Shown: piece by piece, positions 1 through 64,000 of the stretch | Layout of the letters: each line of letters starts with the position of its first letter | Numbering within the stretch: the first letter of the stretch is position 1 | DNA from: Leptospira sp. | Lineage (GTDB): Bacteria; Spirochaetota; Leptospiria; Leptospirales; Leptospiraceae | Direction: 5' to 3' | NCBI GenBank assembly: GCA_034439575.1 | Contig: JAWXAQ010000030.1 | Coordinates: forward strand, 128,001-192,000 | Length of the DNA stretch: 64,000 nt | Notes under the pieces: generated by a model | What the model saw: the letters and a program-made list of their open reading frames with translations, nothing else | What the model was told of the DNA's origin: nothing | Database searches by the model: none | Program-made: the position numbers and the translations under genes

Positions 1-1380
1 CTGAATAAAATTTAAATTTCTAGACTGTTTTTCTAAGTAAACTTTAAGATCAGTTAGATCAGCACCCAAATTATCATGCATCATGATTTGCATATCTGAG
101 CGTTGTTTGGCTAGAGCATTCATATTTTCTTCTGCCATTTTAAATTCCAATTCAGATCTGCTTTCTATGGCATAAGTGAAATATTTTCCTAACGATAAAG
201 ATTGAAAAATTACATAAATTAAATAACCAAGGATCAAATAAAGACCTCCTTGGATTCCTAAAAAATTAAGTGAAATTGATAGAAAACAAAAAATGGCCAA
301 ACTGAATAATCCTATACCCATTAAATAGTAGGATTCCCTATTTTTTTTATTCAAATATAAAAGCAAAAATGAATGAAGTAAAAAAAACAAAAGGAAAATT
401 ATGAGATACAATAAATTCAAATAATAACGATGTCTACCATCGATGAGTGGAGAAAAACATGCGCCCAAAGCACCAAAATAAAAAATATAATTTATAAATG
501 AAAATTTTTTCCTTTGAAACAATGTATTTAGAAATAAATTTCCAGCCATAAAGGATAAAATATTGATAAAATGCAATATCATCATTTCTTTCTCAAAGCT
601 GAATGTCGGTAAAACATATTCATACATTTTAGAATTCAAAAAAGGGATCCGCATTAAAAAAGTAAAACAAATGATGGAGAAAAATAAAAATGCATGTTGG
701 CTTCTATTGAGTAAGAAGAAAAACAAGTGATATACAAATGATCCAAATATTAATCCGAAGACAAACATCTCTACCATGATTGTCTTAATTTGATAAAGTT
801 GGATTTGTTTAAAACTACCTAATAAGAATTCTGCTCTAGGACCGCCTAGATAAAATTTGCTATTAGAAATTTGTAATATTATATCTAAATAATTCTCATT
901 TGTGTTAATATCAACACTCGTATTAGATCTCAACGGAATCATTTTGTCTAAGTCGTTTGAAACCTTTCCCGTTTCATGTACCATTTTTCCATTTACAAAT
1001 AGTTTAGAAGACGTATGTAAATTATGATAGAAAATAGAAAATATTCTAGGTTGGTTCTGATCTTGTACTTTAACTTTAAATCTATAAGTAGCGAAACCAG
1101 ACGCTTGTAATTTTTCATTTCCCACCTTATGGTATGTCCAAGGCCGAAACGACTCAATTTCTGAAATTCGATCGAAAACTGATTCAATTTCGAAATCTTT
1201 TGGCTCATATAATTTTTGCCAATAAAATTCCCAAGGGTAAGAAAGATTAACAGGAATTTGGTTCTCCCAATCAATTGTCGATAAATCCAAATTCTCCTTT
1301 TTATTAGCTAAAGAATTTATATCCGTATAACAATTTGATATGATTAAAACAAACGCGCATATAATAAGCCTTTTAATCAT
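1..1380 (-). CDS. 7TM-DISM sensor histidine kinase, HisKA_3 (NarX/UhpB-like) type; 3' end runs off the window
   Basis: Not in the ORF track; translated by hand from ATG at 1380: MIKRLIICAFVLIISNC..PWEFYW..KLFVNGK.., several TM helices, then H-box QIMMHDNLGADL. ATGA overlap with the upstream response regulator stop. Confidence 0.85.
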   Translation of the reverse strand, partial: MIKRLIICAFVLIISNCYTDINSLANKKENLDLSTIDWENQIPVNLSYPWEFYWQKLYEPKDFEIESVFDRISEIESFRPWTYHKVGNEKLQASGFATYRFKVKVQDQNQPRIFSIFYHNLHTSSKLFVNGKMVHETGKVSNDLDKMIPLRSNTSVDINTNENYLDIILQISNSKFYLGGPRAEFLLGSFKQIQLYQIKTIMVEMFVFGLIFGSFVYHLFFFLLNRSQHAFLFFSIICFTFLMRIPFLNSKMYEYVLPTFSFEKEMMILHFINILSFMAGNLFLNTLFQRKKFSFINYIFYFGALGACFSPLIDGRHRYYLNLLYLIIFLLFFLLHSFLLLYLNKKNRESYYLMGIGLFSLAIFCFLSISLNFLGIQGGLYLILGYLIYVIFQSLSLGKYFTYAIESRSELEFKMAEENMNALAKQRSDMQIMMHDNLGADLTDLKVYLEKQSRNLNFIQ

Positions 1381-2015
1381 TTGAGAATAGAATATTCGTG
1401 GACCTTTGAAGCTAATTCAGATCGATTATGAACATGCAATTTTTTGTAAATTGATTTCACATAACCATGAACTGTATGCTCACTCAGATCAAGAAACTTA
1501 GCCAAGGAAAGAATAGTTTTTCCTTTGACAAGTAATTCTAACACCTGTTTTTCGCGATCTGTGAGCTTGAATGATGGTTTATGAATCGGTTTTCGAAAAT
1601 TAGCGAAAACTCTCAGAGCAATCGTAGGAGTAATTGTCGCTCCACCTTCAATTACCACTTTAATAATTTCATCCATCTGCCCTAGTTCTGATTTCAAAAT
1701 ATAACCGAGTGCACCATTCTGAATCGAATTAAAAATCATTTCATCTGAATTCATATTGGTCAACATGATCACTTTTATATCTGGATTTCTCTCAGCGAGC
1801 AAATTGACCAAATCAATACCATTCATACCTGGAAGCATTATATCAAGAAATAGAATATCAATTTTTTTATGTTCTGAATCGCGAAGAAATGTCTCTGCTG
1901 AATTCCATGACTTGATAGTAGAAATTAAATCTAAACCAGATAATCTCTCTTTAACTTCTTCTAAAAAGTATTCATCATTTTCAAGAATTCCGACGAGATA
2001 TTGATTTTTTATCAT
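1377..2015 (-). CDS. NarL/LuxR-family DNA-binding response regulator
   Basis: Receiver (ILFLDIMLPGMNG, MLT, GYILK) plus LuxR HTH (LTDREKQVL..TVHGYVKSIYKKL). Confidence 0.95.
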   Translation of the reverse strand: MIKNQYLVGILENDEYFLEEVKERLSGLDLISTIKSWNSAETFLRDSEHKKIDILFLDIMLPGMNGIDLVNLLAERNPDIKVIMLTNMNSDEMIFNSIQNGALGYILKSELGQMDEIIKVVIEGGATITPTIALRVFANFRKPIHKPSFKLTDREKQVLELLVKGKTILSLAKFLDLSEHTVHGYVKSIYKKLHVHNRSELASKVHEYSILK

Positions 2016-2045
2016 TTTTAGCTCTGTAATTATCGAAAATTAGAT

Positions 2046-5000
2046 CTATACTTTAGCATATTCTAAATTAATGGTTTTGATCGATAAATTTTCTCGCATT
2101 TTAATGAACTCAGAATTTGGAACCAAACCATCTTCATCCATGGAATACTCGGATTTTAGCCTTTTCAGAAAATACATATCAACTTCACCTTTTCCTTTTG
2201 CTTTTATTTTTCCTCTATAATCGCATTCAAAATAATCTTTTATTTTTTCATACGTTGTTCCAGAAATATTGATCTCCCCTTTTTCTCCTGAAGATTCCAT
2301 TCGACTAGCAGTATTGACAGAATCTCCCCAAATATCATAGGCAAATTTATTATTTCCGATGACGCCAGCAGTCACAGGACCTGTGTGAATTCCTATTCTC
2401 AATTCCCAAAATGGTAACTCAAGAGCCTTTTTTATTTCTCCCATCTGAAGCATAAAAGATCGAAATTCCATAGCGGCAAGACAAGTATCAATTGCATGAG
2501 TGTTATTTGGAACTGGCAATCCCCCCGCACACATATAAGCATCACCAATTGTTTTTAATTTTTCCAAATTGTTATGTAAAATAATTTCATCAAATTGACT
2601 AAAACATCCATCCAATTCCCTGATCAAATCTTCTGGACTTAACTTCTCAGATATTTGTGTAAATCCAACAAAGTCAGTAAAAAGAACAGTTGCCGATTCG
2701 ATTAACTGAGGTTTAACGACATTAGTTGACTTCAATTCTTCTGCAATTTTTTTTGGTAAAATATTTTCGAGTAGTTTATCTGACTTCTCTCTTTCTTGTT
2801 CTACTTGTTTGTATAGATTTGAACTATAAATAATTCCTGCTAATTGTTCCCCCAATATAGATAAGTAAGTGATTTCTTCTTTGGTATGTTTCATTTTTCC
2901 CAAATTATATAAATCAAGAAAACCAATTGGCTTATTCTGCAAGATCAACGGAATCACAACTAAAGATTCAAATTTTATTAAGTTATGGATGAAATCTTCT
3001 TCTGGAGATAGAGCAGATTTTTTGACTCTTAGTGCATAAATAGGCCTTTTATATTTAAATGCCAATGCATGAGCTCCTATTTTTTGTGTAACGGGAATAG
3101 ACATACTAGAAATTTTTTGTTTATCTCGAGTAGAAACAAAATCAGGAAGAAAAGAATCCAAATGAATTAAATTTTTACCTTCGCTGTCTAATACACTCAA
3201 TCCATAATATTCTAATTTAAAATTTGAATTTATATATAAATGAACTTTTTGCATAATCGTTTTGATATCCAAATTTTCATTTAAACTTTTTATTAATAGA
3301 TTCAATTGTTCTGCAAATTTTTTCTGTTTTTCGGATTCTAATTTGGATTTTGTCGCTACATCTTTTTCTTTCATGACCAAAGTTAACAAATGATTGTTGT
3401 CGATGGAACCTGCGATTTGGAAGCAAAGATTTGAGATTTTATTAATCTCTTTCTTGGAAAGCAACATTGGTTTATCAAAATTTGTAAATGCAGTTATGCC
3501 AATACATTGATTGTTTCGAACCAGTGGTACTATTAAAAAAGATGTAAAACCTATATTTTCTATAAGCTCTTTATCGATAGCATAATCAGTTTTTGGAATT
3601 CTTCGAAGGTAGAGCGGTTTTTTACTTTTAAATACTTTGAATAAGAATCCGCCTTCTTCACTCAAAGGTATTGTTTTATTCAATAAAAAATCTTTGACCT
3701 TTTCATCCACATCAGTAAATGCATTGAATTTAGAAGCTAACAAAAATTGGCTACCATCATTCGGAAGCAGAAGCCAAGAACCTAATATACCATATCTCTC
3801 AAACGTATGTTTACTCAATTCTTGTAATATCAATTCTAAATTGGTCAGTGAATTTACCTTGCTTGTAAATTGATTTAAATCAACAATTTCTTCCTTAGTG
3901 ACCTCCAAATCACGAGTACGCAATTGCACCTTTTGTTCGAGTTCACTAGATAATTCTTCACTTATATTGAATGCGTCGCCAATTCTATGAGCAAGTGCAG
4001 CCGCTTGAGTAAAAATGAAAAAAAACAATCCATAAGGTAAGATTAATCCTATACCAATTAAAAAATTATAAAAAAGTAAATCGTTCAATGCAGCAATGAA
4101 GTAGGCACTGAATCCAATTAACATCAGTCTTGCTCCCTTACGTTTAAAACGAACAGCTTGAATTAAGATATAAGTTACATATGCCATTGCCAATAGGGTG
4201 ATCACTTGAAAAATTAGTAAAGTGGATGTGAATACTTCGATGGGTGTTAATATAACAATTGCAATGAAGATACTAGGCAATATTATGAATATTCGTCTAA
4301 CAGCTAACTTAAACTCTTCAGGAAAAAGTGAGTTCAAAAATAAGAAAAAAGGAGGAATCAGTGAATAAAAACCAAGGTATTCCATTCTAAGAAAAAAGGA
4401 GAACGGTATGTTTGGAAACATTTGCATAAATAACCTTTCCCCTGTAAATACAAGACGAATAGTCATCACCAAACATAAAATACCAAACCATAAGGCAGAT
4501 GTATCTTTCTTTCGATAGAAAAATAAGGATAAATGATATAAGGCAATAATTAACAACACACCAAGTAAAAATATCTGGAAGAAATAATTTCTTTGTTTGC
4601 TTACGAAAATTCTCTCTGCCGTATCAATCTTTATCGGGGTCTGAAAACCTCCATTCTTGTGAACATGATTTGAAATGATCATTACCACATCTAAGGAGGA
4701 TTTGTTTTCGGTATAGATCTTGCCATATTGTGTTAGGTAAATCGCTCGCTCTGAATCTGCCTCCAAAGACGGCTTCCCATTTTTTGCAACCAATTCACCA
4801 TCTATGTACATCTCATAGGCAGAACCTTGTCCATCTTCTATGTAAAAACCAAGGTCATTACCGTTAGGTGGAACCAAAACCTTCAACTTAAAACTTGCAT
4901 AACCGTGGCCAGGAATGGTCTGAGGATTCGCAATTTTTAAATCATTCCATTTACCAGGAACCCATATAAATTCTTTTTCCTTTGGCGAATCAATTTCAAA

Positions 5001-5228
5001 TAGGATATTCTTATTCCAATAAAATTCCCAATCACCATTTAGTTTTAAAGATCCATTTCTTTCAAAATCCCAATCTCTTAAGTCCAATACCCCTTGCTTC
5101 GCTAACGGGATTTCCAAATTTTGTTCAACTTGACTGCAGGATATCAAAATCGTAACCAAAGTTAAAGCAACGAATGTGTTAGATATTTTTTTCAACATGG
5201 TATAAGAAATATTTTTTTTAAACGGCAT
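2046..5228 (-). CDS. Membrane class III adenylate cyclase with 7TM-DISM sensor and two GAF domains
   Basis: LDLRDWDF..GDWEFYW extracellular domain, TM bundle, two GAF-like segments, cyclase motifs LFTDFVGFT, EKLKTIGDAYM, YDIWGDSVNTASRME (K and D suggest ATP specificity). Start placed at ATG 5228 after a GAGGAA RBS; the ORF track starts at 5366. Confidence 0.92.
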   Translation of the reverse strand: MPFKKNISYTMLKKISNTFVALTLVTILISCSQVEQNLEIPLAKQGVLDLRDWDFERNGSLKLNGDWEFYWNKNILFEIDSPKEKEFIWVPGKWNDLKIANPQTIPGHGYASFKLKVLVPPNGNDLGFYIEDGQGSAYEMYIDGELVAKNGKPSLEADSERAIYLTQYGKIYTENKSSLDVVMIISNHVHKNGGFQTPIKIDTAERIFVSKQRNYFFQIFLLGVLLIIALYHLSLFFYRKKDTSALWFGILCLVMTIRLVFTGERLFMQMFPNIPFSFFLRMEYLGFYSLIPPFFLFLNSLFPEEFKLAVRRIFIILPSIFIAIVILTPIEVFTSTLLIFQVITLLAMAYVTYILIQAVRFKRKGARLMLIGFSAYFIAALNDLLFYNFLIGIGLILPYGLFFFIFTQAAALAHRIGDAFNISEELSSELEQKVQLRTRDLEVTKEEIVDLNQFTSKVNSLTNLELILQELSKHTFERYGILGSWLLLPNDGSQFLLASKFNAFTDVDEKVKDFLLNKTIPLSEEGGFLFKVFKSKKPLYLRRIPKTDYAIDKELIENIGFTSFLIVPLVRNNQCIGITAFTNFDKPMLLSKKEINKISNLCFQIAGSIDNNHLLTLVMKEKDVATKSKLESEKQKKFAEQLNLLIKSLNENLDIKTIMQKVHLYINSNFKLEYYGLSVLDSEGKNLIHLDSFLPDFVSTRDKQKISSMSIPVTQKIGAHALAFKYKRPIYALRVKKSALSPEEDFIHNLIKFESLVVIPLILQNKPIGFLDLYNLGKMKHTKEEITYLSILGEQLAGIIYSSNLYKQVEQEREKSDKLLENILPKKIAEELKSTNVVKPQLIESATVLFTDFVGFTQISEKLSPEDLIRELDGCFSQFDEIILHNNLEKLKTIGDAYMCAGGLPVPNNTHAIDTCLAAMEFRSFMLQMGEIKKALELPFWELRIGIHTGPVTAGVIGNNKFAYDIWGDSVNTASRMESSGEKGEINISGTTYEKIKDYFECDYRGKIKAKGKGEVDMYFLKRLKSEYSMDEDGLVPNSEFIKMRENLSIKTINLEYAKV

Positions 5229-5572
5229 TTGATCTGTATTTCCTCGGGAATCACATGGATACCAAAAGTGGTTTTCGAAGAAAGTATTTATTTCTAATAG
5301 CCATCCCCCTAAACAGGGGGTAATTGAATGGAATAATTTTAATGAAATGGTATTGCACAGGTTCACAAAATTATATTAGATCATTTGCATATATCTCCTA
5401 TCAAACTAAATAGATACGTAATTATAATTGCAATCAGCGCAAAGGTTATAGTAGGAAAAAAATTCCGATTCTAGTCTAATATTTCATGCTTGAAAGTTAT
5501 TTTGCCTCTCATATGCTATATAAATCAGGGACAAGTTTATCTCCCTATTTCAAGAAAGGATTCGTTTTCACT

Positions 5573-6624
5573 ATGTATAAATATTTGTTCATCACATTTT
5601 TCTTTTTATCAATCATTAATATCACCGCATCTCCATTAGACGATGATGATGATGTCATTTTTTATCCTACATTTATGTATTTAGACTCAAGCAAAAATAC
5701 CTACAAAGTCAAAATTCATCTGCATGTTTTTGAGAAAAAAGAAGATTCAATTAAGCGTAAATTTTTATTACATTATTTAAATTCTGAAATAGGTGATGAT
5801 AGTTCTACGCAGACAGATTTATTAAAGAACGAGCAAAATGGTTTCTAATTGATAATAAACGTGGAAAAGAAGTCTCTATTGAATTATTTGGGAAAATTTA
5901 TCAATTAAACGAAACAGAGCCAAACGGCCGCTCAATGACAGAAATATCTATAGATAAATCACTTATTTTATCCAAAGATGAGCAAAATGGGTATATAGAA
6001 TTCAAGAGTTCCACAACTAAAAGAAATAAAAATACTTATCCTGGAAAATTCTTTCTCGTCAAAGAAGATTCTACCTGCCTAATTTCGGATATAGACGATA
6101 CCTTGAAAATAAGTGATGTGAGAAACAAAAAAGCCTTATTAGCAAATAGTTTTGTCAGGCCTTTTGCATTAGTTCAAGGCATGAATGATTTTTATAATTC
6201 ACTACTTTCTAAAGATAATACTTGTTTTGTGAATGTCAGTGCTAGTCCTTGGCAAATGTATACGATCTTACATCAATTTTTTGAAGCTAGTGGCTTTCCA
6301 CAAACCGCTTATTACATGAAGGATTTTCGATTAAAAGATTCAGATTTCTTTAATCTTTTTGAAAAACCAGAAGAATACAAATACAACACTATCGAACCGA
6401 TATTAAACGAATGGAAAAAGGTAAAATTTATTTTAGTAGGAGATTCTGGTGAAAAAGACCCAGAAGCCTATGCCAGACTTGCCCTTAAATATCAAAATCA
6501 AGTCAGTCAAATTTTTATCAGAATCGCGTATGAAGAAAATCTTGATGATCGAATCGCCAAAGTTTTTGAAAAAATTCCAAAAAGTAAGTATCGCTTTTTT
6601 AAGAATGTCCAAGAAATAAAATGA
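5573..6624 (+). pseudogene. App1-family (DUF2183) phosphatidate phosphatase split by a frameshift near 5815-5825
   Basis: N-terminal ORF ends at 5848; another frame reads FIKERAKWFLIDNKRGKEV..TEPNGRSM into ORF 5935-6624, which has ISDIDDT, VSASPW and LVGDSGEKDPEAY motifs. Confidence 0.75.
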
Positions 6625-6749
6625 CAAATGTATATTGCCCCAACTTAATGATGGGGAAATAAGTATAAAAATACGAATATAATTAGAATAAATTTTTATA
6701 AATTATAATAGGTATTGATGAAAACTTAATGTTGTGTTAGGTGTAAAAT

Positions 6750-6800
6750 CCGCACAGCCCACGAACCTCACCCCTCCACCCAATCTCGGGCGGGGGATCG
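6750..6800. repeat. GC-rich intergenic palindromic element (REP-like or bidirectional terminator) between convergent genes
   Basis: GC-rich patch in AT-rich DNA; CCCCTCCACCC-AATCTC-GGGCGGGGG can form a stem with wobble pairs. Confidence 0.45.
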
Positions 6801-6816
6801 TAAAATTCCCATATTA

Positions 6817-7530
6817 TTATGTCTCATAATCTATTCCCCCCCTCCTTCCCAATTCCTTTAAAATTTCAAACCGAAGTGTTGTGAACTCTGTATGAAAATC
6901 ATTTCGATTTCTTTCTAGCATTGCATTTTTATGTTCTAAGCCATCTGTCTTTGGTTCCGTTCCATGAACCATTTGCAACATTTGTTTTTCCGAATCCCAA
7001 ATGCTAAACGTTAAAAAATTTCGAAAAGGACGAAACGCAGCGAACGCATAATGTTTCCCATGATGATCCCTAACTTGTTTTTCCACCGGCTTTCCCCATT
7101 TCGCAAAACGAATTGTATGTGAAAGTTTTAAGCGTGCAAGTGTAATGGCAACCATCGGTGTTTCCAAAGCCGAATATTTAGGATAAACCGTTGCAGATTC
7201 TAATTCGCTAATTTTTCCCCACCTCCTATACAATCGCAATCGAATTTGCCAACCGGAATGAATGGGATAATTTTGACATTGAGATAAAAATAAATTCAAA
7301 TCTTCTTCAGTTTGCCAGAATGCAATGAGTACAATCTGCGTTAGGTGATAACGTCTTTTAGAAAAAATAGACTCTCCTAGTTCCATGGGGATCAAAGTTT
7401 CTGAATGGATAAGACCTTTAATTTTTTTCTGCTTTAAATAAAAAAACAAGTAATAGGGAAGTTTATAAATCGGAACTTCAAAACGATGAAAACTAAAAAC
7501 TTCTTGTGTAGGTATTGGTTTCTGTGACAT
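6817..7530 (-). CDS. DUF3291 / spheroidene monooxygenase (CrtA)-like dimeric alpha-beta barrel protein
   Basis: Duplicated motifs IAFWQTEEDL and TFSIWDSEKQM..HKNAM..EFTTLRF. Confidence 0.6.
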   Translation of the reverse strand: MSQKPIPTQEVFSFHRFEVPIYKLPYYLFFYLKQKKIKGLIHSETLIPMELGESIFSKRRYHLTQIVLIAFWQTEEDLNLFLSQCQNYPIHSGWQIRLRLYRRWGKISELESATVYPKYSALETPMVAITLARLKLSHTIRFAKWGKPVEKQVRDHHGKHYAFAAFRPFRNFLTFSIWDSEKQMLQMVHGTEPKTDGLEHKNAMLERNRNDFHTEFTTLRFEILKELGRRGGIDYET

Positions 7531-7543
7531 TTATTATTATCTT

Positions 7544-8350
7544 ATGAATGAAAAATATTTATTGCTGTTTGTTCTTATTTTTGGATATACCATAGCGCCC
7601 TTCTTTAGCAATCGTTTGCTTTTGAATCATTCAAGAACATATTCCATAATTCACATCATTTCTCTTATATTTATCATTATTGCCATCCTTTTAAATATAC
7701 CACAATTAACTATTTTATGGCCTATTTTTTGTTGTCTTGGTTTATTTTTATTTTGCAAAATTCGAATGGCATGTTTGTTTCAGGGATTTACTTTTATTGG
7801 CTTATTTCCATTTGGGTTTAGTATACTATCTTCTATTTGGTTTTATTGTGGAATTAACAACTATTATCTCCTTGGCTATAATCAGACATGGAGTTACTAC
7901 GCTGCCCTTCATGGATGTTTTATAGGTTGGCTATTTTTATCGGGTATCACTTTTCTTTCCGAAAAAAATAAAGATTCAAAAATGTATCCTTATCTTAGCC
8001 TAAGTATCGTTATTATATTTCTATTAATTGCTTTTGGAATTTTTGGATCTCCCATCATAAAAAGAATCGGTGTGATTGGTTATTCCCTTCTATTACCATT
8101 TTCTCTTTGGAACGCAAATAAATTGTTTCAAAGTCAAAATTTCATTTCCATATCCCTAGCCAGATGTAGTATTTTTTTTCTTTGTTTCACCCTTATATTT
8201 GCCCTCTTACATGAATTTTATCTAGGTTTTCCTAGATATATTTACGGGTATTCATTAATGGTTTTACTGCATGGAATTACGAATGCGTTTATCGTGATTC
8301 CTTGTTTTCTGAGCTCACTCCTGTTAGCCGAAAACAAATCAAGGAAGTGA
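7544..8350 (+). CDS. Multi-pass membrane protein, YndJ-like
   Basis: Many hydrophobic helices with intramembrane His motifs AALHG and LLHGITNA. Confidence 0.55.
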   Translation: MNEKYLLLFVLIFGYTIAPFFSNRLLLNHSRTYSIIHIISLIFIIIAILLNIPQLTILWPIFCCLGLFLFCKIRMACLFQGFTFIGLFPFGFSILSSIWFYCGINNYYLLGYNQTWSYYAALHGCFIGWLFLSGITFLSEKNKDSKMYPYLSLSIVIIFLLIAFGIFGSPIIKRIGVIGYSLLLPFSLWNANKLFQSQNFISISLARCSIFFLCFTLIFALLHEFYLGFPRYIYGYSLMVLLHGITNAFIVIPCFLSSLLLAENKSRK

Positions 8351-8391
8351 TTTTATTCTTATAAAATTTAAGAACTTAATTGTATACCTTT

Positions 8392-8481
8392 GGGCGTTCC
8401 CATTTTGTTAGACGAGAAAAGTATCTTAGTTAAGGGGTCGGGCTCTCCTTTCGGCACTGCCTCCAGTCGATCCCTAACGCG
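8392..8481. repeat. GC-rich REP-like intergenic element downstream of a stop codon
   Basis: GGGCGTTCCC..GGGGTCGGGCT..GATCCCTAACGC with inverted ends GCGTT/AACGC; single copy in this window, so repeat status is inferred. Confidence 0.5.
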
Positions 8482-8772
8482 GAAAAAATTATCCTATCAT
8501 TGAGTCAATTTCTGGGACATTAACTTGCACGGATTATTATTCAAAATTTGGCTACTACCACTTATATATTATATTATTGCAGAGTTTCGAGGATGATATA
8601 CGTCTCTGTGTAGAAAATTGATATCGAAATCATCCAAAATAAAATAAGCACTGAACTTATGCCCATCGGTATAAATTCTGAATCAATGATTGATGTCACT
8701 TTCGCTATATTACTTTTGCATTTTTGACAGACATAATTTGACCGGATTTCTATCGTAGAGAATCTGTTGTGG

Positions 8773-8808
8773 TTTTAATCGATATCAATCGTTTGATTTC
8801 GATTAAAA
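8773..8808. promoter_or_regulatory. 16-bp inverted repeat (possible operator or hairpin) upstream of the SRPBCC gene
   Basis: TTTTAATCGATATCAA-TCGT-TTGATTTCGATTAAAA, one mismatch, ending 27 bp before ATG 8836. Confidence 0.5.
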
Positions 8809-8835
8809 TTTAACAGAAAATTTTAAATAAATAAC

Positions 8836-9312
8836 ATGAATGATCGAGAATTAAAAATAGAAAGAGTTGTTGAAGTGCAAGCGGAGCTTCTTTGGAAATG
8901 TTGGACTGAACCTAAACATCTGATCCCATGGTTTACGCCGAAACCTTGGCAAACAATTGACGCCAAGTGCGAGTTAGTCGCTGGAGGAGAATTTTATACT
9001 TTGATGAAATCACCAGAAGGCGAACAATTTTCCAATCATGGCATCTACTTGGAATTAATAAAAAACAAACGAATAGTTTGGACGGATGCTATTCTTAAAG
9101 GTTGGATACCCACCGAAGATTCGTCCGATAGACCCTTTCGCGGAATATTTCAACTTGATTTTGAAGACATAGGCAATGGCAAATCAAAATTCACTGGCAC
9201 AGCTCGGCACTGGAATATTGAAGAATGCAAAAAACATGCAGAAATGGGATTTCATGAAGGTTGGGGAACTGCCCTTGATCAACTGATAGAGTATTCTAAA
9301 ACGATTAAATAA
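8836..9312 (+). CDS. SRPBCC / AHSA1-like domain protein
   Basis: IERVV..LLWKCWTEP..WF.PKPW..GGEF..MGFHEGWGTALDQL. Confidence 0.92.
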   Translation: MNDRELKIERVVEVQAELLWKCWTEPKHLIPWFTPKPWQTIDAKCELVAGGEFYTLMKSPEGEQFSNHGIYLELIKNKRIVWTDAILKGWIPTEDSSDRPFRGIFQLDFEDIGNGKSKFTGTARHWNIEECKKHAEMGFHEGWGTALDQLIEYSKTIK

Positions 9313-9404
9313 TTGAGTAAAAGTATCACTATAACAATGGTTATTATGCAAAACTTTTTAGAAAACAAGCATACAAAATTCAAACTAATAAAGGTAAATG
9401 AATT

Positions 9405-10316
9405 ATGAATTTTTTGCTAAATATCATAAAAAAACTTTTAAATAAAATATTTGCTAAATCTTATCTTGAAGCAGATTCGAAATCAGGTTTGTGGCTTGAT
9501 TGGGCAAATGATACGGAAATAACCAAACGTAAAAATCATGAATACCTTTTTGCTTTCAAAAAATATGGATATGTTCGTATCCCTAAATTGATCTCAGATA
9601 ATCTTTGCGACGCATTAAATGATGAATTCAAAAATCATTCGATAAAAGAAAATGTGATCACTGCAATAGATGAATTTGGTCTTCATTCCCGATTGTGTAA
9701 CTTCCATATGGAATCAAAGACCGCAAAGGAAATTGCATTCAACAAAATACTTTTAGATATCCTAGATCAAATATTTGATTCAGAAACCATTTTATGTTCA
9801 AGCCTTTACTTTGAAAAAGGTAGTGAACAAAGAATACATCGAGATGGTCCATTTTTTTATACTTCACCAAAGAATCTCTTTGTAGGAGTTTGGATAGCTT
9901 TGGAAGATATTAAAGAAGGCACGGGAGAATTAATATATTATCCAAAGGGTCATACAATTCCAATTTCTGTTAATAATATCATAGCGAACGGAGGTGGATG
10001 GAATGAATATACCAAAGATATAGAATCAGAATGTAAAAAACAGAATCTATCTCTCCAAAAAAATATAGCAAATAAAGGTGATGTGTTAATTTGGCACGCC
10101 GAACTTCCGCATGGTGGAGCTGCAATCGAACATCCATCTCAATCGCATAAATCAATAGTTTTTCATTACAAAGCAAAATCAGTTCCCATTTATGGAGAAG
10201 AAGTTTTTTTTAAACGAGCTCCAGTGTCAAAATTTAATGTGTTTAAATATCGCTCCCATGGAAATAGAAAATACATTGATCAAGGAAAACCATTTTTTGC
10301 AAAAAATGAATATTAA
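9405..10316 (+). CDS. Phytanoyl-CoA dioxygenase (PhyH) family Fe(II)/2OG oxygenase
   Basis: GYVRIP, HRD (HxD), VWIALED, PKGH, GDVLIWHAELPHGG. Confidence 0.9.
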   Translation: MNFLLNIIKKLLNKIFAKSYLEADSKSGLWLDWANDTEITKRKNHEYLFAFKKYGYVRIPKLISDNLCDALNDEFKNHSIKENVITAIDEFGLHSRLCNFHMESKTAKEIAFNKILLDILDQIFDSETILCSSLYFEKGSEQRIHRDGPFFYTSPKNLFVGVWIALEDIKEGTGELIYYPKGHTIPISVNNIIANGGGWNEYTKDIESECKKQNLSLQKNIANKGDVLIWHAELPHGGAAIEHPSQSHKSIVFHYKAKSVPIYGEEVFFKRAPVSKFNVFKYRSHGNRKYIDQGKPFFAKNEY

Positions 10317-10834
10317 TTTTTATTGGATGTTGCAAAACTTTCACTTTTTAATTTCATCCTAGATTACATTAAGTTTGCTTAAGGCGAACTATAAAAAACG
10401 ATCAAAGCTGACAAGAATGCTTTGTGCTCCTTATACTTTCTATAAACTCCAGATGAGTTTACAATATGAATATAAGATAATTTCAAACCGATTCCTCTCC
10501 ACATGGCTCACATCGTTTAAATTAAATTTCCCTTCATATTTGAAGCTCTTTACTGCTTATTGAAAATAAGGTTTTACTAGAAATATATTACACTGAATTG
10601 ATCGCATTCATCTACCGTTTCACTTATGTATAAACGAAAAATTAATCTTTTGTTAGACTGGTAAAACTAAATAAAGAACTAACCATTAATAAAGAAGGCT
10701 TGCCATTACTTCCTTTCGGATGCGGTTTAAAATTTCCGAAATATACTTAAATTTGCTATTGCCATTTTGGATTTTTTTATGCATCACATATATTTTTATA
10801 TCCATATTTTCCATTTAGTTCACTGTCTCTAAAT

Positions 10835-12037
10835 ATGATTAGGCGGAATAATACCTTGAAATCAAAAAATAATCTTATCTCGAAATTTATTCTGCTTTTC
10901 TTTTGGATTATATCTCACTTAGAAGCCACTCCCTCAACTGCCGTGGATTGTCCCACGCCGATTGCTGATAAAGATTGGCAGATAAGTAATACTTTCGATT
11001 CCGAATTTGATAGAGATAAATTTTGCAATATAATTCAACAAGTTAGTTCTGAATCGAGCGGATTTCATTCCCTAATCATTGAACGCCACGGAAAGTTAAT
11101 CATAGAAATTTATAATACAAGAAAAGATAAACCGTTTAACAAACGCTATGGACTAAGGTTTCCGTTTGATGGAGAGACTATATTCGATGTTAATACCTTA
11201 CACGATGTACGCTCTGTAAGTAAATCAGTAACATCTTTACTCTTCGGAATTGCCATAGACAAAAAAATAATCGAAAGTGTAGACTTACCTGTAATTAATT
11301 CTTATCCTGAATTTACTATTTCTAAAGACGACCATAGGCAAAGTATAACATGGAAACATTTACTAACTATGAGCAGTGGGCTGGATTGGGAAGAATGGCG
11401 TTATGGTTTTTTATTCAGTGATGAAACGAGACTCCTATGGAAAAAAGACATCCCTGGATTTGTTATGAATAGAGATGTGATATCCATACCTGGAACTAAA
11501 TATAAATACAATGGTGGCGGAACATCTATACTTTCGGATATACTAATTAAAAAAACAGAGAAAACCTTAAAGGATTTGGCTAAGGAATGGTTATTTGATC
11601 CTTTAGAAATACAAAATTTTGAATGGGTAGAAGATTTGAACGGTCGCGCCCTTGCCCACGCTGGTCTTAGGCTAAGACCAAGAGATATGTTAAAAATCGG
11701 AAGGTTGGTTTTGAACGAAGGTGTATGGAAAGGAAAACAAATCATATCAAAACAGTGGTTATCTGATTCATTAACTCTTCATATCGATTCTCAAGTTACC
11801 ATCTTTAGAAAGGATGGAAATTCCTTCGGTTATGGATACCAGTGGTGGCTCGGAGAAACGGTAACTGGTGACAGAAAAATTCCTTGGTCCTTGGCACTTG
11901 GCAATGGAGGGCAACTTATCTTTGTCATTCCTACTCTGGATATGGTTGTAGTAACAACAGCCGGCGGATACGGAGACCCAACATCCATCCAAGAAATTGG
12001 GGCAGTTGTGGATTCTATTCTAACGACCGCAAAGTGA
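10835..12037 (+). CDS. Secreted serine hydrolase, beta-lactamase class C / AmpC-like family
   Basis: Signal peptide, SVSK (SxxK), LLTMSSG, YKYNG, YGYQWW, GNGGQ. Confidence 0.9.
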   Translation: MIRRNNTLKSKNNLISKFILLFFWIISHLEATPSTAVDCPTPIADKDWQISNTFDSEFDRDKFCNIIQQVSSESSGFHSLIIERHGKLIIEIYNTRKDKPFNKRYGLRFPFDGETIFDVNTLHDVRSVSKSVTSLLFGIAIDKKIIESVDLPVINSYPEFTISKDDHRQSITWKHLLTMSSGLDWEEWRYGFLFSDETRLLWKKDIPGFVMNRDVISIPGTKYKYNGGGTSILSDILIKKTEKTLKDLAKEWLFDPLEIQNFEWVEDLNGRALAHAGLRLRPRDMLKIGRLVLNEGVWKGKQIISKQWLSDSLTLHIDSQVTIFRKDGNSFGYGYQWWLGETVTGDRKIPWSLALGNGGQLIFVIPTLDMVVVTTAGGYGDPTSIQEIGAVVDSILTTAK

Positions 12038-12044
12038 AAAATAC

Positions 12045-14474
12045 CTAGCGAGTCTCATTGCCAGTTGTAAAATTCCATTTCTTTTTCCAAACTCTCTTAC
12101 CTCTACGAATGCCTTCCGATTCTACAGTATATGTTTCGTTCGGTTCTAAAGGATCTCGACTCATAATCCAAATTTCAGTTTCACCACCAATTCCATATTT
12201 TCCATCAGAAGGCTGAATCAGCCAATGTGGAATTGTTTTACCAGAACTATTTTGAAGAATTGCCTTAAAATCTTTTATGTCATAAGAGCGATCTGAATAG
12301 AATTTAATTACGATCGGATATCCCACAATTTTATCTTCGTCATCTAACGGAGTCGTGTTGGGAATTTCATTAATCATAGTTAATGGAACATTCTGTTGGT
12401 TTTCATAAGGATACACTTTTACATCAGGAGCTGTGTGCTCCATCATATTCAAATATTGGTGATTTAAACCTACGACTCGCATTACGGCTTTTTGTGATTT
12501 TTGATTTTCAGATTCCGCATATCCAAATCCCACTTTAAGTAAACCAAGGCCTGTGATTGGCCTTCGATGTAAAATAGTTTGGTTCCAAGTATCCACGGAT
12601 TCTTCACCTTTGTCGTTGTTAAATGAAATTGTTTCACCTTGATACCCATATCTAAATTCCTTTTTTGAACCTTCAATTGTATACAGGGGAAGAATGGGAT
12701 TTTGATTGTGCGCACCCAAACCCTTTGTGGTTGGATGGTTTTCATTGGCAACGAGATATCTCGCATGAGCTTCTGAAGCTAAGGTCAGACGAACGTCCAT
12801 TTCTAATGGTGGTGCTCCGTAATCAACTCTAAGTCGATTGAGTTTCTCAAATGTTTTTCGATATAATACATGTATTCTCTCCTTAGGAGGAGATAGATTC
12901 CAATAAATGATAACTGTATTTGGTAACAATTGTTTGAGTTTACTTAGAGCCTCTGGGTTTAGAGGATTTCCATCGATATGTATTGATTTTAATGATTTTA
13001 GTCCTTTCATAGATTCAGGAAAATTTGTAATCTTATTATTACGTAGACTCAAATATTCCAGACTTTTTAATTTCCCAAGTTCATCAGGAACTATGGTTAG
13101 GTGATTATCACTTAAATCCAACAAATTCAAATTGTTTAAATTTCCAATGGATTTCGGAAGGGAATTTAATTCATTACCGCCTAGAGAAAGCTCATTTAAA
13201 CTTTTAAGGCTACCAATAGTATCTGGTATTTTTTGGATTTTATTTCCAAAAAGATTTAGCAATTTTAATTTTTTTAATCCTTGGATGTCAGTTGGGATAG
13301 TTGTGAGTTGATTGAAACTCAGATCCAGTTCTTGGAGATTATTCATTTTACTGATTGTCGATGGAAGGATGGTAAGTTTATTAAATGTTAAATATAAACC
13401 TTTTAAATAAGATAAATATCCAATATTTTCGGGAAGGGATTCGATTTGATTAAAACTCAATTCCAAAACCTTCAGATTTTTTAATGCACCGATTTCTTTG
13501 GGCAATGATTTAAGCGAATTTTGTCTAAGGTGAAGTATTTCTAGTTCTGTTAGGTGTTTGATCTCGGGCGATATACTTTCTATTTTATTGTTCCATAAAT
13601 AAAAATGAGTCAGGCCTTTCAATCCTTTGATATCAGAAGGGATTTCATTAATTTGATTCGAATGCGCCCAAAGTTTTTTCAATGAGCTAAGTTCATTTAG
13701 ATCATCAAATAGCGACTCAATTTTGTTATGTGCAATATTAAGTGAACTCAATTTCTTTAAACTATTAATTACAGTTGGCCATTCTGAAAAATGGTTGTCC
13801 ATTAAATTGAGATCATTAATATTTTCTAAATTCGCAAATGAATCAGGTAATTCATTCAATTCATTGGTTTCGAAATTAAGACCTTCTAGAGATTTCAAGT
13901 TTTCAAAACTTTTTGGCAATTCCCGAATTTTATTATTAGTAGCACTCAACCATTTAAGTTGCGTTAAATATGTTATAGAGGCCGGGAAACTCTCAAATTC
14001 ATTTTCATTCAATGAAATTCCTTCCAGATTTTTCAATTGATTGATACTTTCAGGAAGGAACGTTAGACGGTTTGAAGTCAATCTAAGTTCGGAGAGATTT
14101 TTTAAGGCACCCAATTCGGAAGGTAGTTCCCTTAAACCAGAACTTATCTCCATTCGCTCAATGAAATCAAGACTTTGGATGCTAGGTGTAAGATTTTCAA
14201 AGTCACCATATAACTCAAGCCGTTTGAGGTTTTTAAGAGTTTCCCAATCCTTAGGAACATCCGTGGATTTTGTGTATATAGTAAGTCTTTCTAAGTTTTT
14301 GAACTTGGTGAGACCTTTGGGTAGCTCATCTAGATTCTTACTAAGTGATCCTAATGTTAGTCGAGACCTTTGACTTGATTCACTTTGAATTTGTTGTTCA
14401 ATTGATTGTCCCGAAATCGAAACAAAAGTGAAAAAAACTAAACTCGACGTAAGGATAAAATTTCTAAATGACAT
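12045..14474 (-). CDS. Secreted leucine-rich-repeat protein with C-terminal CAP (SCP) domain
   Basis: Signal peptide; about 20 tandem 23-aa LxxLxLxxNxLxxLP repeats; then LNRLR..APPL..LTLASEAHARYL..GETIS..W..HR..VGFG. Confidence 0.88.
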   Translation of the reverse strand: MSFRNFILTSSLVFFTFVSISGQSIEQQIQSESSQRSRLTLGSLSKNLDELPKGLTKFKNLERLTIYTKSTDVPKDWETLKNLKRLELYGDFENLTPSIQSLDFIERMEISSGLRELPSELGALKNLSELRLTSNRLTFLPESINQLKNLEGISLNENEFESFPASITYLTQLKWLSATNNKIRELPKSFENLKSLEGLNFETNELNELPDSFANLENINDLNLMDNHFSEWPTVINSLKKLSSLNIAHNKIESLFDDLNELSSLKKLWAHSNQINEIPSDIKGLKGLTHFYLWNNKIESISPEIKHLTELEILHLRQNSLKSLPKEIGALKNLKVLELSFNQIESLPENIGYLSYLKGLYLTFNKLTILPSTISKMNNLQELDLSFNQLTTIPTDIQGLKKLKLLNLFGNKIQKIPDTIGSLKSLNELSLGGNELNSLPKSIGNLNNLNLLDLSDNHLTIVPDELGKLKSLEYLSLRNNKITNFPESMKGLKSLKSIHIDGNPLNPEALSKLKQLLPNTVIIYWNLSPPKERIHVLYRKTFEKLNRLRVDYGAPPLEMDVRLTLASEAHARYLVANENHPTTKGLGAHNQNPILPLYTIEGSKKEFRYGYQGETISFNNDKGEESVDTWNQTILHRRPITGLGLLKVGFGYAESENQKSQKAVMRVVGLNHQYLNMMEHTAPDVKVYPYENQQNVPLTMINEIPNTTPLDDEDKIVGYPIVIKFYSDRSYDIKDFKAILQNSSGKTIPHWLIQPSDGKYGIGGETEIWIMSRDPLEPNETYTVESEGIRRGKRVWKKKWNFTTGNETR

Positions 14475-15108
14475 TGGTATATCTCCTACAATCGCCTTCG
14501 TTTAAAATTAATATGATAGCTCGAAAATTATACTGTCACTAGTAAATGTGCAACTCTAATATTTATTCTGATGATAAACTATACATAGAAAATTATGTTA
14601 TGAAATTTAATCTTCCTGATCGTTACTATTCATAAAAATCGAATCAAATGAATACTGCTGGGATAAGAATAGATTTAGATTTTCTGTAACTTTAAAATAG
14701 GCTCTATTTGTTAATATTTAAGGCAAAGTTAAATCTAAAAAGCACATATAGCAAAAGATAGAAATTCATGCACCAAAAATTATTCAAGAGTTTCAAACTA
14801 TCTAATGTATTTTTTTTGCTTTTTACAATTGTGACACATTTAATAATATAACGACTGTTCCTAGGCTTGATCAATTACAAATCTCTCATCATTTCAAATC
14901 ATTAAAATTTCCGAACATGGTATTAAAAATTTGGATTTATCTTACAGCACTACCCGAAAAGAGACTTATACTCAAACAGATTCTATTGAAGGCATTTACA
15001 AATACAAAAACCAATATTCCACTCTTCCTACACCATATGTAAATTTAGTAAATTAGAATTATTTAAAAAGTAAATGTAATCTTTAAAAGTTGGATGAAGT
15101 TTGATTAA

Positions 15109-15147
15109 ATTAAAATTAGTAGGCCCCTTTGATGTGTTATATGGATG
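15109..15147 (-). other. Inverted, extended-spacer dif-like site at the distal end of the toxin cassette array
   Basis: Minus strand: CATCCATATAA, 17-nt spacer, CTAATTTTAAT. The second arm matches the arm at 22119-22129 (CTAAGTTTAAT) at 10 of 11 positions. Confidence 0.6.
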
Positions 15148-15181
15148 AAACTTTATCGAAAGAACCGATCCCGCTCTCCCT
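15131..15181. repeat. Repeat X, copy 1 (51 bp)
   Basis: 49/51 identical to 19106-19156, same orientation. Confidence 0.95.
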
Positions 15182-15208
15182 AAGACGAGGGCACTCTGTC
15201 GAGCAATA

Positions 15209-15321
15209 GCAAACCTCGTTCCCATCTCCCTTCCCTCTCACCTCCGTGTTCGAAGGAAGGACTCCGACATCCATGTCTCCGTTACCGATGGAAACAAGGT
15301 TTGCTGGCCGAAGAAAGATCG
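15209..15321. repeat. Repeat Y, copy 1 (113-bp GC-rich hairpin element)
   Basis: Near-identical to 18955-19069; ends GCAAACCTCGTTCCCATC and GATGGAAACAAGGTTTGC are imperfectly complementary. Confidence 0.95.
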
Positions 15322-15654
15322 TGTAACGATATCAATGATGGGCTCTCACATTCTGCAAAAGTATTATAAATTACGCTCTCATCCCGTTCTTTGTGGGTTC
15401 ATAACCTACTTACATCTTTTGAAACAGCCGCCTAAATAAAGATAACATTCGTTTTTCTGTGAAGTCTCTCTGCTTCTGGCGAAGGATTAGTTATGTACGA
15501 AAATCATTTCTTTTTGAAAATTAGTTCTATTCTATTTGTAAAATCGTGAACTAACTAACAATTTGTAGACTAGCAACGAACAATAAGTTTACTGTGTTGT
15601 GAAAATTTCTGTCTTAACGTACATAGCTTCTACGATTGTAGTGTTTGCGAGATT

Positions 15655-16218
15655 TCATGTTAAATTATTTAAAATCCCGATCGTAAAATTTATAATTTCA
15701 TTCCATTCTGTATCTGAAAAATTTGGAGTGTATATTAAGTTTATAGTAACTCGAAATGTTTTTTTATACTTTTTGTGGTAATAAAATGCAATCACCTTTC
15801 CCCCGATTACTTCACTTGGTCCATATAAAATTTCCATTTTTTCTGTTTTATAACGGATAAATTTTTTCCATCGATTGACGGATGTTGGTTCAAATTTAAA
15901 GTCTTTTAATTTTGATTCGGTGACAATTTCTTCAAATCTCTTTAATGAATTAGGGATTATAGATACATCAATTAACAAAGAAAAACATTCATTCTCTTGC
16001 AGGCAATCTGCTTTAAAATAAGTTATCGGATATTTTAATTCCTGTTGAACAGAATCAATTCTTTCTGTTACTTTTGGAACATAAAGTCTCATAGATTCAA
16101 CTTTTTCTTCTCTTACAGGATAAAAAGCGATGCCTCGATAACTTTTCGTTAAATCTAATTTCTGAGCATTTAGAAGAGTAAATGAAAGCAGACACAACAA
16201 AAGAACTAGTCTTATCAT
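15655..16218 (-). CDS. Small secreted hypothetical protein, candidate second or orphan immunity protein
   Basis: Sec signal MIRLVLLLCLLSFTLLNA; last gene of the cassette array; function inferred from context only. Confidence 0.55.
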   Translation of the reverse strand: MIRLVLLLCLLSFTLLNAQKLDLTKSYRGIAFYPVREEKVESMRLYVPKVTERIDSVQQELKYPITYFKADCLQENECFSLLIDVSIIPNSLKRFEEIVTESKLKDFKFEPTSVNRWKKFIRYKTEKMEILYGPSEVIGGKVIAFYYHKKYKKTFRVTINLIYTPNFSDTEWNEIINFTIGILNNLT

Positions 16219-16256
16219 TTCGTCACCTAATGATAGTTTGCATCTAATTTGAGCTA

Positions 16257-17024
16257 CTACGGCTTTTCATAACTCGTTGGATCATAAATATCTGCATCAA
16301 TTTTCCGTTTGTATTTTGTTTCATAAGCAGATACAAATTTTTCCATCTGACCCTCTGAAACTTTTTTCCATCCTTGAAACATAACCATCTTTAAAGAAGG
16401 CAGGTTCAACATACAATCTAGGCTTTTTTTAGTTAGGTTGGTCATATCATCCATGCGAAGGAAAGTAAGGTTTTTTGCATTTTCTGTGAATTTGCACATG
16501 CCTTCATCTGTGATTTTTGCACCAGGCCCAAGAATAAATCGATCTAATTTTAATACGTGCGAAAAACATTCAACATCATTGTCTAATAGAGGGACGTGGC
16601 TGTAATCTATTTTTACCTTAGGTGCTTTTAGTCCTTTTGCAATCTCACATATCTGTTTGTGGTTTAGTTCGCTTCCTCTTATAAAAAGTGTCGTTAAATT
16701 AGAATTCTTGCATGCGCTCATTTCCTGGTCACTGAAATCTGGCAAGGCACCCCAAGATATATCTAAGAAATTTAATTTCTTTATCGAACATATGGTTACA
16801 AGGTCTTCCGGTAAGTAAATTCCCTTTCCAGTCATTTCAATTGCAGGGATTTTTTCTTTCGTTGAAGCATCGAAAGTCTCCATATAATATCGATAGGACC
16901 GAGAAGTGAGATTTTTGATCAAATCTTCATCCGACAGGCTTGCAATCCGTGAAGTCGCCGTCGAACAAGCATGAAGGACGAAAGACATTAGAACGAAAGA
17001 TAATTTCTTCAAAGAGTATTTCAT
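16257..17024 (-). CDS. Lipoprotein with LRR-like repeats, candidate immunity protein for the orphan tip
   Basis: Lipobox VLHAC; repeats such as LNFLDIS, LTTLFIRG, LTFLRMDD, ITDEGM; starts 2 bp after the stop of 17027-19021. Confidence 0.7.
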   Translation of the reverse strand: MKYSLKKLSFVLMSFVLHACSTATSRIASLSDEDLIKNLTSRSYRYYMETFDASTKEKIPAIEMTGKGIYLPEDLVTICSIKKLNFLDISWGALPDFSDQEMSACKNSNLTTLFIRGSELNHKQICEIAKGLKAPKVKIDYSHVPLLDNDVECFSHVLKLDRFILGPGAKITDEGMCKFTENAKNLTFLRMDDMTNLTKKSLDCMLNLPSLKMVMFQGWKKVSEGQMEKFVSAYETKYKRKIDADIYDPTSYEKP

Positions 17025-17026
17025 TC

Positions 17027-19021
17027 TTATTTCCTTGCTATATAATCAAAATTATAGGGCGCATATGTTGCATATTTGTTTAAATCGTTCTTAGGATTCC
17101 CCAATACTGACCCACTCACATTCTCTGGATCAAATTCCGTTCCATTCACAGTTGTCGATTGTGACCCATCTACCACTGTGTAAGTATAACGTCCATCCTT
17201 CATCGGATTCCTTTGTAAACTGATTGTATGACCAGTTCCACTACCATCATCTTTCACTCGCAATGTGATCGCTAATGGTTGTTCTTTCTTTAGAAAATCA
17301 GCAATGACTTGATATCCTTCTGCGCGTGCCGAAGCAACTGAAGCAGGATTGGATCTGTCGCCTTGTGGAAGTGGCGGATGAGATTTGTCATCATTCCATC
17401 GCTGGAAAGAACCATTGCCATTCATATAGGAATTGATTACCGCGCTTGTGCCACCTTGAGGTCCATTCAATTCCATGTTCTCAGGTTTCATAAAACCATT
17501 GTCAGTAATGTCCTTGATGAACTGTGGAAAATCTGGAATGGCATCACCTAAATTTCGTTTTAACATTCCCCAGTTAGCTGCTGCTACACACCACCTCTCA
17601 CGTAAGTAATCTGGCATACTTTTAGAATCTATGCCAGCCTTTACTGCTTCGGCAGTGGCATATGAAAGAGTTTCTGGCTTTCCCCATTGTTGGAGGGAAC
17701 CTTTTGCCTGGTTCGCATAATAATTTGAGTCTTGATGAAAAACTTCCCCAATTCTAAAATTCCCAGTGGCTTCATTTACATAAACATTCAATGCTAATGG
17801 TTTCGTAGTTGCAGGGAGAACTTCGATCACTCCATTCTTTGCATTGAAGAGCTTCTTCATTGCGTCAGAGATTACACCAGGTTCTTTTTTGAGTCCACCA
17901 GATTGGATCAGATCTTCTCTTGTATTACCTACTGTTTTTATAACATCGTCCATGGATTTACCATATTTCTTTTCAAAGGATGCTTGGGCTGCTTTCATTG
18001 CATCCGATTTTTTTGTCAAATCCGCCTGCATTTCTTTAGATATAGGCATATTATTGGATACAGACTCTATGCTTTTTGAAAGAGCATTCTTAAAATCAGC
18101 TTCTGCTTTTACATATTTATGAACTGCGGATTTTACAGAAGGATCCATTTCTTGGCTTAACATCGGATTATTTAGAATGTCTATTGCCACTTCCATTCTT
18201 TGCGTTTTCGATAATGATAAATCTTGTGCTTTTTTAAATATTAAGCGCTCCGATTCTGCCTTTTTAATAGCATCCATTTCCGTTTTCGTAATTTTAATCA
18301 TTTCATTCTGAGTTATTGTTAATTCATTATTATACTTTATCAAAGTGTTACTTAGATATTGAATTAATTGGGTTTCATTTTTTGGAACGAATCCTGGATC
18401 TTTTTGATGTAAATGGTTATATTCACCAACACCTAAAACCACTCTTTCAATCTGACCTCGAACTGCCTCGATATCCAGTTTCGCTTGTGAGGCTTTATCA
18501 TTCAATTCAATGTATTTCGGATCTAATTTTAACTCAGCAATTTTATTCTTAGCCTGAGTAATTCTCTCGTTTATATTTTGTTCTTGTTCGCTAATGATGC
18601 TTGTCCTGTCTGCATGCATGTTTTCAAAAGCCATCAAAGATTTTGTCACCGTATCTTGCATTGATCCCATATAAGCCCTTGCTGTATCAGTGGAACTAAC
18701 GACTGTCCGTTTTGGTAAATCGGGAACATTGATAATTACCTGTCCGCCATTATCAACTTTTACGTATACTCCTTTCTTATCTGAAAGCGAAAGAATTTTT
18801 GATTCCTCAATCAACTTTAATCTCTCGGAATCTGGCATTGCATTGATTAAATCAATACCTTCATTAGGTGTATTCGAAAATTTTGGTTCGATCAGTATGC
18901 ATTTAGGAATCTGGCCTTCCGTATAACGTGAATTATGTTTATTACCCAGCCCAGGCAAACGCTCGTTCCCATCTCCCTTCCCTCTCACCTCCGTGTTCGA
19001 AGGAAGGACTCCGACATCCAT
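17027..19021 (-). CDS. Orphan polymorphic-toxin C-terminal cassette (coiled-coil region plus papain-like domain); real cassette content starts at the site near 18926
   Basis: No signal peptide; first ~22 codons are read through repeat Y; NKHNSRYTEGQI aligns with IKLRSYYTEDQI of the giant protein; WCVAAA..GHTISL..VVDG near the C-terminus. Confidence 0.75.
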   Translation of the reverse strand: MDVGVLPSNTEVRGKGDGNERLPGLGNKHNSRYTEGQIPKCILIEPKFSNTPNEGIDLINAMPDSERLKLIEESKILSLSDKKGVYVKVDNGGQVIINVPDLPKRTVVSSTDTARAYMGSMQDTVTKSLMAFENMHADRTSIISEQEQNINERITQAKNKIAELKLDPKYIELNDKASQAKLDIEAVRGQIERVVLGVGEYNHLHQKDPGFVPKNETQLIQYLSNTLIKYNNELTITQNEMIKITKTEMDAIKKAESERLIFKKAQDLSLSKTQRMEVAIDILNNPMLSQEMDPSVKSAVHKYVKAEADFKNALSKSIESVSNNMPISKEMQADLTKKSDAMKAAQASFEKKYGKSMDDVIKTVGNTREDLIQSGGLKKEPGVISDAMKKLFNAKNGVIEVLPATTKPLALNVYVNEATGNFRIGEVFHQDSNYYANQAKGSLQQWGKPETLSYATAEAVKAGIDSKSMPDYLRERWCVAAANWGMLKRNLGDAIPDFPQFIKDITDNGFMKPENMELNGPQGGTSAVINSYMNGNGSFQRWNDDKSHPPLPQGDRSNPASVASARAEGYQVIADFLKKEQPLAITLRVKDDGSGTGHTISLQRNPMKDGRYTYTVVDGSQSTTVNGTEFDPENVSGSVLGNPKNDLNKYATYAPYNFDYIARK
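18916..18943 (+). other. dif-like tyrosine recombinase site (11-6-11)
   Basis: CTTCCGTATAA-CGTGAA-TTATGTTTATT; resembles the XerC arm (..ATAA), 6-bp spacer and XerD arm (E. coli TTATGTTAAAT). Confidence 0.8.
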
Positions 19022-19069
19022 GTCTCCGTTACTGATGGAAACAAGGTTTGCTCAGCCGAAGAAAGATCG
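18955..19069. repeat. Repeat Y, copy 2
   Basis: Differs from 15209-15321 by two 1-nt insertions and about two substitutions; forms the inner stem between the two inverted dif-like sites. Confidence 0.95.
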
Positions 19070-19071
19070 AA

Positions 19072-19122
19072 AATAAACATCTCTTTCTTTCCGTTGGGCA
19101 CCTCGGATGTGTTATACGGATG
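19072..19122 (-). other. Inverted dif-like partner site with extended (29-nt) spacer
   Basis: AATAAACAT (19072-19080) is the reverse complement of ATGTTTATT (18935-18943); GTTATACGGA (19111-19120) is the reverse complement of TCCGTATAAC (18918-18927). Confidence 0.75.
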
Positions 19123-19156
19123 AAACTTTATCGAAAGACCCGATCCCGCTCTCCCT
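19106..19156. repeat. Repeat X, copy 2
   Basis: 49/51 identical to 15131-15181; lies just after the stop of the first immunity candidate. Confidence 0.95.
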
Positions 19157-19191
19157 CGACGGTAACGCTCGGTCGATCGGTGGTGCAAGAC

Positions 19192-19833
19192 TCATTTATT
19201 TTTTTCTTCCTTTTCTGGACCAACAATATCATAGGAAGAATTATTTTTTTGTATTTCGGCTATTTCTGCTACCGTCGTCACACATTCTTCATAAGTTGTA
19301 TAGTCAATCCCTGCTCTTCCATCGTCTAGAACTGTATCTGAATTTAAGGCATAAAACTCAAATTCGCGAAAGACAGGAGTTGGATCTTTGTAATTACCAC
19401 TGTAAATCATTTTGAATCGTAATATTTTGGTCTCGCTTTCATTGGTTAAATAAAAAAAGTCTCCTTTCTTTGACAAAAATTTCAAATGAATATCGAATTT
19501 GCGTCCAGTGGAACGAAAGCGAAACAAATTCTTATCGGGTATAAATTCACCACAAGATGTAGCATAAATAGGCCGATATTCCCAAGCATTGGAAGCTTTT
19601 TTTCGAAGATCATCCTCAATATATTTCAAAAATGTATCATCTGGGTCTAAAATAACGACTCCTACCAACTCAGGATAGTCCATCAAAGTAAACTTTGGAT
19701 CAGTATATACCTTTATATCTACTATCGAGTTAGAAACTGATTCTGTCTTAACTTTTTCGTCAACTTTTTTGCACGCAAAAGGCGGAAGACTCAAAAATAA
19801 TATTAGAATATAATAATTTAGCTTATTTGTCAT
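19192..19833 (-). CDS. Lipoprotein, candidate cognate immunity protein of the full-length toxin
   Basis: Likely start MTNKLNYYILILFLSLPPFAC (ATG 19833), overlapping the toxin stop by 11 bp; the ORF track starts at 19902. Confidence 0.72.
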   Translation of the reverse strand: MTNKLNYYILILFLSLPPFACKKVDEKVKTESVSNSIVDIKVYTDPKFTLMDYPELVGVVILDPDDTFLKYIEDDLRKKASNAWEYRPIYATSCGEFIPDKNLFRFRSTGRKFDIHLKFLSKKGDFFYLTNESETKILRFKMIYSGNYKDPTPVFREFEFYALNSDTVLDDGRAGIDYTTYEECVTTVAEIAEIQKNNSSYDIVGPEKEEKNK

Positions 19834-22800
19834 AATAAATCCCATAGACTGGGTGATCCTTGAAATTAACTGGCAGAAAATCACCGCTTTCTCTTTCTCC
19901 ATTATTGTTCATATCATACCACTTTCCATCTGTTCCTTTGATGATCAAATTGTAATGATTGCCACCTGGACGATCTTTCCTATCTGTATCTCGATAAACT
20001 TGAACAACTTCACCAGGTTTTCGATCTGCTAAAATGTTGTTTACTTCGACTGTTGTAAATGGTCTTGATACACCAACAATCCCATTGTCAGTAAAATCAA
20101 AATTTGGGGAATTATTTCCCGTTTTCGTTCCAGTAAGATCGAGCCTACTTTCAACTCGGGTTGTATAACCGGCAAGATTATTTTGATCCATAACTGGTTT
20201 AGGTGGACTAGAACTATCTGCTCCGATATCTCCTATCCTAAACTTTGTGATCAGATATTCAGAAAAACTAGCAGACGTTTTGTTGTTTGCCACTGCAAGA
20301 GTATAATTAGCATAAACTTTACATAATTCCGCTGTTGTATTCTTTGCAATCGCGTCAGTCGATGCTGCCTTGTCGCCGAATATATAATTCTTGATAAATT
20401 CGAAGTTTTTACTCCCCGATGGATCTCCTGCAAAAGTAAAATTATCTTTTCCTTGATCCCTGATCGTGGCAAATACAAGTTCCACCATTTTTGACATCCC
20501 ACCATTCTTACTCTGATTGACAATTGTTGGGTCAAGTAACTTATTCATAGCGTTGATTCTGTCTTGTCCTTCCAGAGAAGCAAAACTCCGTCCTTCCAAC
20601 TCTGGCATATTTGCTCGAAGAAACTCGTCTGGTGTTTGATTTGCTCGTTCAATTCCATCAAGTTGAGCCTTTGTCAGACCCTCCACCGTTCTCATATTTT
20701 CTGCTGTATCAGAAAGTGTTTTTTGATACGGTTCCGCGACCTCTGGAATTCTGTCGAATTGGGCCTGTAAATTAGACGAAGAAACCGATATGGGCTCACC
20801 CAATTTGACAGAGTTCAATTTTTCTAATGGTCCATTAAAAGTCTGCGTGGTCGGATCAAAAAATTTCTGATGCAAGAAAGCATTCATCTCGGTTTTCAAT
20901 TTTCCAAAGGAAGTAACCTGAGCAGAAAGTTCATCATTTCGTGTGCGTACTTCTTTAATAATTTGTTTTTCAAGCTGCTGACTTTCAAGATTCGCTTTTT
21001 TATAGTCAACCGATTGATTCTGTAAATCCTTGATCTGTCTCACTAGAGTCATTTCCTCAGGACTTGAACCTTTAATTTGTGAAAGAATCTTCACGAAATC
21101 AGAGTCTTTACTCTTAACATCCAATCTTAAAACTTGTTCTAACAATTTTGGCTTACCATTTAAAAAACCAGATATATTGTTCTCAGACGAATTGCGATTT
21201 AATAACAATTCACTGCTATTTTGCCCACCAAGTTCAAATTTAAGTGTATCAAATGCGTTCTTTGTATCAGTAAGTTTTTGAATCAGCTTTCCTTGCTTGA
21301 CCTCGCTTGGCAATGGCTTAGATAATCTCTCAATGGCGCTCTCTACATTTGATATTTTGTCTCCAAAGTTTGTTTCAAATTCTACCCTATATGCTAATGG
21401 CATAGACTCAGAAATTTTTGAAAATGTATCATGAATTTTTTCTGATGGAGTTTTATTAGGAGTCCCCAATTCCGACGAGCCAAAATACTGAATACCAAGT
21501 GTTGATCTGATGAAACCCCCACCCGAATTGTCTGTCACATAAACCACATTAGGCTCTCCTCCGAGACCAGATGTCTGCCTTACATTATCAAAAATAGCCA
21601 TATCGCTTGCGTTAGGTGTGCGTATACTTGTTTCACCTGTGATTTCATTTAAAACGACTGTTTGCAATCGACCATTTTCATCTTGTCGAATTGCTTTCAA
21701 TGAACCATCTGCTTCACGACCATAAATTATACCTGAATCAGGATCTACCCAGTATCCATCTCGATCGATACCTTCATACATTTTTCGTCTTCGTGTTTCA
21801 ATCGCATCAACAGCTACGTTATTATTTGTTGTATTGTTAGGCGCCGCATTCCCAGCCCCTCTTCCTAGTCCAACGAACGCTAACAAGGCGGCACTTGTCG
21901 TGCCTAAGATTCCCATAGTTGCATCAGCAATCCCATCAGCACTGATCATGCCATCTATATGGTTAAGTGCCAAGCTTCTATCATATTCTGACATTCTATT
22001 GATTTGGTCAGATGTATACTGTCCGCTTTCCACTATTCGATTAGTATCTATGATACGAATGGCATTCTCTCTTGCTATGGGATCCATTCCACGAATTTGG
22101 TCTTCCGTATAATATGATCTAAGTTTAATATCTGCAGCTCTCGCTCTCTCGGCATCCCCCGTCATATCTTGCGCCAAATTGATATTTTGCTCAGCCCAAT
22201 TCATCTCATCATACTGGAAGCCATCTTCTGTCATTGTCGCTAAATTTACACCATGTAACTGTAGTGAGTTCGACAATCCGTTAGTGTCAATGGTAGCATT
22301 ATAGCCAAGTCCCGTAGCACTATCTGTATAGCCTACTGTTCCGGATACTTGCCCTCTATTTGTATCATAGTTCGCTCCAAAATTCCAACCTCGTCTTGGT
22401 CCTTCATTACTTGGATTATAGTTTACCCCTACTGTAGTTGAACCGTTAGTCGTTGAAGAGCCTGTTACTTGAACTCCTTCTATTGACGTATTATAAGACG
22501 CGTTAATGGTTGTATTTCCCCTCTGAGAAAAGGATATACTCGCATTAGTCATATCACCACCGATTCCGATCATACCGCCCCAACCAGCTCGCCTATCGTA
22601 GGTAACTCCAAGACCAAGTGTCGTACCGGATAATATACCGGTTCCGCTGCTGAATGTAAAGTTCCCATTAGCAGTCATCGCTCCTAAAAATCCGTTTGCA
22701 AAGCCTGCAAGCATGCCTTGCGTTCCATTCCGACTACCATCTATCGTCTGTACGGCTCCGTTTAGAATCGCGGCCGTTAATCTAGCACTGCCAGATACAG

Positions 22801-25800
22801 CGTTCATTGTTCCTTGCAATGCAGGGCCAAATGCACCTGCCGCTCCTAATGTTACAGCTGTTGTAACGGTAGTGATCGCAGTTGACCGAACAGCTTCTGC
22901 TCTTGCTTTTTTATCAGCACGACTTTGTTCATAACGACTTACGGTATTCCTTAGAGATGCATTTAATATTTCTTTTTCATCGTCTGTCATACCGACTGAC
23001 AGTGCCTCAACGGCCATCCTTTGACCAAGTTCCTTAGTAAAACCTTTCTTGTCTTTAATGGATGGTGTAGAACTCGTATAACTAGTACCAGGTGCTTTCA
23101 TACCAGATGCTTGATTCATAAAAGCATTTCCTTGTGCCTCGAGTGTACTATCACGAGTAGTTGAGAAAAGAACGCGTGTGGAATCACTAATCATCTCTTG
23201 AATGTCCCTTTCAGGCACTCCAACTGCGACCATTGCTGTTTTCACAATACCTCCTCCTATTCCCATGACTTGAGACATTATATTCATAACCGGATTAGCA
23301 TTGATCGCTTGGCGTGTTTTTTTGGCTTTTTTTGCTCCATAATAATCAGCGATTGCATTTCCTACGACTTCGAGCGGAAGGCCGGTAGATGTTGCTACTG
23401 CTTGTGTTCCAATGGACTGTATGATTGATTGTTCATTCGCCTTAATCGCTGCTAGTTTGTCTTTAGATCGTGTACTGGCATTAATAGTTGCCTCGTATTT
23501 CTTCTCTCCGACCGCTGATTTGTACATTACTGAAGCCATAATACCTCCAGAAGAAAACATTTGTGTAAAGGCGATAGCTGGCGTTAGGATAGCACTGCCA
23601 ATATCCGCCTTCTTAATCTTCCTTTCTTGCACCTTACCTTTCATAAAACTTAGAGCTTGTGCAAGCTGTCCTATCTGGCTTTCATCGGCACCTGTAGCTC
23701 GTGCAAACGCTGTGGCGATATCCATATTGATCTTATCTTCTATCTTGCCTTTGATTGCACCCTTAACTCCCGCCATACCACCGCTAATGTAGGCAATAAT
23801 GAGATCCTTCACAAGTGAATCGTGATTTTCTTGTTCTGTTTTGGCCTTTTGGAATTTCCTTTCGTTAGCGGATTCTACAGAACGAATATCGGCCACAAGA
23901 CTTCCGACGATAGAATTGTCTTTGGCCAATTGTTTAGTATAAAAATTGTTCATCACGGCATTTGCTTGGGCACTAAAATCTTTCCAATCTGCTTGTTCCC
24001 ACACATCGAATAAATCTTTGCCAGTAGGCATAGTAACGGGCGCGACATTGGAAAGTGCTATCGTTCTAGTTTCCGATTGTCGACCACTTAAATATTTTCC
24101 AGAGGCATCTCTACCTTCAATGCGCCCATTGCTAATAACTTTAGTAAGTGTCGCAACTTTGGTTGCTGTATTAAATTTTACTTCGAAATCTTCTCGTAAT
24201 AATCTCCCCCCACCCTCGACACTTACACAATTATGTGGGTTCGCATAACAAGATCCAACTCTTTCTTTTTGTTCCTTGGTGAGTAATTTCTTATCTGCTT
24301 CGGAAAGAATATCTAATTTAATTCTATCTTCTAGATCACCATAGGATCTAACAATCATCCCATCCTGGTATTCATATCCGTCTTTTTTTAACTCATTCAG
24401 AGTCCAGCCATGAACTAAACCAAAGCAGTTAGCATCTTTGCCATGTTCTACTTTACAGGCTGCCATTTGTTTTTCATATCCCTTGGTATCTGTCAGAAGT
24501 TTCAAAGCATGATTCACTTTGGCATCACCCACAAAGTTCCCATTCTCATCAAATCGTCCCACCGCCCGATCTTCCCAGCGGATTCCAAAAGCTTGTCGAT
24601 TTAGCATTGTCCTCTGTTCGGCGATCGCATTCTCTTCGTTTTTAGAATTTACGGATAACAATTGTGAATATTGATAAACACCATTTACGGTTGTTTGCAA
24701 AATTTGAGTTATATCTTTATTACCTATATTGAGGGAAGTATTTACTGTGATTTGCGATTCTGCATTGAAAAGATTCACACCATTCACTGTTTCTGAAATC
24801 AGAGATGTTAGATTTGCAGAAAAAGATGAGGTCACACTCGCTATATCCGTATTAGTTGGAGTAGAATCCTGATATGCTGATTTTAATTTAATCTGTGCTA
24901 TATTTTGGAATTGGTTTGCATCTCTGGTACTGCGAACAGAGACAGATTGTCTCTCTAGGTTATCCCATTCGCTCTGTCCTTGGATAAACTCATCTTGGAT
25001 TTTTGATAGCCATCGCTGTTTTCTCTCATCCAATGCGGCAAGAGCCGTTTCCCTTTCCTGTGTCGCCTGCGTGCGTGTTAAATCAGCTTTAACCTTCCAT
25101 GCTGTATAAAAGTCATTATAATCTTTTACTTGTGATTCCCAAGCTGTCGCCGCTGGGATAAGGTTCATTTCATAATTATTTATCTGATTATTTAGAGAAT
25201 TTTTGATTCCATTCCAATAAGTGGTATGAGCATCTTTATTGGCATCATATACTTCGTAAGCTAGGGCAAAGGTCACATGATCCATTTGGAATGCTGTTGC
25301 AGTAGGACCTCGCAACAAAAAATAGGTCCGATAATCGAATCCATTTTGCCTATCCATATTCATATTACCTTGCTTAACCGCATTGTTATCACATGGCAAT
25401 GGGACTATACATTCCGATCCACCTTTGGCGATACCAGTCCAACCTAAATTATCTCCCACCGCATGTTTATTCGCAAAGGCAGTATCTCGGGTATAAATAT
25501 TATAATATACATTTGTTCCTGTGCGAATCGACTGATCGGAACTTAAATAACGCTGTAATAAAGCTTGTATACCTGCTTGGTTGCCAGTATGCATATAGTG
25601 AAGTAGTTCGATATGATCTCCTACTCCTAATGAATAATTAAAAGGATTATTGTTAAAATCCGCAGCTAGACCCCATGCAAATTCACTAGATATATTTTTC
25701 CAATGTTCATATCCTGCATGATTGATAGTCCCTATCATATTTAAAAGTGAGGAAGGAGCAATGCTTGTCCTATCATTAAATTTATTATAAACTTGATATA

Positions 25801-26797
25801 TTTGAGATTGATAACTCGTATAATTTGAATTTGCTGTCAATCGCTGACTCGTTAAATAAGTATTCAAATTTGTAGCAAGGGTACTTATTGAAAACGATGG
25901 TGAGATCGTAGTTGAATCCACTTCTGTTCTAATTGCATTCACCAATGCTTGTAAGGTGGCCCCTGCTGTATTGATCACACCATTATTATCACGATAGGCA
26001 CATCCGTCTGCCACCGAACATGCTGCGTTCAATTCTACTTGGAAGCCATCAATCATATCTTTAATCGCTCTTTTAACTTCCTTTTTATACTTGTCTATTT
26101 CCGTTAATTGGCTTTGGAAGTTAGTATCCGATCCATCAAGAGAGTTAATCACCTCCGCATAATTTCTTTCAATTTGATCTGCGGCTTGCGTAAAATCATA
26201 ATTCCCCTGAACATAGCGATCGCTATACACAGACTCCCATTCCGATCTCGCTTCCAACATTTGATTTTGCAAGGCAGCTTGATTAACAGTTTCATTAGTC
26301 ACATTTCCTAACAGAGAACTTTGCACGATTAGGCGATCAAAATATACTTCATTCACGCGACCAGTATTCAGCCTTGCTATAAACTCACTTTTGTTTTGTA
26401 ATAAATCTAAATTTGCATTCTGTTCCCAAACATTCAAAGCATCTTCTTTTTGTGAAAATAATGATCTCTCCACGTAATCTTTGTATGCCGCCACATCGTT
26501 AATTGCATCGCTACTAGTAATAGAATCTACATAGTCATAGATTGCATCGTCTACCGATGCTTCCCAGGCTCCTCGAATCAATCCTTGATAGTAAGTTATC
26601 TGCTCAGACCAGGTGGTTAAGGAATTCAAAAAATAACTGTGTCCATAAACTTCGCTCATTAGGTTGGGATCATATTGGCTTATATTCAAATTTAGAACTG
26701 TTGCTTGTGAAAAAATAGATTGGATAAAGAAAAAGACAATGATTACAATCGAAACGATAAAATTTTTTCTGCCAACAAACGATAATTTATCTTTCAA
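19823..26797 (-). CDS. Giant secreted polymorphic-toxin-like protein (2324 aa), resembling Leptospira TIGR04388-type large proteins; papain-like C-terminal domain
   Basis: TTG start after GAGG; Sec signal; long helical N-region; Gly/Ala-rich hydrophobic helices and amphipathic beta segment; C-terminal LCKVYA..GNHYNLI..WYD; followed by an overlapping small lipoprotein and an orphan tip. Family name from recall, not a search. Confidence 0.78.
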   Translation of the reverse strand: MKDKLSFVGRKNFIVSIVIIVFFFIQSIFSQATVLNLNISQYDPNLMSEVYGHSYFLNSLTTWSEQITYYQGLIRGAWEASVDDAIYDYVDSITSSDAINDVAAYKDYVERSLFSQKEDALNVWEQNANLDLLQNKSEFIARLNTGRVNEVYFDRLIVQSSLLGNVTNETVNQAALQNQMLEARSEWESVYSDRYVQGNYDFTQAADQIERNYAEVINSLDGSDTNFQSQLTEIDKYKKEVKRAIKDMIDGFQVELNAACSVADGCAYRDNNGVINTAGATLQALVNAIRTEVDSTTISPSFSISTLATNLNTYLTSQRLTANSNYTSYQSQIYQVYNKFNDRTSIAPSSLLNMIGTINHAGYEHWKNISSEFAWGLAADFNNNPFNYSLGVGDHIELLHYMHTGNQAGIQALLQRYLSSDQSIRTGTNVYYNIYTRDTAFANKHAVGDNLGWTGIAKGGSECIVPLPCDNNAVKQGNMNMDRQNGFDYRTYFLLRGPTATAFQMDHVTFALAYEVYDANKDAHTTYWNGIKNSLNNQINNYEMNLIPAATAWESQVKDYNDFYTAWKVKADLTRTQATQERETALAALDERKQRWLSKIQDEFIQGQSEWDNLERQSVSVRSTRDANQFQNIAQIKLKSAYQDSTPTNTDIASVTSSFSANLTSLISETVNGVNLFNAESQITVNTSLNIGNKDITQILQTTVNGVYQYSQLLSVNSKNEENAIAEQRTMLNRQAFGIRWEDRAVGRFDENGNFVGDAKVNHALKLLTDTKGYEKQMAACKVEHGKDANCFGLVHGWTLNELKKDGYEYQDGMIVRSYGDLEDRIKLDILSEADKKLLTKEQKERVGSCYANPHNCVSVEGGGRLLREDFEVKFNTATKVATLTKVISNGRIEGRDASGKYLSGRQSETRTIALSNVAPVTMPTGKDLFDVWEQADWKDFSAQANAVMNNFYTKQLAKDNSIVGSLVADIRSVESANERKFQKAKTEQENHDSLVKDLIIAYISGGMAGVKGAIKGKIEDKINMDIATAFARATGADESQIGQLAQALSFMKGKVQERKIKKADIGSAILTPAIAFTQMFSSGGIMASVMYKSAVGEKKYEATINASTRSKDKLAAIKANEQSIIQSIGTQAVATSTGLPLEVVGNAIADYYGAKKAKKTRQAINANPVMNIMSQVMGIGGGIVKTAMVAVGVPERDIQEMISDSTRVLFSTTRDSTLEAQGNAFMNQASGMKAPGTSYTSSTPSIKDKKGFTKELGQRMAVEALSVGMTDDEKEILNASLRNTVSRYEQSRADKKARAEAVRSTAITTVTTAVTLGAAGAFGPALQGTMNAVSGSARLTAAILNGAVQTIDGSRNGTQGMLAGFANGFLGAMTANGNFTFSSGTGILSGTTLGLGVTYDRRAGWGGMIGIGGDMTNASISFSQRGNTTINASYNTSIEGVQVTGSSTTNGSTTVGVNYNPSNEGPRRGWNFGANYDTNRGQVSGTVGYTDSATGLGYNATIDTNGLSNSLQLHGVNLATMTEDGFQYDEMNWAEQNINLAQDMTGDAERARAADIKLRSYYTEDQIRGMDPIARENAIRIIDTNRIVESGQYTSDQINRMSEYDRSLALNHIDGMISADGIADATMGILGTTSAALLAFVGLGRGAGNAAPNNTTNNNVAVDAIETRRRKMYEGIDRDGYWVDPDSGIIYGREADGSLKAIRQDENGRLQTVVLNEITGETSIRTPNASDMAIFDNVRQTSGLGGEPNVVYVTDNSGGGFIRSTLGIQYFGSSELGTPNKTPSEKIHDTFSKISESMPLAYRVEFETNFGDKISNVESAIERLSKPLPSEVKQGKLIQKLTDTKNAFDTLKFELGGQNSSELLLNRNSSENNISGFLNGKPKLLEQVLRLDVKSKDSDFVKILSQIKGSSPEEMTLVRQIKDLQNQSVDYKKANLESQQLEKQIIKEVRTRNDELSAQVTSFGKLKTEMNAFLHQKFFDPTTQTFNGPLEKLNSVKLGEPISVSSSNLQAQFDRIPEVAEPYQKTLSDTAENMRTVEGLTKAQLDGIERANQTPDEFLRANMPELEGRSFASLEGQDRINAMNKLLDPTIVNQSKNGGMSKMVELVFATIRDQGKDNFTFAGDPSGSKNFEFIKNYIFGDKAASTDAIAKNTTAELCKVYANYTLAVANNKTSASFSEYLITKFRIGDIGADSSSPPKPVMDQNNLAGYTTRVESRLDLTGTKTGNNSPNFDFTDNGIVGVSRPFTTVEVNNILADRKPGEVVQVYRDTDRKDRPGGNHYNLIIKGTDGKWYDMNNNGERESGDFLPVNFKDHPVYGIYYDK
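22102..22129 (+). other. dif-like recombination site embedded in frame in the giant gene (attB/attI equivalent)
   Basis: CTTCCGTATAA-TATGAT-CTAAGTTTAAT; left arm identical to 18916-18926 and in the same codon phase (Y-T-E). Confidence 0.78.
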
Positions 26798-26946
26798 TAT
26801 ACGTTACCTCTCTTTCCAATGAAACAAAAAATATCTTTATATATTCATTATATATAATTTACTTATTAACATTTCTTGGATTGAAAGGTGATAAAATTTG
26901 GATTTTGGGCCTGAACTTTTCTTTTTTTAGAAAATTTTCTTTATTT

Positions 26947-29865
26947 TTAAAAAAAGGTTCTAATTTTAAAAAAATAAACTTCAAAATAACTATGTATTTT
27001 TATATTAAATTTTGCCTCCCAATCTCTAATGATAAAGACAGTGAAAATATATAGAATAAATTGCATGCTGATCATTAAAATTAGGTAAAAAAAACTAATA
27101 ACCGCTTGAGGTAACATTAGGATGAATAATAACAATAGACATTCGAAAATGAAAGTCATTCTATTTATATGTGCAAGCGGACGTTCACCGAACCATAACA
27201 ATATTGGTTGGGATAATAGAATTCCAATCTGAAAAGATATATTTAAGCTAGTAGAAAAGAAAAATTGTAAAAGAAAAAAGGAAATAATATATGGAATAAA
27301 AAAATGAAATACCCAATGAATAGGTTCAATACTATTTTTATATATTAAAAATATTGTAAAAAACAAAAGCGAAGGATAAATCAAAAAAAATATTTTCTTT
27401 GAATAAAATTCGTTAGTTGATGCATTATCCGCCGATTCGATTCGATAACCTTCAGGTATTGAAATTTTTTTTACATAACCAATTAATTCATCTTTATCCG
27501 ATTGTCGATTTCCTTCTAATTTTACAGTAAAACTCAAATTACGCTGTCTATTTTTATGGTAATACTTTAATGGAATATTTTTTTCCTGAACTTTAACAAT
27601 TTCAGATATCGGTATAAATTCTCCTTTTTTATTTTTAATTCGTATAGATTTGAAATCACTTTTTGTATTTCTAAATTTTTCCATAAAACGTACTCGAATA
27701 TCTATTTCTTTTTCTGAACTAATGTATTTAGATATTACCCCACCTTGCAAAGCCAGACGGAGCTCATCACCAAATGTTTGTATATTTAAATCTGACGCAT
27801 GCAAGGCTTCGAAACTTGGAAAAAGTTGTAATTCTGTTCTAGCTTGTTTGTATCTCAAAACGACTTCATTCACATTCTCTAAATATTTTAATTTTTCTGA
27901 AATATTTTGGGTTAAGGATTCTAATTCTTTTTGATCATATCCAATCACATCAAAAGTTACTTCGGAAAAACTATTCGAATTTTCTTCGATTGCAAAAAAA
28001 AGAAAACCATCTGCAGTAGATCCAATTTTTTGCTTCAAACCAATTATTAATTCTGAATCAGGCAAATATCCGTCACTTAATGTTATTATTAAAAGTGCAT
28101 GCCCCGGTTCAATTTTTGAAATAACTTGTGCGACTTCTTCAAATTCCTTTAACTTTTTTTCAACTTGCAATGATACTTCATCCGTATGGGAATAAGATGT
28201 CCCAGAAGGAAATTCTAAAAAAGCCACCAATTCATTGTTATCTGAATTTAATGAATTCAAAAACTCGAGTTTAGTAATTGAAAATAATCCCAAAAGTATT
28301 AAAAATATTAAGCTCAAAGGAAATAACTTTTGATTTGAAAGTAATGGAACTGTGATTTTTTCTCTAAATTTAAATAGCCAAGCATTTAAAAATTTATATA
28401 TTTTTTTATTTAGGAATATTAACTTTTTCGATTTTTTAATATCTTTTATAAATTTAAAAATTAAAATGTAAGAACTTATAGCATAATAATCTAACAGAAT
28501 GAACGCACATATACCATATAATAAAAAACTAAAATAAAATCTAAACAATTCCCTGGAAATGAAGGCAGAAAATCCCAAAGAAAAAATTAAATAAATACAA
28601 AATTTTCCGATTTTACGGAAAGAATTAAATTGAATGGAGTTCGTATTAAATTTGAGATCTATAGAACGAAAATTATACCAAAACAAAGATCCTAATACAA
28701 TTCCGTAACAATTGGCTAGATTACATTTACCACCGAACAAATATGTGATGAATATGATTGCATAAAATGTAAAAGGAATTGAAATAAAAAACAAAATAAA
28801 GAAAATTTGATTTTGTTTATAATATAAAACAAAAATCATCAAAATAGATATAAGTATGATTACACTAAGACCAAAATATGTATTTGAAATTATTAACGAA
28901 TCATCTTGGTTATAATCGACATCAAGGCCGATATCATTTTGAACTGAGGTAATCTTTTTGATTTGATTCGCTATATAAAGTGGATCGCCAGATTCATTTT
29001 TATATAAAAATATTGAAACTTTTTCGGTAGCATTTAATCTTGCACCAACAAAATCATCTCTCGGAGAATACCCCACAGTAGCAATGTCTTTTAGATAAAC
29101 ATATTTTCCTTTTTGATCTACACTTAACGGAAGTTCATTCAATTCCAATATCTGATTTATTTTTTCACGAAGTGTTAATGAAATTAATTCTATGTTAGTA
29201 GATATTTTTCCTAATGATATGCTTGTATTCTTATCTTGAATTTTATTTACAATATCTCGCAAACTAAATTGGTAAGACTCAATCTGATGAGCATCACATG
29301 AAATCAATATTTCTCGAATTTTTCCACCCGCCACTATCACCAGGCTTAGTCCATCTATTGATTCATAAGCTCTCTTAAGTTTTTTCTCTACAATTTCTCT
29401 CAATTCATCTTGAGTTAAGTTCTCTTTTGAAAATGAAATGACCATCAAAGGGGAATTAGTCGGATCATGTCGAAATACTTGAGGCTTATGTACTTCTTTC
29501 GAAAAATTAGAATTAATTAAATCAAGTTTTTCTCGAAATTCCAAAGATTTCAATTTTAAATCAACATTTTCATCCATCTGAATTTGCAAAAGGGAACTAC
29601 CATCTTCAGAAACGGATGTTATTTTATGAACTCCTCCTACTTGTGATATAACTCTTTCTATAGGAGATGTGATATCACTTTCAATTTTTGAAGCATCAAA
29701 GCCATTTGCTTCCGTACGAATGGCAATACCCGGATAAACCTTTTTATCTTCTCGTTTAAAAGTAATTTTCTGGAATGATAAAATACCCAACAGAACCAAA
29801 AATAATCCAAACATTAGCATTAAAGTTGGATTTATTTTTTGAATCTTAAGAAATAAATTAACCAT
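26947..29865 (-). CDS. Divergent AcrB/SwrC-like RND permease subunit
   Basis: Porter domain motifs (ITSPIERVISQVGGV, GGKIREI, LEFPSGTS, VRF) but poorly conserved TM segments. Confidence 0.8.
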   Translation of the reverse strand: MVNLFLKIQKINPTLMLMFGLFLVLLGILSFQKITFKREDKKVYPGIAIRTEANGFDASKIESDITSPIERVISQVGGVHKITSVSEDGSSLLQIQMDENVDLKLKSLEFREKLDLINSNFSKEVHKPQVFRHDPTNSPLMVISFSKENLTQDELREIVEKKLKRAYESIDGLSLVIVAGGKIREILISCDAHQIESYQFSLRDIVNKIQDKNTSISLGKISTNIELISLTLREKINQILELNELPLSVDQKGKYVYLKDIATVGYSPRDDFVGARLNATEKVSIFLYKNESGDPLYIANQIKKITSVQNDIGLDVDYNQDDSLIISNTYFGLSVIILISILMIFVLYYKQNQIFFILFFISIPFTFYAIIFITYLFGGKCNLANCYGIVLGSLFWYNFRSIDLKFNTNSIQFNSFRKIGKFCIYLIFSLGFSAFISRELFRFYFSFLLYGICAFILLDYYAISSYILIFKFIKDIKKSKKLIFLNKKIYKFLNAWLFKFREKITVPLLSNQKLFPLSLIFLILLGLFSITKLEFLNSLNSDNNELVAFLEFPSGTSYSHTDEVSLQVEKKLKEFEEVAQVISKIEPGHALLIITLSDGYLPDSELIIGLKQKIGSTADGFLFFAIEENSNSFSEVTFDVIGYDQKELESLTQNISEKLKYLENVNEVVLRYKQARTELQLFPSFEALHASDLNIQTFGDELRLALQGGVISKYISSEKEIDIRVRFMEKFRNTKSDFKSIRIKNKKGEFIPISEIVKVQEKNIPLKYYHKNRQRNLSFTVKLEGNRQSDKDELIGYVKKISIPEGYRIESADNASTNEFYSKKIFFLIYPSLLFFTIFLIYKNSIEPIHWVFHFFIPYIISFFLLQFFFSTSLNISFQIGILLSQPILLWFGERPLAHINRMTFIFECLLLLFILMLPQAVISFFYLILMISMQFILYIFTVFIIRDWEAKFNIKIHSYFEVYFFKIRTFF

Positions 29866-32800
29866 TCAAATTGATATCTTTGAACGAGAATACAAGGGGG
29901 ATGACAAATAACGAAAGAACTGTTGATGTAATGAGCCCAGAAATTACGACAATACCTAGAGGAATTTGAAATTCAGATCCTTTGCTAATGGAAAATATAA
30001 TTGGAAACATACCTAAAATAGTTGTTGTGTTGTTCATAATCACTGGTCGGAAAATTGTAGATGCGGCGGCAAACATTGCTTTTTCGATATCTCCGATTTC
30101 TTTCAAATATAAATTAAAATATTCATAGTATAATGCTGCATTATCTACTACGACGCCCATTAACAAAATAAATCCCATAAATGAACTTATGTTCAAAGAT
30201 TTACCGGTAATAAATAAGGCCGGAAAAGTTCCAATAAATACTAAAGGAACAGTCGTTAACATTAAAAAAGAGGAAATATAAGATTGGCTAAGACCAGCTA
30301 ACAACATGAATATAAGTAATAATGCTAAAGAAAATGCAATGGCCATCTCATTTAAAGACTCAGTCAATTTTTCTTTTTCCGATGAGTCTTTTATTTTAAT
30401 ACCCTCGGGTAATTGAGTCTTATTTAATAAATCCAGAATTTGATTTTTAGAATCTGGGGTCTTTGGATCTATAAAAATTTGAATCGGATTGACTTGGGTG
30501 TTTCCATGCCTTATTATATTTGATCTAATATTTTTTTTCTGAAAAGAGACGAATTGTTCTAGGGGAACATTTTCGCCGAAGGGAGTTACGATGCGAAGAG
30601 ATTTGATTTTTTCAATTGTATCCGAAGAATTTTTCTTCATACCAATGCGAATCGGAAGAGAAATTCCTCCTTCTTTTATTTCTGATACTTTAATTCCTTT
30701 CAAAGCAATTTTTATAAAAGTTGATATATATACATTCGTTAATCCATATTTAGCTAACTTGTATGCATCATATTTAATTTGATATTCAGGTTTCTCCTCT
30801 TCATTTCCTAAAAATATCATTCTGACACCATTGATTTTATAAATTTTGTCCTTCAGATTCTTTGAAAATTCATTTAGAACATTTTCTTCTTCTCCAATGA
30901 TAAAATAGGAAATCTCGGCTGACTTTTCGGAAAGCAATTCTCCTAACATATTTTCTTTAGGTTCTATCAAATAAGTCACTAAATCAGTATTTTTCAATAT
31001 CTCTTTCAATTTGATGGAGAAATTAAAAGAAGAAATTCCTATTTCTTCTTTTAACGAAACTTTTACATTTAATTGGCTAAATTCTTCTGAAGAACTTTTA
31101 TGAATTAAAAAATCTTCTTCTGCTCCCACCATTGTAAGTATGGAATTTATATTCGACTTTATTTCTGGTAATGATTCAATATGTTCTGCATATTTATTTA
31201 ACAACTGTAAACTTGTCCCAGTTGGCAGTCTTATTTTGATATTAATTTCACCAGTATCTATACGCGGAATATATTCTTTTTCGATAAAAAAAAATAGAGT
31301 TAGGCTAGTGAGGAATAGAATCAATATAATCTTTAAAAATAATAATTTATACTCATAAATAAATTTTAATTTCTTTTGATAAATTCTCAGTAATTTCTCT
31401 TCATTGAATATATTAAAAAGTATATTTTTTCGAGCTTTATCATTTCGAAATTTATAAAAATAACTCGTAATAAGAGGAATGAAAGTTAATGAAACAATAA
31501 AACTCAAAGACAATGTGATCACGATTGATAATGCCATTTCACGAAAAATCATACCTAAAGAACTTTTAATAAATCCAATAGGTAAAAATACGATAACGGT
31601 TGTAGCCGTAGCCGCAAATACTGAAGAAAAAACTTCTTGCACTCCATTAGAAATGGATATAAATAAATCTTTTCCGAGCATTCGATGTCTTTCAATTGCA
31701 GATAAAACAACATTACTCGAATCAAATAACATTCCAATCCCTAAAGCTAGACCACCTAAGCTCATCATATTGAAGCCAATATCTATATAATCAAAGATCA
31801 AAAAACTTGGAAGAAGCGTTGCTGGAATAGCTAAAATAAGAACCATTGGACTTTGATAATTTTTTAATATTAATAATAAAGATAAGAAGGCTAAAAATGC
31901 ACCTAGAATAAGACTAAAAAATAATCCACGTAATGAATCAGAAATAAATTTAGCTTCGTCATTTATAATTTCACCATGAATTTCTTTGGAAAATAAATTG
32001 TTTACATTTTTGCAGACTAGTGAAACTTCACGTGACAATTTAATTGTATTTTTTCCAGGTTCTTTATATAAAGATAGAACTACCGCATCCATTCCGTTAT
32101 ATTTTGCTAAGGAATTTCTTTCTTTATATCTTTCGTTTATTTCTGAAAAAGATTCTAATGAAATATAACCATTATTTTCAAAACCCTTTACAATCATTTT
32201 TCCTATATCAAAAACGGAATCATATTCACCAATCATCCGGACAGGGAGTTCTTTATTTCCGAAAGGCAATTGACCTGCTGGATAATTTTTGTTATTCGAA
32301 TTGATTAGAGATTCCAATTCCATCGGTTGAATTCGATAAGCATTCATGCGATCTGGATCAATCTCAACAAAAACTTCCTTTTCGTAACCACCATTGAGTT
32401 CAACGAGAGCGATGCCTTCTATACGCTCAAAATACATTTTAATATATTCGTTCACCCATGATTTTAACTTCTTCGGATCATTCAGTCCTTTAGAATAATA
32501 TATTATTTGAATAAATGGTGTTGCAGTAGGATCAAATTTTGATATCATTGGTTTGGATGCTTCACTAGGTAAAGCATCTCTAATTAAATCCAATTTTTCT
32601 CTAACTTCTAATAAAGAAAACTTCATGTCAGTTTCACTTTTGAACCTCAAGTGAACCTTTGATTTGCCTTCCATAGAATTTGATTCCGTTTTCTCAACAC
32701 CTTGTATAGTTCCTACTAACTGTTGTATAGGCCTAGAAATAATATTATCAATTTCTTCTGGCGAAGCATTTGGAAATGATGTGACGATTAATAACTGAGG

Positions 32801-32932
32801 AAAATCTAAGTTTGGCAAAAGACTCAAAGGAATTTCAAAAATAGACAAAAATCCAAAAATAGATACTCCAAAAAAAAACATCAAACTTCCGATTCTGTTT
32901 TTAAGAATCTTTTCTGTTATTTTTAAAATCAT
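29858..32932 (-). CDS. AcrB/AcrD/AcrF-family RND permease subunit
   Basis: LLPNLDFP, FPNASPEEI, NMMSLGGLALGIGMLFD, RPVIMNNTTTILGMFP, PLGIVVISGL. Confidence 0.93.
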   Translation of the reverse strand: MILKITEKILKNRIGSLMFFFGVSIFGFLSIFEIPLSLLPNLDFPQLLIVTSFPNASPEEIDNIISRPIQQLVGTIQGVEKTESNSMEGKSKVHLRFKSETDMKFSLLEVREKLDLIRDALPSEASKPMISKFDPTATPFIQIIYYSKGLNDPKKLKSWVNEYIKMYFERIEGIALVELNGGYEKEVFVEIDPDRMNAYRIQPMELESLINSNNKNYPAGQLPFGNKELPVRMIGEYDSVFDIGKMIVKGFENNGYISLESFSEINERYKERNSLAKYNGMDAVVLSLYKEPGKNTIKLSREVSLVCKNVNNLFSKEIHGEIINDEAKFISDSLRGLFFSLILGAFLAFLSLLLILKNYQSPMVLILAIPATLLPSFLIFDYIDIGFNMMSLGGLALGIGMLFDSSNVVLSAIERHRMLGKDLFISISNGVQEVFSSVFAATATTVIVFLPIGFIKSSLGMIFREMALSIVITLSLSFIVSLTFIPLITSYFYKFRNDKARKNILFNIFNEEKLLRIYQKKLKFIYEYKLLFLKIILILFLTSLTLFFFIEKEYIPRIDTGEINIKIRLPTGTSLQLLNKYAEHIESLPEIKSNINSILTMVGAEEDFLIHKSSSEEFSQLNVKVSLKEEIGISSFNFSIKLKEILKNTDLVTYLIEPKENMLGELLSEKSAEISYFIIGEEENVLNEFSKNLKDKIYKINGVRMIFLGNEEEKPEYQIKYDAYKLAKYGLTNVYISTFIKIALKGIKVSEIKEGGISLPIRIGMKKNSSDTIEKIKSLRIVTPFGENVPLEQFVSFQKKNIRSNIIRHGNTQVNPIQIFIDPKTPDSKNQILDLLNKTQLPEGIKIKDSSEKEKLTESLNEMAIAFSLALLLIFMLLAGLSQSYISSFLMLTTVPLVFIGTFPALFITGKSLNISSFMGFILLMGVVVDNAALYYEYFNLYLKEIGDIEKAMFAAASTIFRPVIMNNTTTILGMFPIIFSISKGSEFQIPLGIVVISGLITSTVLSLFVIPLVFSFKDINLNG

Positions 32933-34431
32933 TTAAATTTAGGATACACAGAGACGCCATCAAACATTCGATTGATGGGACCAAGAATTAAAATGTCACC
33001 AGCAATCAAACCATCTTTGATAAATATCTGGTTTTCTCGTTTATCACCTAATTTCACTTTCTTTTTGTATGCTTTTTTATCTTTCAAGATAAAAATATCA
33101 GCTTCGGAATCTTGGACACTAACGAGAGTATCGATCGGGATGCTAATTGCTTTTTCTTCATCACCAAGTAAGATTTCAGCTCTAACAAACATTCCTGGTT
33201 TTAATTCGTCTGTTTTATTGTCTAATTCAACTTTAGCTTCAACGGTATGCGTTTTTTGATCTACAAGAGGACTAATATTTTTTACTTTTCCTGTGAATTT
33301 TTTATTAGGTAAAGAATCGACTCTAACATTCGCTATTTGTTTTTTTTTAAGTTTACTTAGGTCATTTTCATTTATAAAAAAAGTGGCAAAAGATCCTTTG
33401 TAGGAAATAACTGTCATTATTGGAGCAACACCACCACTTCCAGCATTTACAAGCTCACCTAAGGAACGACTAACCTTCGCTACAACCCCTTCTATTGGGG
33501 AATAAAGCAAACATTCCTTTATTAACATTTCTGTAGATTTTATATTTATCTCACTTGAATTCAAATTGGCAAGAGCGACATCCAACTCAGCTTTTTCCGT
33601 CTTTGTATTTATTGTTTTCAACAATTCTATTTTTTCTTTTTTATTTTCTGGAATCGAATAACCTGCACTTACTATATCTTCATCTTTGATACCAATTAGA
33701 ATCATTTCCAGATCCCTTTTTGCGTTATTCATTAATAATTCTTTAGATTTTAAGTCTAATCTCAGATTCAAAATTTCTTCTTCAGAAATTGCTTTTTGAT
33801 TCCATAGGATTTCTTTTTTTGCAAGGATTTCCGAAAATCTTTGGAGTTCAAGATTTGAGCGGTTATAAGTAGCGATTCGTTTGTCAGCTTCACCTAACTT
33901 CATTTCAATATTATTTTTGGCATTCTGATATTTCACCTTGGTAAGTTCATACATTGCCATCGAAGATTCTTTCGCCGCTTTTTGTTTTGCTAAATCTAAC
34001 TCAAAAGTTAAACTATCTAATTTTGCTAATAACTGTCCTTTTTTAATTCGATCTCCTTCTTTCAAATAAATCTTTTCGATTCTTCCGCTCACTTTGGAAT
34101 GTACTTCCACTTTTTCTAATGGCTCAAGAACGGCCGAGAAAGATAAACTAGGTGTAATGATTTCTTCTTCCACTTTCTGAATTTCAACACTGACTCCAAG
34201 TGTTGTTAATTCATCAGTCTCATCTTTTATTTTGTTGAAATTTGAATATTGATTTAAAATCGAAAGATTCTTTGAATAAAACATTCGATTAAACAATGGT
34301 AATTTGGTTCTTAGACTATCCCAAGTTAAATTACTATATAACATAGAGATCAATAAATATATAACTGAGCTAATTACAACTTTTGAAAAAAAAGGAATTT
34401 TTCTCAAAAAATCAAATTTTTCTTTCAACAT
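32929..34431 (-). CDS. RND periplasmic adaptor (membrane fusion protein) with long coiled coil
   Basis: VHSKVSGRIEKIYLKEGDRIKKGQLLAKLD, SPIEGVV, LKPGMFV, GLIAGD. Confidence 0.93.
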   Translation of the reverse strand: MLKEKFDFLRKIPFFSKVVISSVIYLLISMLYSNLTWDSLRTKLPLFNRMFYSKNLSILNQYSNFNKIKDETDELTTLGVSVEIQKVEEEIITPSLSFSAVLEPLEKVEVHSKVSGRIEKIYLKEGDRIKKGQLLAKLDSLTFELDLAKQKAAKESSMAMYELTKVKYQNAKNNIEMKLGEADKRIATYNRSNLELQRFSEILAKKEILWNQKAISEEEILNLRLDLKSKELLMNNAKRDLEMILIGIKDEDIVSAGYSIPENKKEKIELLKTINTKTEKAELDVALANLNSSEINIKSTEMLIKECLLYSPIEGVVAKVSRSLGELVNAGSGGVAPIMTVISYKGSFATFFINENDLSKLKKKQIANVRVDSLPNKKFTGKVKNISPLVDQKTHTVEAKVELDNKTDELKPGMFVRAEILLGDEEKAISIPIDTLVSVQDSEADIFILKDKKAYKKKVKLGDKRENQIFIKDGLIAGDILILGPINRMFDGVSVYPKFK

Positions 34432-35111
34432 ATTAAATACCAGTCAGGATTCCAAATACAAGATATACAAAAGATAAATAAGGAACGAGCCATGTGATTG
34501 CGGCTCTTTTTTTTGGTTTGTCCAAAATACTGTTTCGCTCCGAAAACAAATACTTTTGTTGATAGAAAAACAGAGACGATGAAGGCAATGATCCATACGG
34601 AAACAAGAATACTAAATAATACAACACTAACTCTATCATTGAATGGAAATATAGTATTCGCGAGATAAATCATAAGTAAACACATGATGATGCTACTCGT
34701 TGCATGAAGGCATAAACCTAAATGAGCTTTAAAATTTTGTCTTTCTTCCTCTAGCATAATAGCTGTAAGGTAACTAAAAGTAGATACGTATACAATCATA
34801 ATGATAAATGATGCTAAAACATACAAAACATTCCAAGGATAGGAATTTAAAAAAAGACTAAATTCGCTATAATTTTTTTCTTGGAAATTCAGCCTGAGAC
34901 CATCATTTAAATTTGAAAAATATGAATATCCACATAAAAATATGAATAAATACATCATCAGATAGAGCACAAAAGCGTACGAAAACATTTTTAAACCGAA
35001 ACCTAAAATTTCCTTGGGTGAATTTTTTGGAATATAATCTAACGAATTCTTTTTATTAAAGAGTAATCCTATCATTTTTTTGTGAAATGCAAAATTTATC
35101 AGATTTTTCAT
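34425..35111 (-). CDS. Multi-pass membrane protein (Yip1-like); 3' end possibly frameshifted at an A8 run
   Basis: Four hydrophobic helices; an alternative frame after 34507-34514 supplies another helix ending at 34433. Confidence 0.55.
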   Translation of the reverse strand: MKNLINFAFHKKMIGLLFNKKNSLDYIPKNSPKEILGFGLKMFSYAFVLYLMMYLFIFLCGYSYFSNLNDGLRLNFQEKNYSEFSLFLNSYPWNVLYVLASFIIMIVYVSTFSYLTAIMLEEERQNFKAHLGLCLHATSSIIMCLLMIYLANTIFPFNDRVSVVLFSILVSVWIIAFIVSVFLSTKVFVFGAKQYFGQTKKKSRNHMARSLFIFCISCIWNPDWYLIC

Positions 35112-35136
35112 ATATTTACCTTTAGATGATTTAATT

Positions 35137-35733
35137 TTATTTCATATATTCTAATTTACGTATATGATAAGAGGCGCGTTCCTTGATTCCCGCTTTTTCG
35201 TAAATATCTCTTAATTCTTTATGAGCTACCATAATTTTATCACTCTGATTTATAACGCGTTCAAAATACATGATAGTTTGAGAAACCTTTCCTGATTCAG
35301 CATTCAACTTTGCTGCCATGATCAAAAGGTCCAAATTCTCTGGATTGGTTCTTAATAAATCTTCAACTTCTTGTAAAATTTTAATTCTTTCTTTGCGAAT
35401 CACATATTCAGCCTTTAACTTAAGTAAATTTGCTTGAAAGCTGGAATTTGGATCTTCATACAGTTCTTCCAAAATCAATAATACCTTTTCGAAATTTCCT
35501 TGGTAGTATTCAATTTTCGCTAAATATAGAGGTATATCTGCATATTCTGAATTATTATTTTTTAATTTATTAAAATACTTTTTTGCATTTTCTAAATTTC
35601 CCTTAGCATATTCTATTTTTGCTTGGGTATATTCATTTTCACTTTTTCCCTTATTCTTTGCACAATGGCCAGAGGAGAAAATGATGAATAAGATAAGAAT
35701 AATTCTCAAAATTCGATTTGCTTTTCGCTTCAT
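35137..35733 (-). CDS. TPR-repeat lipoprotein
   Basis: MKRKANRILRIILILFIIFSSGHC signal; TPR-like AKIEYAKGNLENA and LAKIEYYQGNFEK. The ORF track starts at 35745. Confidence 0.8.
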   Translation of the reverse strand: MKRKANRILRIILILFIIFSSGHCAKNKGKSENEYTQAKIEYAKGNLENAKKYFNKLKNNNSEYADIPLYLAKIEYYQGNFEKVLLILEELYEDPNSSFQANLLKLKAEYVIRKERIKILQEVEDLLRTNPENLDLLIMAAKLNAESGKVSQTIMYFERVINQSDKIMVAHKELRDIYEKAGIKERASYHIRKLEYMK

Positions 35734-35734
35734 A

Positions 35735-36331
35735 TCATCTAACATTTTTTTTAAATTCGGATGCCAATGCTAATACAACTTTTCTAAGAGGATCTGAATG
35801 ACCAATAATCTGTTCATCAAAAGAAGAATTGATCATAAGAACGAGTTGGCCCATTTCATCAAAGACGTTTAAAAATATGAAATTTGAATCTTTGTTTTCT
35901 AATATTCTATCATTCGAATGTATAGATACTACACCTTGGATAAACAAATCTCTACCTTCGGAATTTAAGATATTTTTTATTTGCAAGGAATCTAAAAGTT
36001 TATCTTGAGAATTTAATGTTCCTAAACTTTCACCTACACTTTTTCTAAGACCAATGGGAAGATCCGACAAATTCATTTTTGATTTATCATTTAATAAATT
36101 TTGTTCACTAATATTCGAAGTATCATACCCTGAACTCATAAGCTCAAACATTAAAAGTTCTCTTAAATCCTTTGCGATGGATTTAGGTGTTTTATAATCT
36201 CTGTTAATGATGGAACCAAAGGTAATTTTTTTAATATTTTCTTTAGACAAAAGACTGCTTTTTACATTGTATTGATTTACTTTGCAAGTGACAAAAAAAG
36301 CAAACACCAATAAAGATAAACATACTCTCAT
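35735..36331 (-). CDS. Lipoprotein of unknown function (alpha/beta, possibly CsgG/TolB_N-like)
   Basis: Lipobox FVTC; IKKITFG..LRELLMFELMSSGY..DLFIQGVV pattern. Confidence 0.55.
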   Translation of the reverse strand: MRVCLSLLVFAFFVTCKVNQYNVKSSLLSKENIKKITFGSIINRDYKTPKSIAKDLRELLMFELMSSGYDTSNISEQNLLNDKSKMNLSDLPIGLRKSVGESLGTLNSQDKLLDSLQIKNILNSEGRDLFIQGVVSIHSNDRILENKDSNFIFLNVFDEMGQLVLMINSSFDEQIIGHSDPLRKVVLALASEFKKNVR

Positions 36332-38098
36332 TTATTTAGCCTCCATACTAAAATTAAAATGATTTGAAATCGATCTTTGATTCACATCTTTCGCAGAACT
36401 ATCAACAGTTATCAAATAATATGGATAACCATTAGGAGCATTATTAGATCTTAATAAATTAAAATCCCCTAAGGTATTTGCATCTCCAAAGGAGGAAGAA
36501 CCCTTACATGATGCCTCTAATTCTGCAAAAATAAGATCAATCACTCGACAACCGAAGGGATACACAGTCTGACAATCATTCCACGACCAACTTGCTAGTT
36601 GAATCACCGTGCTCGGTGGGGAGAGCCTTCTTAAACGTATTGCATTGACTACACTATTCAAATCCATATAATTGCTAAAAATTATTCTAAAATTATCTGT
36701 ATTTACATCCGCACAATCCGTGTTTGTTGCAATTGTTCCTCCACCAGTATCTCCCGAACGAAATCGATATGAAGCTGGAGACAAAACAGACAAACTACTA
36801 TCCCAAAAACAATTAGGCGATAACCAATCCCCGCCTGTATTACTTCCTGTTCCTGGAAAGTTGTTCGAACATCCTTGCGATTGGACACCTATTGCTTGTA
36901 TTGTAGGTGCTTCACTTATCGCACCACCAGCAATGAAACTATATGTCATTACAGAGCCCATAGGAATACCTTCAATCGAACTCGCAGATCCCCCAACTGT
37001 AACCACATAACGCTGCCCATATGATAATTTAGTATCAGGCGTAAATGTGTAAACTTTTCCATCCTCTGTCCAAATTCCATTTCCAATTATTGATGGAGAG
37101 ATAGAAATTTGACTTTGTGTTTGTGTCTGATTCATTTTCTTTGAAAAGGTAAAAATCATTGGATTAACGCTGGAGTTTCCTAAACATACATTCTCAATAG
37201 AAGTATTGATTATATTCTCTGAAATTCCATTGCCCTCTAAACATTCAGACAATGTGCCACGCGCTAAATGAATCGATTCTAAACTCGGCACTAAATTCCC
37301 AGTTCCCACAAGGAAACTACCCGAAGTGGGATTTTGAAATTTTACTCCCAAAACATCGGTCACATTGGATGAAATAGTAAAATTAATACGACTGTTATGT
37401 GCGAAAGCAGAATCTGGTTGAACTATTAAATTTGTTTCATTTTCCCAAGAATAAGTGGCAGAAAAATTTGGCGAAAAAACAAGACCACCACTGACTGATG
37501 TTTTATCCATAGGTCGTGAAAAATGAAAATTTAATTTGTTTGAATTTGGTGTCCCCATACAAACATTAATTAAATTTTCTCTTAAGATATTTTTTCTTTC
37601 AAAAGTATGATGATTACAATCTGATATACTTCCAGTTCCGACTGTGACAGTCAAAATTTCAGGAAAACTACCAGCCACATTGGTGTCTCCGATAGTAAAC
37701 GAAGCGGAGTAAAGTTCTTTTAAATCTCTCCCTTCTTTTGATTCACAATTCTTTGTTAGTGTATACGTATAGGTTCCATAATTCCATTGTGTACTTGGCG
37801 TAAAATCTAAACTATATTCATTTAAATCGTAAAAACCTTGGGTCGCAGGACTTATAGAAAAACTTTGGACACAACTATTTATATTCATAGGTCGATCAAA
37901 TAAAATTGTAATTTTCTGATTTCGTTTGAGACCTTTGTCACCCATACTTGGTATGGCTGAGGTGATTTTTGGCGCATCATCATCGCCCAAAAATGTTAAA
38001 AATTTCTCAGCATCTAGCTTATCATTTTTGCAATTGGTTAAAAAAAAATGGCAGATAATCAATAAAGAAAAAATATATATATTTAAAATTCGATGCAT
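36332..38098 (-). CDS. Lipoprotein with repeated SbsA-type Ig-like (Big_5) domains
   Basis: Start ATG 38098 after GGAG; LTNC lipobox; repeats ILFDRPMN, HFSRPMD, TFSKKMN, IFSNYMD; paired cysteines. Confidence 0.82.
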   Translation of the reverse strand: MHRILNIYIFSLLIICHFFLTNCKNDKLDAEKFLTFLGDDDAPKITSAIPSMGDKGLKRNQKITILFDRPMNINSCVQSFSISPATQGFYDLNEYSLDFTPSTQWNYGTYTYTLTKNCESKEGRDLKELYSASFTIGDTNVAGSFPEILTVTVGTGSISDCNHHTFERKNILRENLINVCMGTPNSNKLNFHFSRPMDKTSVSGGLVFSPNFSATYSWENETNLIVQPDSAFAHNSRINFTISSNVTDVLGVKFQNPTSGSFLVGTGNLVPSLESIHLARGTLSECLEGNGISENIINTSIENVCLGNSSVNPMIFTFSKKMNQTQTQSQISISPSIIGNGIWTEDGKVYTFTPDTKLSYGQRYVVTVGGSASSIEGIPMGSVMTYSFIAGGAISEAPTIQAIGVQSQGCSNNFPGTGSNTGGDWLSPNCFWDSSLSVLSPASYRFRSGDTGGGTIATNTDCADVNTDNFRIIFSNYMDLNSVVNAIRLRRLSPPSTVIQLASWSWNDCQTVYPFGCRVIDLIFAELEASCKGSSSFGDANTLGDFNLLRSNNAPNGYPYYLITVDSSAKDVNQRSISNHFNFSMEAK

Positions 38099-38099
38099 T

Positions 38100-39824
38100 T
38101 CAATTCTCCAAATAAAATTCATATTCATTTTTTTTCTGATGACTCTTTGTTGTTTCATTTCCTTTTTGAAATGAATCATCTTGCGCTTTCGAAGATTTTT
38201 CAAATTGGTCTAAATAATAAGATAAAATAGAATTCCCATATCCTCGTTTAATTTCATATATGCGAAGTTCTTCCATGGGAATTCCCATCGCATAACTGCA
38301 ATCAAAACCTGATTCCATATAATTCAAAAGAGAACCAGCGTAATCTTCAATTACTTTCATTAATTCATGTTCAGACGTTATCAATTCAGATTCTTTGCTA
38401 AATCCATTTTTATACTTTAACTGAATTGTTTTCCAAGTTTCTAATGCGAATAGAAATTTTGAGTTTGATAATGAAAGAAGATGCCAAGCATCTTTAAGCC
38501 TCTCTTTTGATTTAAAAATCTCTGCTTTTATATTAACTTCTAACAGTTGCTTGCTTCTGATAGCATCCGATAATGCAATTTTTCCTTCATATATTTTTCT
38601 TGAGTAAGACAAATCATCAAATAAATTTAATGTATTACTATTAAAGGCATTTTCCCCCCTTCCGACAAATTGAGGTCCGAAACCTGGAATTCTTTGAATA
38701 CCCGTTCCGTCCGTCTGCACTCCAAAATTTGTATTTGTTTGGTTGGTACTGGAACCTAGTTGAGTTTGTATCGTAAAGTTAAATCCATAAACTTCATTTT
38801 TAACTGGTAACGTTCCATTTACATTTTCACCATAGTATCCACCTACTGATAGTTTTGGTTTCCAATAATTATCTGAAATCTCCTTTCTAGTTTTTAAATT
38901 TTGAACTGCAATATTTGATTTTTTGAATTCTGGCTTCTGGGTAAAGTCAATGTCCTCTTCATTATTTATACTTTCTGGTGAATAAAAAATATAATCTCGC
39001 AATAAAGAATCCTTTAATTGTATTTTTATTTCTAATGGTAAATTGAGTTGTTTTTTTAATTCTAATTCTGCTTGCTTTTTTGTCGATTGAGCTTTGAAAA
39101 ACAATAATTCAATCTCTTTGAGTTTATTAGATATTTCTAATAGTTGGATTTCAGTGAGGAAGCCTTGTTCCCTTTCTCTTTTACTATCAATAAATTGTTT
39201 ATATGAACGCTCGTATGAAATTTCTGCCGATAAAATCTTCAAATCCGATAATAGCAAAGAACAAAATGCCTTTCTTATTTCCAATGTCAATTTGTCTTTA
39301 ACGATTTTCCAATCTTCTTGGTTTAGAAGTTCCTGTAACTTAGCCGATTCTATTTCTAGAGAATTTTCTCCACCATCATATAACAATTGATTTAACTGAA
39401 TTCGAATATCATTATATTGACTGTCTGGTTGGTTGACATTTGCATTCTTCAGTCCGAAATAACTGAGGCCAATTCGTGGCAAATAATTGCGCCATTTTTC
39501 TGTGGCTATCATCTTGAAAACTTCACGGCGATCTTTTAAGCTAGCAAGGATTACACTATTTACAATGCCTATTCCTTCTGCTTCCGCCATATCAATAATT
39601 AAGAAATCACTTTTTATCTTTTCAACGGCATTTAAATTAGAAACAAAACCCAAGATTCCAAAAATCATAACTAAACTACCTTTCTTAAACCTAACAAAGT
39701 TCAAATTGATCTTTAATATTGGGGTCTGATAAATATCCATATCCTTGCCGAATAAGGTTTTATTAGTCAGAAATGTGCCGAAAAAAATTAGCCGCGAGCA
39801 AAATGTTTGCATAAAAGTTCGCAC
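38100..39824 (-). CDS. TolC-family outer membrane channel
   Basis: YLPRIGL..QLLYDGG and YWKPKLSVGG half-repeats with coiled helices; start may be ATG 39740. Confidence 0.85.
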   Translation of the reverse strand: MRTFMQTFCSRLIFFGTFLTNKTLFGKDMDIYQTPILKINLNFVRFKKGSLVMIFGILGFVSNLNAVEKIKSDFLIIDMAEAEGIGIVNSVILASLKDRREVFKMIATEKWRNYLPRIGLSYFGLKNANVNQPDSQYNDIRIQLNQLLYDGGENSLEIESAKLQELLNQEDWKIVKDKLTLEIRKAFCSLLLSDLKILSAEISYERSYKQFIDSKREREQGFLTEIQLLEISNKLKEIELLFFKAQSTKKQAELELKKQLNLPLEIKIQLKDSLLRDYIFYSPESINNEEDIDFTQKPEFKKSNIAVQNLKTRKEISDNYWKPKLSVGGYYGENVNGTLPVKNEVYGFNFTIQTQLGSSTNQTNTNFGVQTDGTGIQRIPGFGPQFVGRGENAFNSNTLNLFDDLSYSRKIYEGKIALSDAIRSKQLLEVNIKAEIFKSKERLKDAWHLLSLSNSKFLFALETWKTIQLKYKNGFSKESELITSEHELMKVIEDYAGSLLNYMESGFDCSYAMGIPMEELRIYEIKRGYGNSILSYYLDQFEKSSKAQDDSFQKGNETTKSHQKKNEYEFYLEN

Positions 39825-39867
39825 TTTTTTCGCTTGTAACTGCTTACGAAAGTGTTAATACTTCCTT

Positions 39868-40575
39868 ATGAAGCAGGCACTCTACCTTTTTATGATTTGT
39901 TTTAGTCTCATTCCAATTTTTGGTGATGAAGTGGAAGTTGTGACATTTGTGCAAGGCAAAGCTAACCTCATTGGCAAAAAGACAAACACCGCCATCAAGA
40001 TTAACCAAGTTCTTAAAAAAGGTGATACCATAAAAACAGAGGATGGAGCTTGCGAAATCCAATTGGCCACACTCGCCACTGTACGCATGGAAAAATTTTC
40101 TTCCCTTTCCTTAGACGATATCTTAAATCCAAAATCAAAACAAACTAATGTTCGCTTGTTGTCTGGCAAATTATTTATCAAAGCTCATAAACATAACAAT
40201 GGTGGATCTCAAAAACTAATCGTATCTGCACCAAGTTATGTGGCGGGCGTTCGTGGAACTGAATTTATCGTTGCCAGTCCCGACGAAGGTGGAGTAAATA
40301 CTGAGCTAACATTGCCAGACGGAGTCTATGTCAATGAAGGAACTGTAGCTGTTATCGCTGAAGATAAAAAAGAAGTCGTTGTCAATGCGAATGAAGAAGT
40401 GGTTCTAAATGGCAAGGAACTCAAAAAACAAATTCTTGAACAATACGTAAAAGAAAAAATGCAAATATTTGAAAAATTAACGCAAATGAAAGAAGAAAAC
40501 TACAATCTGATAAAAGATCAATTTCAAAAGAACCAGCAACTATTGGATGATATGCGAGGCAAAAAAGATTTATGA
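39868..40575 (+). CDS. Secreted FecR-domain protein
   Basis: Signal peptide; LKKGDTIKT, LLSGKL, VAGVRGTEF, VNEGTVAV. Confidence 0.88.
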   Translation: MKQALYLFMICFSLIPIFGDEVEVVTFVQGKANLIGKKTNTAIKINQVLKKGDTIKTEDGACEIQLATLATVRMEKFSSLSLDDILNPKSKQTNVRLLSGKLFIKAHKHNNGGSQKLIVSAPSYVAGVRGTEFIVASPDEGGVNTELTLPDGVYVNEGTVAVIAEDKKEVVVNANEEVVLNGKELKKQILEQYVKEKMQIFEKLTQMKEENYNLIKDQFQKNQQLLDDMRGKKDL

Positions 40576-41480
40576 AACGCCTAATTCTAGTTTTAAGTTT
40601 AATATCAGTTTGTATTTTTGCAAAAGGCGAAAATGACATTCGACCTGTTCATACCTATGCATTTTTGGCTTTAGAAGAAAATACTGAGTCCATAGAATTA
40701 CTACAATTTCTTAGAAATCAAATTTTTAGTTCAAAACGTGGTGAAATTGTCCATCAAACAAATCTTAGTATTGATTCTAATTTATTAAAAATGACGGATA
40801 CTGGTGTGTATGATATCAGTTTATTAAATAAAGAAACTCAAGTCTTAGGCGCTGAAAAATTAATTTTAATAAAGTCATCAAACACAATTACACAAATACA
40901 ATTGTTAGATTTAGAAACTGGTAAATTAGAATATAAAAATTCACTTCCTGAATCGATCCAAAAAACATTAATACAAGATTTTTATTCCTTCCTAGATAGA
41001 AAAAATATTTACCTTGCCATATCCGAAAAAAAATCTTCACCCTCTTCTCCTGTTAAATTTTCCTCTCTAAAATCAAAATATGTTGTTGGGGAATCCATTC
41101 GTTTTGAATTAGAAGCAAATGAAGATAACTTCATCTACGTTTTGTTAGTTCCTGAGAACAAAGGCGAAGAGCCTGTCCTTCTTTTCCCAAATCCAAATCA
41201 AACTGCAAATTATTTAAAAAAAGGGGAAAAGATTACGATTCCAGAAGGCTTAAATTCGCTTAGAACAGTTTCACCTTACGGTCGTGATAAGATTAAAGCC
41301 TTTGCATCTAAGGATGCATGGGATGAATTTCAATACAAAAATCGAAAAGGTGAATCCTTTTTCAAATTATTGCCACCAGCTCTCACTGGATCAAAATCCA
41401 TTGTCGTTACTGATCTTACTTCAAAATTAATTTCGAATACAAATGTAGCAGAATGGGAGATTCAAATTTCACCGAATTAA
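40572..41480 (+). CDS. Secreted DUF4384-domain protein
   Basis: YVVGESIRF..FIYVL..LLFPN..ITIP..PYGRDKIKAFAS. Confidence 0.8.
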   Translation: MKRLILVLSLISVCIFAKGENDIRPVHTYAFLALEENTESIELLQFLRNQIFSSKRGEIVHQTNLSIDSNLLKMTDTGVYDISLLNKETQVLGAEKLILIKSSNTITQIQLLDLETGKLEYKNSLPESIQKTLIQDFYSFLDRKNIYLAISEKKSSPSSPVKFSSLKSKYVVGESIRFELEANEDNFIYVLLVPENKGEEPVLLFPNPNQTANYLKKGEKITIPEGLNSLRTVSPYGRDKIKAFASKDAWDEFQYKNRKGESFFKLLPPALTGSKSIVVTDLTSKLISNTNVAEWEIQISPN

Positions 41481-41490
41481 ATTCATAAAA

Positions 41491-43272
41491 TTAGAAACCA
41501 AATATTTCAGTATTTGTGATATAATCAGGAACTCCCACACCAGAGAGTCCACCTAAGACCATGATTTTACCATCTGGTAAAACTAATAGTTTATGCCCTT
41601 CCCTACCCTGTTTGGTGGCATTCAGAACGAATCCATCTATTTCTTGTTTGGTCCAATTTTTTTCCACATCTGATAATACGGATGAAGAAGAAGAAACATT
41701 CCCACCTTGAATGAGAAAATTTCCATCAGGTAAAACTGCACCCGCATGATCAATTCTGCCCTTTGCCATATAATTATGCAAAGAAACTTTATTCGTAACA
41801 ACATCTAACTTTTGTATGATGTCAGTAGATAGTGATCCAGATCTACCCCCGATCAGATAATGATTCCCAGAACTATCTTTGAGTGCCACCATCATATCTT
41901 GTGCTACAATCAAATCGGGGCCAGCCGAAAAACTATCATTTGACGGATCAAAGATTTCAGTTGTTAGACCAGAACCACCCACAATCCAAAAACGTCCATC
42001 TGGTAAGGCCAAACATTGGTGGTTCATCCGAGATGTAGACATACTGGTTATAGATTGAATGGTTCCACCACCTGATCCATTCAAAGTAACAATTTCGGAA
42101 GTGGCTACCGCAGAACCCGTATTTGTTGTGCGACCACCTGTAATTAAAATTCGATTTGTAGCAATGAGGCAAGATCCATGACCTATTCTCGCACTACTAA
42201 GTGTTGGTCCATTGCCCCAAGTTCCTGTTGTCGGATTATATATATTTGTGCTATTTGTGATTGAACCCGTCAAATTCGTCGTGAATCCACCTGATAATAA
42301 AATTCTATCATCTGTTGTTTTTGATAGATTTGCAAATCGTCTTGCAATCGTTAAATTATTGTCTGCTTGAAAAGATCCCGTTACGTGGTTCCACCTTTCG
42401 ACAAAAAGTAAAGCCGCCGCACTCCCGCTAATGACACCAAGTCCTCCGATGACGAGAGTATCTCCATTTTGCAATGTCGCAATTTGAAAGTCCCTTCGTC
42501 CTCTACTCAAACTAGGTCCATCTGTCCATCCTAATATCCGATAGCTGAGAGTATTTTCTAATGGATTACCAGCTAAATCTTTTATACCAGATATTTTTAA
42601 ACTGAGACTACCGCCCTGCCTTGGATGTGTCCCTTGCCAAAAAATGCGCACAGAGGTCTCACTCAGTTTAGCAATGTTTCTAATCGTTAAACTGCCACCC
42701 GCAGAATTTGAAATTGTATAATTAGTTAATTGATCTATGCCCGTGACACTTTCATTAAAATTTAAATCAAATTGATTTGTTAAAAACACAGATATATCAT
42801 AAATTCCTGAAGGGAAGTTAGCAGTTACATTTGGTGAAAGTGTATCAATCGTAAACGAAAATTCTAGATCATCGCGAATCATTCCTTCACGATCAACTAT
42901 ACCATTCAATTTTATCTTCAGGACTCCAGCGACTAAATCTTCCTCTGATAAGATTCTAATTTGATTTTCTGCAAGATATTGGATTTTAAATCCAGATTGG
43001 GTGGCTGTGTCGAGTGATGATAATTGAGTGTAAGTAATCACATCAGAAACGCTTAAACTCGGAATTTTATAACCTAAGGGGCAGTCAATTTGAATGGAAC
43101 TCCATTCCTTTAAATAGGAATCGGATGAAGGCAAAGCCTTACATGTGTTATTTGATGCATTTGAAATATGAATCCCGAGTTCACCTAACAATAGATCGGA
43201 ATTTTTATTATTCGAATTTGGGACTTTGCAATTACAGAATATAAAAATAATCAGAAATAAAACTCTATTCAT
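41491..43272 (-). CDS. Lipoprotein with Ig-like domains and kelch beta-propeller
   Basis: IFCNC signal; FNESV..IKDLAGN; kelch repeats (LVIGG, ILLSGG, ILITGG, IMVLGG). Confidence 0.88.
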   Translation of the reverse strand: MNRVLFLIIFIFCNCKVPNSNNKNSDLLLGELGIHISNASNNTCKALPSSDSYLKEWSSIQIDCPLGYKIPSLSVSDVITYTQLSSLDTATQSGFKIQYLAENQIRILSEEDLVAGVLKIKLNGIVDREGMIRDDLEFSFTIDTLSPNVTANFPSGIYDISVFLTNQFDLNFNESVTGIDQLTNYTISNSAGGSLTIRNIAKLSETSVRIFWQGTHPRQGGSLSLKISGIKDLAGNPLENTLSYRILGWTDGPSLSRGRRDFQIATLQNGDTLVIGGLGVISGSAAALLFVERWNHVTGSFQADNNLTIARRFANLSKTTDDRILLSGGFTTNLTGSITNSTNIYNPTTGTWGNGPTLSSARIGHGSCLIATNRILITGGRTTNTGSAVATSEIVTLNGSGGGTIQSITSMSTSRMNHQCLALPDGRFWIVGGSGLTTEIFDPSNDSFSAGPDLIVAQDMMVALKDSSGNHYLIGGRSGSLSTDIIQKLDVVTNKVSLHNYMAKGRIDHAGAVLPDGNFLIQGGNVSSSSSVLSDVEKNWTKQEIDGFVLNATKQGREGHKLLVLPDGKIMVLGGLSGVGVPDYITNTEIFGF

Positions 43273-45025
43273 ATGAATATTCTTCTATTTGAGAGATAAA
43301 ACTTGCACTACTTCCACCTATTAAGTATACCTTCCCATTGGGCAAGATAACACCCGTAACATCTATCCTTGGGAATAACAGGCGGTTTCCTAATGTGAAA
43401 CGATTTGCATTTGGATCGTAATAGTCTATTTTTGGAACATAAGATCCATCTGCTTCACCACCAAACAAAACAGTTTTTCCTTCAGAAAAAGTGATACTTC
43501 CAAACTTAGATCTCGGCAATGAAAAACTAGTTGCTGTTCCAAAACTACCTACAGTAGGAATATAAATTTCTGATGTGTTCCCACCTCCAAAAACAAAAAT
43601 TTTTCCATTCGACAATTCTCGAACAAAAAAAGATGATCTTCCAAAAATTAAATCGTAATTCGTAGAGATAGAAAAGGATTCCAAAGTCTCATCAAAAATT
43701 TCTGTTTTATAAATATATTCATCACTCAACAATTTTTTTAAGCCACCAAAAAGGTAAACTTTTCCATCAGATAACCTCTGTAACACAAAATCCCTTCTTT
43801 CGAAATTCATGTTATTCCCATTTGCTAAAGTGTTGGTTACAGGATTAAAAATTTCTGTCGTGGAGGTACTTAAAAAAGGAGATGAATTTTCGACTTCTAT
43901 ACCACCAGCAATCAATACCTTTCCATTCGATAATAATATGGCAGAATGATCCATTCTAGCTCTAGATAAAAATGGACCATTTGAAAACATTTCTGTCGAT
44001 GGGTCAAAAATTTCTGTGTTATTTATCGCATCTGTGGCACTTTGTGTAGTATTTTTATCTCCACCAGCAAAAAACACCTTTCCGTCTTGTAACAAAGTCG
44101 CAGTATGCCTTCGCCTAGCGGTAATTAAATTTCCAACGGAACGAGTCAATTTCGTTTCTGGATTATAAATCTCGGCTGTATTAGTAACGCCTGTTGCTGT
44201 TACACCTCCCGCAATTAATATTTCCCCAGTTCTTAAAATTACGACAGATGCTCCTGAACGCGCAGTGATAAGATTTCCGGATTGTTTAAATCCATAGACT
44301 TGGAATTGTAAAACGGAAGAATGTATCAAATTGCCAGCAGTATCTTTTATATTTGTGACACTAATCTTTAAGATTCCACCGCTACTAGAGGGCAAACCAG
44401 TATAAAACAAACGATAGTTATTTGACCGAATCCTAGTCACACTCGACAATCGTAGATTTCCAGTCGCAGTTCCAGAAATTGAATAATTATCCAATAACTC
44501 CGCACCATTCACACTTTCATTAAATAATAAATCCAAGTATCCAGAATTAAAAAAACTAGTGTCTAAAATATTTCCATAAACACTCGTTAGAGTCGGTGCC
44601 GAAGGATCAAAAACAACATCAATGGATTCAGGATATATCGACTTTCCGACTAAGGTTGCTAATTTGGTAAAATCAATCTTATAGGTGGCCGCAATAGCAG
44701 TATCTCGAAACGAAATGGAAATTTTAAAATTATCCATCTGCTCCCAATTTACTTCATCTTCTACACTATTTTGATTTTTAGAAACAGAAACATGATTCTG
44801 AAATTGGTTTGTGATGATAGGTTCAGAAAAAGTAAAACTAATGTTACGAGATGAAACTGGCCGACTTACATCCAAATCGGCATTCACCTTGATTTGCGGT
44901 CTAAGTAAAAAATTGCCAATCTCACCGACAAATAATTTGTCCAAATTCTCATTTTTTGAACCGCCGAGAATATTGCAGGCATTAATGAATAAAAATGAAA
45001 TGAATATCCTAAAAAAATTATTCAC
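43265..45025 (-). CDS. Lipoprotein with Ig-like domains and kelch beta-propeller
   Basis: INAC lipobox; FNESV..IKDTAGN; RHTATLLQDGKVFFAGG-type repeats. Confidence 0.9.
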   Translation of the reverse strand: MNNFFRIFISFLFINACNILGGSKNENLDKLFVGEIGNFLLRPQIKVNADLDVSRPVSSRNISFTFSEPIITNQFQNHVSVSKNQNSVEDEVNWEQMDNFKISISFRDTAIAATYKIDFTKLATLVGKSIYPESIDVVFDPSAPTLTSVYGNILDTSFFNSGYLDLLFNESVNGAELLDNYSISGTATGNLRLSSVTRIRSNNYRLFYTGLPSSSGGILKISVTNIKDTAGNLIHSSVLQFQVYGFKQSGNLITARSGASVVILRTGEILIAGGVTATGVTNTAEIYNPETKLTRSVGNLITARRRHTATLLQDGKVFFAGGDKNTTQSATDAINNTEIFDPSTEMFSNGPFLSRARMDHSAILLSNGKVLIAGGIEVENSSPFLSTSTTEIFNPVTNTLANGNNMNFERRDFVLQRLSDGKVYLFGGLKKLLSDEYIYKTEIFDETLESFSISTNYDLIFGRSSFFVRELSNGKIFVFGGGNTSEIYIPTVGSFGTATSFSLPRSKFGSITFSEGKTVLFGGEADGSYVPKIDYYDPNANRFTLGNRLLFPRIDVTGVILPNGKVYLIGGSSASFISQIEEYSYE

Positions 45026-46811
45026 TTATTTTTATCCTTTGGACTGGATTTTCCCCAGTGATCACTAAAATATCTGTTTTGCTAATTTGGTGAATGCTTG
45101 TACAGGTGCTTCTGTAGTTAAGTGCTCCGACCGTATAAATCCTGTTATTCATTAAATTTAGTGATTCCAGTGAATAAGAATTTCCTCCATCTGTATTCCC
45201 ACCAATAGCTAAAATATGTTTATCATTCCAAAAAGAAAAACCAGCCAGATACCTTTGTTCCGAAAAATTACCAACTAAGGAAACACTTCCATCCTTTGCT
45301 ATCTTTTCAATTGCTGTAATCTTATCTAAATTTCCTCCGCCTAATATATAATATTCATTCTCTCCATATTTTAAAACCGTATGGAGTCGACGTGTATTTA
45401 GAAGGGTCGAAGATTCATTAGTGCCAACAGCAATTGTTGGATCGTACCATTCAAAGGTATTGGCATGAAAACTTTGACTCAAAATTCCCCCTGTGACAAG
45501 GATCTTTCCATTAACACCTGCTACTACGTCAAGTCCATCACGTCCACTTGCTAAATTGCGGACATTTTCAAAGGTATTGGAGGCAAGTAAATACCGATCT
45601 ACACGACTTAAATAAGCGAGGCTATTTCCGGCGGCAGGAGTCCCACGACCACCAAGTATATATAAATTGCCATCCACACCAAATGCAGATTTATGACCGT
45701 ATCTAACTTGGGCAGGTAAAGTGCCCGTGACGGGGGACTGAATTTCTTCTGGGTCTAAAATTTCAAAGTCACTTAAAAAATTTGTTAGGTTACTTGAAGG
45801 TCCTTTCAGTCCAGCGACAACGATTACCTTTCCATTAGACAAGAGGTTCGCTGTAAAATCCGATCTGGATTGGTTAAGAGAAAAGGCATAATTCGAAAAT
45901 TGATTTGTACTCGGATTAAAAACTTCAATACTGGAGATAGTGACCGCTGGATTTGAATTTGGTTCTATGCCACCTATAATCATAATATTACCATTATTCA
46001 ATGTGACAAGCCTCGGATAACAACGATTTGTATTCAAATTACCAAGAGATTTAATCATTGGTTGGTAATAGTCGTAAGTTTTTTTGCTTAAAGTCTCTCC
46101 TGCTTTGTCAGTAATATTTGTTAGTGTGAGAGATATTTTTGTATAAGATAGATATGGTTTGCCTGACAATACGAGTCTGTACTCATTCGCACTCAATGAC
46201 AAAACATTAATGATTGCCACCTCATTTGCCATGGGTTCAGAAAAAGAATAATTCTCCTTAATACTTGCTCCATTTACTGGTTCTGAAAATTTGATATCAA
46301 GAAATCCATCATCGAGAAAGGAAGGAAAGTCCCCGTCATTAAAATTCAAAGTGGCCGTTGGAGATTTTCTACTTATCACATAACGTAATCTAAACGACTT
46401 GTTTTCTTCCCCGAATTTCCCCATATATTTATGATCTGAAATAAGCAGAAAAAATTCACCTTCTTCTGGTTCCCCTTTAAAAACAAGAGTGATATCTTTT
46501 TTACTTTGTTCATTGAATTCAATAATTTCTAAACTTCCTTTTGCCTCACCTTCGATTGTGAAATCGTTCCGAGTCATAATTGAAACGATGGGATAGGGAA
46601 ATTTAATTTTTAATTCCGTAAAATTTGTGAGGACCGATTCAACTTCTGGCGTCGATGAAATTGACGGTTCTATATTTAAGTTTACAATTTCTGAGGCAAG
46701 TGCATTTAGCAGTTTATTGTTTTGATTTGAGTCATTCATCGAACAACATAAATTCAAAAATAGGAATGTACCAATGTATATCTTAAAAACGGTACTCATA
46801 AACAAATTCAT
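45018..46811 (-). CDS. Lipoprotein with Ig-like domains and kelch beta-propeller
   Basis: LNLCC signal; FSEPV..ITDKAG; FTANLLSNGKVIVVAG-type repeats; start possibly 46799. Confidence 0.88.
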   Translation of the reverse strand: MNLFMSTVFKIYIGTFLFLNLCCSMNDSNQNNKLLNALASEIVNLNIEPSISSTPEVESVLTNFTELKIKFPYPIVSIMTRNDFTIEGEAKGSLEIIEFNEQSKKDITLVFKGEPEEGEFFLLISDHKYMGKFGEENKSFRLRYVISRKSPTATLNFNDGDFPSFLDDGFLDIKFSEPVNGASIKENYSFSEPMANEVAIINVLSLSANEYRLVLSGKPYLSYTKISLTLTNITDKAGETLSKKTYDYYQPMIKSLGNLNTNRCYPRLVTLNNGNIMIIGGIEPNSNPAVTISSIEVFNPSTNQFSNYAFSLNQSRSDFTANLLSNGKVIVVAGLKGPSSNLTNFLSDFEILDPEEIQSPVTGTLPAQVRYGHKSAFGVDGNLYILGGRGTPAAGNSLAYLSRVDRYLLASNTFENVRNLASGRDGLDVVAGVNGKILVTGGILSQSFHANTFEWYDPTIAVGTNESSTLLNTRRLHTVLKYGENEYYILGGGNLDKITAIEKIAKDGSVSLVGNFSEQRYLAGFSFWNDKHILAIGGNTDGGNSYSLESLNLMNNRIYTVGALNYRSTCTSIHQISKTDILVITGENPVQRIKISE

Positions 46812-48159
46812 ACCGATTGGCTTGGTGATTGGTTAATGTCGAATAAGGAGAACTATCTCTTCGCATGGTAAAGTTAAATTTCTGATTTGATTCTATAGCT
46901 TTGTATGGAAAGAGAGCCAAATCTGCGAGATTCCATAAATAAAATAAACCTAACAAGAGTGATGTTTGTTCAAATCGAGTTCTAGTTTCTTCTAAGGCAT
47001 TTTGTTTCGGTTCAAGTAAATAACTATTGATGATAAATGATTCGCCGAAACGCGTACTAGGTGGTATTCCCACAAAAGAAGAATATTCATCTTTGGCATT
47101 TCTATACTGCACATAAGATTCTACGGTCGCTAGTAATAAAATCCCCGCAATTCCCATATACACTTTACCTTTGTTAGAATCGCCTTGATAGTATTGGCCC
47201 CAACCAGGATATAGAATAGAGCGAATCCACACAGCTTCACGGTTTTGAACAACAATCGGAACATCCGCCAAACTTACGTCAGGGTTAGTTGGGAATGATA
47301 AAACCAAATCACCAGATTTTTCACCAAAGTATTTTGTATAAGGTTTTTGTTGTTTATTTTTTCTCACTGACCAGTCTTTCACGGCAGCAGTAATGTAATT
47401 TTCTACTTCACTGAATGTTACTTGTTTATCGCGATTCACATCAGCTCTACCTTCGAGTGCATAAATTAAAAATTTTGTAAATACACCATAAGAACTTTCA
47501 TCATCTTCATAACTAAAAAAACCAGCTTTTGTAGAATATAAAATTCCGAATATTTCTCCGTCTAAATTATCTTTGACACGAAGCGTATTTGTATTTGCAT
47601 TTTTAGAAGTGAACATAGCGTCTCGACACGCATCTAAAAATAAAATTGAGTTTTTTATACCTCTAAGACTAATTTTTTCAACTACGCTTTCTACCGACAA
47701 AGACGAGTTAAATGGTTTTGAAAGTACAGAATCTTGAGTGAGTAAATATCCTTTTTCTTCGTAATCTGATACTCCGTGACCAGAAAAGAAAAATACGAAA
47801 AGATCTTCTGGATTAGCATTTGATAATAGTGAATCCAATTTTTCTTCTATATTCAGTTTGGTGGGAAATAAAGAATCAGGATCATCCTTTGGATTCATTT
47901 CATCTGTCATAATCACGACAGAATCAAATTCACCGTTTTGTACTAAAATTTTTGCGATTCCTTTGGCATCATTTCTTGCTTTTTTTAAATCATTCAAACC
48001 CACATCTTTGTATTCGTTGATTCCGATGATAAGGGCTATCCGTTTTCCCGATTGTTTTTCCCCAGCTGAGATTCCTTTGTTTTGTGGTTCGGAATAAAGA
48101 CTACAAATATTGCCTAATAATAGTACAAAAATGGAGAGGTGAATCAATAATACAAACAC
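46783..48159 (-). CDS. Secreted caspase-like peptidase C14 with C-terminal membrane (DUF5683-like) region
   Basis: RIALIIGINEY, NDA, FFFSGHG and LFLDACR (His-Cys dyad), GVFTKFL; SILYPGWGQYY plus hydrophobic helices; terminal YEYRF. Confidence 0.9.
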   Translation of the reverse strand: MFVLLIHLSIFVLLLGNICSLYSEPQNKGISAGEKQSGKRIALIIGINEYKDVGLNDLKKARNDAKGIAKILVQNGEFDSVVIMTDEMNPKDDPDSLFPTKLNIEEKLDSLLSNANPEDLFVFFFSGHGVSDYEEKGYLLTQDSVLSKPFNSSLSVESVVEKISLRGIKNSILFLDACRDAMFTSKNANTNTLRVKDNLDGEIFGILYSTKAGFFSYEDDESSYGVFTKFLIYALEGRADVNRDKQVTFSEVENYITAAVKDWSVRKNKQQKPYTKYFGEKSGDLVLSFPTNPDVSLADVPIVVQNREAVWIRSILYPGWGQYYQGDSNKGKVYMGIAGILLLATVESYVQYRNAKDEYSSFVGIPPSTRFGESFIINSYLLEPKQNALEETRTRFEQTSLLLGLFYLWNLADLALFPYKAIESNQKFNFTMRRDSSPYSTLTNHQANRYEFVYEYRF

Positions 48160-48247
48160 GGTAGGGCCTTAATCTCAAGTTTCCAGTGCTAGCTTTTTTT
48201 TCCACAAAATCTTGCAAAAACTACATACTAGTTTATAAAAGTAGATT

Positions 48248-48445
48248 ATGAACCGTATACTCAAAATCTCATTTCTTATCTTCTTACTTGTTTCGGGCGC
48301 TCTCCTTTGCAAAAAGGATGATAAAGATAAAGACAAAAATAGTTTAATACTATTCGGTATTCTATTGAGCCGGGCTTCTTCATCTGCTGCATGTAACCCT
48401 CAATCTGGTTTTACAATTTGTATACCACAAGGAATCGCGGAATAG
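48248..48445 (+). CDS. Small lipoprotein
   Basis: Signal ending GALLC, then KKDDKDKDKN-SLILFGILL; two further cysteines. Confidence 0.65.
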   Translation: MNRILKISFLIFLLVSGALLCKKDDKDKDKNSLILFGILLSRASSSAACNPQSGFTICIPQGIAE

Positions 48446-48447
48446 AT

Positions 48448-49662
48448 ATGAAATATTTGATTTATCTTTTATTATTTTTGGGTGTGAATCTTCGTTTTTC
48501 GGATCGTATCTCACAAAATCATTCAGATACATTCGCAATTTATGATATTACAAAGGTATTAAGTATCAATATGGGTGCAGAACCTGTATTCGCGGATGCA
48601 AATTCATGGGGTTTTGTGCGTCAATCTGCCACTTGGGCCAGAGGAAATTCCAATCTGATTGACTTACTTATAGCTGGATTAAAAAAAGCAGGCTATTTTA
48701 CAAATACAAGTCCCGTCTCCCAGACCCTGGCAAACATCAACCTGGATGGACTAGGCAGTACCACTATACGACTTAAATTAAACCAACAAGCGACACCTAT
48801 CACTGGTATAACGGCTTCGGCATATTCTGGTTCAAAGTCTTTCAATCATTTTTTGGAAATCACAAAAACGGGAAATTCAACACCAAGTTTACAACTTTTT
48901 TTTGACGATCCAAATACACTTTTAGGAAATGACGGGGGACTCATCTACTATCGTATAGGCGACTGGAATAACGCTCAATTTGCAAATGTGGGAAGTGTGA
49001 TCACAGAAAGTTATACAGCAAACGAATCTAGTTATGGAACCAAATTCCAATCATATACGTGGAAAAATGGTCCTGAAAATTCCTCTTGGCCAAGTGATAT
49101 CGGTCGTGTAATTTTAACAGAAGTGGATTCGGGAAAACAACTTTGTTTTCGCTCAGTAGTCCGATTGAAATTTAGTAAACTAATAGCGATTAGCCCTAGC
49201 CAAACGACAAACTTAAACAATTTAAAAACAGTTTGTGGTGGCAACGATCAAATCTATTACGGACTGGCATATATGCAAAAATTTGATAGTCCCTTTTATA
49301 CGACGGCCAAAGCAAGTATTTCTCCGCTAACAGCAAATAATGGAGCTTTCCCAGAAACCATTTGCAATTTGTCTTCGTCAATTAGTGGGGCAAAACTTTC
49401 CTATGGTATTTTTGATGTGAATGGCTTTGTGAAAGATAATTTATCGGCAAGCGAAGTACCAAGCACTTACCCGAGCCCAACAGTTGGCGGAACAGACTAT
49501 ATGTCCGTTGATGAAGCTTTCACAAGAACAGGAATAGATAACACAACAGTTCTCGGATCTGGGAAACCTGCAGCAAAGGTCTATGAGTATTCTAGCAAAA
49601 CGTATTTAGATAGTTTAACAGGGACAGAAGGTGACAAATTAAGTTTTAAAACTGTAAACTAG
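48448..49662 (+). CDS. Secreted hypothetical protein
   Basis: ATG 2 bp after the preceding stop; N-terminal hydrophobic signal; Ser/Thr/Asn-rich; no motif recognised. Confidence 0.7.
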   Translation: MKYLIYLLLFLGVNLRFSDRISQNHSDTFAIYDITKVLSINMGAEPVFADANSWGFVRQSATWARGNSNLIDLLIAGLKKAGYFTNTSPVSQTLANINLDGLGSTTIRLKLNQQATPITGITASAYSGSKSFNHFLEITKTGNSTPSLQLFFDDPNTLLGNDGGLIYYRIGDWNNAQFANVGSVITESYTANESSYGTKFQSYTWKNGPENSSWPSDIGRVILTEVDSGKQLCFRSVVRLKFSKLIAISPSQTTNLNNLKTVCGGNDQIYYGLAYMQKFDSPFYTTAKASISPLTANNGAFPETICNLSSSISGAKLSYGIFDVNGFVKDNLSASEVPSTYPSPTVGGTDYMSVDEAFTRTGIDNTTVLGSGKPAAKVYEYSSKTYLDSLTGTEGDKLSFKTVN

Positions 49663-50801
49663 TTTTGACGATAAATAGCATTGGAGATGATCACGCCAGA
49701 TAGAGTGATGATCTCCAATCTAATGTATGGATCATTTTCTGACATTTGAAACACAGCTTCATTCGTACTGGAATCTATTTGACGAAACTCTCCCCCTTTA
49801 CCGATCCATCTAATCTCCATATAACGCTCATTTGATGTCAACTGGATTTGATTTTGTTTGTTTAATTTGATATTTGGTAATAATGGATCTTCAGCTTCTC
49901 TGAAATGTTTTCTGACACAATAGAATGCACCGTCAAATAATGCTTTTTGGTAATCGCTTCCATTTATTTTTTCAGAGGCAGTCGTTACATAACGTTTCAG
50001 GCTCTCACCTTTTCGTCCTCTTTGAAAAAGAACTTTTTGCAATAGATCCTTCCAAATTGGTTGCTCAAATTTTTGTATCGTTTCTTCCGCAAAATAATGT
50101 AAGTCATCTGTCGACATACAATGGACATTTCTGCCCGAAGTCAAAAGAGTATCCAATATCTTTGTATCATCGCCAAAAGGAGAAAATACTTCTATGGCAT
50201 TGTAGTTTTGGATATTGATTAGGTCTTCCTTTGTAAAAGAATCATTTAGTTTTGGGTGAGAAACGACAACATAACTTCCGTTCTTCTGCATTTGTTTAAA
50301 TGTCCAATTCACATTTTCTCTTCTTGCATAGATTGGAAAATAGTCAGAAACTATTTTTTTACCACCGATACCGAGTGCATGTCTCTTTCTTAAATTCCGT
50401 CCCCATTCATAACCTGAAATAAATCCATTCTCTTCGTCGCCAAACTTATCGTAATCTGTAATTCCTAACAAAGAATATCCATTTTTTTGATAAACATCCT
50501 TTATCTCTGCTTTGGTATGCCTTTCTGGTGTGTACCAAACCGAGTCAGAATGAAGATGAAGGGCTGATTTTTTTGTATGAGAGATAAAGTCAGAATTTTG
50601 GTAGGGATTAATAATCACAGAACCAGAAAAAGGAACAGCGTCACTCTTCTGTTCTCTTAAAAAGGAAACAGTCAATAGCTGAAATATTAAAAAAAGGAAA
50701 AATAATGATAAACATATGATCGTTGTGAGTATCAGCTTAGGATTTTTTCTTTCCCCAGTGACTCTATTCACAGTCGATATCTCAGGTATCGATAATAGCA
50801 T
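49659..50801 (-). CDS. PHP-domain metallophosphoesterase (CehA/McbA-like), membrane anchored
   Basis: LHLHSD, GITD, GYEW..H, VSHP, IEVF, STDDLH. Confidence 0.8.
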   Translation of the reverse strand: MLLSIPEISTVNRVTGERKNPKLILTTIICLSLFFLFLIFQLLTVSFLREQKSDAVPFSGSVIINPYQNSDFISHTKKSALHLHSDSVWYTPERHTKAEIKDVYQKNGYSLLGITDYDKFGDEENGFISGYEWGRNLRKRHALGIGGKKIVSDYFPIYARRENVNWTFKQMQKNGSYVVVSHPKLNDSFTKEDLINIQNYNAIEVFSPFGDDTKILDTLLTSGRNVHCMSTDDLHYFAEETIQKFEQPIWKDLLQKVLFQRGRKGESLKRYVTTASEKINGSDYQKALFDGAFYCVRKHFREAEDPLLPNIKLNKQNQIQLTSNERYMEIRWIGKGGEFRQIDSSTNEAVFQMSENDPYIRLEIITLSGVIISNAIYRQN

Positions 50802-50915
50802 GGAAATAGTCTGACAGATTCATTTTCCATTTGTATTCCATTTGTGTTACAAATTTGAAATAATTAAAATTCTCTTTCGCCTTTCCAGTAGAGCTTAGAA
50901 AAATATCTCTGGTTT

Positions 50916-52361
50916 GTGACTTATTTCAAAAACCTCCCTTCTATCATTTGGCTTAGTTTTTTATTATTTTTCCTTTTACAAATTGGAAATTGGGGGCCTC
51001 TTTTTGACCAAGACGAAGCCGCGTACGCAGGATTCGCCAAACAGATGCTCAAAACTGGCGACTATTTCACACAACAATTTCCTTTTTCAGAGCCTCACAG
51101 AAAACCGCCCTTACATATTTGGTTCACAGCCCTATCATTTCATATTTTTGGAATCAATGAATTTGTTTTAAGAATTTTCCCTACATTATGGATCACTCTG
51201 ACTTGTGTATTTACCTACCTGATCACAAAACAGATATTTGATGAAAAGACTGCTCTCCGAAGTTTTTTCATATTAGCAACAACTCTATATTTCCCTTTAA
51301 ATGGAAAAATCTCTCTTGTGGATAGTTTGTTAACCTTTACTGAGACTTTAGGATTTTACGCATTGGTAATGTTAACTGCTCCAGATAAGAAAAAATCAAA
51401 TCTCTATATAGCCCTTTTTTGGTTTTCCATTTCCTTAGGAACCTTGGTGAAAGGACCGCCCATCTTAATTTATTTAGGTGGGATCTGTTTTGTTTTTTTA
51501 TTACATAAGAGAACTAGAAATTTAATTTTTGATCTCAAACCTTGGTTCTTTTTACCAATTGCCCTTTTACCACTTTTTCTCTGGGGTTACATTGCCTGGC
51601 AAAAAACAAATGGGGAACTCATTCGATGGATGATAGATTGGTATGTACTTCGTCGGGCTACAGATCCCGTATTTGGCCAGAGTGGACCTCCGGGTGTTTA
51701 TTTAGTTTTGTTTTTTATCACTTTGTTACCTTGGTCCATATATCTACCATTAGTTGGAAAGAAAATTTGGACGGAAACAAAAAACATTGTATTGTTTTAC
51801 AAGGGGAAGGTAGAATCAATTAACATAAATTACATGTTAATAGTATCAGGCCTTATCTTTGGTTGGGTATTTTATGAATTTATGTCAAGTAAGCTCCCAT
51901 CTTATCCTTTGGCCGCCTATCCCATACTTTCTCTTTTGATCGCGAATGCCTCATTATCGATTCAAAATCAGAAACTGTATCATTGGCTTACAAAAATTGC
52001 CATTCTACAATTTGTATTTGTAAATATTATTTTTTCTATATATTTCAATACTTTAAAAACTGACACCAAACGAATCGCAGGTGAATGGAACCAAATTCTT
52101 TCTGAAAATGATCATATCTATGCTGTTAAAAATTTTGGATTACCTAGTTTGCCATTTTATTTAAATGCTCAAATCATTGAATCTAAAGGCATAGAGTTTT
52201 CACATTCTTATAAAAAAGATTCCATACTCTTAATCGATGAGGAAAATTTTCAATTGCTTAATGCTCTCGGGATTAAAATGGATATGATCGCCACCAAACA
52301 AAAGATATGGGAATACGATAGAAATAAAAATATATTTTTAATGTTAGTGAAAATCAAATAA
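50916..52361 (+). CDS. ArnT/PMT-like polyprenyl-phosphate glycosyltransferase
   Basis: DQDEAAY, KPPLHIW, LVKGP, LLPW, SKLPSY; multi-TM. Confidence 0.9.
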   Translation: MTYFKNLPSIIWLSFLLFFLLQIGNWGPLFDQDEAAYAGFAKQMLKTGDYFTQQFPFSEPHRKPPLHIWFTALSFHIFGINEFVLRIFPTLWITLTCVFTYLITKQIFDEKTALRSFFILATTLYFPLNGKISLVDSLLTFTETLGFYALVMLTAPDKKKSNLYIALFWFSISLGTLVKGPPILIYLGGICFVFLLHKRTRNLIFDLKPWFFLPIALLPLFLWGYIAWQKTNGELIRWMIDWYVLRRATDPVFGQSGPPGVYLVLFFITLLPWSIYLPLVGKKIWTETKNIVLFYKGKVESININYMLIVSGLIFGWVFYEFMSSKLPSYPLAAYPILSLLIANASLSIQNQKLYHWLTKIAILQFVFVNIIFSIYFNTLKTDTKRIAGEWNQILSENDHIYAVKNFGLPSLPFYLNAQIIESKGIEFSHSYKKDSILLIDEENFQLLNALGIKMDMIATKQKIWEYDRNKNIFLMLVKIK

Positions 52362-52394
52362 AGAAATTTAAATTTTATAAATGAAATTGATAGC

Positions 52395-52799
52395 CTAAGA
52401 CAAAAATCGATCTGTATAATTTGGGATGGAGATTAAACAAGAACTACGAGTGCCAAAAATGAAATATCGATACTTGGCTATTATTTGATAAAAAAAATCT
52501 CTAATCAATCGTGGAATGATTTTGAAAAAAAATAATAAGTAAAAAGGAAATTTTAGTTCTCTTGTGATTTGTAAAGCTGCATCTGATTTTGAATACAGAA
52601 TGCCATCTGATAAATACAGAACAGATTCCCTCTTATCTTTTAAGGTAGGAAAGTGTTCTTGGAAATAAACGGATTGTAAGGCCGCAAATTTAAGATTGTT
52701 TTTGGCATTTGTTCTAATGAGGAACTGCACAGTTCCCGAACACAAATTGCAATCTCCATCAAAGAAAACTATTTTCTCTTTTTCATTTGCGAGAAGCAT
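52395..52799 (-). CDS. DCC-family (DUF393) thiol-disulfide oxidoreductase
   Basis: FFDGDCNLC, FAALQS, RDFFY..IAKYRY. Confidence 0.93.
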   Translation of the reverse strand: MLLANEKEKIVFFDGDCNLCSGTVQFLIRTNAKNNLKFAALQSVYFQEHFPTLKDKRESVLYLSDGILYSKSDAALQITRELKFPFYLLFFFKIIPRLIRDFFYQIIAKYRYFIFGTRSSCLISIPNYTDRFLS

Positions 52800-52858
52800 C
52801 TAATTAAGTACTATGGCAATTGATTCAAATTTCGTCAGTCCAATTTTAAGAGGCATCT

Positions 52859-54805
52859 ATGTTTACCGAATTTATAGAAGATAATTTAGCAGAAAAAGAA
52901 AAAGCTATCTATGAAAAAATAGAGGCGAACAAAGAAAAGATTAAGAATCTCCTCCTAGAACCAAATTTAACTTTTGCTAATTTTTTGAAACCTTACCAAA
53001 CTATTCATACGGAACTCTCTGACCTTAGCACAGAAATCTCTCATTTAAATTCAGTAAAAAATAGCGAAGAATCACAAAAAATCTATGCTAACATTTTACC
53101 TAAACTAACAGAGTATTATACGGATTTAGGACAAAATCAAAATATTTTTGATGCACTTATTAAAATCGAAGAAAGCGACAAAAGTTTAAATTCAGAACAA
53201 AAAAAAGTCCTTCAAAATGAAATCAGAGATTTTCGATTGTCAGGTGTTGCCCTAGCTCAAGACAAAAAAGATAAATTTAAAGAAATTCGTATCCGCCTTT
53301 CCGATCTTTCCAATCAGTTTTCGCAAAACGTTCTGAATGCGACAAATTCTTTTGAATTGATACTTGATCCAAAAGATGTAGAAGGTATGCCCGAAGGAGA
53401 ACTTATTAGTGCCAAAATGGAGGATGGAAGATATAAGTTCACACTTCATTATCCAAGTTATATTTCTTATATGACCTATGGCCCAAACCGTGAGAAACGA
53501 GAGCTTCTTTATAAAGCATCTACCACAAAAGCACCCGAAAATGGGAAGATACTTGAAGAAATTTTGAAACTCAGAAAAGAGGAGGCGGAGATTCTAGGAT
53601 ACGAAACTTTTTCTCACCTAAGTCTTGCAACAAAAGTAGCAGAATCACCTAACCAAGTTTTGACGTTTCTAAGAAATCTAGCATCTAAAGCAAAACCGAT
53701 TGCAGAAAAAGAATATGTAAGCCTTGCAGAATTCGCCAAAAAAGAAGGAATCCTAGATCTTCAACCTCATGATGTGATCTACTTTAGTGAAAAGTTAAAG
53801 AAAAATCTATTTCAATATGAAGAAGAAAAATACCGCCCTTATTTGGAAAAAGAATCCGTAGTCAAAGGAATGTTTGTATTTTTAGAATCACTTCTAGGTA
53901 TAAAATTCATAGAAGTAAAAACGAGAGTATGGCATCCAACTGTACTCTGTTATGAGATCCAAATCAAAAATGAAATAAGGGCTCGCCTATATCTTGATTT
54001 AGAAGCAAGAAAAGAAAAAAAAGGGGGAGCCTGGATGCACAATTGGAAGCCTCATTTTTTTGATGAGAACGGAAAAGAAACCTTACCCATAGCATTTGTG
54101 ATTGGAAATTTTCCACAAAGTTCTAAAGAACAGGCATCACTTCTAAAGCCTTCAGATGTTGTCACATTATTCCATGAACTCGGACATGCACTTCATCATT
54201 TACTTTCCCGCGTTGGCGAAGCTTTTGTGAGTGGTGTGAATGGAGTCGAATGGGATGCAGTCGAGTTTCCTTCACAATTTTTAGAAAACTTTGTTTATGA
54301 ACCAAAAGTTTTATCTCTATTCGCCAAACATTACCGAACGGGTGAATCTATGCCGAAAGAATTTATTGAAACGATGGTAAATGCGAAAAATTTTCAATCA
54401 GCTCTTGGTGTTGTTCGGCAGTTAGAATTTGCCATTTTTGATATTTTGATTCACTTAAAAGCACCAAATGAATCAGAAGTTCAAAACATTTTAGATGAAG
54501 TCAGAAAAGAAGTGAGTGTGATTTTCCCACCAAATTACAATAAATTTCAAAATTCTTTTTCACATATTTTTTCTGGTGGTTATGCGGCTGGATATTATTC
54601 CTATAAATGGGCAGAGTTATTATCAGCAAATGCATTCTATTCTTTTGTAGATGAAGGTATTTTTTCTGCAACCTTGGCTGAAAAATTCAGAACTACCGTT
54701 TTAGAAAAAGGAGGTTCTGAATCTGCGATGATATTATTTAGAAACTTTTATGGCAAGGATCCGGAAATAGAAGCTTTATTACGATTAAATGGAATCGCCG
54801 CTTAA
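52859..54805 (+). CDS. prlC: Oligopeptidase A (peptidase M3A)
   Basis: KKGGAWM, TLFHELGHALH, VEWDAVEFPSQFLEN, HIFSGGYAAGYYSYKWAE. Confidence 0.93.
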   Translation: MFTEFIEDNLAEKEKAIYEKIEANKEKIKNLLLEPNLTFANFLKPYQTIHTELSDLSTEISHLNSVKNSEESQKIYANILPKLTEYYTDLGQNQNIFDALIKIEESDKSLNSEQKKVLQNEIRDFRLSGVALAQDKKDKFKEIRIRLSDLSNQFSQNVLNATNSFELILDPKDVEGMPEGELISAKMEDGRYKFTLHYPSYISYMTYGPNREKRELLYKASTTKAPENGKILEEILKLRKEEAEILGYETFSHLSLATKVAESPNQVLTFLRNLASKAKPIAEKEYVSLAEFAKKEGILDLQPHDVIYFSEKLKKNLFQYEEEKYRPYLEKESVVKGMFVFLESLLGIKFIEVKTRVWHPTVLCYEIQIKNEIRARLYLDLEARKEKKGGAWMHNWKPHFFDENGKETLPIAFVIGNFPQSSKEQASLLKPSDVVTLFHELGHALHHLLSRVGEAFVSGVNGVEWDAVEFPSQFLENFVYEPKVLSLFAKHYRTGESMPKEFIETMVNAKNFQSALGVVRQLEFAIFDILIHLKAPNESEVQNILDEVRKEVSVIFPPNYNKFQNSFSHIFSGGYAAGYYSYKWAELLSANAFYSFVDEGIFSATLAEKFRTTVLEKGGSESAMILFRNFYGKDPEIEALLRLNGIAA

Positions 54806-55333
54806 AACTTTAATCACTTCCGCATAATGTTCGGCTGATTCATTTGATTTTAGAAGCGCACGAGTTTTTCTCTCCGCGTCCAAGACATAAATATATGTGG
54901 AATGATCTATTAGAGATGGATCATTTGCTTTTTCAACATAGGCGGCATATTTTTTTACAATTAATGCCGTTGTACTTTCGTTAAATGAAAGTCCTGTCGC
55001 ATTGTCAGAATAAAAATCCACATATTTTTGAACTGTATTCGGATCATCACGAGAAGGATCTATAGAAATAAAAACTATTCTAAATTTCGATTCTTCACTT
55101 AACAATAACTTTGTTTTTTTTAGTTTTGAAAGAATATTTGGACAAAAATCTGGACATTGCGTATAACCAAAAAAAACGAGAATTACAGGTTCTTTAAAAT
55201 CTTTTAATGAAATCATTTTTCCTGACTTATCGGAATAACTGAAGTCCCCACCAATTGGTAATGGGCTAAGATCCAATTTTGATTGGCAAGATAGCGCTAA
55301 AAGTATGGAAAATAGAATTAATATAAACTTCAT
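54785..55333 (-). CDS. SCO1/SenC family copper-binding lipoprotein
   Basis: FFGYTQCPDFCP, ISIDPSRD, IDHS. Confidence 0.95.
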   Translation of the reverse strand: MKFILILFSILLALSCQSKLDLSPLPIGGDFSYSDKSGKMISLKDFKEPVILVFFGYTQCPDFCPNILSKLKKTKLLLSEESKFRIVFISIDPSRDDPNTVQKYVDFYSDNATGLSFNESTTALIVKKYAAYVEKANDPSLIDHSTYIYVLDAERKTRALLKSNESAEHYAEVIKVLSGDSI

Positions 55334-55788
55334 TTAACTACCTTCGCTGTGATCTGAGTTTTAGTTTCATTAGAATAAATAAACAGAATCTGAAGCAAGT
55401 CCCCTTCTTTCAATTTTCGATTTTTTCCGATTAACATTAAATGATCCCCATTGGGTACAAAGTGAATCTCTTTGTTTTTGACAAGTGAAATGGGAAGATT
55501 CTTTTTTCTCATTCGCATAATACCCTTTTCATCTATAACGGTTTGGTGCCATTCTACTTGGTCATAACCTTCGCATTCTATTTTTGACAAGGCAGATTGG
55601 TGCGGAAGGAAACTTCCATAAGCAACCGAGGTTTTGGCATTGTCAGGTGCCAAACGAACCGTAAACATTGTTTGGTTTTTGATAAGATCCCCATTCTCAC
55701 TTTTACACGAAAATGACAAAATGAGTTGAAAAAGAATCAGAATTGCCAAATTTGTAATATTTATCTTTCGAGAAACGAGTAACATCAT
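55330..55788 (-). CDS. Copper chaperone PCu(A)C family lipoprotein
   Basis: EWHQT..MRM..GDHLML metal motif; adjacent to SCO; start uncertain (ORF track 55818). Confidence 0.85.
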   Translation of the reverse strand: MMLLVSRKINITNLAILILFQLILSFSCKSENGDLIKNQTMFTVRLAPDNAKTSVAYGSFLPHQSALSKIECEGYDQVEWHQTVIDEKGIMRMRKKNLPISLVKNKEIHFVPNGDHLMLIGKNRKLKEGDLLQILFIYSNETKTQITAKVVK

Positions 55789-56812
55789 GAAACTAATTGG
55801 AAAATGGCTCGTCGCCATTCTGCTTATCCTTACCGCTTTCCTAGTCTCTACCTACAAATGGCAGATTCCAGAATATACTTATGACCAAAGTGAAACCTTT
55901 GCGAATTTTGACGAGTACTACCAAAAAGAATTGGAGATTAGTAAAAAGGAACAAACTCGTCCCGACAACGAAGAGAAATTAGTTCGCTATAGCGATGAAA
56001 AAACCCCACTTGCGATTTTGTATGTGCATGGATTTGGAGCGAGTCGTGTGGAAGGGGAAGATATGATCAACCAAGTGGCTGAAACCTTTCAATCAAATTT
56101 ATATTATGTAAGACTTCCAGGTCACGGCACAAATGTGGAAGATCATAAAAATACTCAATTTCCAAAATACTTACAAGATGCTGAGACTGCTTTACTCATG
56201 TCGACTCAGTTAGGTGAAAAAGTAGTTTTAGTCGGCACAAGTATGGGCGGGCTTATCTCAACATATTTAGCCGCCAAACATCCAGACAAAGTAGCGGCAG
56301 TTATACTTGCTTCTCCTTTTTATGATTTTACCACTGCGGATTCAAATGTATTTCGTTTTTCATGGGGTGTATCCTTTATACACATGTTACTCGGAGAAAT
56401 TCGGAAATCTGCAGAACAAGATTCAAAAAATGAATCTTACAACTACTGGTATAGAAACCAATACTATGATGCGATTCAACATATTATGAATTTAAAACGA
56501 TTTATAGAAAAGGAAGATTCACTTTCAAAAATTGAAGATCCTATACTAATGTTTTATTTTTACAAATCCGAAGCCATCCAAGACAGATCTGCATCCGTGA
56601 AAGCGATGTTAACTTCTTTTGATAAAATCCAACATAATGGAAAAGCAAGCCCATTGAATCGGGCCGTCAAAGTAGAAGAAGGTGATCATGTTTTGTTTTC
56701 TAGATTTGCCAAAGTAGACAAACCTTTACTTTATAAAGAAATGGTAGACTTTATCACAAAAACTACGGGCGTGGAACCAGCTAAGCCTTCTTCAAAGAAA
56801 GTCAAAAGATAA
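55787..56812 (+). CDS. Alpha/beta hydrolase (esterase/lysophospholipase-like)
   Basis: YVHGF, RLPGHG, GTSMGG nucleophile elbow, GDH. Confidence 0.9.
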   Translation: MKLIGKWLVAILLILTAFLVSTYKWQIPEYTYDQSETFANFDEYYQKELEISKKEQTRPDNEEKLVRYSDEKTPLAILYVHGFGASRVEGEDMINQVAETFQSNLYYVRLPGHGTNVEDHKNTQFPKYLQDAETALLMSTQLGEKVVLVGTSMGGLISTYLAAKHPDKVAAVILASPFYDFTTADSNVFRFSWGVSFIHMLLGEIRKSAEQDSKNESYNYWYRNQYYDAIQHIMNLKRFIEKEDSLSKIEDPILMFYFYKSEAIQDRSASVKAMLTSFDKIQHNGKASPLNRAVKVEEGDHVLFSRFAKVDKPLLYKEMVDFITKTTGVEPAKPSSKKVKR

Positions 56813-58732
56813 GAGAATAGATTCGTAAAGTTCATCAATGGATATTGGTTTGGAACGAACCAATATCCTTTCTCCTTCCAAAGCCTCAGCATCCAAACCG
56901 TCAGCATTGCCCGTATATAAGACCGAAACCAATAGAGGATTTTTTGCTTTTAGTTTTCTAAGGAGAGTCAAACCATTGATATCCTTCATTCGATAATCAG
57001 ACAAAACAAAATCAGGGGCTTTCGTATTTACCGCCTCCAATGCATCAGGCGATGATTCAAATAAAATTGGTTTGATATTTTTCATAGATAACACAAGTGC
57101 CAATGAATCACGAGAAGGTTCATCATCTTCAACAATCCAAAATATTTTACCTTCTAATTTTTTCCAAACATCCTCTCTCTTTAAGTTCAGATCCGATACA
57201 TAATTTATCTCTTTATCATTCACATGTTTCGTAAGAGGTAATAAAATACGAATCACAACGATATGGTCGTTTATTTTTTCAATCTGACATTCGCCTTGCC
57301 AATTTCTGATGTATCTGTGAATCAATTGCAATCCTGCCCATCTTGATTCATCTTCTTCAAATATGGAACTTTGTAATTCCAGAAAGCTAGTAAATGAATC
57401 TGCATCAATTCCATTTAATTCTATGGATGTTATGATTCGTGATGAATGCTCATCCTCTTTTGATTCCAAAGATGTGGAAACTTTCACCAAACAATCTTTA
57501 GCTTTATCCCATGAGAAGATTGTGCCTGAAATGATTTCTCCGATAATTTTTGAAATGCGAACAGGATCGACTTTTGCCCATAATAAATTTTCTTCAGATA
57601 ACGAAAATTGAAGGTCAACAAATTTTGGTGCTTCCGCGACTAAAATCGGAATACTCGATTGAATGATCGCAGAAATATCAACGATAGAAATCACTTCGGA
57701 TTCGTTGATTTTTGAGAACCTCAATATTTTATGAATCATGGAACGTGCGCTACTTGCCGCTTGTGCAATTTTGTAAAAGTAATCTTTTAATTTATCTTTT
57801 TGAAATTCTTTTGTTTCTTCTAATAATAAATTTTCTTGGCCTAATTGGGAAAAAACATGAATCGGTTGGAGATAATTATTTAAGTCATGTGCTAAGTTCG
57901 CCGCAAGATTTCCTATTGTTTCCATTTTTTGTGAATGGAGTAAATAGGATTCAATTTGTTTTTTTTCAGTTAAGTCATCAAGGATGACATAATAAAAATC
58001 TGGTTTGCCTTTCGAATTTTTAAATATATTAGTTCTTTTGTAGATATTAATTTTACGACCATCCTTTCTAGTTAGAGTAGCTTCTCCGATTTCCAAACCA
58101 TCATCTACGATTTTAAAATATGCCAATTGGTCAGAAGAAAGATGCTCTCCTTTAACGCGCATTAAATTCATATTTGTCAATTCCGCTATCGTATAACCTG
58201 TGATTTCGGTAAATCTATCATTGATACGAAAGTATCCACCTTCCCAATCTTGCAATGCCATTCCGATGGAAGCATTTTCAAATAAACCAAGAAACAAACG
58301 CATTTGTTCCTGCACATTTTCTTCGGTTACTTTTTCATTTGTCACATCACCGACAAATCCTATCACAAGTGGGCTAGGAGAAATGTTTGGTATACTAACA
58401 ATTCGTTCATTGAAATGGAACCATTGGAGGTGCGAACGATTAGGAAATTGAAAACGCAAATTCAATTCCCTTTGTTGGTTTAAATGCAAATTGGAAACGA
58501 GACGAATTTCATCCTCGAAATATTTGCGATCCAATGGATGAACAAAGGGAATTAGATCTTCGAGACAAGTTTGTGAATTTATATTTCCGCGAAAAAATTC
58601 ATTCGCAATGTATGGATTGGTATATAGAAATTTATGGGTTTTAGCATCGAAGAGATACACTCCCCCCGAACATACTTGGGGTAGGAGTTCAAAGAATTCC
58701 ATCATTCCGCTTGCTTCCAGGTTCAACTGCAT
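56792..58732 (-). CDS. PAS-domain hybrid sensor histidine kinase / response regulator
   Basis: Two PAS domains (VHPLD; TGYT), SQKMETIGNLAANLAHDLNN H-box, C-terminal receiver (VEDD, SDYRM, SKP). Confidence 0.88.
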   Translation of the reverse strand: MQLNLEASGMMEFFELLPQVCSGGVYLFDAKTHKFLYTNPYIANEFFRGNINSQTCLEDLIPFVHPLDRKYFEDEIRLVSNLHLNQQRELNLRFQFPNRSHLQWFHFNERIVSIPNISPSPLVIGFVGDVTNEKVTEENVQEQMRLFLGLFENASIGMALQDWEGGYFRINDRFTEITGYTIAELTNMNLMRVKGEHLSSDQLAYFKIVDDGLEIGEATLTRKDGRKINIYKRTNIFKNSKGKPDFYYVILDDLTEKKQIESYLLHSQKMETIGNLAANLAHDLNNYLQPIHVFSQLGQENLLLEETKEFQKDKLKDYFYKIAQAASSARSMIHKILRFSKINESEVISIVDISAIIQSSIPILVAEAPKFVDLQFSLSEENLLWAKVDPVRISKIIGEIISGTIFSWDKAKDCLVKVSTSLESKEDEHSSRIITSIELNGIDADSFTSFLELQSSIFEEDESRWAGLQLIHRYIRNWQGECQIEKINDHIVVIRILLPLTKHVNDKEINYVSDLNLKREDVWKKLEGKIFWIVEDDEPSRDSLALVLSMKNIKPILFESSPDALEAVNTKAPDFVLSDYRMKDINGLTLLRKLKAKNPLLVSVLYTGNADGLDAEALEGERILVRSKPISIDELYESILLSFDFL

Positions 58733-58756
58733 ATTTCTTGTACCAAAGAGGAAAAT

Positions 58757-59020
58757 ATGATCCAGATTCCTATCACACTCATTCCACCGCTTGCTTTTTT
58801 CAATTTAGGTCCATGGGAAATTGCCCTAATCGTTTTTTTGGCTCTGCTTTTTTTTGGAGGCAAACGCCTTCCTTCCCTTGCCAAAGATTTAGGTTCAGGG
58901 ATCAAAGAATTTCGGAAATCGCTAATGGGTGCACCCGAAGAAGAAACATCACAAACGATTCCCCAAAATGATCCCATCGTGCAAAAAGAAGCTCCCAAAG
59001 CCAAAAAAAAGAAAGTTTAA
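58757..59020 (+). CDS. tatA: Twin-arginine translocase TatA/E subunit
   Basis: LGPWEIALI..LLFFGGKRLPSLAKDLGSGIKEFRK. Confidence 0.95.
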   Translation: MIQIPITLIPPLAFFNLGPWEIALIVFLALLFFGGKRLPSLAKDLGSGIKEFRKSLMGAPEEETSQTIPQNDPIVQKEAPKAKKKKV

Positions 59021-59029
59021 TTTTTAGCA

Positions 59030-59806
59030 TTGGCACGCGCAGTCAAACAACCGAAACTTCTCCCTCCTGAAAATTCAGAAACTCGGGAAAAATTTATGAC
59101 CCTTGGCGAACACTTAGAAGAGCTTCGCCAGAGGCTTATCTATTCGATACTGGTTGTTTTTTCTTTTATGGTGGTCACTCTATACTTTGGGAGCGAAATC
59201 CATTCTATCTTAATCACTCCCTACCGTAACGTCCTTGGACCTGAGGCTCACTTCTTTCAAATCCAACTGATGGCACCGTTTTTGATTTATCTCAAAACGT
59301 CCCTACTCTTATCTGTGTTAGTTGCCCTTCCTATTCTCTTATACATTTTATGGGGATTCATAGTACCTGCAGTTGATAAAAAGACGGAGAAGTGGGGAAA
59401 GTTTATCATTTTATTTTCAACTTTGCTTTTTTGGTCTGGGCTCGCCTTATGTTGGTTCACTGTTTTCGAAAGTTTTTTGCGAGTATTTTTAGTTGTTCTT
59501 AGGCCAGAAGGCATTGATCCTTATTTGCCTATAGATGAATATTATGATTTATTCTTTAACTTACATTTGGTGTTTGGTGCTTCTTTTCAATTACCAATCG
59601 TATTAATTTTACTAGGTAGGCTCGGCGTTTTATCATCAAAATTTTTGATTGCAAGGTGGCGGGAAAGTGTTCTCATCATCGCTGTGGTTTCAGCAGTTTT
59701 ATCTCCAGGGCCAGATGTCTTTTCGATGATGATGTTACTTCTCCCACTTACATTTTTATTTTTTCTCTCTGCTGTGATAATGTTTTTAATGGAAAAGGCA
59801 GACTAA
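59030..59806 (+). CDS. tatC: Twin-arginine translocase subunit TatC
   Basis: MTLGEHLEELRQRL, LWGFIVPA, FGASFQLP, SPGPD. Confidence 0.96.
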   Translation: MARAVKQPKLLPPENSETREKFMTLGEHLEELRQRLIYSILVVFSFMVVTLYFGSEIHSILITPYRNVLGPEAHFFQIQLMAPFLIYLKTSLLLSVLVALPILLYILWGFIVPAVDKKTEKWGKFIILFSTLLFWSGLALCWFTVFESFLRVFLVVLRPEGIDPYLPIDEYYDLFFNLHLVFGASFQLPIVLILLGRLGVLSSKFLIARWRESVLIIAVVSAVLSPGPDVFSMMMLLLPLTFLFFLSAVIMFLMEKAD

Positions 59807-60907
59807 GTGAAAATTCAAAACCTACGTCTGCGAGTCAAAATACCTATACTCATTGGATTACTCTCCTTTATTTTATTTTTGTTACATTTTTTGATTACCG
59901 AATTTGCCTTTAAACATTTCCAGAACCCTGCTGGGAAAAATCCAATGTCTTTGAAAATGATAGGATTGTATTTATCATTCGCATTTACGGGAATACTTTC
60001 TGGATTCACCTATTTTGTATTAGGTTACATTTATCAAATTTTCAATCGTGCGGCAGCAGAAATTCAAGATTTGGAAAATGAAAGTTTAGGTGATGACGGC
60101 TCGGAAGAATCCGATTTTTTAAGAAAACTAAAACTCTCCTTATTTCAGGCTCAAAATTCCACTTCTTTTCAAGTCGAAGCGACAAAAGGTCAATGGGAAG
60201 AAAGTAGATCCCTTTTAATTAATAAACTTATGCCTGATATGAATCTGCATAAAATTCAAGGTTGGGATGTGGCAATTTTTCCCAGTATGATACGCAGTGC
60301 CAATTGTGACTATATTCACATTATCCAAACTAGCGACGGTTTTGTGGGTGTATTGGCAGGCTTTGTGGAAACAGGCATTACGGAATCTGCCCAAAAATTA
60401 TTTATACACGGACTCTTTAGTGCATTCAAAGAATCTGATAAATCGACAAAAGATCTTATGGAAAATATTGAATCTTCCCTTCATGCCTTAACATTAACTG
60501 GCCTAAAGTTGAGCTTATTCGGATTAGGTGAGGAAAGAGATAAGCTACAATTTTTACATTTTATGGACATGCCTATTTTCCAATTTTCTTCGCATGGTAT
60601 CCAGGTCATCGAAGGATCTGGTGATGATTCATGGCATGCTCTGCACCCGCATGAATTTTCGATCGCAGACGGTATCGAGGTTGGCGATTATTTAGTATGG
60701 GGTACAGACAGAGCTTTGAAAGAGTTCAGTTTAACATCCTTTGAAATCATGGAAGAATTTGTAGATTATTTGTTGGACCTTAGCCCGAAATCTTCTCGTG
60801 AGATGTTACTTGCCATTGCAAAAAAATTATCCATGATGGGTAAAGAAAAACATTTAATCAATCCACTTGATAATTTAAGTATTATCGTCGTTAAACGAAC
60901 AAAATAA
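59807..60907 (+). CDS. Membrane protein with degenerate SpoIIE/PP2C-like domain
   Basis: Two TM helices; LMP..IQGWDVA..P..CDY; GDYLVWGTD; DNLSIIVV. Confidence 0.65.
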   Translation: MKIQNLRLRVKIPILIGLLSFILFLLHFLITEFAFKHFQNPAGKNPMSLKMIGLYLSFAFTGILSGFTYFVLGYIYQIFNRAAAEIQDLENESLGDDGSEESDFLRKLKLSLFQAQNSTSFQVEATKGQWEESRSLLINKLMPDMNLHKIQGWDVAIFPSMIRSANCDYIHIIQTSDGFVGVLAGFVETGITESAQKLFIHGLFSAFKESDKSTKDLMENIESSLHALTLTGLKLSLFGLGEERDKLQFLHFMDMPIFQFSSHGIQVIEGSGDDSWHALHPHEFSIADGIEVGDYLVWGTDRALKEFSLTSFEIMEEFVDYLLDLSPKSSREMLLAIAKKLSMMGKEKHLINPLDNLSIIVVKRTK

Positions 60908-60910
60908 TTT

Positions 60911-62260
60911 ATGATCACACTTAAATTTCCAAAGAACTTCATTTGGGGTACAGCGACTTCCTCCTACCAAATTGAAGGTGGCATACTTGATGATGGCAAA
61001 GGACTTTCTAATTGGGATGTATTTTCAAAAAAGAAAGGAAAAATCAAAAATTCAGATCATGGTGATATTGCTTGTGATCATTATCATAAATATAAAGAAG
61101 ATGTAAATTTATTAAAAAAGCTAAATATACAATCTTATAGGTATTCTATCTCTTGGCCAAGAGTTTTGCCTAATGGTGTGGGCTCTATCAATCAGAAAGG
61201 CTTAGATTTTTATGACCGCCTAACCGATGAATTGCTTAAAAACAACATTCTCCCTTTTGTGACTCTCTATCATTGGGACCTTCCGCAAAAATTAGAAGAT
61301 TTGGGCGGATGGCTAAACCGAGATACAGCAGATTTATTCGGTGATTATACAGAAATTATAGTACGAAAATTAGGAGACCGAGTCAAAAACTGGATCACAA
61401 TTAACGAACCTTGGATTGTTATGATCGCAGGCTATGTATTAGGTGCTCATGCTCCAGGACTACGACGCCCCTTCTCCGCTTTCAAAGTGGCCCATAATTT
61501 ACTACTTGCCCATGGTAAAAGTTTAGAAAGGATACGCAGTCTCTCGCCTAAAGCAAAGGCTGGAATCACAAATGCACTATCACCAGTGTATTCCAATCGT
61601 CGCGATAAAGAAACAAATGTTGTCAAACGTGCGAATGCCATCATGAACAAACTTTGGTTAGATCCTATTTTCAATGGCAAGTATCCAGATGAAATCGAAT
61701 CACTAGTTCATTCGCAGAACAAAGGAAATATCAAAGATGGTGATATGAAACTTATATCTGCAAAAACAGATTTTTTAGGGATCAATCATTATTCTAGAAT
61801 GATAGTTAGGCGGTTTCCGATTCCTGTATTTAAATTTATTCCTGTTTTACCAAAACATACTTCCGCTAAATTTACAACTATGGGTTGGGAAATATATCCA
61901 GAAGGATTTTATGATTTATTAAAGTGGGTCAAAGAAAAATACGCAAATCCTCCTATTTACATTACGGAAAACGGAATTAGCTTAAATGATACTCTAAAGG
62001 AAAATACTGTGAATGATCCCGATCGCATCCAATACCTAAAAGATTATCTCTTAAGCATGTCAAAGGCGATGGAAGAAGGAGTTGATGTTAGAGGGTATTT
62101 TGTCTGGTCATTTTTGGATAATTTTGAATGGCAAGAGGGTTATGAAAAAAAATTCGGAATCGTCTACGTTGACAGAAATGATCCCAATCTGAAACGAATT
62201 CCCAAAGATAGTGCCAAGTGGTATGCAAAAGTTTGTAAGGAGAATGGTTTTATTTACTGA
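60911..62260 (+). CDS. GH1 beta-glucosidase
   Basis: FIWGTATSSYQIEG, YRYSISWPR, TINEP, ITENG, WSFLDNFEW. Confidence 0.96.
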   Translation: MITLKFPKNFIWGTATSSYQIEGGILDDGKGLSNWDVFSKKKGKIKNSDHGDIACDHYHKYKEDVNLLKKLNIQSYRYSISWPRVLPNGVGSINQKGLDFYDRLTDELLKNNILPFVTLYHWDLPQKLEDLGGWLNRDTADLFGDYTEIIVRKLGDRVKNWITINEPWIVMIAGYVLGAHAPGLRRPFSAFKVAHNLLLAHGKSLERIRSLSPKAKAGITNALSPVYSNRRDKETNVVKRANAIMNKLWLDPIFNGKYPDEIESLVHSQNKGNIKDGDMKLISAKTDFLGINHYSRMIVRRFPIPVFKFIPVLPKHTSAKFTTMGWEIYPEGFYDLLKWVKEKYANPPIYITENGISLNDTLKENTVNDPDRIQYLKDYLLSMSKAMEEGVDVRGYFVWSFLDNFEWQEGYEKKFGIVYVDRNDPNLKRIPKDSAKWYAKVCKENGFIY

Positions 62261-62299
62261 AGCACTTGCAATTTTTTCAAATTCCTTTATAGTCTTTCC

Positions 62300-63202
62300 A
62301 TGCCTTTGATCAGTATTGTCATCCCCTCACTCAACGAAGAAAAATTCTTACCTTTATTACTAGAATCCATCAAAAAACAAACCTTCAAAGATTTTGAAGT
62401 GATAGTCGCAGATGCTGGTTCCAAAGACAAAACGATTGATATCGCCAAAAAGTATGGAGCCAAAGTGGTCCCAGGCGGAATGCCAGGTCCTGGACGAAAT
62501 CGAGGGGCGGCTGTTGCCACGGGTGAATTTTTATTCTTTTTTGATTCTGATGTCATACTGCCTGAGGATTTTTTAGAAAGCGCCTATCACGAAATGCAAG
62601 AGCGATTTTTAGACCTAGCTACATGTGAATTCAAACCACAGTCAGATTTACAACTTGATAAGGTAATGTTCAAACTTGCCAACCTAACAGTAAAATTAAA
62701 TCAATCCATCAATCCGAGAGCCGCAGGATTTTGTATTTTTATCACAAAAAGACTTTTTAACCGTGTGGGCGGTTTTGATGAAGCAGTCGTTATCGCAGAA
62801 GACCATGATCTAGTGGATCGAGCATCAAAGTTTAGACCCTTACGATTTTTAAACTCATGCCATCTAACGGTGAGTATTCGTAGGTTAGAAAAAGAAGGAC
62901 GATTTGCCTTACTTGAAAAGTACTTTCATGTAGAAATGCATCTGCTCACAAAAGGTAGTGTTAAAGAAGATATCATAGAATATGAATTTGGAAATTTTGA
63001 CGGCCAGGACAAAAAGGTTAGCACAAAAATTTTGGATGATCTAGAAAGAAATATCATCCAACTCGAAGAAAAATATAATAAATTTTCAGACAATGTAAAA
63101 TCGGGAATTTCTGAAATGCAATCCACACAAGAAAACTGGAAGAGTGCTTTAGAAAATATCACCACTTCCTTTCAGAATTTATTCAAAAAAGATAAAAAAT
63201 AA
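62300..63202 (+). CDS. GT2 family glycosyltransferase
   Basis: ISIVIPSLNEE, VADAGSKD, FFDSD, GGFDE..EDHDL. Confidence 0.93.
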   Translation: MPLISIVIPSLNEEKFLPLLLESIKKQTFKDFEVIVADAGSKDKTIDIAKKYGAKVVPGGMPGPGRNRGAAVATGEFLFFFDSDVILPEDFLESAYHEMQERFLDLATCEFKPQSDLQLDKVMFKLANLTVKLNQSINPRAAGFCIFITKRLFNRVGGFDEAVVIAEDHDLVDRASKFRPLRFLNSCHLTVSIRRLEKEGRFALLEKYFHVEMHLLTKGSVKEDIIEYEFGNFDGQDKKVSTKILDDLERNIIQLEEKYNKFSDNVKSGISEMQSTQENWKSALENITTSFQNLFKKDKK

Positions 63203-63210
63203 AATTAAGA

Positions 63211-64000
63211 TCACTTCGCTTTTTTATTTTTTTTGGACTTTAGAATATCAGAAGTTTCTTCTCTTACACTATGTGAATCATAAATCAAATTTATAAATGA
63301 ATTATGCGTTTCGTCATGCTTTTCATGGCCTATGTCGATTTGAATCAACTTGGACAAACGCAATTTTTTCTTAAGCTCTTGATTACCCTTATTTTTTTCA
63401 TCAAAGTGCAGTAATTTTTCCATAACGATAGGTAAAACTAATCTAGATAAGGCGGTGGCGACGAGTACACCCGCGATCACTACAGTAGCCAATGGACGTT
63501 GCACTTCGGCTCCAGCCATAGTTGAAATGGCCATCGGCAAAAATCCAATCGCCGCAATAAATTCAGTCGTTAACACAGGTCGCAATGATAGTATCCCTGC
63601 ACTTAACACAGATGATTCGATGGATTTTCCAGACTGAATTTCATCCTTTAAAGTCGCAGCGTAAACGACTCCATTTAACACAGCGATCCCACTCACTGCG
63701 ATAAAACCAACGGCAGCAGGTATGCTAAAAGGGAGTCCTCTCAGAAGTAAACCCAATATTCCCCCAGCCGCAGCCAATGGCACAACCGAGAACACACCTA
63801 ATGCATAGTAGATGCTATTAAATGCCATAATTAACATAAAAAATATTATGGCAAGAGCTACGGGAACAACCAGAATCAAGCGGTCTCTGGCTCGAACAAA
63901 ATTATCAAATTGTCCACCCCATTCCATTTCATACCCAAGCGGTAAATTGTCTGAAATGCTTTTGGTTTTTTCTTTTGCTTCGTTGATATACCCTACAAGA
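63211..64000 (-). CDS. CusA/CzcA-family heavy-metal RND permease, C-terminal part (5' end outside the window)
   Basis: [45 protein letters not shown]. Confidence 0.92.

Follow-up and report, generated by a model that had tools for sequence, protein, structure and literature searches.

A TIGR04388 polymorphic-toxin locus of Leptospira with a probably displaced orphan tip and a structured repeat at its unit ends

Introduction

How does a giant toxin gene come to be followed by a second toxin tip that has no start of its own, and what is to be made of a short sequence that the two have in common? This question is raised by a 64,000-nucleotide stretch of Leptospira DNA (GCA_034439575.1 JAWXAQ010000030.1:128001-192000; hereafter, the window), in which the giant gene P0001 and the downstream orphan ORF P0002 both contain the 11-nt arm CTTCCGTATAA (Table 1). 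A previous, sequence-only reading had taken the two copies for dif/Xer-like sites, through which toxin and immunity cassettes are inserted into the coding sequence as in an integron array. Sites of the dif/XerCD type have an 11-6-11 layout and are exploited by mobile elements; integrons comprise the IntI integrase, an attI site and attC cassettes; and orphan toxin modules are also found in CDI and MafB loci. As described below, that reading is supported in part, but not in its dif/Xer and integron elements: the arms look like leftovers of an old gene junction rather than recombinase binding sites, and the recurrent boundary element between cassettes is not the 11-mer but R1, a structured repeat that had previously been noted as a hairpin.

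The giant gene and its family

P0001 is a member of the Leptospira-specific TIGR04388 family, the NCBIfam model matching residues 22-708 with 192.3 bits against a cut-off of 45. Its layout comprises a conserved core extending to residue ~1555, a linker with a predicted membrane helix (residues 1563-1691), and a C-terminal tip, tip 1 (residues 1692-2324). The linker stretch is kept in a subfamily found in genomes G011, G012, G017, G026, G029, G033, and G036, in whose proteins the variable part begins only past it. Genus homologues of P0001 stop matching at ~1550 or ~1690. A paralogue on C13 shares 51% identity with P0001 over residues 655-1551 and then continues into a Hint-like and a lipase-like end. 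Close homologues of P0001 carry unrelated C-terminal tips on a conserved N-terminal body, as polymorphic toxins do. Judged by its position, P0003 is the probable immunity gene for tip 1; it gave no family match, and no homologue was found among the loci taken from related genomes.

Table 1. Features of the toxin locus, in window coordinates
Feature	Coordinates	Strand	Basis or remark
P0001, giant toxin gene, 2324 aa	19823..26797	-	ORF and translation; TIGR04388 'Lepto_longest'
P0001 linker repeats, predicted membrane helix, RRR motif (residues 1563-1691)	21725..22111	-	16-homologue alignment, blastp end points
Block 1, 38 nt, codons 1556-1568, holds arm 22102-22112	22093..22130	-	Inside the family's conserved linker
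P0003, small lipoprotein-like gene directly 3' of tip 1	19192..19902	-	Translation
Repeat part B, first copy	19090..19165	-	Holds CATCCGTATAA
R1 copy a, 107 nt, predicted three-way junction	18948..19055	-	cmsearch 111 bits; fold; covariation
Block 2, 38 nt, holds arm 18916-18926, starts 3 nt after R1 copy a	18907..18944	-	DNA match
P0002, orphan ORF, 664 aa	17027-19021	-	ORF and translation
Orphan tip 2 (P0002 from ~residue 39), helical region then papain-like domain	17027..18906	-	Homologues, model
C-terminal papain-like Cys-His-Asp domain of tip 2	17030-17824	-	Invariant C, H, D; AF2 model
P0004, lipoprotein-like	16257..17024	-	P0004 homologue directly after P0002-like tips elsewhere
P0005, small secreted-looking protein of orphan unit	15655..16218	-	Translation; sub-threshold Pfam match only
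R1 copy b, closes orphan unit	15202..15308	-	125 bits; 96.5% identical to copy a over 115 nt
Repeat part B, second copy, downstream of R1 copy b	15122..15181	-	Repeat comparison

The orphan unit

The only in-frame starts of P0002 before residue 62 lie within the dispersed repeat R1, copy a of which includes the ATG and the first ~24 codons of this nominal ORF; the first 20 residues of P0002 recur at nine other places in the genome. The orphan tip is 5'-truncated and has no start of its own, in the manner of an orphan module. Homologues of tip 2 are found both as the C-termini of full-length TIGR04388 proteins and within orphan arrays, and the C, H, and D of the triad are invariant among them. 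Foldseek returned nothing at E<=0.001 with the AF2 model (pLDDT 87), and its top weak matches were consistently papain-fold peptidases, including CdiA-CT 8ssm; tip 2 is best read as a predicted papain-like toxin module. A homologue of P0004 lies directly 3' of nine out of nine P0002-like tips in other genomes, a consistent pairing of tip and immunity gene that marks P0004 as the candidate cognate immunity gene for tip 2. The sequence-only reading was right about the variable C-terminal tip of the giant toxin gene and about the start-less orphan tip downstream, which adjoins its own immunity gene.

The block shared by the two genes

Exact copies of the arm lie at 18916-18926 and 22102-22112 (+ strand); they share one codon phase, and the peptides at these places in P0001 and P0002 are IKLRSYYTEDQI and NKHNSRYTEGQI. 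Their positions, flanking letters, common orientation, and phase were confirmed as first reported. With up to one mismatch, CTTCCGTATAA has four matches in the window against 1.30 expected, a count reached by 5 of 100 shuffles. The giant gene and the orphan ORF have 18 exact 11-mer positions in common, a 15-mer and a 13-mer among them. When the codons of the orphan were shuffled 300 times, a mean of 9.5 shared 11-mers was obtained, 5.9 of them in frame. Taken alone, an exact 11-mer shared between the two carries no significance.

The 38-nt block of which the arm forms the core is, by contrast with shuffled sequence, a significant match. The blocks at 22093-22130 and 18907-18944 are identical at 30 of 38 nt (79%), in frame; when the 120 nt that follow the repeat are compared without gaps to all of the giant gene, no other match scores as high. 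The score of 18 was reached in none of 300 shuffles (mean 11.2, sd 1.2, maximum 17.5). The block peptides are identical at 7 of 13 residues, six of these seven through identical codons. Because the sequences flanking the blocks are unrelated (13/40 and 14/40 identical), the earlier remark that the arms are surrounded by no long homology is also correct.

Block 1 sits at the genus-wide end of the core, since ~39 of 99 genus matches to P0001 residues 1300-1700 stop at 1545-1558. These stops fall 4-16 residues before the arm, which bears out the view that the arm lies at a real boundary between conserved and variable sequence. An insertion site inside the gene had been supposed here as well, but P0001 runs through the arm as one contiguous family linker: the family linker profile aligns residues 1502-1666 as a single stretch across the arm site, and at the corresponding columns relatives have, for example, YSQEQI or LTDDQI. 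The same profile does not recognise the head of P0002, so that the homology of block 2 is drawn from the DNA match.

Origin of the orphan tip

In this TIGR04388 polymorphic-toxin locus, the orphan tip, a papain-like module, was probably, though by no means certainly, displaced together with its cognate immunity gene, and the block would be what is left of the old core/tip junction, its final 13 codons. The expressed tip 1 on the giant gene is followed by its probable immunity gene, P0003, and then by R1 as the close of the unit; directly behind R1 lies what would be the start-less former 3' end of the gene, made up of 13 junction codons, tip 2, P0004, P0005, and a second R1. This anatomy is shown by the data, as are the family membership, the pairing of tip and immunity gene, the significance of the block, and where R1 lies. 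As to how the events followed one another and how the joint arose, we infer that a resident gene took up DNA carrying the core, the linker, tip 1, P0003, and R1, through homologous recombination in the core at one end and through a non-homologous joint, just past R1 on its 3' side, at the other, so that tip 2 was pushed downstream. If a former 3' end was displaced behind R1 in this fashion, the arms would therefore be homologous remnants, in two alleles, of one and the same place, namely, the first linker repeat at the end of the conserved core.

Joining 18926 to 22113 does remove 3186 nt in frame and fuse residues 1-1562 to residues 33-664 of P0002 (632 aa), as had been calculated. Following a displacement, switching back would need a rare deletion between 38-nt blocks of 79% identity. 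In relatives, the conserved head of an orphan is 150-600 codons long, starting at P0001 residues ~791-1417, and allows homologous recombination, whereas the head of the window orphan, at 38 nt and 79% identity, is too little for homologous exchange. With so short a head, far below those of relatives or of Rhs orphans, this orphan may be stranded. Displacement of a former 3' end gives no reason for the joint sitting at the R1 edge, nor does it predict an identity break seen at the arm edge in a diverged strain (see below), and no other strains with tip 2 fused to the core were found.

R1, a structured repeat at the ends of units

R1 is a new element positioned at unit ends. Copy a has a predicted fold of -54.5 kcal/mol (z -4.15), the closing stem spans 17-18 bp with the ends GCAAAC...GTTTGC, and no Rfam match was found. 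A frequent companion is part B, an accessory ~60-75 nt, in which CATCCGTATAA is an inverted copy of the arm with one mismatch. Covariation across species is strong: in an alignment that had been fitted to the model, 23 of 32 pairs have compensatory changes and 91.4% of cells are paired, whereas shuffles reach 71.2% (0/500) and slid controls 36-44%.

Such a conserved structure raises a second, tentative and rather unlikely explanation, in which R1 itself drives mobility as the active boundary of units composed of tip, immunity gene, and R1. A tyrosine recombinase could act on R1 as an attC-like folded site, or the repeat could be a hairpin prone to breakage; each unit would stop at R1's 3' edge and be inserted in frame into the giant gene, with the block as a cassette start in this species. 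The distribution of R1 is in keeping with this idea, with 30 copies in the host genome (G000), 15-24 in G011, G012, G017, and G036, and 0-6 in the other 35 genus genomes searched; outside G000, a toxin match is found within 6 kb of 20 of 114 copies. Where a genome has one copy only (G007, G008, G015, and G025), this copy comes right after toxin-immunity genes, and in toxin loci all 16 copies point the same way as the toxin genes. R1 in G000 shows no preferred orientation with respect to its neighbours (13 vs 13), which fits a DNA-level element.

What adjoins the repeat speaks for displacement of a former 3' end as well as for mobility. A 5'-truncated module right after R1 is a rule of the family, to which the window conforms, because the DNA just past R1 matches an internal part of P0001 in 9 of the 16 toxin-locus copies. 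Expressed as P0001 residues, the truncation points are ~1417 (five copies), 937, 999, 1089, and 791, so that at least four or five distinct points adjoin the 3' edge of R1, in several genomes; in the five copies of the ~1417 type, GGMIG is read immediately after the repeat. Also in keeping with mobility, an R1 array with vapBC-like pairs in G000 begins at the stop codon of an Xer-like recombinase gene.

Against mobility driven by R1, this recombinase (on C11) scores 162 bits with the integron-integrase model TIGR02249, below the cut-off of 265, and matches that model in two separate stretches. Three R1-rich genomes, G011, G012, and G017, have no orthologue of it, and R1 was present in the flanks examined of only 2 of 12 recombinase loci. 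These results do not support an integron identity, the integrase score falling short and the adjacency of recombinase and array not being general. No HUH Y1 transposase was found in G000, a result that bears on a MITE/REP reading of R1 as well. Moreover, one founding junction followed by homologous exchange of heads could spread the joint of R1 with GGMIG without any site-specific step, and the fitting of the alignment to the model tempers the covariation. R1, which marks toxin cassettes in related genomes, is worth study.

Other explanations of the shared block

A protein-level account is less probable than mobility of R1. Here, the block would be a demarcation motif, S-x-Y-T-E-x-Q-I, kept for tip processing or release, for example, with DNA identity as a by-product. 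Demarcation motifs are known in other toxins (VENN in CdiA and DPxGL in Rhs), and the place of the block at the end of the genus-wide core, the 7 of 13 identical residues, and a second copy (YTSDQI) in P0001, one linker repeat downstream, would all suit such a role. However, the family does not conserve this motif, even the loose pattern Y[ST]x[DGEN]Q[IVL] occurring in just 1 of 68 loci, and Y1562 is changed to R in run X13, a diverged strain. Because six of the seven identical residues use identical codons, protein-level constraint is not separable from shared ancestry.

The original proposal has become very improbable, namely, that the 28-mers around the arms are dif-like sites at which XerC/XerD, or another tyrosine recombinase, inserts and excises tip and immunity cassettes in frame, integron-style. 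It has in its favour that both copies keep the reading frame, point the same way, and lie where one module meets the next, and that the host possesses XerD (371 bits; cut-off 329.6) and a XerC-like gene (323.8 bits; cut-off 335). Genuine dif sites in the genus, however, are different: they have the arms ATGCGACATAA / TTATGGGAAGT, with three perfect arm pairs in G000 and, in closed relatives, one dif near mid-chromosome (1.78 of 3.72 Mb in G013; 2.10 of 3.99 Mb in G017). The two proposed sites match the arms of the organism's own dif at 13/22 and 12/22 positions, as well as 11,126 and 42,070 other 28-mers of the genome do, respectively, although allowing a 1-nt gap brings out a resemblance between the arm and the outer half of the dif arm of the genus. 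As for the 11-6-11 layout, the first arm is exact as claimed, but the spacers agree at 3/6 and the second arms at 8/11 positions, and arm dyad symmetry is 5/11 in the orphan site and 4/11 in the giant-gene site, against 9/11 in a genus-conserved dif-like site.

Strain X13 gives a divided answer. Its contig over 22000-22272 has zero differences in 22000-22112, all 14 listed differences (of 15 counted) fall in 22113-22193, and 9 of 12 changed codons are synonymous. An identity break at the arm had been anticipated, and it occurs exactly at the arm edge, 22112/22113, but the same strain differs at 5 of the 17 positions that the intragenic 28-mer has outside the arm. Cassettes do not each begin with the arm, as had been expected; it is absent from all 68 loci of related genomes, where orphans start elsewhere, right after R1. 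In addition, no recombinase gene was found within the window, and the linker and membrane segment found behind the arm in P0001 has no counterpart in tip 2. As dif/XerCD sites, the 28-mers fail in dif-arm similarity, dyad symmetry, and conservation in relatives and strains alike.

Chance similarity of no biological meaning is the least probable explanation: several in-frame exact 11-mers are indeed expected between P0001 and the orphan, but the block outscored 300 of 300 shuffles and lies at the orphan's very start and, in the main gene, where the core ends.

Relation to known systems

The locus resembles Rhs/CdiA orphan modules in having a large conserved protein with a variable C-terminal toxin tip and an adjoining cognate immunity gene, and downstream start-less tip fragments with a conserved coding remnant and immunity genes of their own. 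Rhs orphans are described as fragments that were displaced, retain part of the conserved coding sequence, and are without initiation signals (PMC3967940); a Salmonella rhs orphan head spans 522 bp at 95% identity, whereas that of the window orphan has just 38 nt. Also unlike Rhs/CdiA, the carrier here is the Leptospira-specific TIGR04388, and each unit ends in a structured R1 abutting the next truncated module; literature searches found no description of an R1-type repeat that ends units and abuts truncated modules in this way.

Somewhat like integrons, the locus consists of promoter-less units in a row, each apparently closed by a folded repeat of ~100 nt whose structure is better conserved than its sequence, and one array in G000, with toxin-antitoxin-like pairs, adjoins a tyrosine recombinase gene. 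Unlike in integrons, the recombinase fails the integrase model and is not linked to R1 across genomes, and R1 differs from attC in its three-way junction, its 18-bp closing stem, and its ends, which depart from the attC core consensus. Among spirochaetes, integrons are reported to be known from one clade only, Treponema (PMC3607928).

With REP/MITE repeats, R1 has in common that it is short, dispersed, mostly intergenic, bounded by terminal inverted repeats, and expanded in one clade. It differs from them in the lack of a detectable Y1 transposase in G000, in its multi-helix covariation across species, and in that single-copy genomes keep R1 at the 3' end of one operon type.

Layout of the toxin locus and its family

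Polymorphic toxins that have orphan tips are familiar from Proteobacteria, and the layout of toxin gene and orphan in the window is of this known kind; what is new is the structured boundary repeat, R1. Together with its relatives, the locus shows that toxin tips, exchangeable and each matched by an immunity gene, are kept as an arsenal in saprophytic Leptospira. Its unexpected feature is that R1, a conserved repeat without an Rfam family, forms the end of each unit and lies at the precise point where truncated modules start.

Coordinates of the features discussed, in the window or, where a C number is given, on a contig of the source genome (G000)
Feature	Position	Strand	Remarks
P0001, giant toxin gene	19823-26797	-	2324-aa ORF; reads IKLRSYYTEDQI at the site
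P0002, orphan tip 2	17027-19021	-	664-aa ORF; reads NKHNSRYTEGQI at the site
Arm, shared 11-mer CTTCCGTATAA	18916-18926; 22102-22112	+	exact copies, from a window search
38-nt block	22093-22130; 18907-18944		30 positions identical
R1	18948-19055; 15202-15308		each with the accessory repeat, part B
Leucine-rich-repeat protein	12045-14474	-	809 aa, with CAP domain
Two AcrB-family transporter genes	26947-32932	-	
Second TIGR04388 gene	C13:11828-18631	-	cut by contig end
R1 array with recombinase	C11:40691-47218		L084:4692-11219
dif, perfect arm pairs	C22:106491-106518; C16:107629-107656; C13:6735-6762		identical arms, different 6-nt centres
Distinct dif-like 28-mer	C16:273284-273311		highly symmetric

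The giant gene is a member of the TIGR04388 family 'Lepto_longest', scoring 192 bits where the cut-off is 45; a full-text literature search found no paper with this accession. Its paralogue on C13 is 51% identical to P0001 over residues 655-1551, past which its sequence appears to continue as an intein-like Hint segment and then a lipase-like end bearing a GHSLGG domain. A protein search with P0001 residues 1470-1770 returned P0001 and a single relative, 44% identical, and nothing else. The two transporter genes lie upstream of the giant gene, and the leucine-rich-repeat protein is the downstream neighbour of the region; a large ORF ahead of the giant gene is also seen in the genus genomes G007 (982 aa), G008 (924 aa), and G015 (893 aa).

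Homologues of tip 2 form the C-termini of full-length family members, such as those of G033 (2427 aa) and G036 (2682 aa), and are also present in orphan arrays. In the 2682-aa protein, a lipase-like domain precedes the tip-2-like module, so that this protein has two toxin modules in tandem; the domain resembles that of the C13 paralogue. Within the last 265 residues of P0002, a Cys, a His, and an Asp are invariant, and an alignment-based model of this region is confident (pLDDT 87), having replaced a single-sequence model dropped at pLDDT 42. Foldseek returned nothing at E<=0.001 for this domain; its best weak matches are nearly all papain-fold peptidases, one CdiA-CT toxin among them, and ESM Atlas scores of 0.84-0.87, papain-like families included, serve as leads only. 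The domain, at 17030-17824, is a predicted papain-like toxin module. A homologue of P0004 directly follows nine of nine related tips, making P0004 the cognate immunity candidate for tip 2, and P0003 is the candidate immunity gene of tip 1, assigned by position only. No match to P0002 was found among longer proteins, which is weak evidence, and a metagenome scan with P0002 yielded a single locus, identical to the window across 21,460 nt and hence no new strain.

The shared block and a proposed displacement of tip 2

The sequence-only reading had proposed that the arm marks a dif/Xer-like site at which toxin and immunity cassettes are exchanged as in an integron. Much of its description holds: the letters flanking both arm copies are as quoted, the codon phase is the same in both, and deletion of 18927-22112 (3186 nt) would join residues 1-1562 of P0001, with the frame kept, to the C-terminal 632 residues of P0002. 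Around the arm lies a 38-nt block, the top ungapped match between the first 120 nt of the orphan and the whole P0001 gene, and beyond it the flanks are unrelated (identity 13/40 and 14/40), in agreement with the earlier statement that long DNA homology is lacking.

We consider it somewhat probable that this is a polymorphic-toxin locus and that tip 2, the resident tip, was displaced by an incoming segment together with its immunity gene P0004. The segment would have brought in the core, the linker, tip 1, P0003, and R1, and the block would be a remnant of the resident gene's junction codons. Rhs orphans fit the same description in a published account and recombine through 522 bp of homology at 95% identity (PMC3967940), whereas the window orphan has 38 nt left and is therefore probably stranded, barring a rare deletion by short homology.

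The window stretch is present in metagenome runs from microbial mats and groundwater, three of which (X5, X8, and X10) hold the same strain in fragments, while a fourth, X13, holds a diverged one. Mining of these four runs for deletion joints across 14000-27500 revealed none, in low-depth contigs that drop rare variants. In an X13 contig covering 22000-22272 at a depth of 17.5, the part 22000-22112 is free of differences, and the 14 that are listed (15 counted) all fall in 22113-22193, so that identity breaks exactly at the arm edge. The predicted break is thus present at 22112/22113, but the patch spans only 81 nt, with identity resuming upstream. The break was foreseen by the sequence-only reading and is unexplained by displacement. 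Twelve codons are changed in the patch, nine of them synonymously, and Y1562 is replaced by R, the residue found in the orphan. The orphan head of the window was rejected as a gene-conversion donor for the patch, since only the two adjacent changes at 22113-22114 fit the orphan. The weight of the break is further lessened by the fine mosaic of the X13 gene, which is 3.5-5% diverged in 20018-20773 and almost uncovered in 20774-21721. A loose end seen at 21722 may represent a different tip or just a stretch more than 10% diverged.

A structured repeat at cassette boundaries

The first 20 residues of P0002 are found again at nine other places in the source genome, because the ATG of this ORF sits inside R1, the dispersed repeat that the sequence-only reading had called a hairpin. 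The R1 core comprises 107 positions and 32 base pairs arranged as a three-way junction (-54.5 kcal/mol, z -4.15). Compensatory changes are seen in 12 of the 32 pairs within the source genome and, in an alignment fitted to the model, in 23 of 32 across species; in that same fitted alignment, 91.4% of cells are paired across species, the figure being 71.2% for shuffles (0/500) and 36-44% for slid controls. An Rfam search with R1 gave no family match, only sub-threshold chance rows, and literature at the level of listings and abstracts contained no description of the repeat or of an integron in Leptospira. The source genome has 30 copies, G011, G012, G017, and G036 have 15-24, and the other 35 genus genomes searched have 0-6; beyond the genus the repeat is rare. 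Even if R1 were merely an RNA 3'-end element, it would still be a strongly covarying RNA motif, not described before, with 30 copies in one genome.

In the apical part (window 18960-19000), all aligned copies show a near-invariant purine run with a Shine-Dalgarno-like GGAGG, and later an invariant GAGATGG; the codons that open five G011 and G036 orphans past R1 (GG-M-IG) also resemble GGAGG followed by ATG. Two R1 subtypes carry compensating differences in both inner hairpins, and the copies at C11:44908 and C7:105642 are chimeras of the two, which suggests that R1 copies have exchanged sequence.

Of the 114 R1 copies outside the source genome, 20 have a toxin match no more than 6 kb away, and in four genomes with a single copy (G007, G008, G015, and G025) the giant gene is followed by one or two small genes and these by R1. 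All 16 copies in fetched toxin loci are co-oriented with the toxin genes, and directly past R1 the DNA matches an internal point of P0001 in nine: near residue 1417 in five copies, and at 937, 999, 1089, and 791. The five read GGMIG immediately past R1, and P0001 itself reads WGGMIG at 1406. These truncated modules make R1 the recurrent unit boundary, with orphans being 5'-truncated genes that start at its 3' edge, and the window obeys the same rule, since its block at the orphan head starts 3 nt past R1.

That R1 itself drives cassette mobility is unlikely. The idea is weakened by the Xer-like recombinase beside the C11 array, which does not pass the integron-integrase model, has no orthologue in three R1-rich genomes, and adjoins R1 at only 2 of 12 loci; a conserved link between this recombinase and R1 was rejected on the latter two counts. 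A search for HUH transposases found no Y1. A fuller version is quite improbable: R1, as a folded element of about 107 nt, attC-like or break-prone, would bound the units of a cassette system confined to this Leptospira clade. Tips with their immunity genes, and also toxin-antitoxin pairs, would be cut and joined at its 3' edge by a hypothetical recombinase, with the block as an in-frame docking point. The docking role is hinted at by the X13 break. If true, this cassette reading would amount to integron-like gene capture inside a coding sequence, and a part for R1 in cassette movement would mean that genes can be captured in frame by a new route. The C11 recombinase scores 231 bits with NF040815 (cut-off 220). 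The array starts at the stop codon of its gene and runs to the contig end; two vapBC-like pairs, additional small ORFs, and other repeat families are interspersed among its R1 copies, of which there are at least five.

The linker, and other explanations of the block

When P0001 residues 1300-1700 were searched against 41 genus genomes, about 39 of 99 matches stopped at residues 1545-1558, just short of the block, and others extended to about residue 1690. An alignment of 16 homologues shows, after NWAEQNINLAQD, a linker with two helical repeats, a hydrophobic helix, and an RRR-E/D motif; the variable tip starts only past these. The YTEDQI of P0001 lies in the first linker repeat, with a second copy, YTSDQI, in the next, and the family profile covers residues 1502-1666 as a single stretch spanning the site; the family linker profile found no match in the P0002 head. 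A protein-level demarcation motif would account for the block by constraint on the peptide, and we hold this to be hardly probable.

The Xer model is highly improbable. The source genome encodes XerD, an XerC-like protein, and three other tyrosine recombinases, none of them within the window. Genuine dif arms, derived from the genus genomes themselves, are ATGCGACATAA and TTATGGGAAGT and were found in all 41 genomes. Closed relatives have one dif per replicon, near mid-chromosome (1.78 of 3.72 Mb in G013; 2.10 of 3.99 Mb in G017), and the three sites of the source genome are probably likewise one per replicon; the C13 centre is that of the third replicon of G017, which probably places the paralogous toxin gene on a third replicon. 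Against these arms, the proposed 28-mers match at 13/22 and 12/22 positions, values equalled by 11,126 and 42,070 genome 28-mers; their dyad symmetry is 5/11 and 4/11, their spacers agree at 3/6, and 5 of 17 non-arm positions are not conserved in the X13 contig. The arm is absent from 68 of 68 loci from relatives, of which only one shows, where the linker is homologous, a peptide of loose similarity, and truncated modules in relatives begin at the R1 3' edge instead of at the arm. A second dif candidate, C8:187620, was discarded as not conserved (1 of 41 genomes). The distinct 28-mer on C16 occurs exactly once in 41 of 41 genus genomes (<=3 mismatches); in four closed genomes, its distance from the beginning of the second replicon record is about 1.8 kb.

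As a practical caution, two AT-rich genes can be expected to share an exact in-frame 11-mer by chance: P0001 and the orphan ORF have 18 exact 11-mer positions in common, the mean was 9.5 (5.9 in frame) when the orphan's codons were shuffled 300 times, and the exact shared 11-mer alone is no evidence. Chance similarity is almost certainly not the source of the 38-nt block, the score of which was reached by 0 of 300 shuffles.

Follow-up and report, generated by a model that had tools for sequence, protein, structure and literature searches.

A composite intergenic repeat of Leptospira with a covarying three-way-junction core: probably a structured repeat or RNA motif rather than a recombination site of the integron or cholera phage type

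The nested inverted repeats of one intergenic region in the window, by which we mean the whole 64,000-nucleotide stretch of Leptospira DNA that was analyzed, mark a new structured repeat or RNA motif rather than a recombination site of the integron or cholera phage type. The innermost inverted repeat is the basal stem of a three-way-junction (3WJ) element of about 97 nucleotides (nt), an uncatalogued structured motif without an entry in Rfam 15 that carries GGA in each of its terminal loops; covariance models of the element matched the minus strand at 18952-19055 with 110.6 bits (R1) and 90.8 bits (R2). The 3WJ core is fused to a further conserved module (module B) and to a shortened hairpin of the Flavo-1 type, so that the composite spans 19189-18955 (Table 1). 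This minus-strand region probably represents a single copy of a composite, structured repeat that Leptospira carries many times in its intergenic DNA. The repeat would resemble REP/BIME elements, not attC or the attP site of CTX-phi, and presumably acts as a single strand, in the form of RNA.

The composite begins 3 nt past the stop codon of an upstream open reading frame (ORF) on the same strand. Its Flavo-1-type part, compared in alignment A4 with four Rfam-positive Flavo-1 copies from the same genome, contains a short hairpin in place of the distal helix. Module B, which is also found upstream of cores in other species, is joined to the core by a linker whose core-proximal part (about 19052-19075) is conserved across copies, the remainder being AT rich and variable. 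A Pfam search of the flanking ORFs in the window (2324, 236, 603/664, 255, and 187 amino acids [aa]) returned no family. A coding role for the repeat itself was considered and rejected, since ORFs across copies (e.g., one of 67 aa at 18985-19188) have only the 20 to 39 repeat-encoded residues in common and the indels between copies are not multiples of three.

Table 1. Inverted repeats, parts of the composite element and neighboring features, with positions in the window
Feature	Position	Strand	Description	Basis
Outermost inverted repeat	18918-18927 / 19111-19120		TCCGTATAAC / GTTATACGGA; 10 nt, 100% match	
Second inverted repeat	18935-18943 / 19072-19080		ATGTTTATT / AATAAACAT; 9 nt, 100% match	
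Innermost inverted repeat	18955-18973 / 19034-19051		GCAAACGCTCGTTCCCATC / GATGGAAACAAGGTTTGC	
Left arms	18918-18943	+	TCCGTATAAC (18918-18927) and ATGTTTATT (18935-18943); outside the repeat family	
3WJ core	18955-19051	-	Basal stem P1 encloses hairpin P2 and bipartite hairpin P3a/P3b	
Linker 5' of the core	19052-19092	-	Holds arm AATAAACAT (19072-19080)	25-copy alignment, nhmmer profile positions
Module B	19093-19134	-	Conserved block CATCC(G/A)TATAACACATCCGAGGTGCCC on the minus strand; holds arm GTTATACGGA (19111-19120)	Invariant columns, alignment A4
Short Flavo-1-type hairpin	19135-19189	-	Outer halves align with bona fide Flavo-1	Alignment A4
236-aa ORF	19192-19902	-	Stop codon immediately before the composite	
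Three ORFs	15655-18838	-	187 aa, 255 aa and about 603 aa; bracketed by both cores	
Second 3WJ core	15205-15308	-	Same orientation, 3.6 kb off	124.5 bits (R1), 102.4 bits (R2); nhmmer
Partial module fragment	15118-15175		Beside the second core	nhmmer

The 3WJ element is under selection for base pairing on one strand: its stems vary in sequence, and the nucleotides of its junction and loops are kept. Across species (50 copies from 11 genomes), 92.3% of the cells were paired compared with 33.8 to 48.6% in slid controls, a percentage that is inflated because the 50-copy alignment was fitted to the model structure; 25 of the 27 pairs changed on both sides, and any of the five measures was reached in 0 of 500 shuffles. 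Among 25 copies of the window's own genome, 96.4% of the cells were paired (42 to 53% in slid controls) and 10 of the 27 pairs changed on both sides; three helices occur in alternative forms whose changes compensate each other, and these forms assort independently. The basal stem consists of 11 contiguous pairs with 91.7% of the cells paired; two positions show G-U wobbles, and conserved bulges are absent. Of the 13 pairs in this stem, 11 (helices 1 and 2) changed on both sides. Strand specificity was seen in 81 cells of the G-U type against 25 of the A-C type, an asymmetry that cannot separate RNA from single-stranded DNA (ssDNA), since folded ssDNA also tolerates G-T wobbles. The nucleotides that are kept include GGA in the loops of P3b (48 of 50 copies) and P2 (45 of 50), G(G/A)A in two of the junction strands (45 and 43 of 50), and a GAG that closes the junction (49 of 50). 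The consensus loops of R2 read CAaGGAUG and CAcGGAuG.

The three inverted repeats that had been described from the letters of this DNA are all present where they were placed. They lie in an intergenic region that extends from the stop of the 236-aa minus-strand ORF (19192) to the ORF that follows on the minus strand, in which the first in-frame ATG beyond the repeat lies at 18838. When 18905-19130 was folded as DNA, the minimum-energy structures paired every arm on the plus and on the minus strand, as the preliminary description had anticipated. The plus-strand fold was unexceptional (-26.7 kcal/mol, z -1.59; equaled by 16 of 200 shuffles) and the minus-strand fold was better (-33.3 kcal/mol, z -2.72; 2 of 200 shuffles), while 301 nt of the minus strand folded as RNA with a z of -3.22 (0 of 100 shuffles). 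The unpaired center is asymmetric, as had been said, but its two sides measure 7 nt (18928-18934) and 30 nt (19081-19110) instead of 6 and 29. In dinucleotide shuffles of 18903-19191, a perfect 10-nt inverted repeat arose by chance in 66 of 2000, and only 4 of the 2000 contained two perfect 9-nt inverted repeats, one nested in the other; the nested pattern therefore exceeds chance. It is very improbable that the nested repeats reflect chance or a meaningless, functionless local duplication; this would suit the left arms, which are unique to the locus, and the insignificant plus-strand fold, but it sits badly with the rarity of nested perfect repeats among the shuffles and is refuted for the inner stem, which is part of a covarying family.

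The interpretation of the outer repeats as recombinase arms did not survive comparison with other copies. The two outer left arms lie beyond the repeat unit and have no equivalent in other copies, 23 of 26 of which have no flank-to-flank inverted repeat above chance, and 18903-18950 has no further match anywhere in its own genome. These arms look like a private, local inverted copy of module B and the linker that has been internally deleted. On the right side, the arm that had been called C' is merely a piece of the invariant block of module B, and D' is located in the variable linker. The order C-spacer-D had been taken as the product of an integration; allowing up to 2 mismatches, this 25-mer has no second copy in the window or the genome, and its sole 3-mismatch match within the window falls inside the 2324-aa ORF. 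The suggestion of a strand-specific single-strand fold that covaries among homologs was sound for the inner stem and the part that it encloses and failed for the outer arms.

The own genome contained 39 nhmmer matches to the element (copies or fragments) in 16 clusters, many of them partial or tandem, and 31 blastn matches. Matches to the R1 covariance model were found in 25 of 40 other genomes of the genus, and R2 had matches in 33 of 40 genus genomes, in 4 of 5 and 5 of 24 genomes of two other genera, and in none of the 22 and 8 genomes of two further genera. Where the element is present, across the genus and the two neighboring genera, there are between 1 and at least 34 copies per genome, some of which occupy orthologous positions in pairs of species. 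One low-copy relative had two R2 matches. The sequence families are species specific, and blastn across species is nearly blind to the element, with weak matches in 4 of 24 genomes of the same genus. Relatives shared 69 to 72% DNA identity with the flanking gene and left the far flank unmatched, so that precise insertion boundaries are unreadable in an empty-site comparison.

Searches of the whole window against Rfam at gathering scores gave no matches, and the core was unmatched at an E value of ≤1 in 20 loci from relatives. At an E value of ≤10, region 18700-19400 yielded sn2991, mir-150, and S4-Bacteroidia, which are weak, unrelated, and attributable to chance. The exact 19-mer of the core had 23 single matches among GTDB representatives, a set that possibly does not include the own genome; these were in unrelated taxa, none was multi-copy, and they were likewise dismissed as chance. 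There was no blastn match to the element in plasmid and phage collections, and in the literature on Leptospira repeats, palindromes, stem-loops, MITEs, integrons and attC, CsrA and GGA, and Flavo-1 no description of the element was found. The 3WJ element is a well-supported candidate motif of about 100 nt, with a three-way junction and 25 of 27 pairs covarying; it occurs in the majority of the genomes of one genus and has a patchy distribution in two more.

Flavo-1 (Rfam RF01705), with which the element is associated, is described as an orphan motif and has been known since 2010 (Weinberg et al. 2010, PMC2864571). The own genome contained 33 Flavo-1 matches, 23 of which were above the Rfam membership cutoff of 42 bits, and coordinate comparison placed a Flavo-1 match on the same strand 71 to 86 nt 5' of the core at 6 of 31 cores. 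Relatives have the same arrangement of Flavo-1 and core, with 4 of 20 loci above the cutoff. In the window, there was no Rfam match to Flavo-1 even at an E value of ≤10 for 18700-19400, the alignment of 19135-19189 being to the outer halves only. Both Flavo-1 and the element are GC rich, multi-copy, structured, and intergenic; the 3WJ core, however, is a separate domain with a fold of its own that is matched neither by RF01705 nor by other Rfam models. Because the two are physically coupled, solving one may explain the other.

The element probably acts as a single-stranded nucleic acid, most probably as RNA read through from neighboring genes. It would then present a protein that recognizes GGA with two CA-N-GGA-U-G hairpin loops as well as two G(G/A)AG stretches in single-stranded form, and it would persist and multiply in the manner of REP/BIME-type repeats. 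CsrA is the best candidate for such a partner on motif grounds, and it is possible, if tentative, that the dispersed copies serve as an RNA module to which CsrA binds; this is a likelier and less radical reading than an IntI-free recombination site. The own genome has one csrA gene. The Escherichia coli CsrA consensus is given as RUACARGGAUGU with GGA in a hairpin loop, and Leptospira biflexa CsrA is reported to bind a hexaloop in a GGA-dependent manner (PMC8668096). According to the discussion in that paper, Leptospira has CsrA but no csrB or csrC homolog, and FliW is proposed there as the likely CsrA antagonist (PMC8668096). An L. biflexa "CsrA-like ncRNA" listed in Table S6 of PMC4863578 may bear on this reading. 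The loops of the element look like high-affinity CsrA sites, which, if true, could add a new layer of posttranscriptional control in spirochetes. As in CsrB, RsmY, and RsmZ, GGA occurs several times in the element, both in hairpin loops and in single-stranded stretches, and the two loops agree with the CsrA consensus in its core. Known CsrA sponges are single- or few-copy genes, each with a promoter and a terminator of its own, and lack a conserved three-way junction, whereas the element is scattered, in up to at least 34 copies, and has no recognizable promoter or terminator. The link to CsrA is one of motif resemblance only, and GGAGG-type loops resemble Shine-Dalgarno sequences too.

The position of copies relative to genes is mixed. 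Among the 26 copies of the own genome with genes called on either side, both neighbors were on the same strand as the element in 10 cases and both on the opposite strand in 6; in 6 more the element shared its strand with the downstream neighbor alone, and in 4 with the upstream neighbor alone. Five further copies had no neighbor on one side. Under the RNA reading, at least 6 copies would therefore need a promoter of their own or antisense transcription. In C11, the largest array of the own genome, the strand that folds runs antisense to the ORFs of the cassettes. A model in terms of RNA only leaves unexplained both the same-orientation bias of neighboring copies (36 of 44) and the proximity to a tyrosine recombinase (5 of the 18 genomes that carry the recombinase).

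Other readings of a multi-copy folded repeat have to be weighed against the single-stranded element favored here. The unit of Flavo-1, module B, and 3WJ, about 240 to 280 nt in length, could represent independent small-RNA genes, each with a promoter and terminator. The constant order and strand of the three modules across species and the strong covariation are consistent with this, and Flavo-1 appears among the unannotated transcribed regions reported from Leptospira long-read transcriptomes (bioRxiv 10.1101/2023.03.29.534852). Such genes are nonetheless distinctly unlikely, given that the minus strand around the window element showed neither a promoter-like nor a terminator-like signal, that many copies are partial or tandem, and that the Flavobacterium hits to Flavo-1 reported in PMC9723704 lie sense, antisense, or outside transcribed regions. 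It is rather doubtful that the element is instead a non-autonomous transposable element (a MITE or REP), in which the basal stem would be terminal inverted repeats read as DNA and the fold would be incidental. The element is multi-copy, intergenic, and clustered, its copy number varies widely among species (0 to at least 34), and its families are species specific, all of which would be expected of such a transposable element. The terminal stem, however, conserves pairing and not sequence (11 of 13 basal pairs change on both sides), just the reverse of what a transposase that recognizes a sequence would require. The internal helices covary too, the aligned flanks show no target-site duplication, the conserved unit is asymmetric, with the core carrying its tail and module B on one side only, and some copies are kept at orthologous sites. 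The genome, which is 99.98% complete, yielded no Y1/RAYT transposase (PF01797, 0 matches), TnpB, or reverse transcriptase, and no copy encloses a transposase, one YhgA-like gene lying beside a copy.

The likeness of the element to REP and BIME repeats is one of organization: folded repeats cluster between genes as modular mosaics, at times in tandem, and fall into species-specific families. REPs are simple palindromes of 20 to 40 nt tied to RAYT (Y1) transposases, whereas the element is a three-way junction of about 100 nt with covarying stems and conserved loops in a genome that has no RAYT (Y1). BIMEs are described as alternating in orientation (PMC2817692); neighboring copies of the element, in contrast, are mostly in direct orientation.

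A role for the element in recombination is unlikely. It is improbable that the folded element works as a recombination site defined by its single-stranded structure, an analog of attC or of the CTX-phi attP, at which XerA/IntI-like or host Xer proteins would act; same-orientation pairs, the two cores in the window among them, would then bracket mobile cassettes. The chance is similarly slim that 3WJ elements are IntI-free attC analogs served by a XerA-like recombinase or host Xer in an integron-like Leptospira system. The predominance of one orientation among neighbors (36 of 44 pairs within 20 kb, among the matches listed) counts in favor of such a role, and sites that are set by structure rather than sequence, together with strand-specific folding, would be in keeping with it. 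Blocks of accessory genes tend to be flanked by two copies in the same orientation; there are also copies in tandem with no cassette between them, copies that stand alone, and ORFs pointing either way. The C11 array contains six co-oriented elements and short ORFs, including two PIN toxins, with spacers of 0.3 to 1.5 kb that hold PIN and unknown ORFs, and starts 3 nt past the stop of a tyrosine recombinase gene. The product of this gene, one of five tyrosine recombinases in the own genome, has a PF13495 N-domain and matched NF040815 ("XerA/integron integrase") with a score of 231.3 against a cutoff of 220. An orthologous recombinase lies within 3.1 kb of elements in four more genomes (G016, G045, G050, and G003), three of which have few copies among the matches listed. 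There is a small, testable chance of a new cassette system, left by the way copies cluster in one orientation around toxin-antitoxin and other accessory genes and by the partial link to a Xer-like recombinase.

Several findings on the recombinase speak against such a role. The array-adjacent enzyme scored 162.2 against a cutoff of 265 with the integron integrase model TIGR02249, in two stretches, its best solved relative is archaeal XerA, and its match to IntI4, also in two stretches, is consistent with the absence of the IntI-specific insert. In the three genomes richest in copies (G004, G044, and G049), the recombinase was not found at an E value of ≤1e-40, 19 of the 21 recombinase loci searched had no element nearby, and in 12 relatives no repeat arrays lay downstream of the orthologous recombinase. 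The element was absent from the Leptospira phage record KF114878.1, which encodes a 56% homolog (best covariance-model E value, 0.055), and no phage genes were recognized in the block bracketed in the window.

The architecture of the element also departs from that of attC. Structure-based recognition, strand-specific folding, and the adjacency of one array to a tyrosine recombinase are features in common with attC, and the same may hold for same-orientation arrays between short accessory cassettes, toxin-antitoxin genes included. The conserved nucleotides of the element, however, lie in the distal loops and the junction, the distal part being the one that varies in attC, and its stem has no invariant core; the extrahelical bases and unpaired central spacer of attC are absent from the basal stem. 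The AAC/GTT core of attC is not conserved across the family: no column at the base of the stem is invariant across species and no core triplet is conserved; in the own genome, the stem base reads GCAAAC...GTTTGC, in which AAC/GTT is present and RYYYAAC/GTTRRRY is not fitted. No IntI is found at the array, and many copies are solitary, tandem without cassettes, or in genomes that lack the recombinase. Among spirochetes, integrons are reported for Treponema alone (PMC3607928). The resemblance to CTX-phi attP(+) and IMEX sites is confined to the window locus, where a two-part motif is present in two inverted copies that can pair and enclose an asymmetric bubble. Those outer arms are private to this locus and not conserved in other copies, and a freely varying stem misfits the sequence-specific arms of XerC/XerD. 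The sole duplicated gene block found near two elements, a PIN toxin-antitoxin block with 84.6% identity over 690 nt, does not stop at the elements; its ends lie 172 and 302 nt away from the cores, and it runs inverted with respect to the two elements.

The region is intergenic, with a minus-strand ORF on either side; the stop codon of the upstream ORF is at 19192. For the downstream ORF, the ATG at 18838 is the most likely start, since a longer reading from 19021 would cross a repeat. Positions 18955-19150 are one full copy of this repeat, which is dispersed through the 4.1-Mb Leptospira genome containing the window (G000), where 31 blastn matches and 39 profile matches were found; these are intergenic, fall into 16 clusters, and stand in tandem in places. 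The element is best read as a structured, multicopy intergenic element, new to its class, in which a three-way-junction (3WJ) motif is joined to a Flavo-1-type hairpin. In the folded core of the motif, three arms meet at the junction: a long basal stem, the small hairpin P2, and a second hairpin made of two parts (P3a/P3b). Two cores in the window bracket three minus-strand ORFs, in which no Pfam family was found. The non-coding DNA beside three copies is 68 to 70% alike (window 15365-15651; G000 C33:272187-272471 and C33:50705-50927), so the repeated unit is longer in a subfamily; no protein similarity was found among the ORFs adjoining those copies at E<=1e-5.

Parts of the composite element and the second core in the window
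Feature	Position	Strand
Flavo-1-type hairpin, short form	19189-19135	minus
Module B	19134-19093	minus
Linker, conserved beside the core	19092-19052	minus
3WJ core	19051-18955	minus
Second 3WJ core	15205-15308	same orientation as the first (minus)

The preliminary description of 18916-19122 rested on three inverted repeats, all of which are present. The outer one pairs TCCGTATAAC (18918-18927) with its complement GTTATACGGA (19111-19120), and the second pairs ATGTTTATT (18935-18943) with AATAAACAT (19072-19080). The inner one is imperfect (18955-18973 with 19034-19051) and is the basal stem of the three-way junction. The unpaired centre between the outer and the second pair, given earlier as 6 versus 29 nt, counts 7 versus 30 nt. 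The nested pattern is not due to chance, as only 4 of 2,000 dinucleotide shuffles of 18903-19191 produced a nested perfect 9-nt inverted-repeat pair. When 18905-19130 was folded as DNA, all three repeats paired on either strand. The fold of the plus strand is ordinary (z, -1.59; 16 of 200 shuffles equally good), and that of the minus strand is better (z, -2.72; 2 of 200), as is the minus strand folded as a 301-nt RNA (z, -3.22; 0 of 100).

Among 25 aligned cores of G000, three helices exist in alternative versions that change both strands while keeping the pairing and that assort independently among copies; 96.4% of cells are paired, versus 42 to 53% with slid partners. A covariance model built from these cores (R1) matched at full length in 25 of the 40 other congeneric genomes; blastn had yielded weak matches only, in 4 of 24 genomes of the genus. 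Covariation among homologues was then assessed with 50 copies from 11 genomes (43 fetched from relatives and 7 from G000): in the basal stem and the helices it encloses, both partners have changed in 25 of the 27 base pairs, with 92.3% of cells paired versus 33.8 to 48.6% in slid controls, figures that are favoured by fitting the alignment to the model, although distinct pair types per position are still many. None of 500 shuffles reached any covariation measure. Cells of the G-U type exceed those of the A-C type by 81 to 25, which identifies one strand as the folding strand. With a second model of the core (R2), 33 of the 40 congeneric genomes gave matches, as did 4 of 5 and 5 of 24 genomes in two further genera of the family, and none were found in two other genera (0 of 22 and 0 of 8 genomes). 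Three genomes have at least 34 scored matches each. Some copies occupy orthologous sites in pairs of species. No Rfam family matched the core, either in the window copy or at 20 loci of relatives.

The outer arms are a feature private to this locus. The left edge of the repeat family is at 18955, so that both left arms lie outside the repeat, and the sequence holding them occurs nowhere else in G000. Of the right-hand partners, GTTATACGGA lies within an invariant block of module B and AATAAACAT within the variable, AT-rich linker. When the left flanks of all 26 near-complete copies were scanned against the right-hand modules, only the window copy had a 10-nt inverted repeat seldom reached by shuffles (1 of 200; 26 copies tested). 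Two copies on contig C35 had AT-rich inverted repeats of 9 to 10 nt, and the other 23 showed nothing above chance. The arms are best explained as an inverted copy of module B and linker, made locally and shortened by an internal deletion.

Flavo-1 (RF01705) is listed in Rfam but has yet to be explained, and G000, a spirochaete genome, contains 33 matches to it, 23 of them over the Rfam cut-off. By coordinate comparison, 6 of the 31 cores in G000 are preceded on the same strand, at 71 to 86 nt, by a full Flavo-1. The hairpin in the window aligns to the outer halves of these full copies and lacks the distal helix, which explains why no Rfam match is seen there. Many other Flavo-1 matches in G000 stand far from any core. 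In Flavobacterium, Flavo-1 matches are reported to lie sense, antisense, and outside transcripts (PMC9723704), and a long-read transcriptome study of Leptospira includes Flavo-1 regions among unannotated transcribed regions (bioRxiv 10.1101/2023.03.29.534852).

The composite of 3WJ motif and Flavo-1-type hairpin probably acts as RNA. Across the 50 copies, stem sequences vary freely and the single-stranded parts are conserved: GGA in the loops of P3b (48 copies) and P2 (45 copies), G(G/A)A in two junction strands (45 and 43 copies), and GAG closing the junction (49 copies). The consensus loops of R2, CAaGGAUG and CAcGGAuG, would resemble CsrA sites; the Escherichia coli consensus, as quoted in PMC8668096, is RUACARGGAUGU, its GGA lying in the loop of a hairpin. 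The same paper describes GGA-dependent binding of a hexaloop by L. biflexa CsrA, states that csrB and csrC are absent from Leptospira, and mentions a single "CsrA-like ncRNA", still uncharacterised, from the predictions of Iraola et al. (PMC4863578). G000 has one csrA gene, and judged by loop sequence the composite may possibly be a CsrA-binding module. Its copies lie in varying orientations with respect to the neighbouring genes, and in the window neither a promoter-like nor a terminator-like site was detected on the strand of the element. Read-through transcription is plausible there, since the composite begins 3 nt past a same-strand stop codon.

The preliminary description took the region for a single-strand recombination substrate like CTXphi attP or attC. 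This interpretation is partly supported, and a recombination role for the elements is unlikely. The sites are defined by structure, their single-strand fold is conserved with covariation and strand specific, and direct-orientation copies bracket gene blocks; among the matches listed for eight genomes, neighbours at most 20 kb apart point in the same direction in 36 of 44 pairs. On contig C11 of G000, an array of six elements in one orientation, together with short ORFs (two of them PIN toxins), starts 3 nt past the stop codon of a tyrosine recombinase gene, and in four relatives (G045, G016, G050, and G003) the orthologous gene has elements at distances of 105 nt to 3.1 kb. However, this recombinase is XerA-like rather than IntI, and a member of its family is also encoded in a Leptospira phage record that carries no element. 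It is present in 17 of 40 genomes of the genus (51 to 59% identity) but was not found in G004, G044, and G049, the richest in elements. No element was found at 19 of 21 recombinase loci searched, nor a repeat array behind the orthologous gene in 12 relatives.

The proposed recombinase arms, moreover, are private to the locus, and the element does not share the defining features of attC or CTX attP: its stem lacks an invariant core, bulged bases, and a central bubble, and its conserved bases fall in what is the most variable part of attC. Copies in tandem occur without cassettes, and a duplicated toxin-antitoxin block near two elements ends elsewhere than at the elements. Searches of G000 for a Y1 transposase, a reverse transcriptase, and TnpB, which might account for the spread of the structured intergenic element, gave no match.

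In the C11 array (G000 C11:40691-46642; locus L085 4691-10642), PIN-toxin ORFs and unknown ORFs stand between the elements. The 47,218-bp contig ends 576 nt past it and is near in size to a 47,417-bp Leptospira phage record (KF114878.1). In G050, a different GC-rich structured direct repeat of 118 nt, 86% identical between copies, flanks the orthologous recombinase gene (C3; L083 15922-16039 and 18215-18332); repeats of this kind seem to come in several families in Leptospira genomes. Within a cluster of five copies that share one orientation, the end of a 3WJ element and a YhgA-like gene (Transposase_31, PF04754; G000 C35:33675-34628, L086 6675-7628) have a few nucleotides in common.

Elsewhere in the window, a 2,324-aa ORF (19823-26797, minus strand) is followed by a 236-aa ORF, neither with a Pfam family at E<=0.01. 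A match to the eukaryotic snoRNA family sn2991 inside the latter (19262-19333, minus strand) is weak, at 28 bits where the gathering score is 60, and was taken as chance. The Leptospira phage record with a homologue of the C11 recombinase has an RHS-repeat gene similar in size to the 2,324-aa ORF. In an 809-aa protein (12045-14474, minus strand), leucine-rich repeats occur together with a CAP (cysteine-rich secretory protein) domain.
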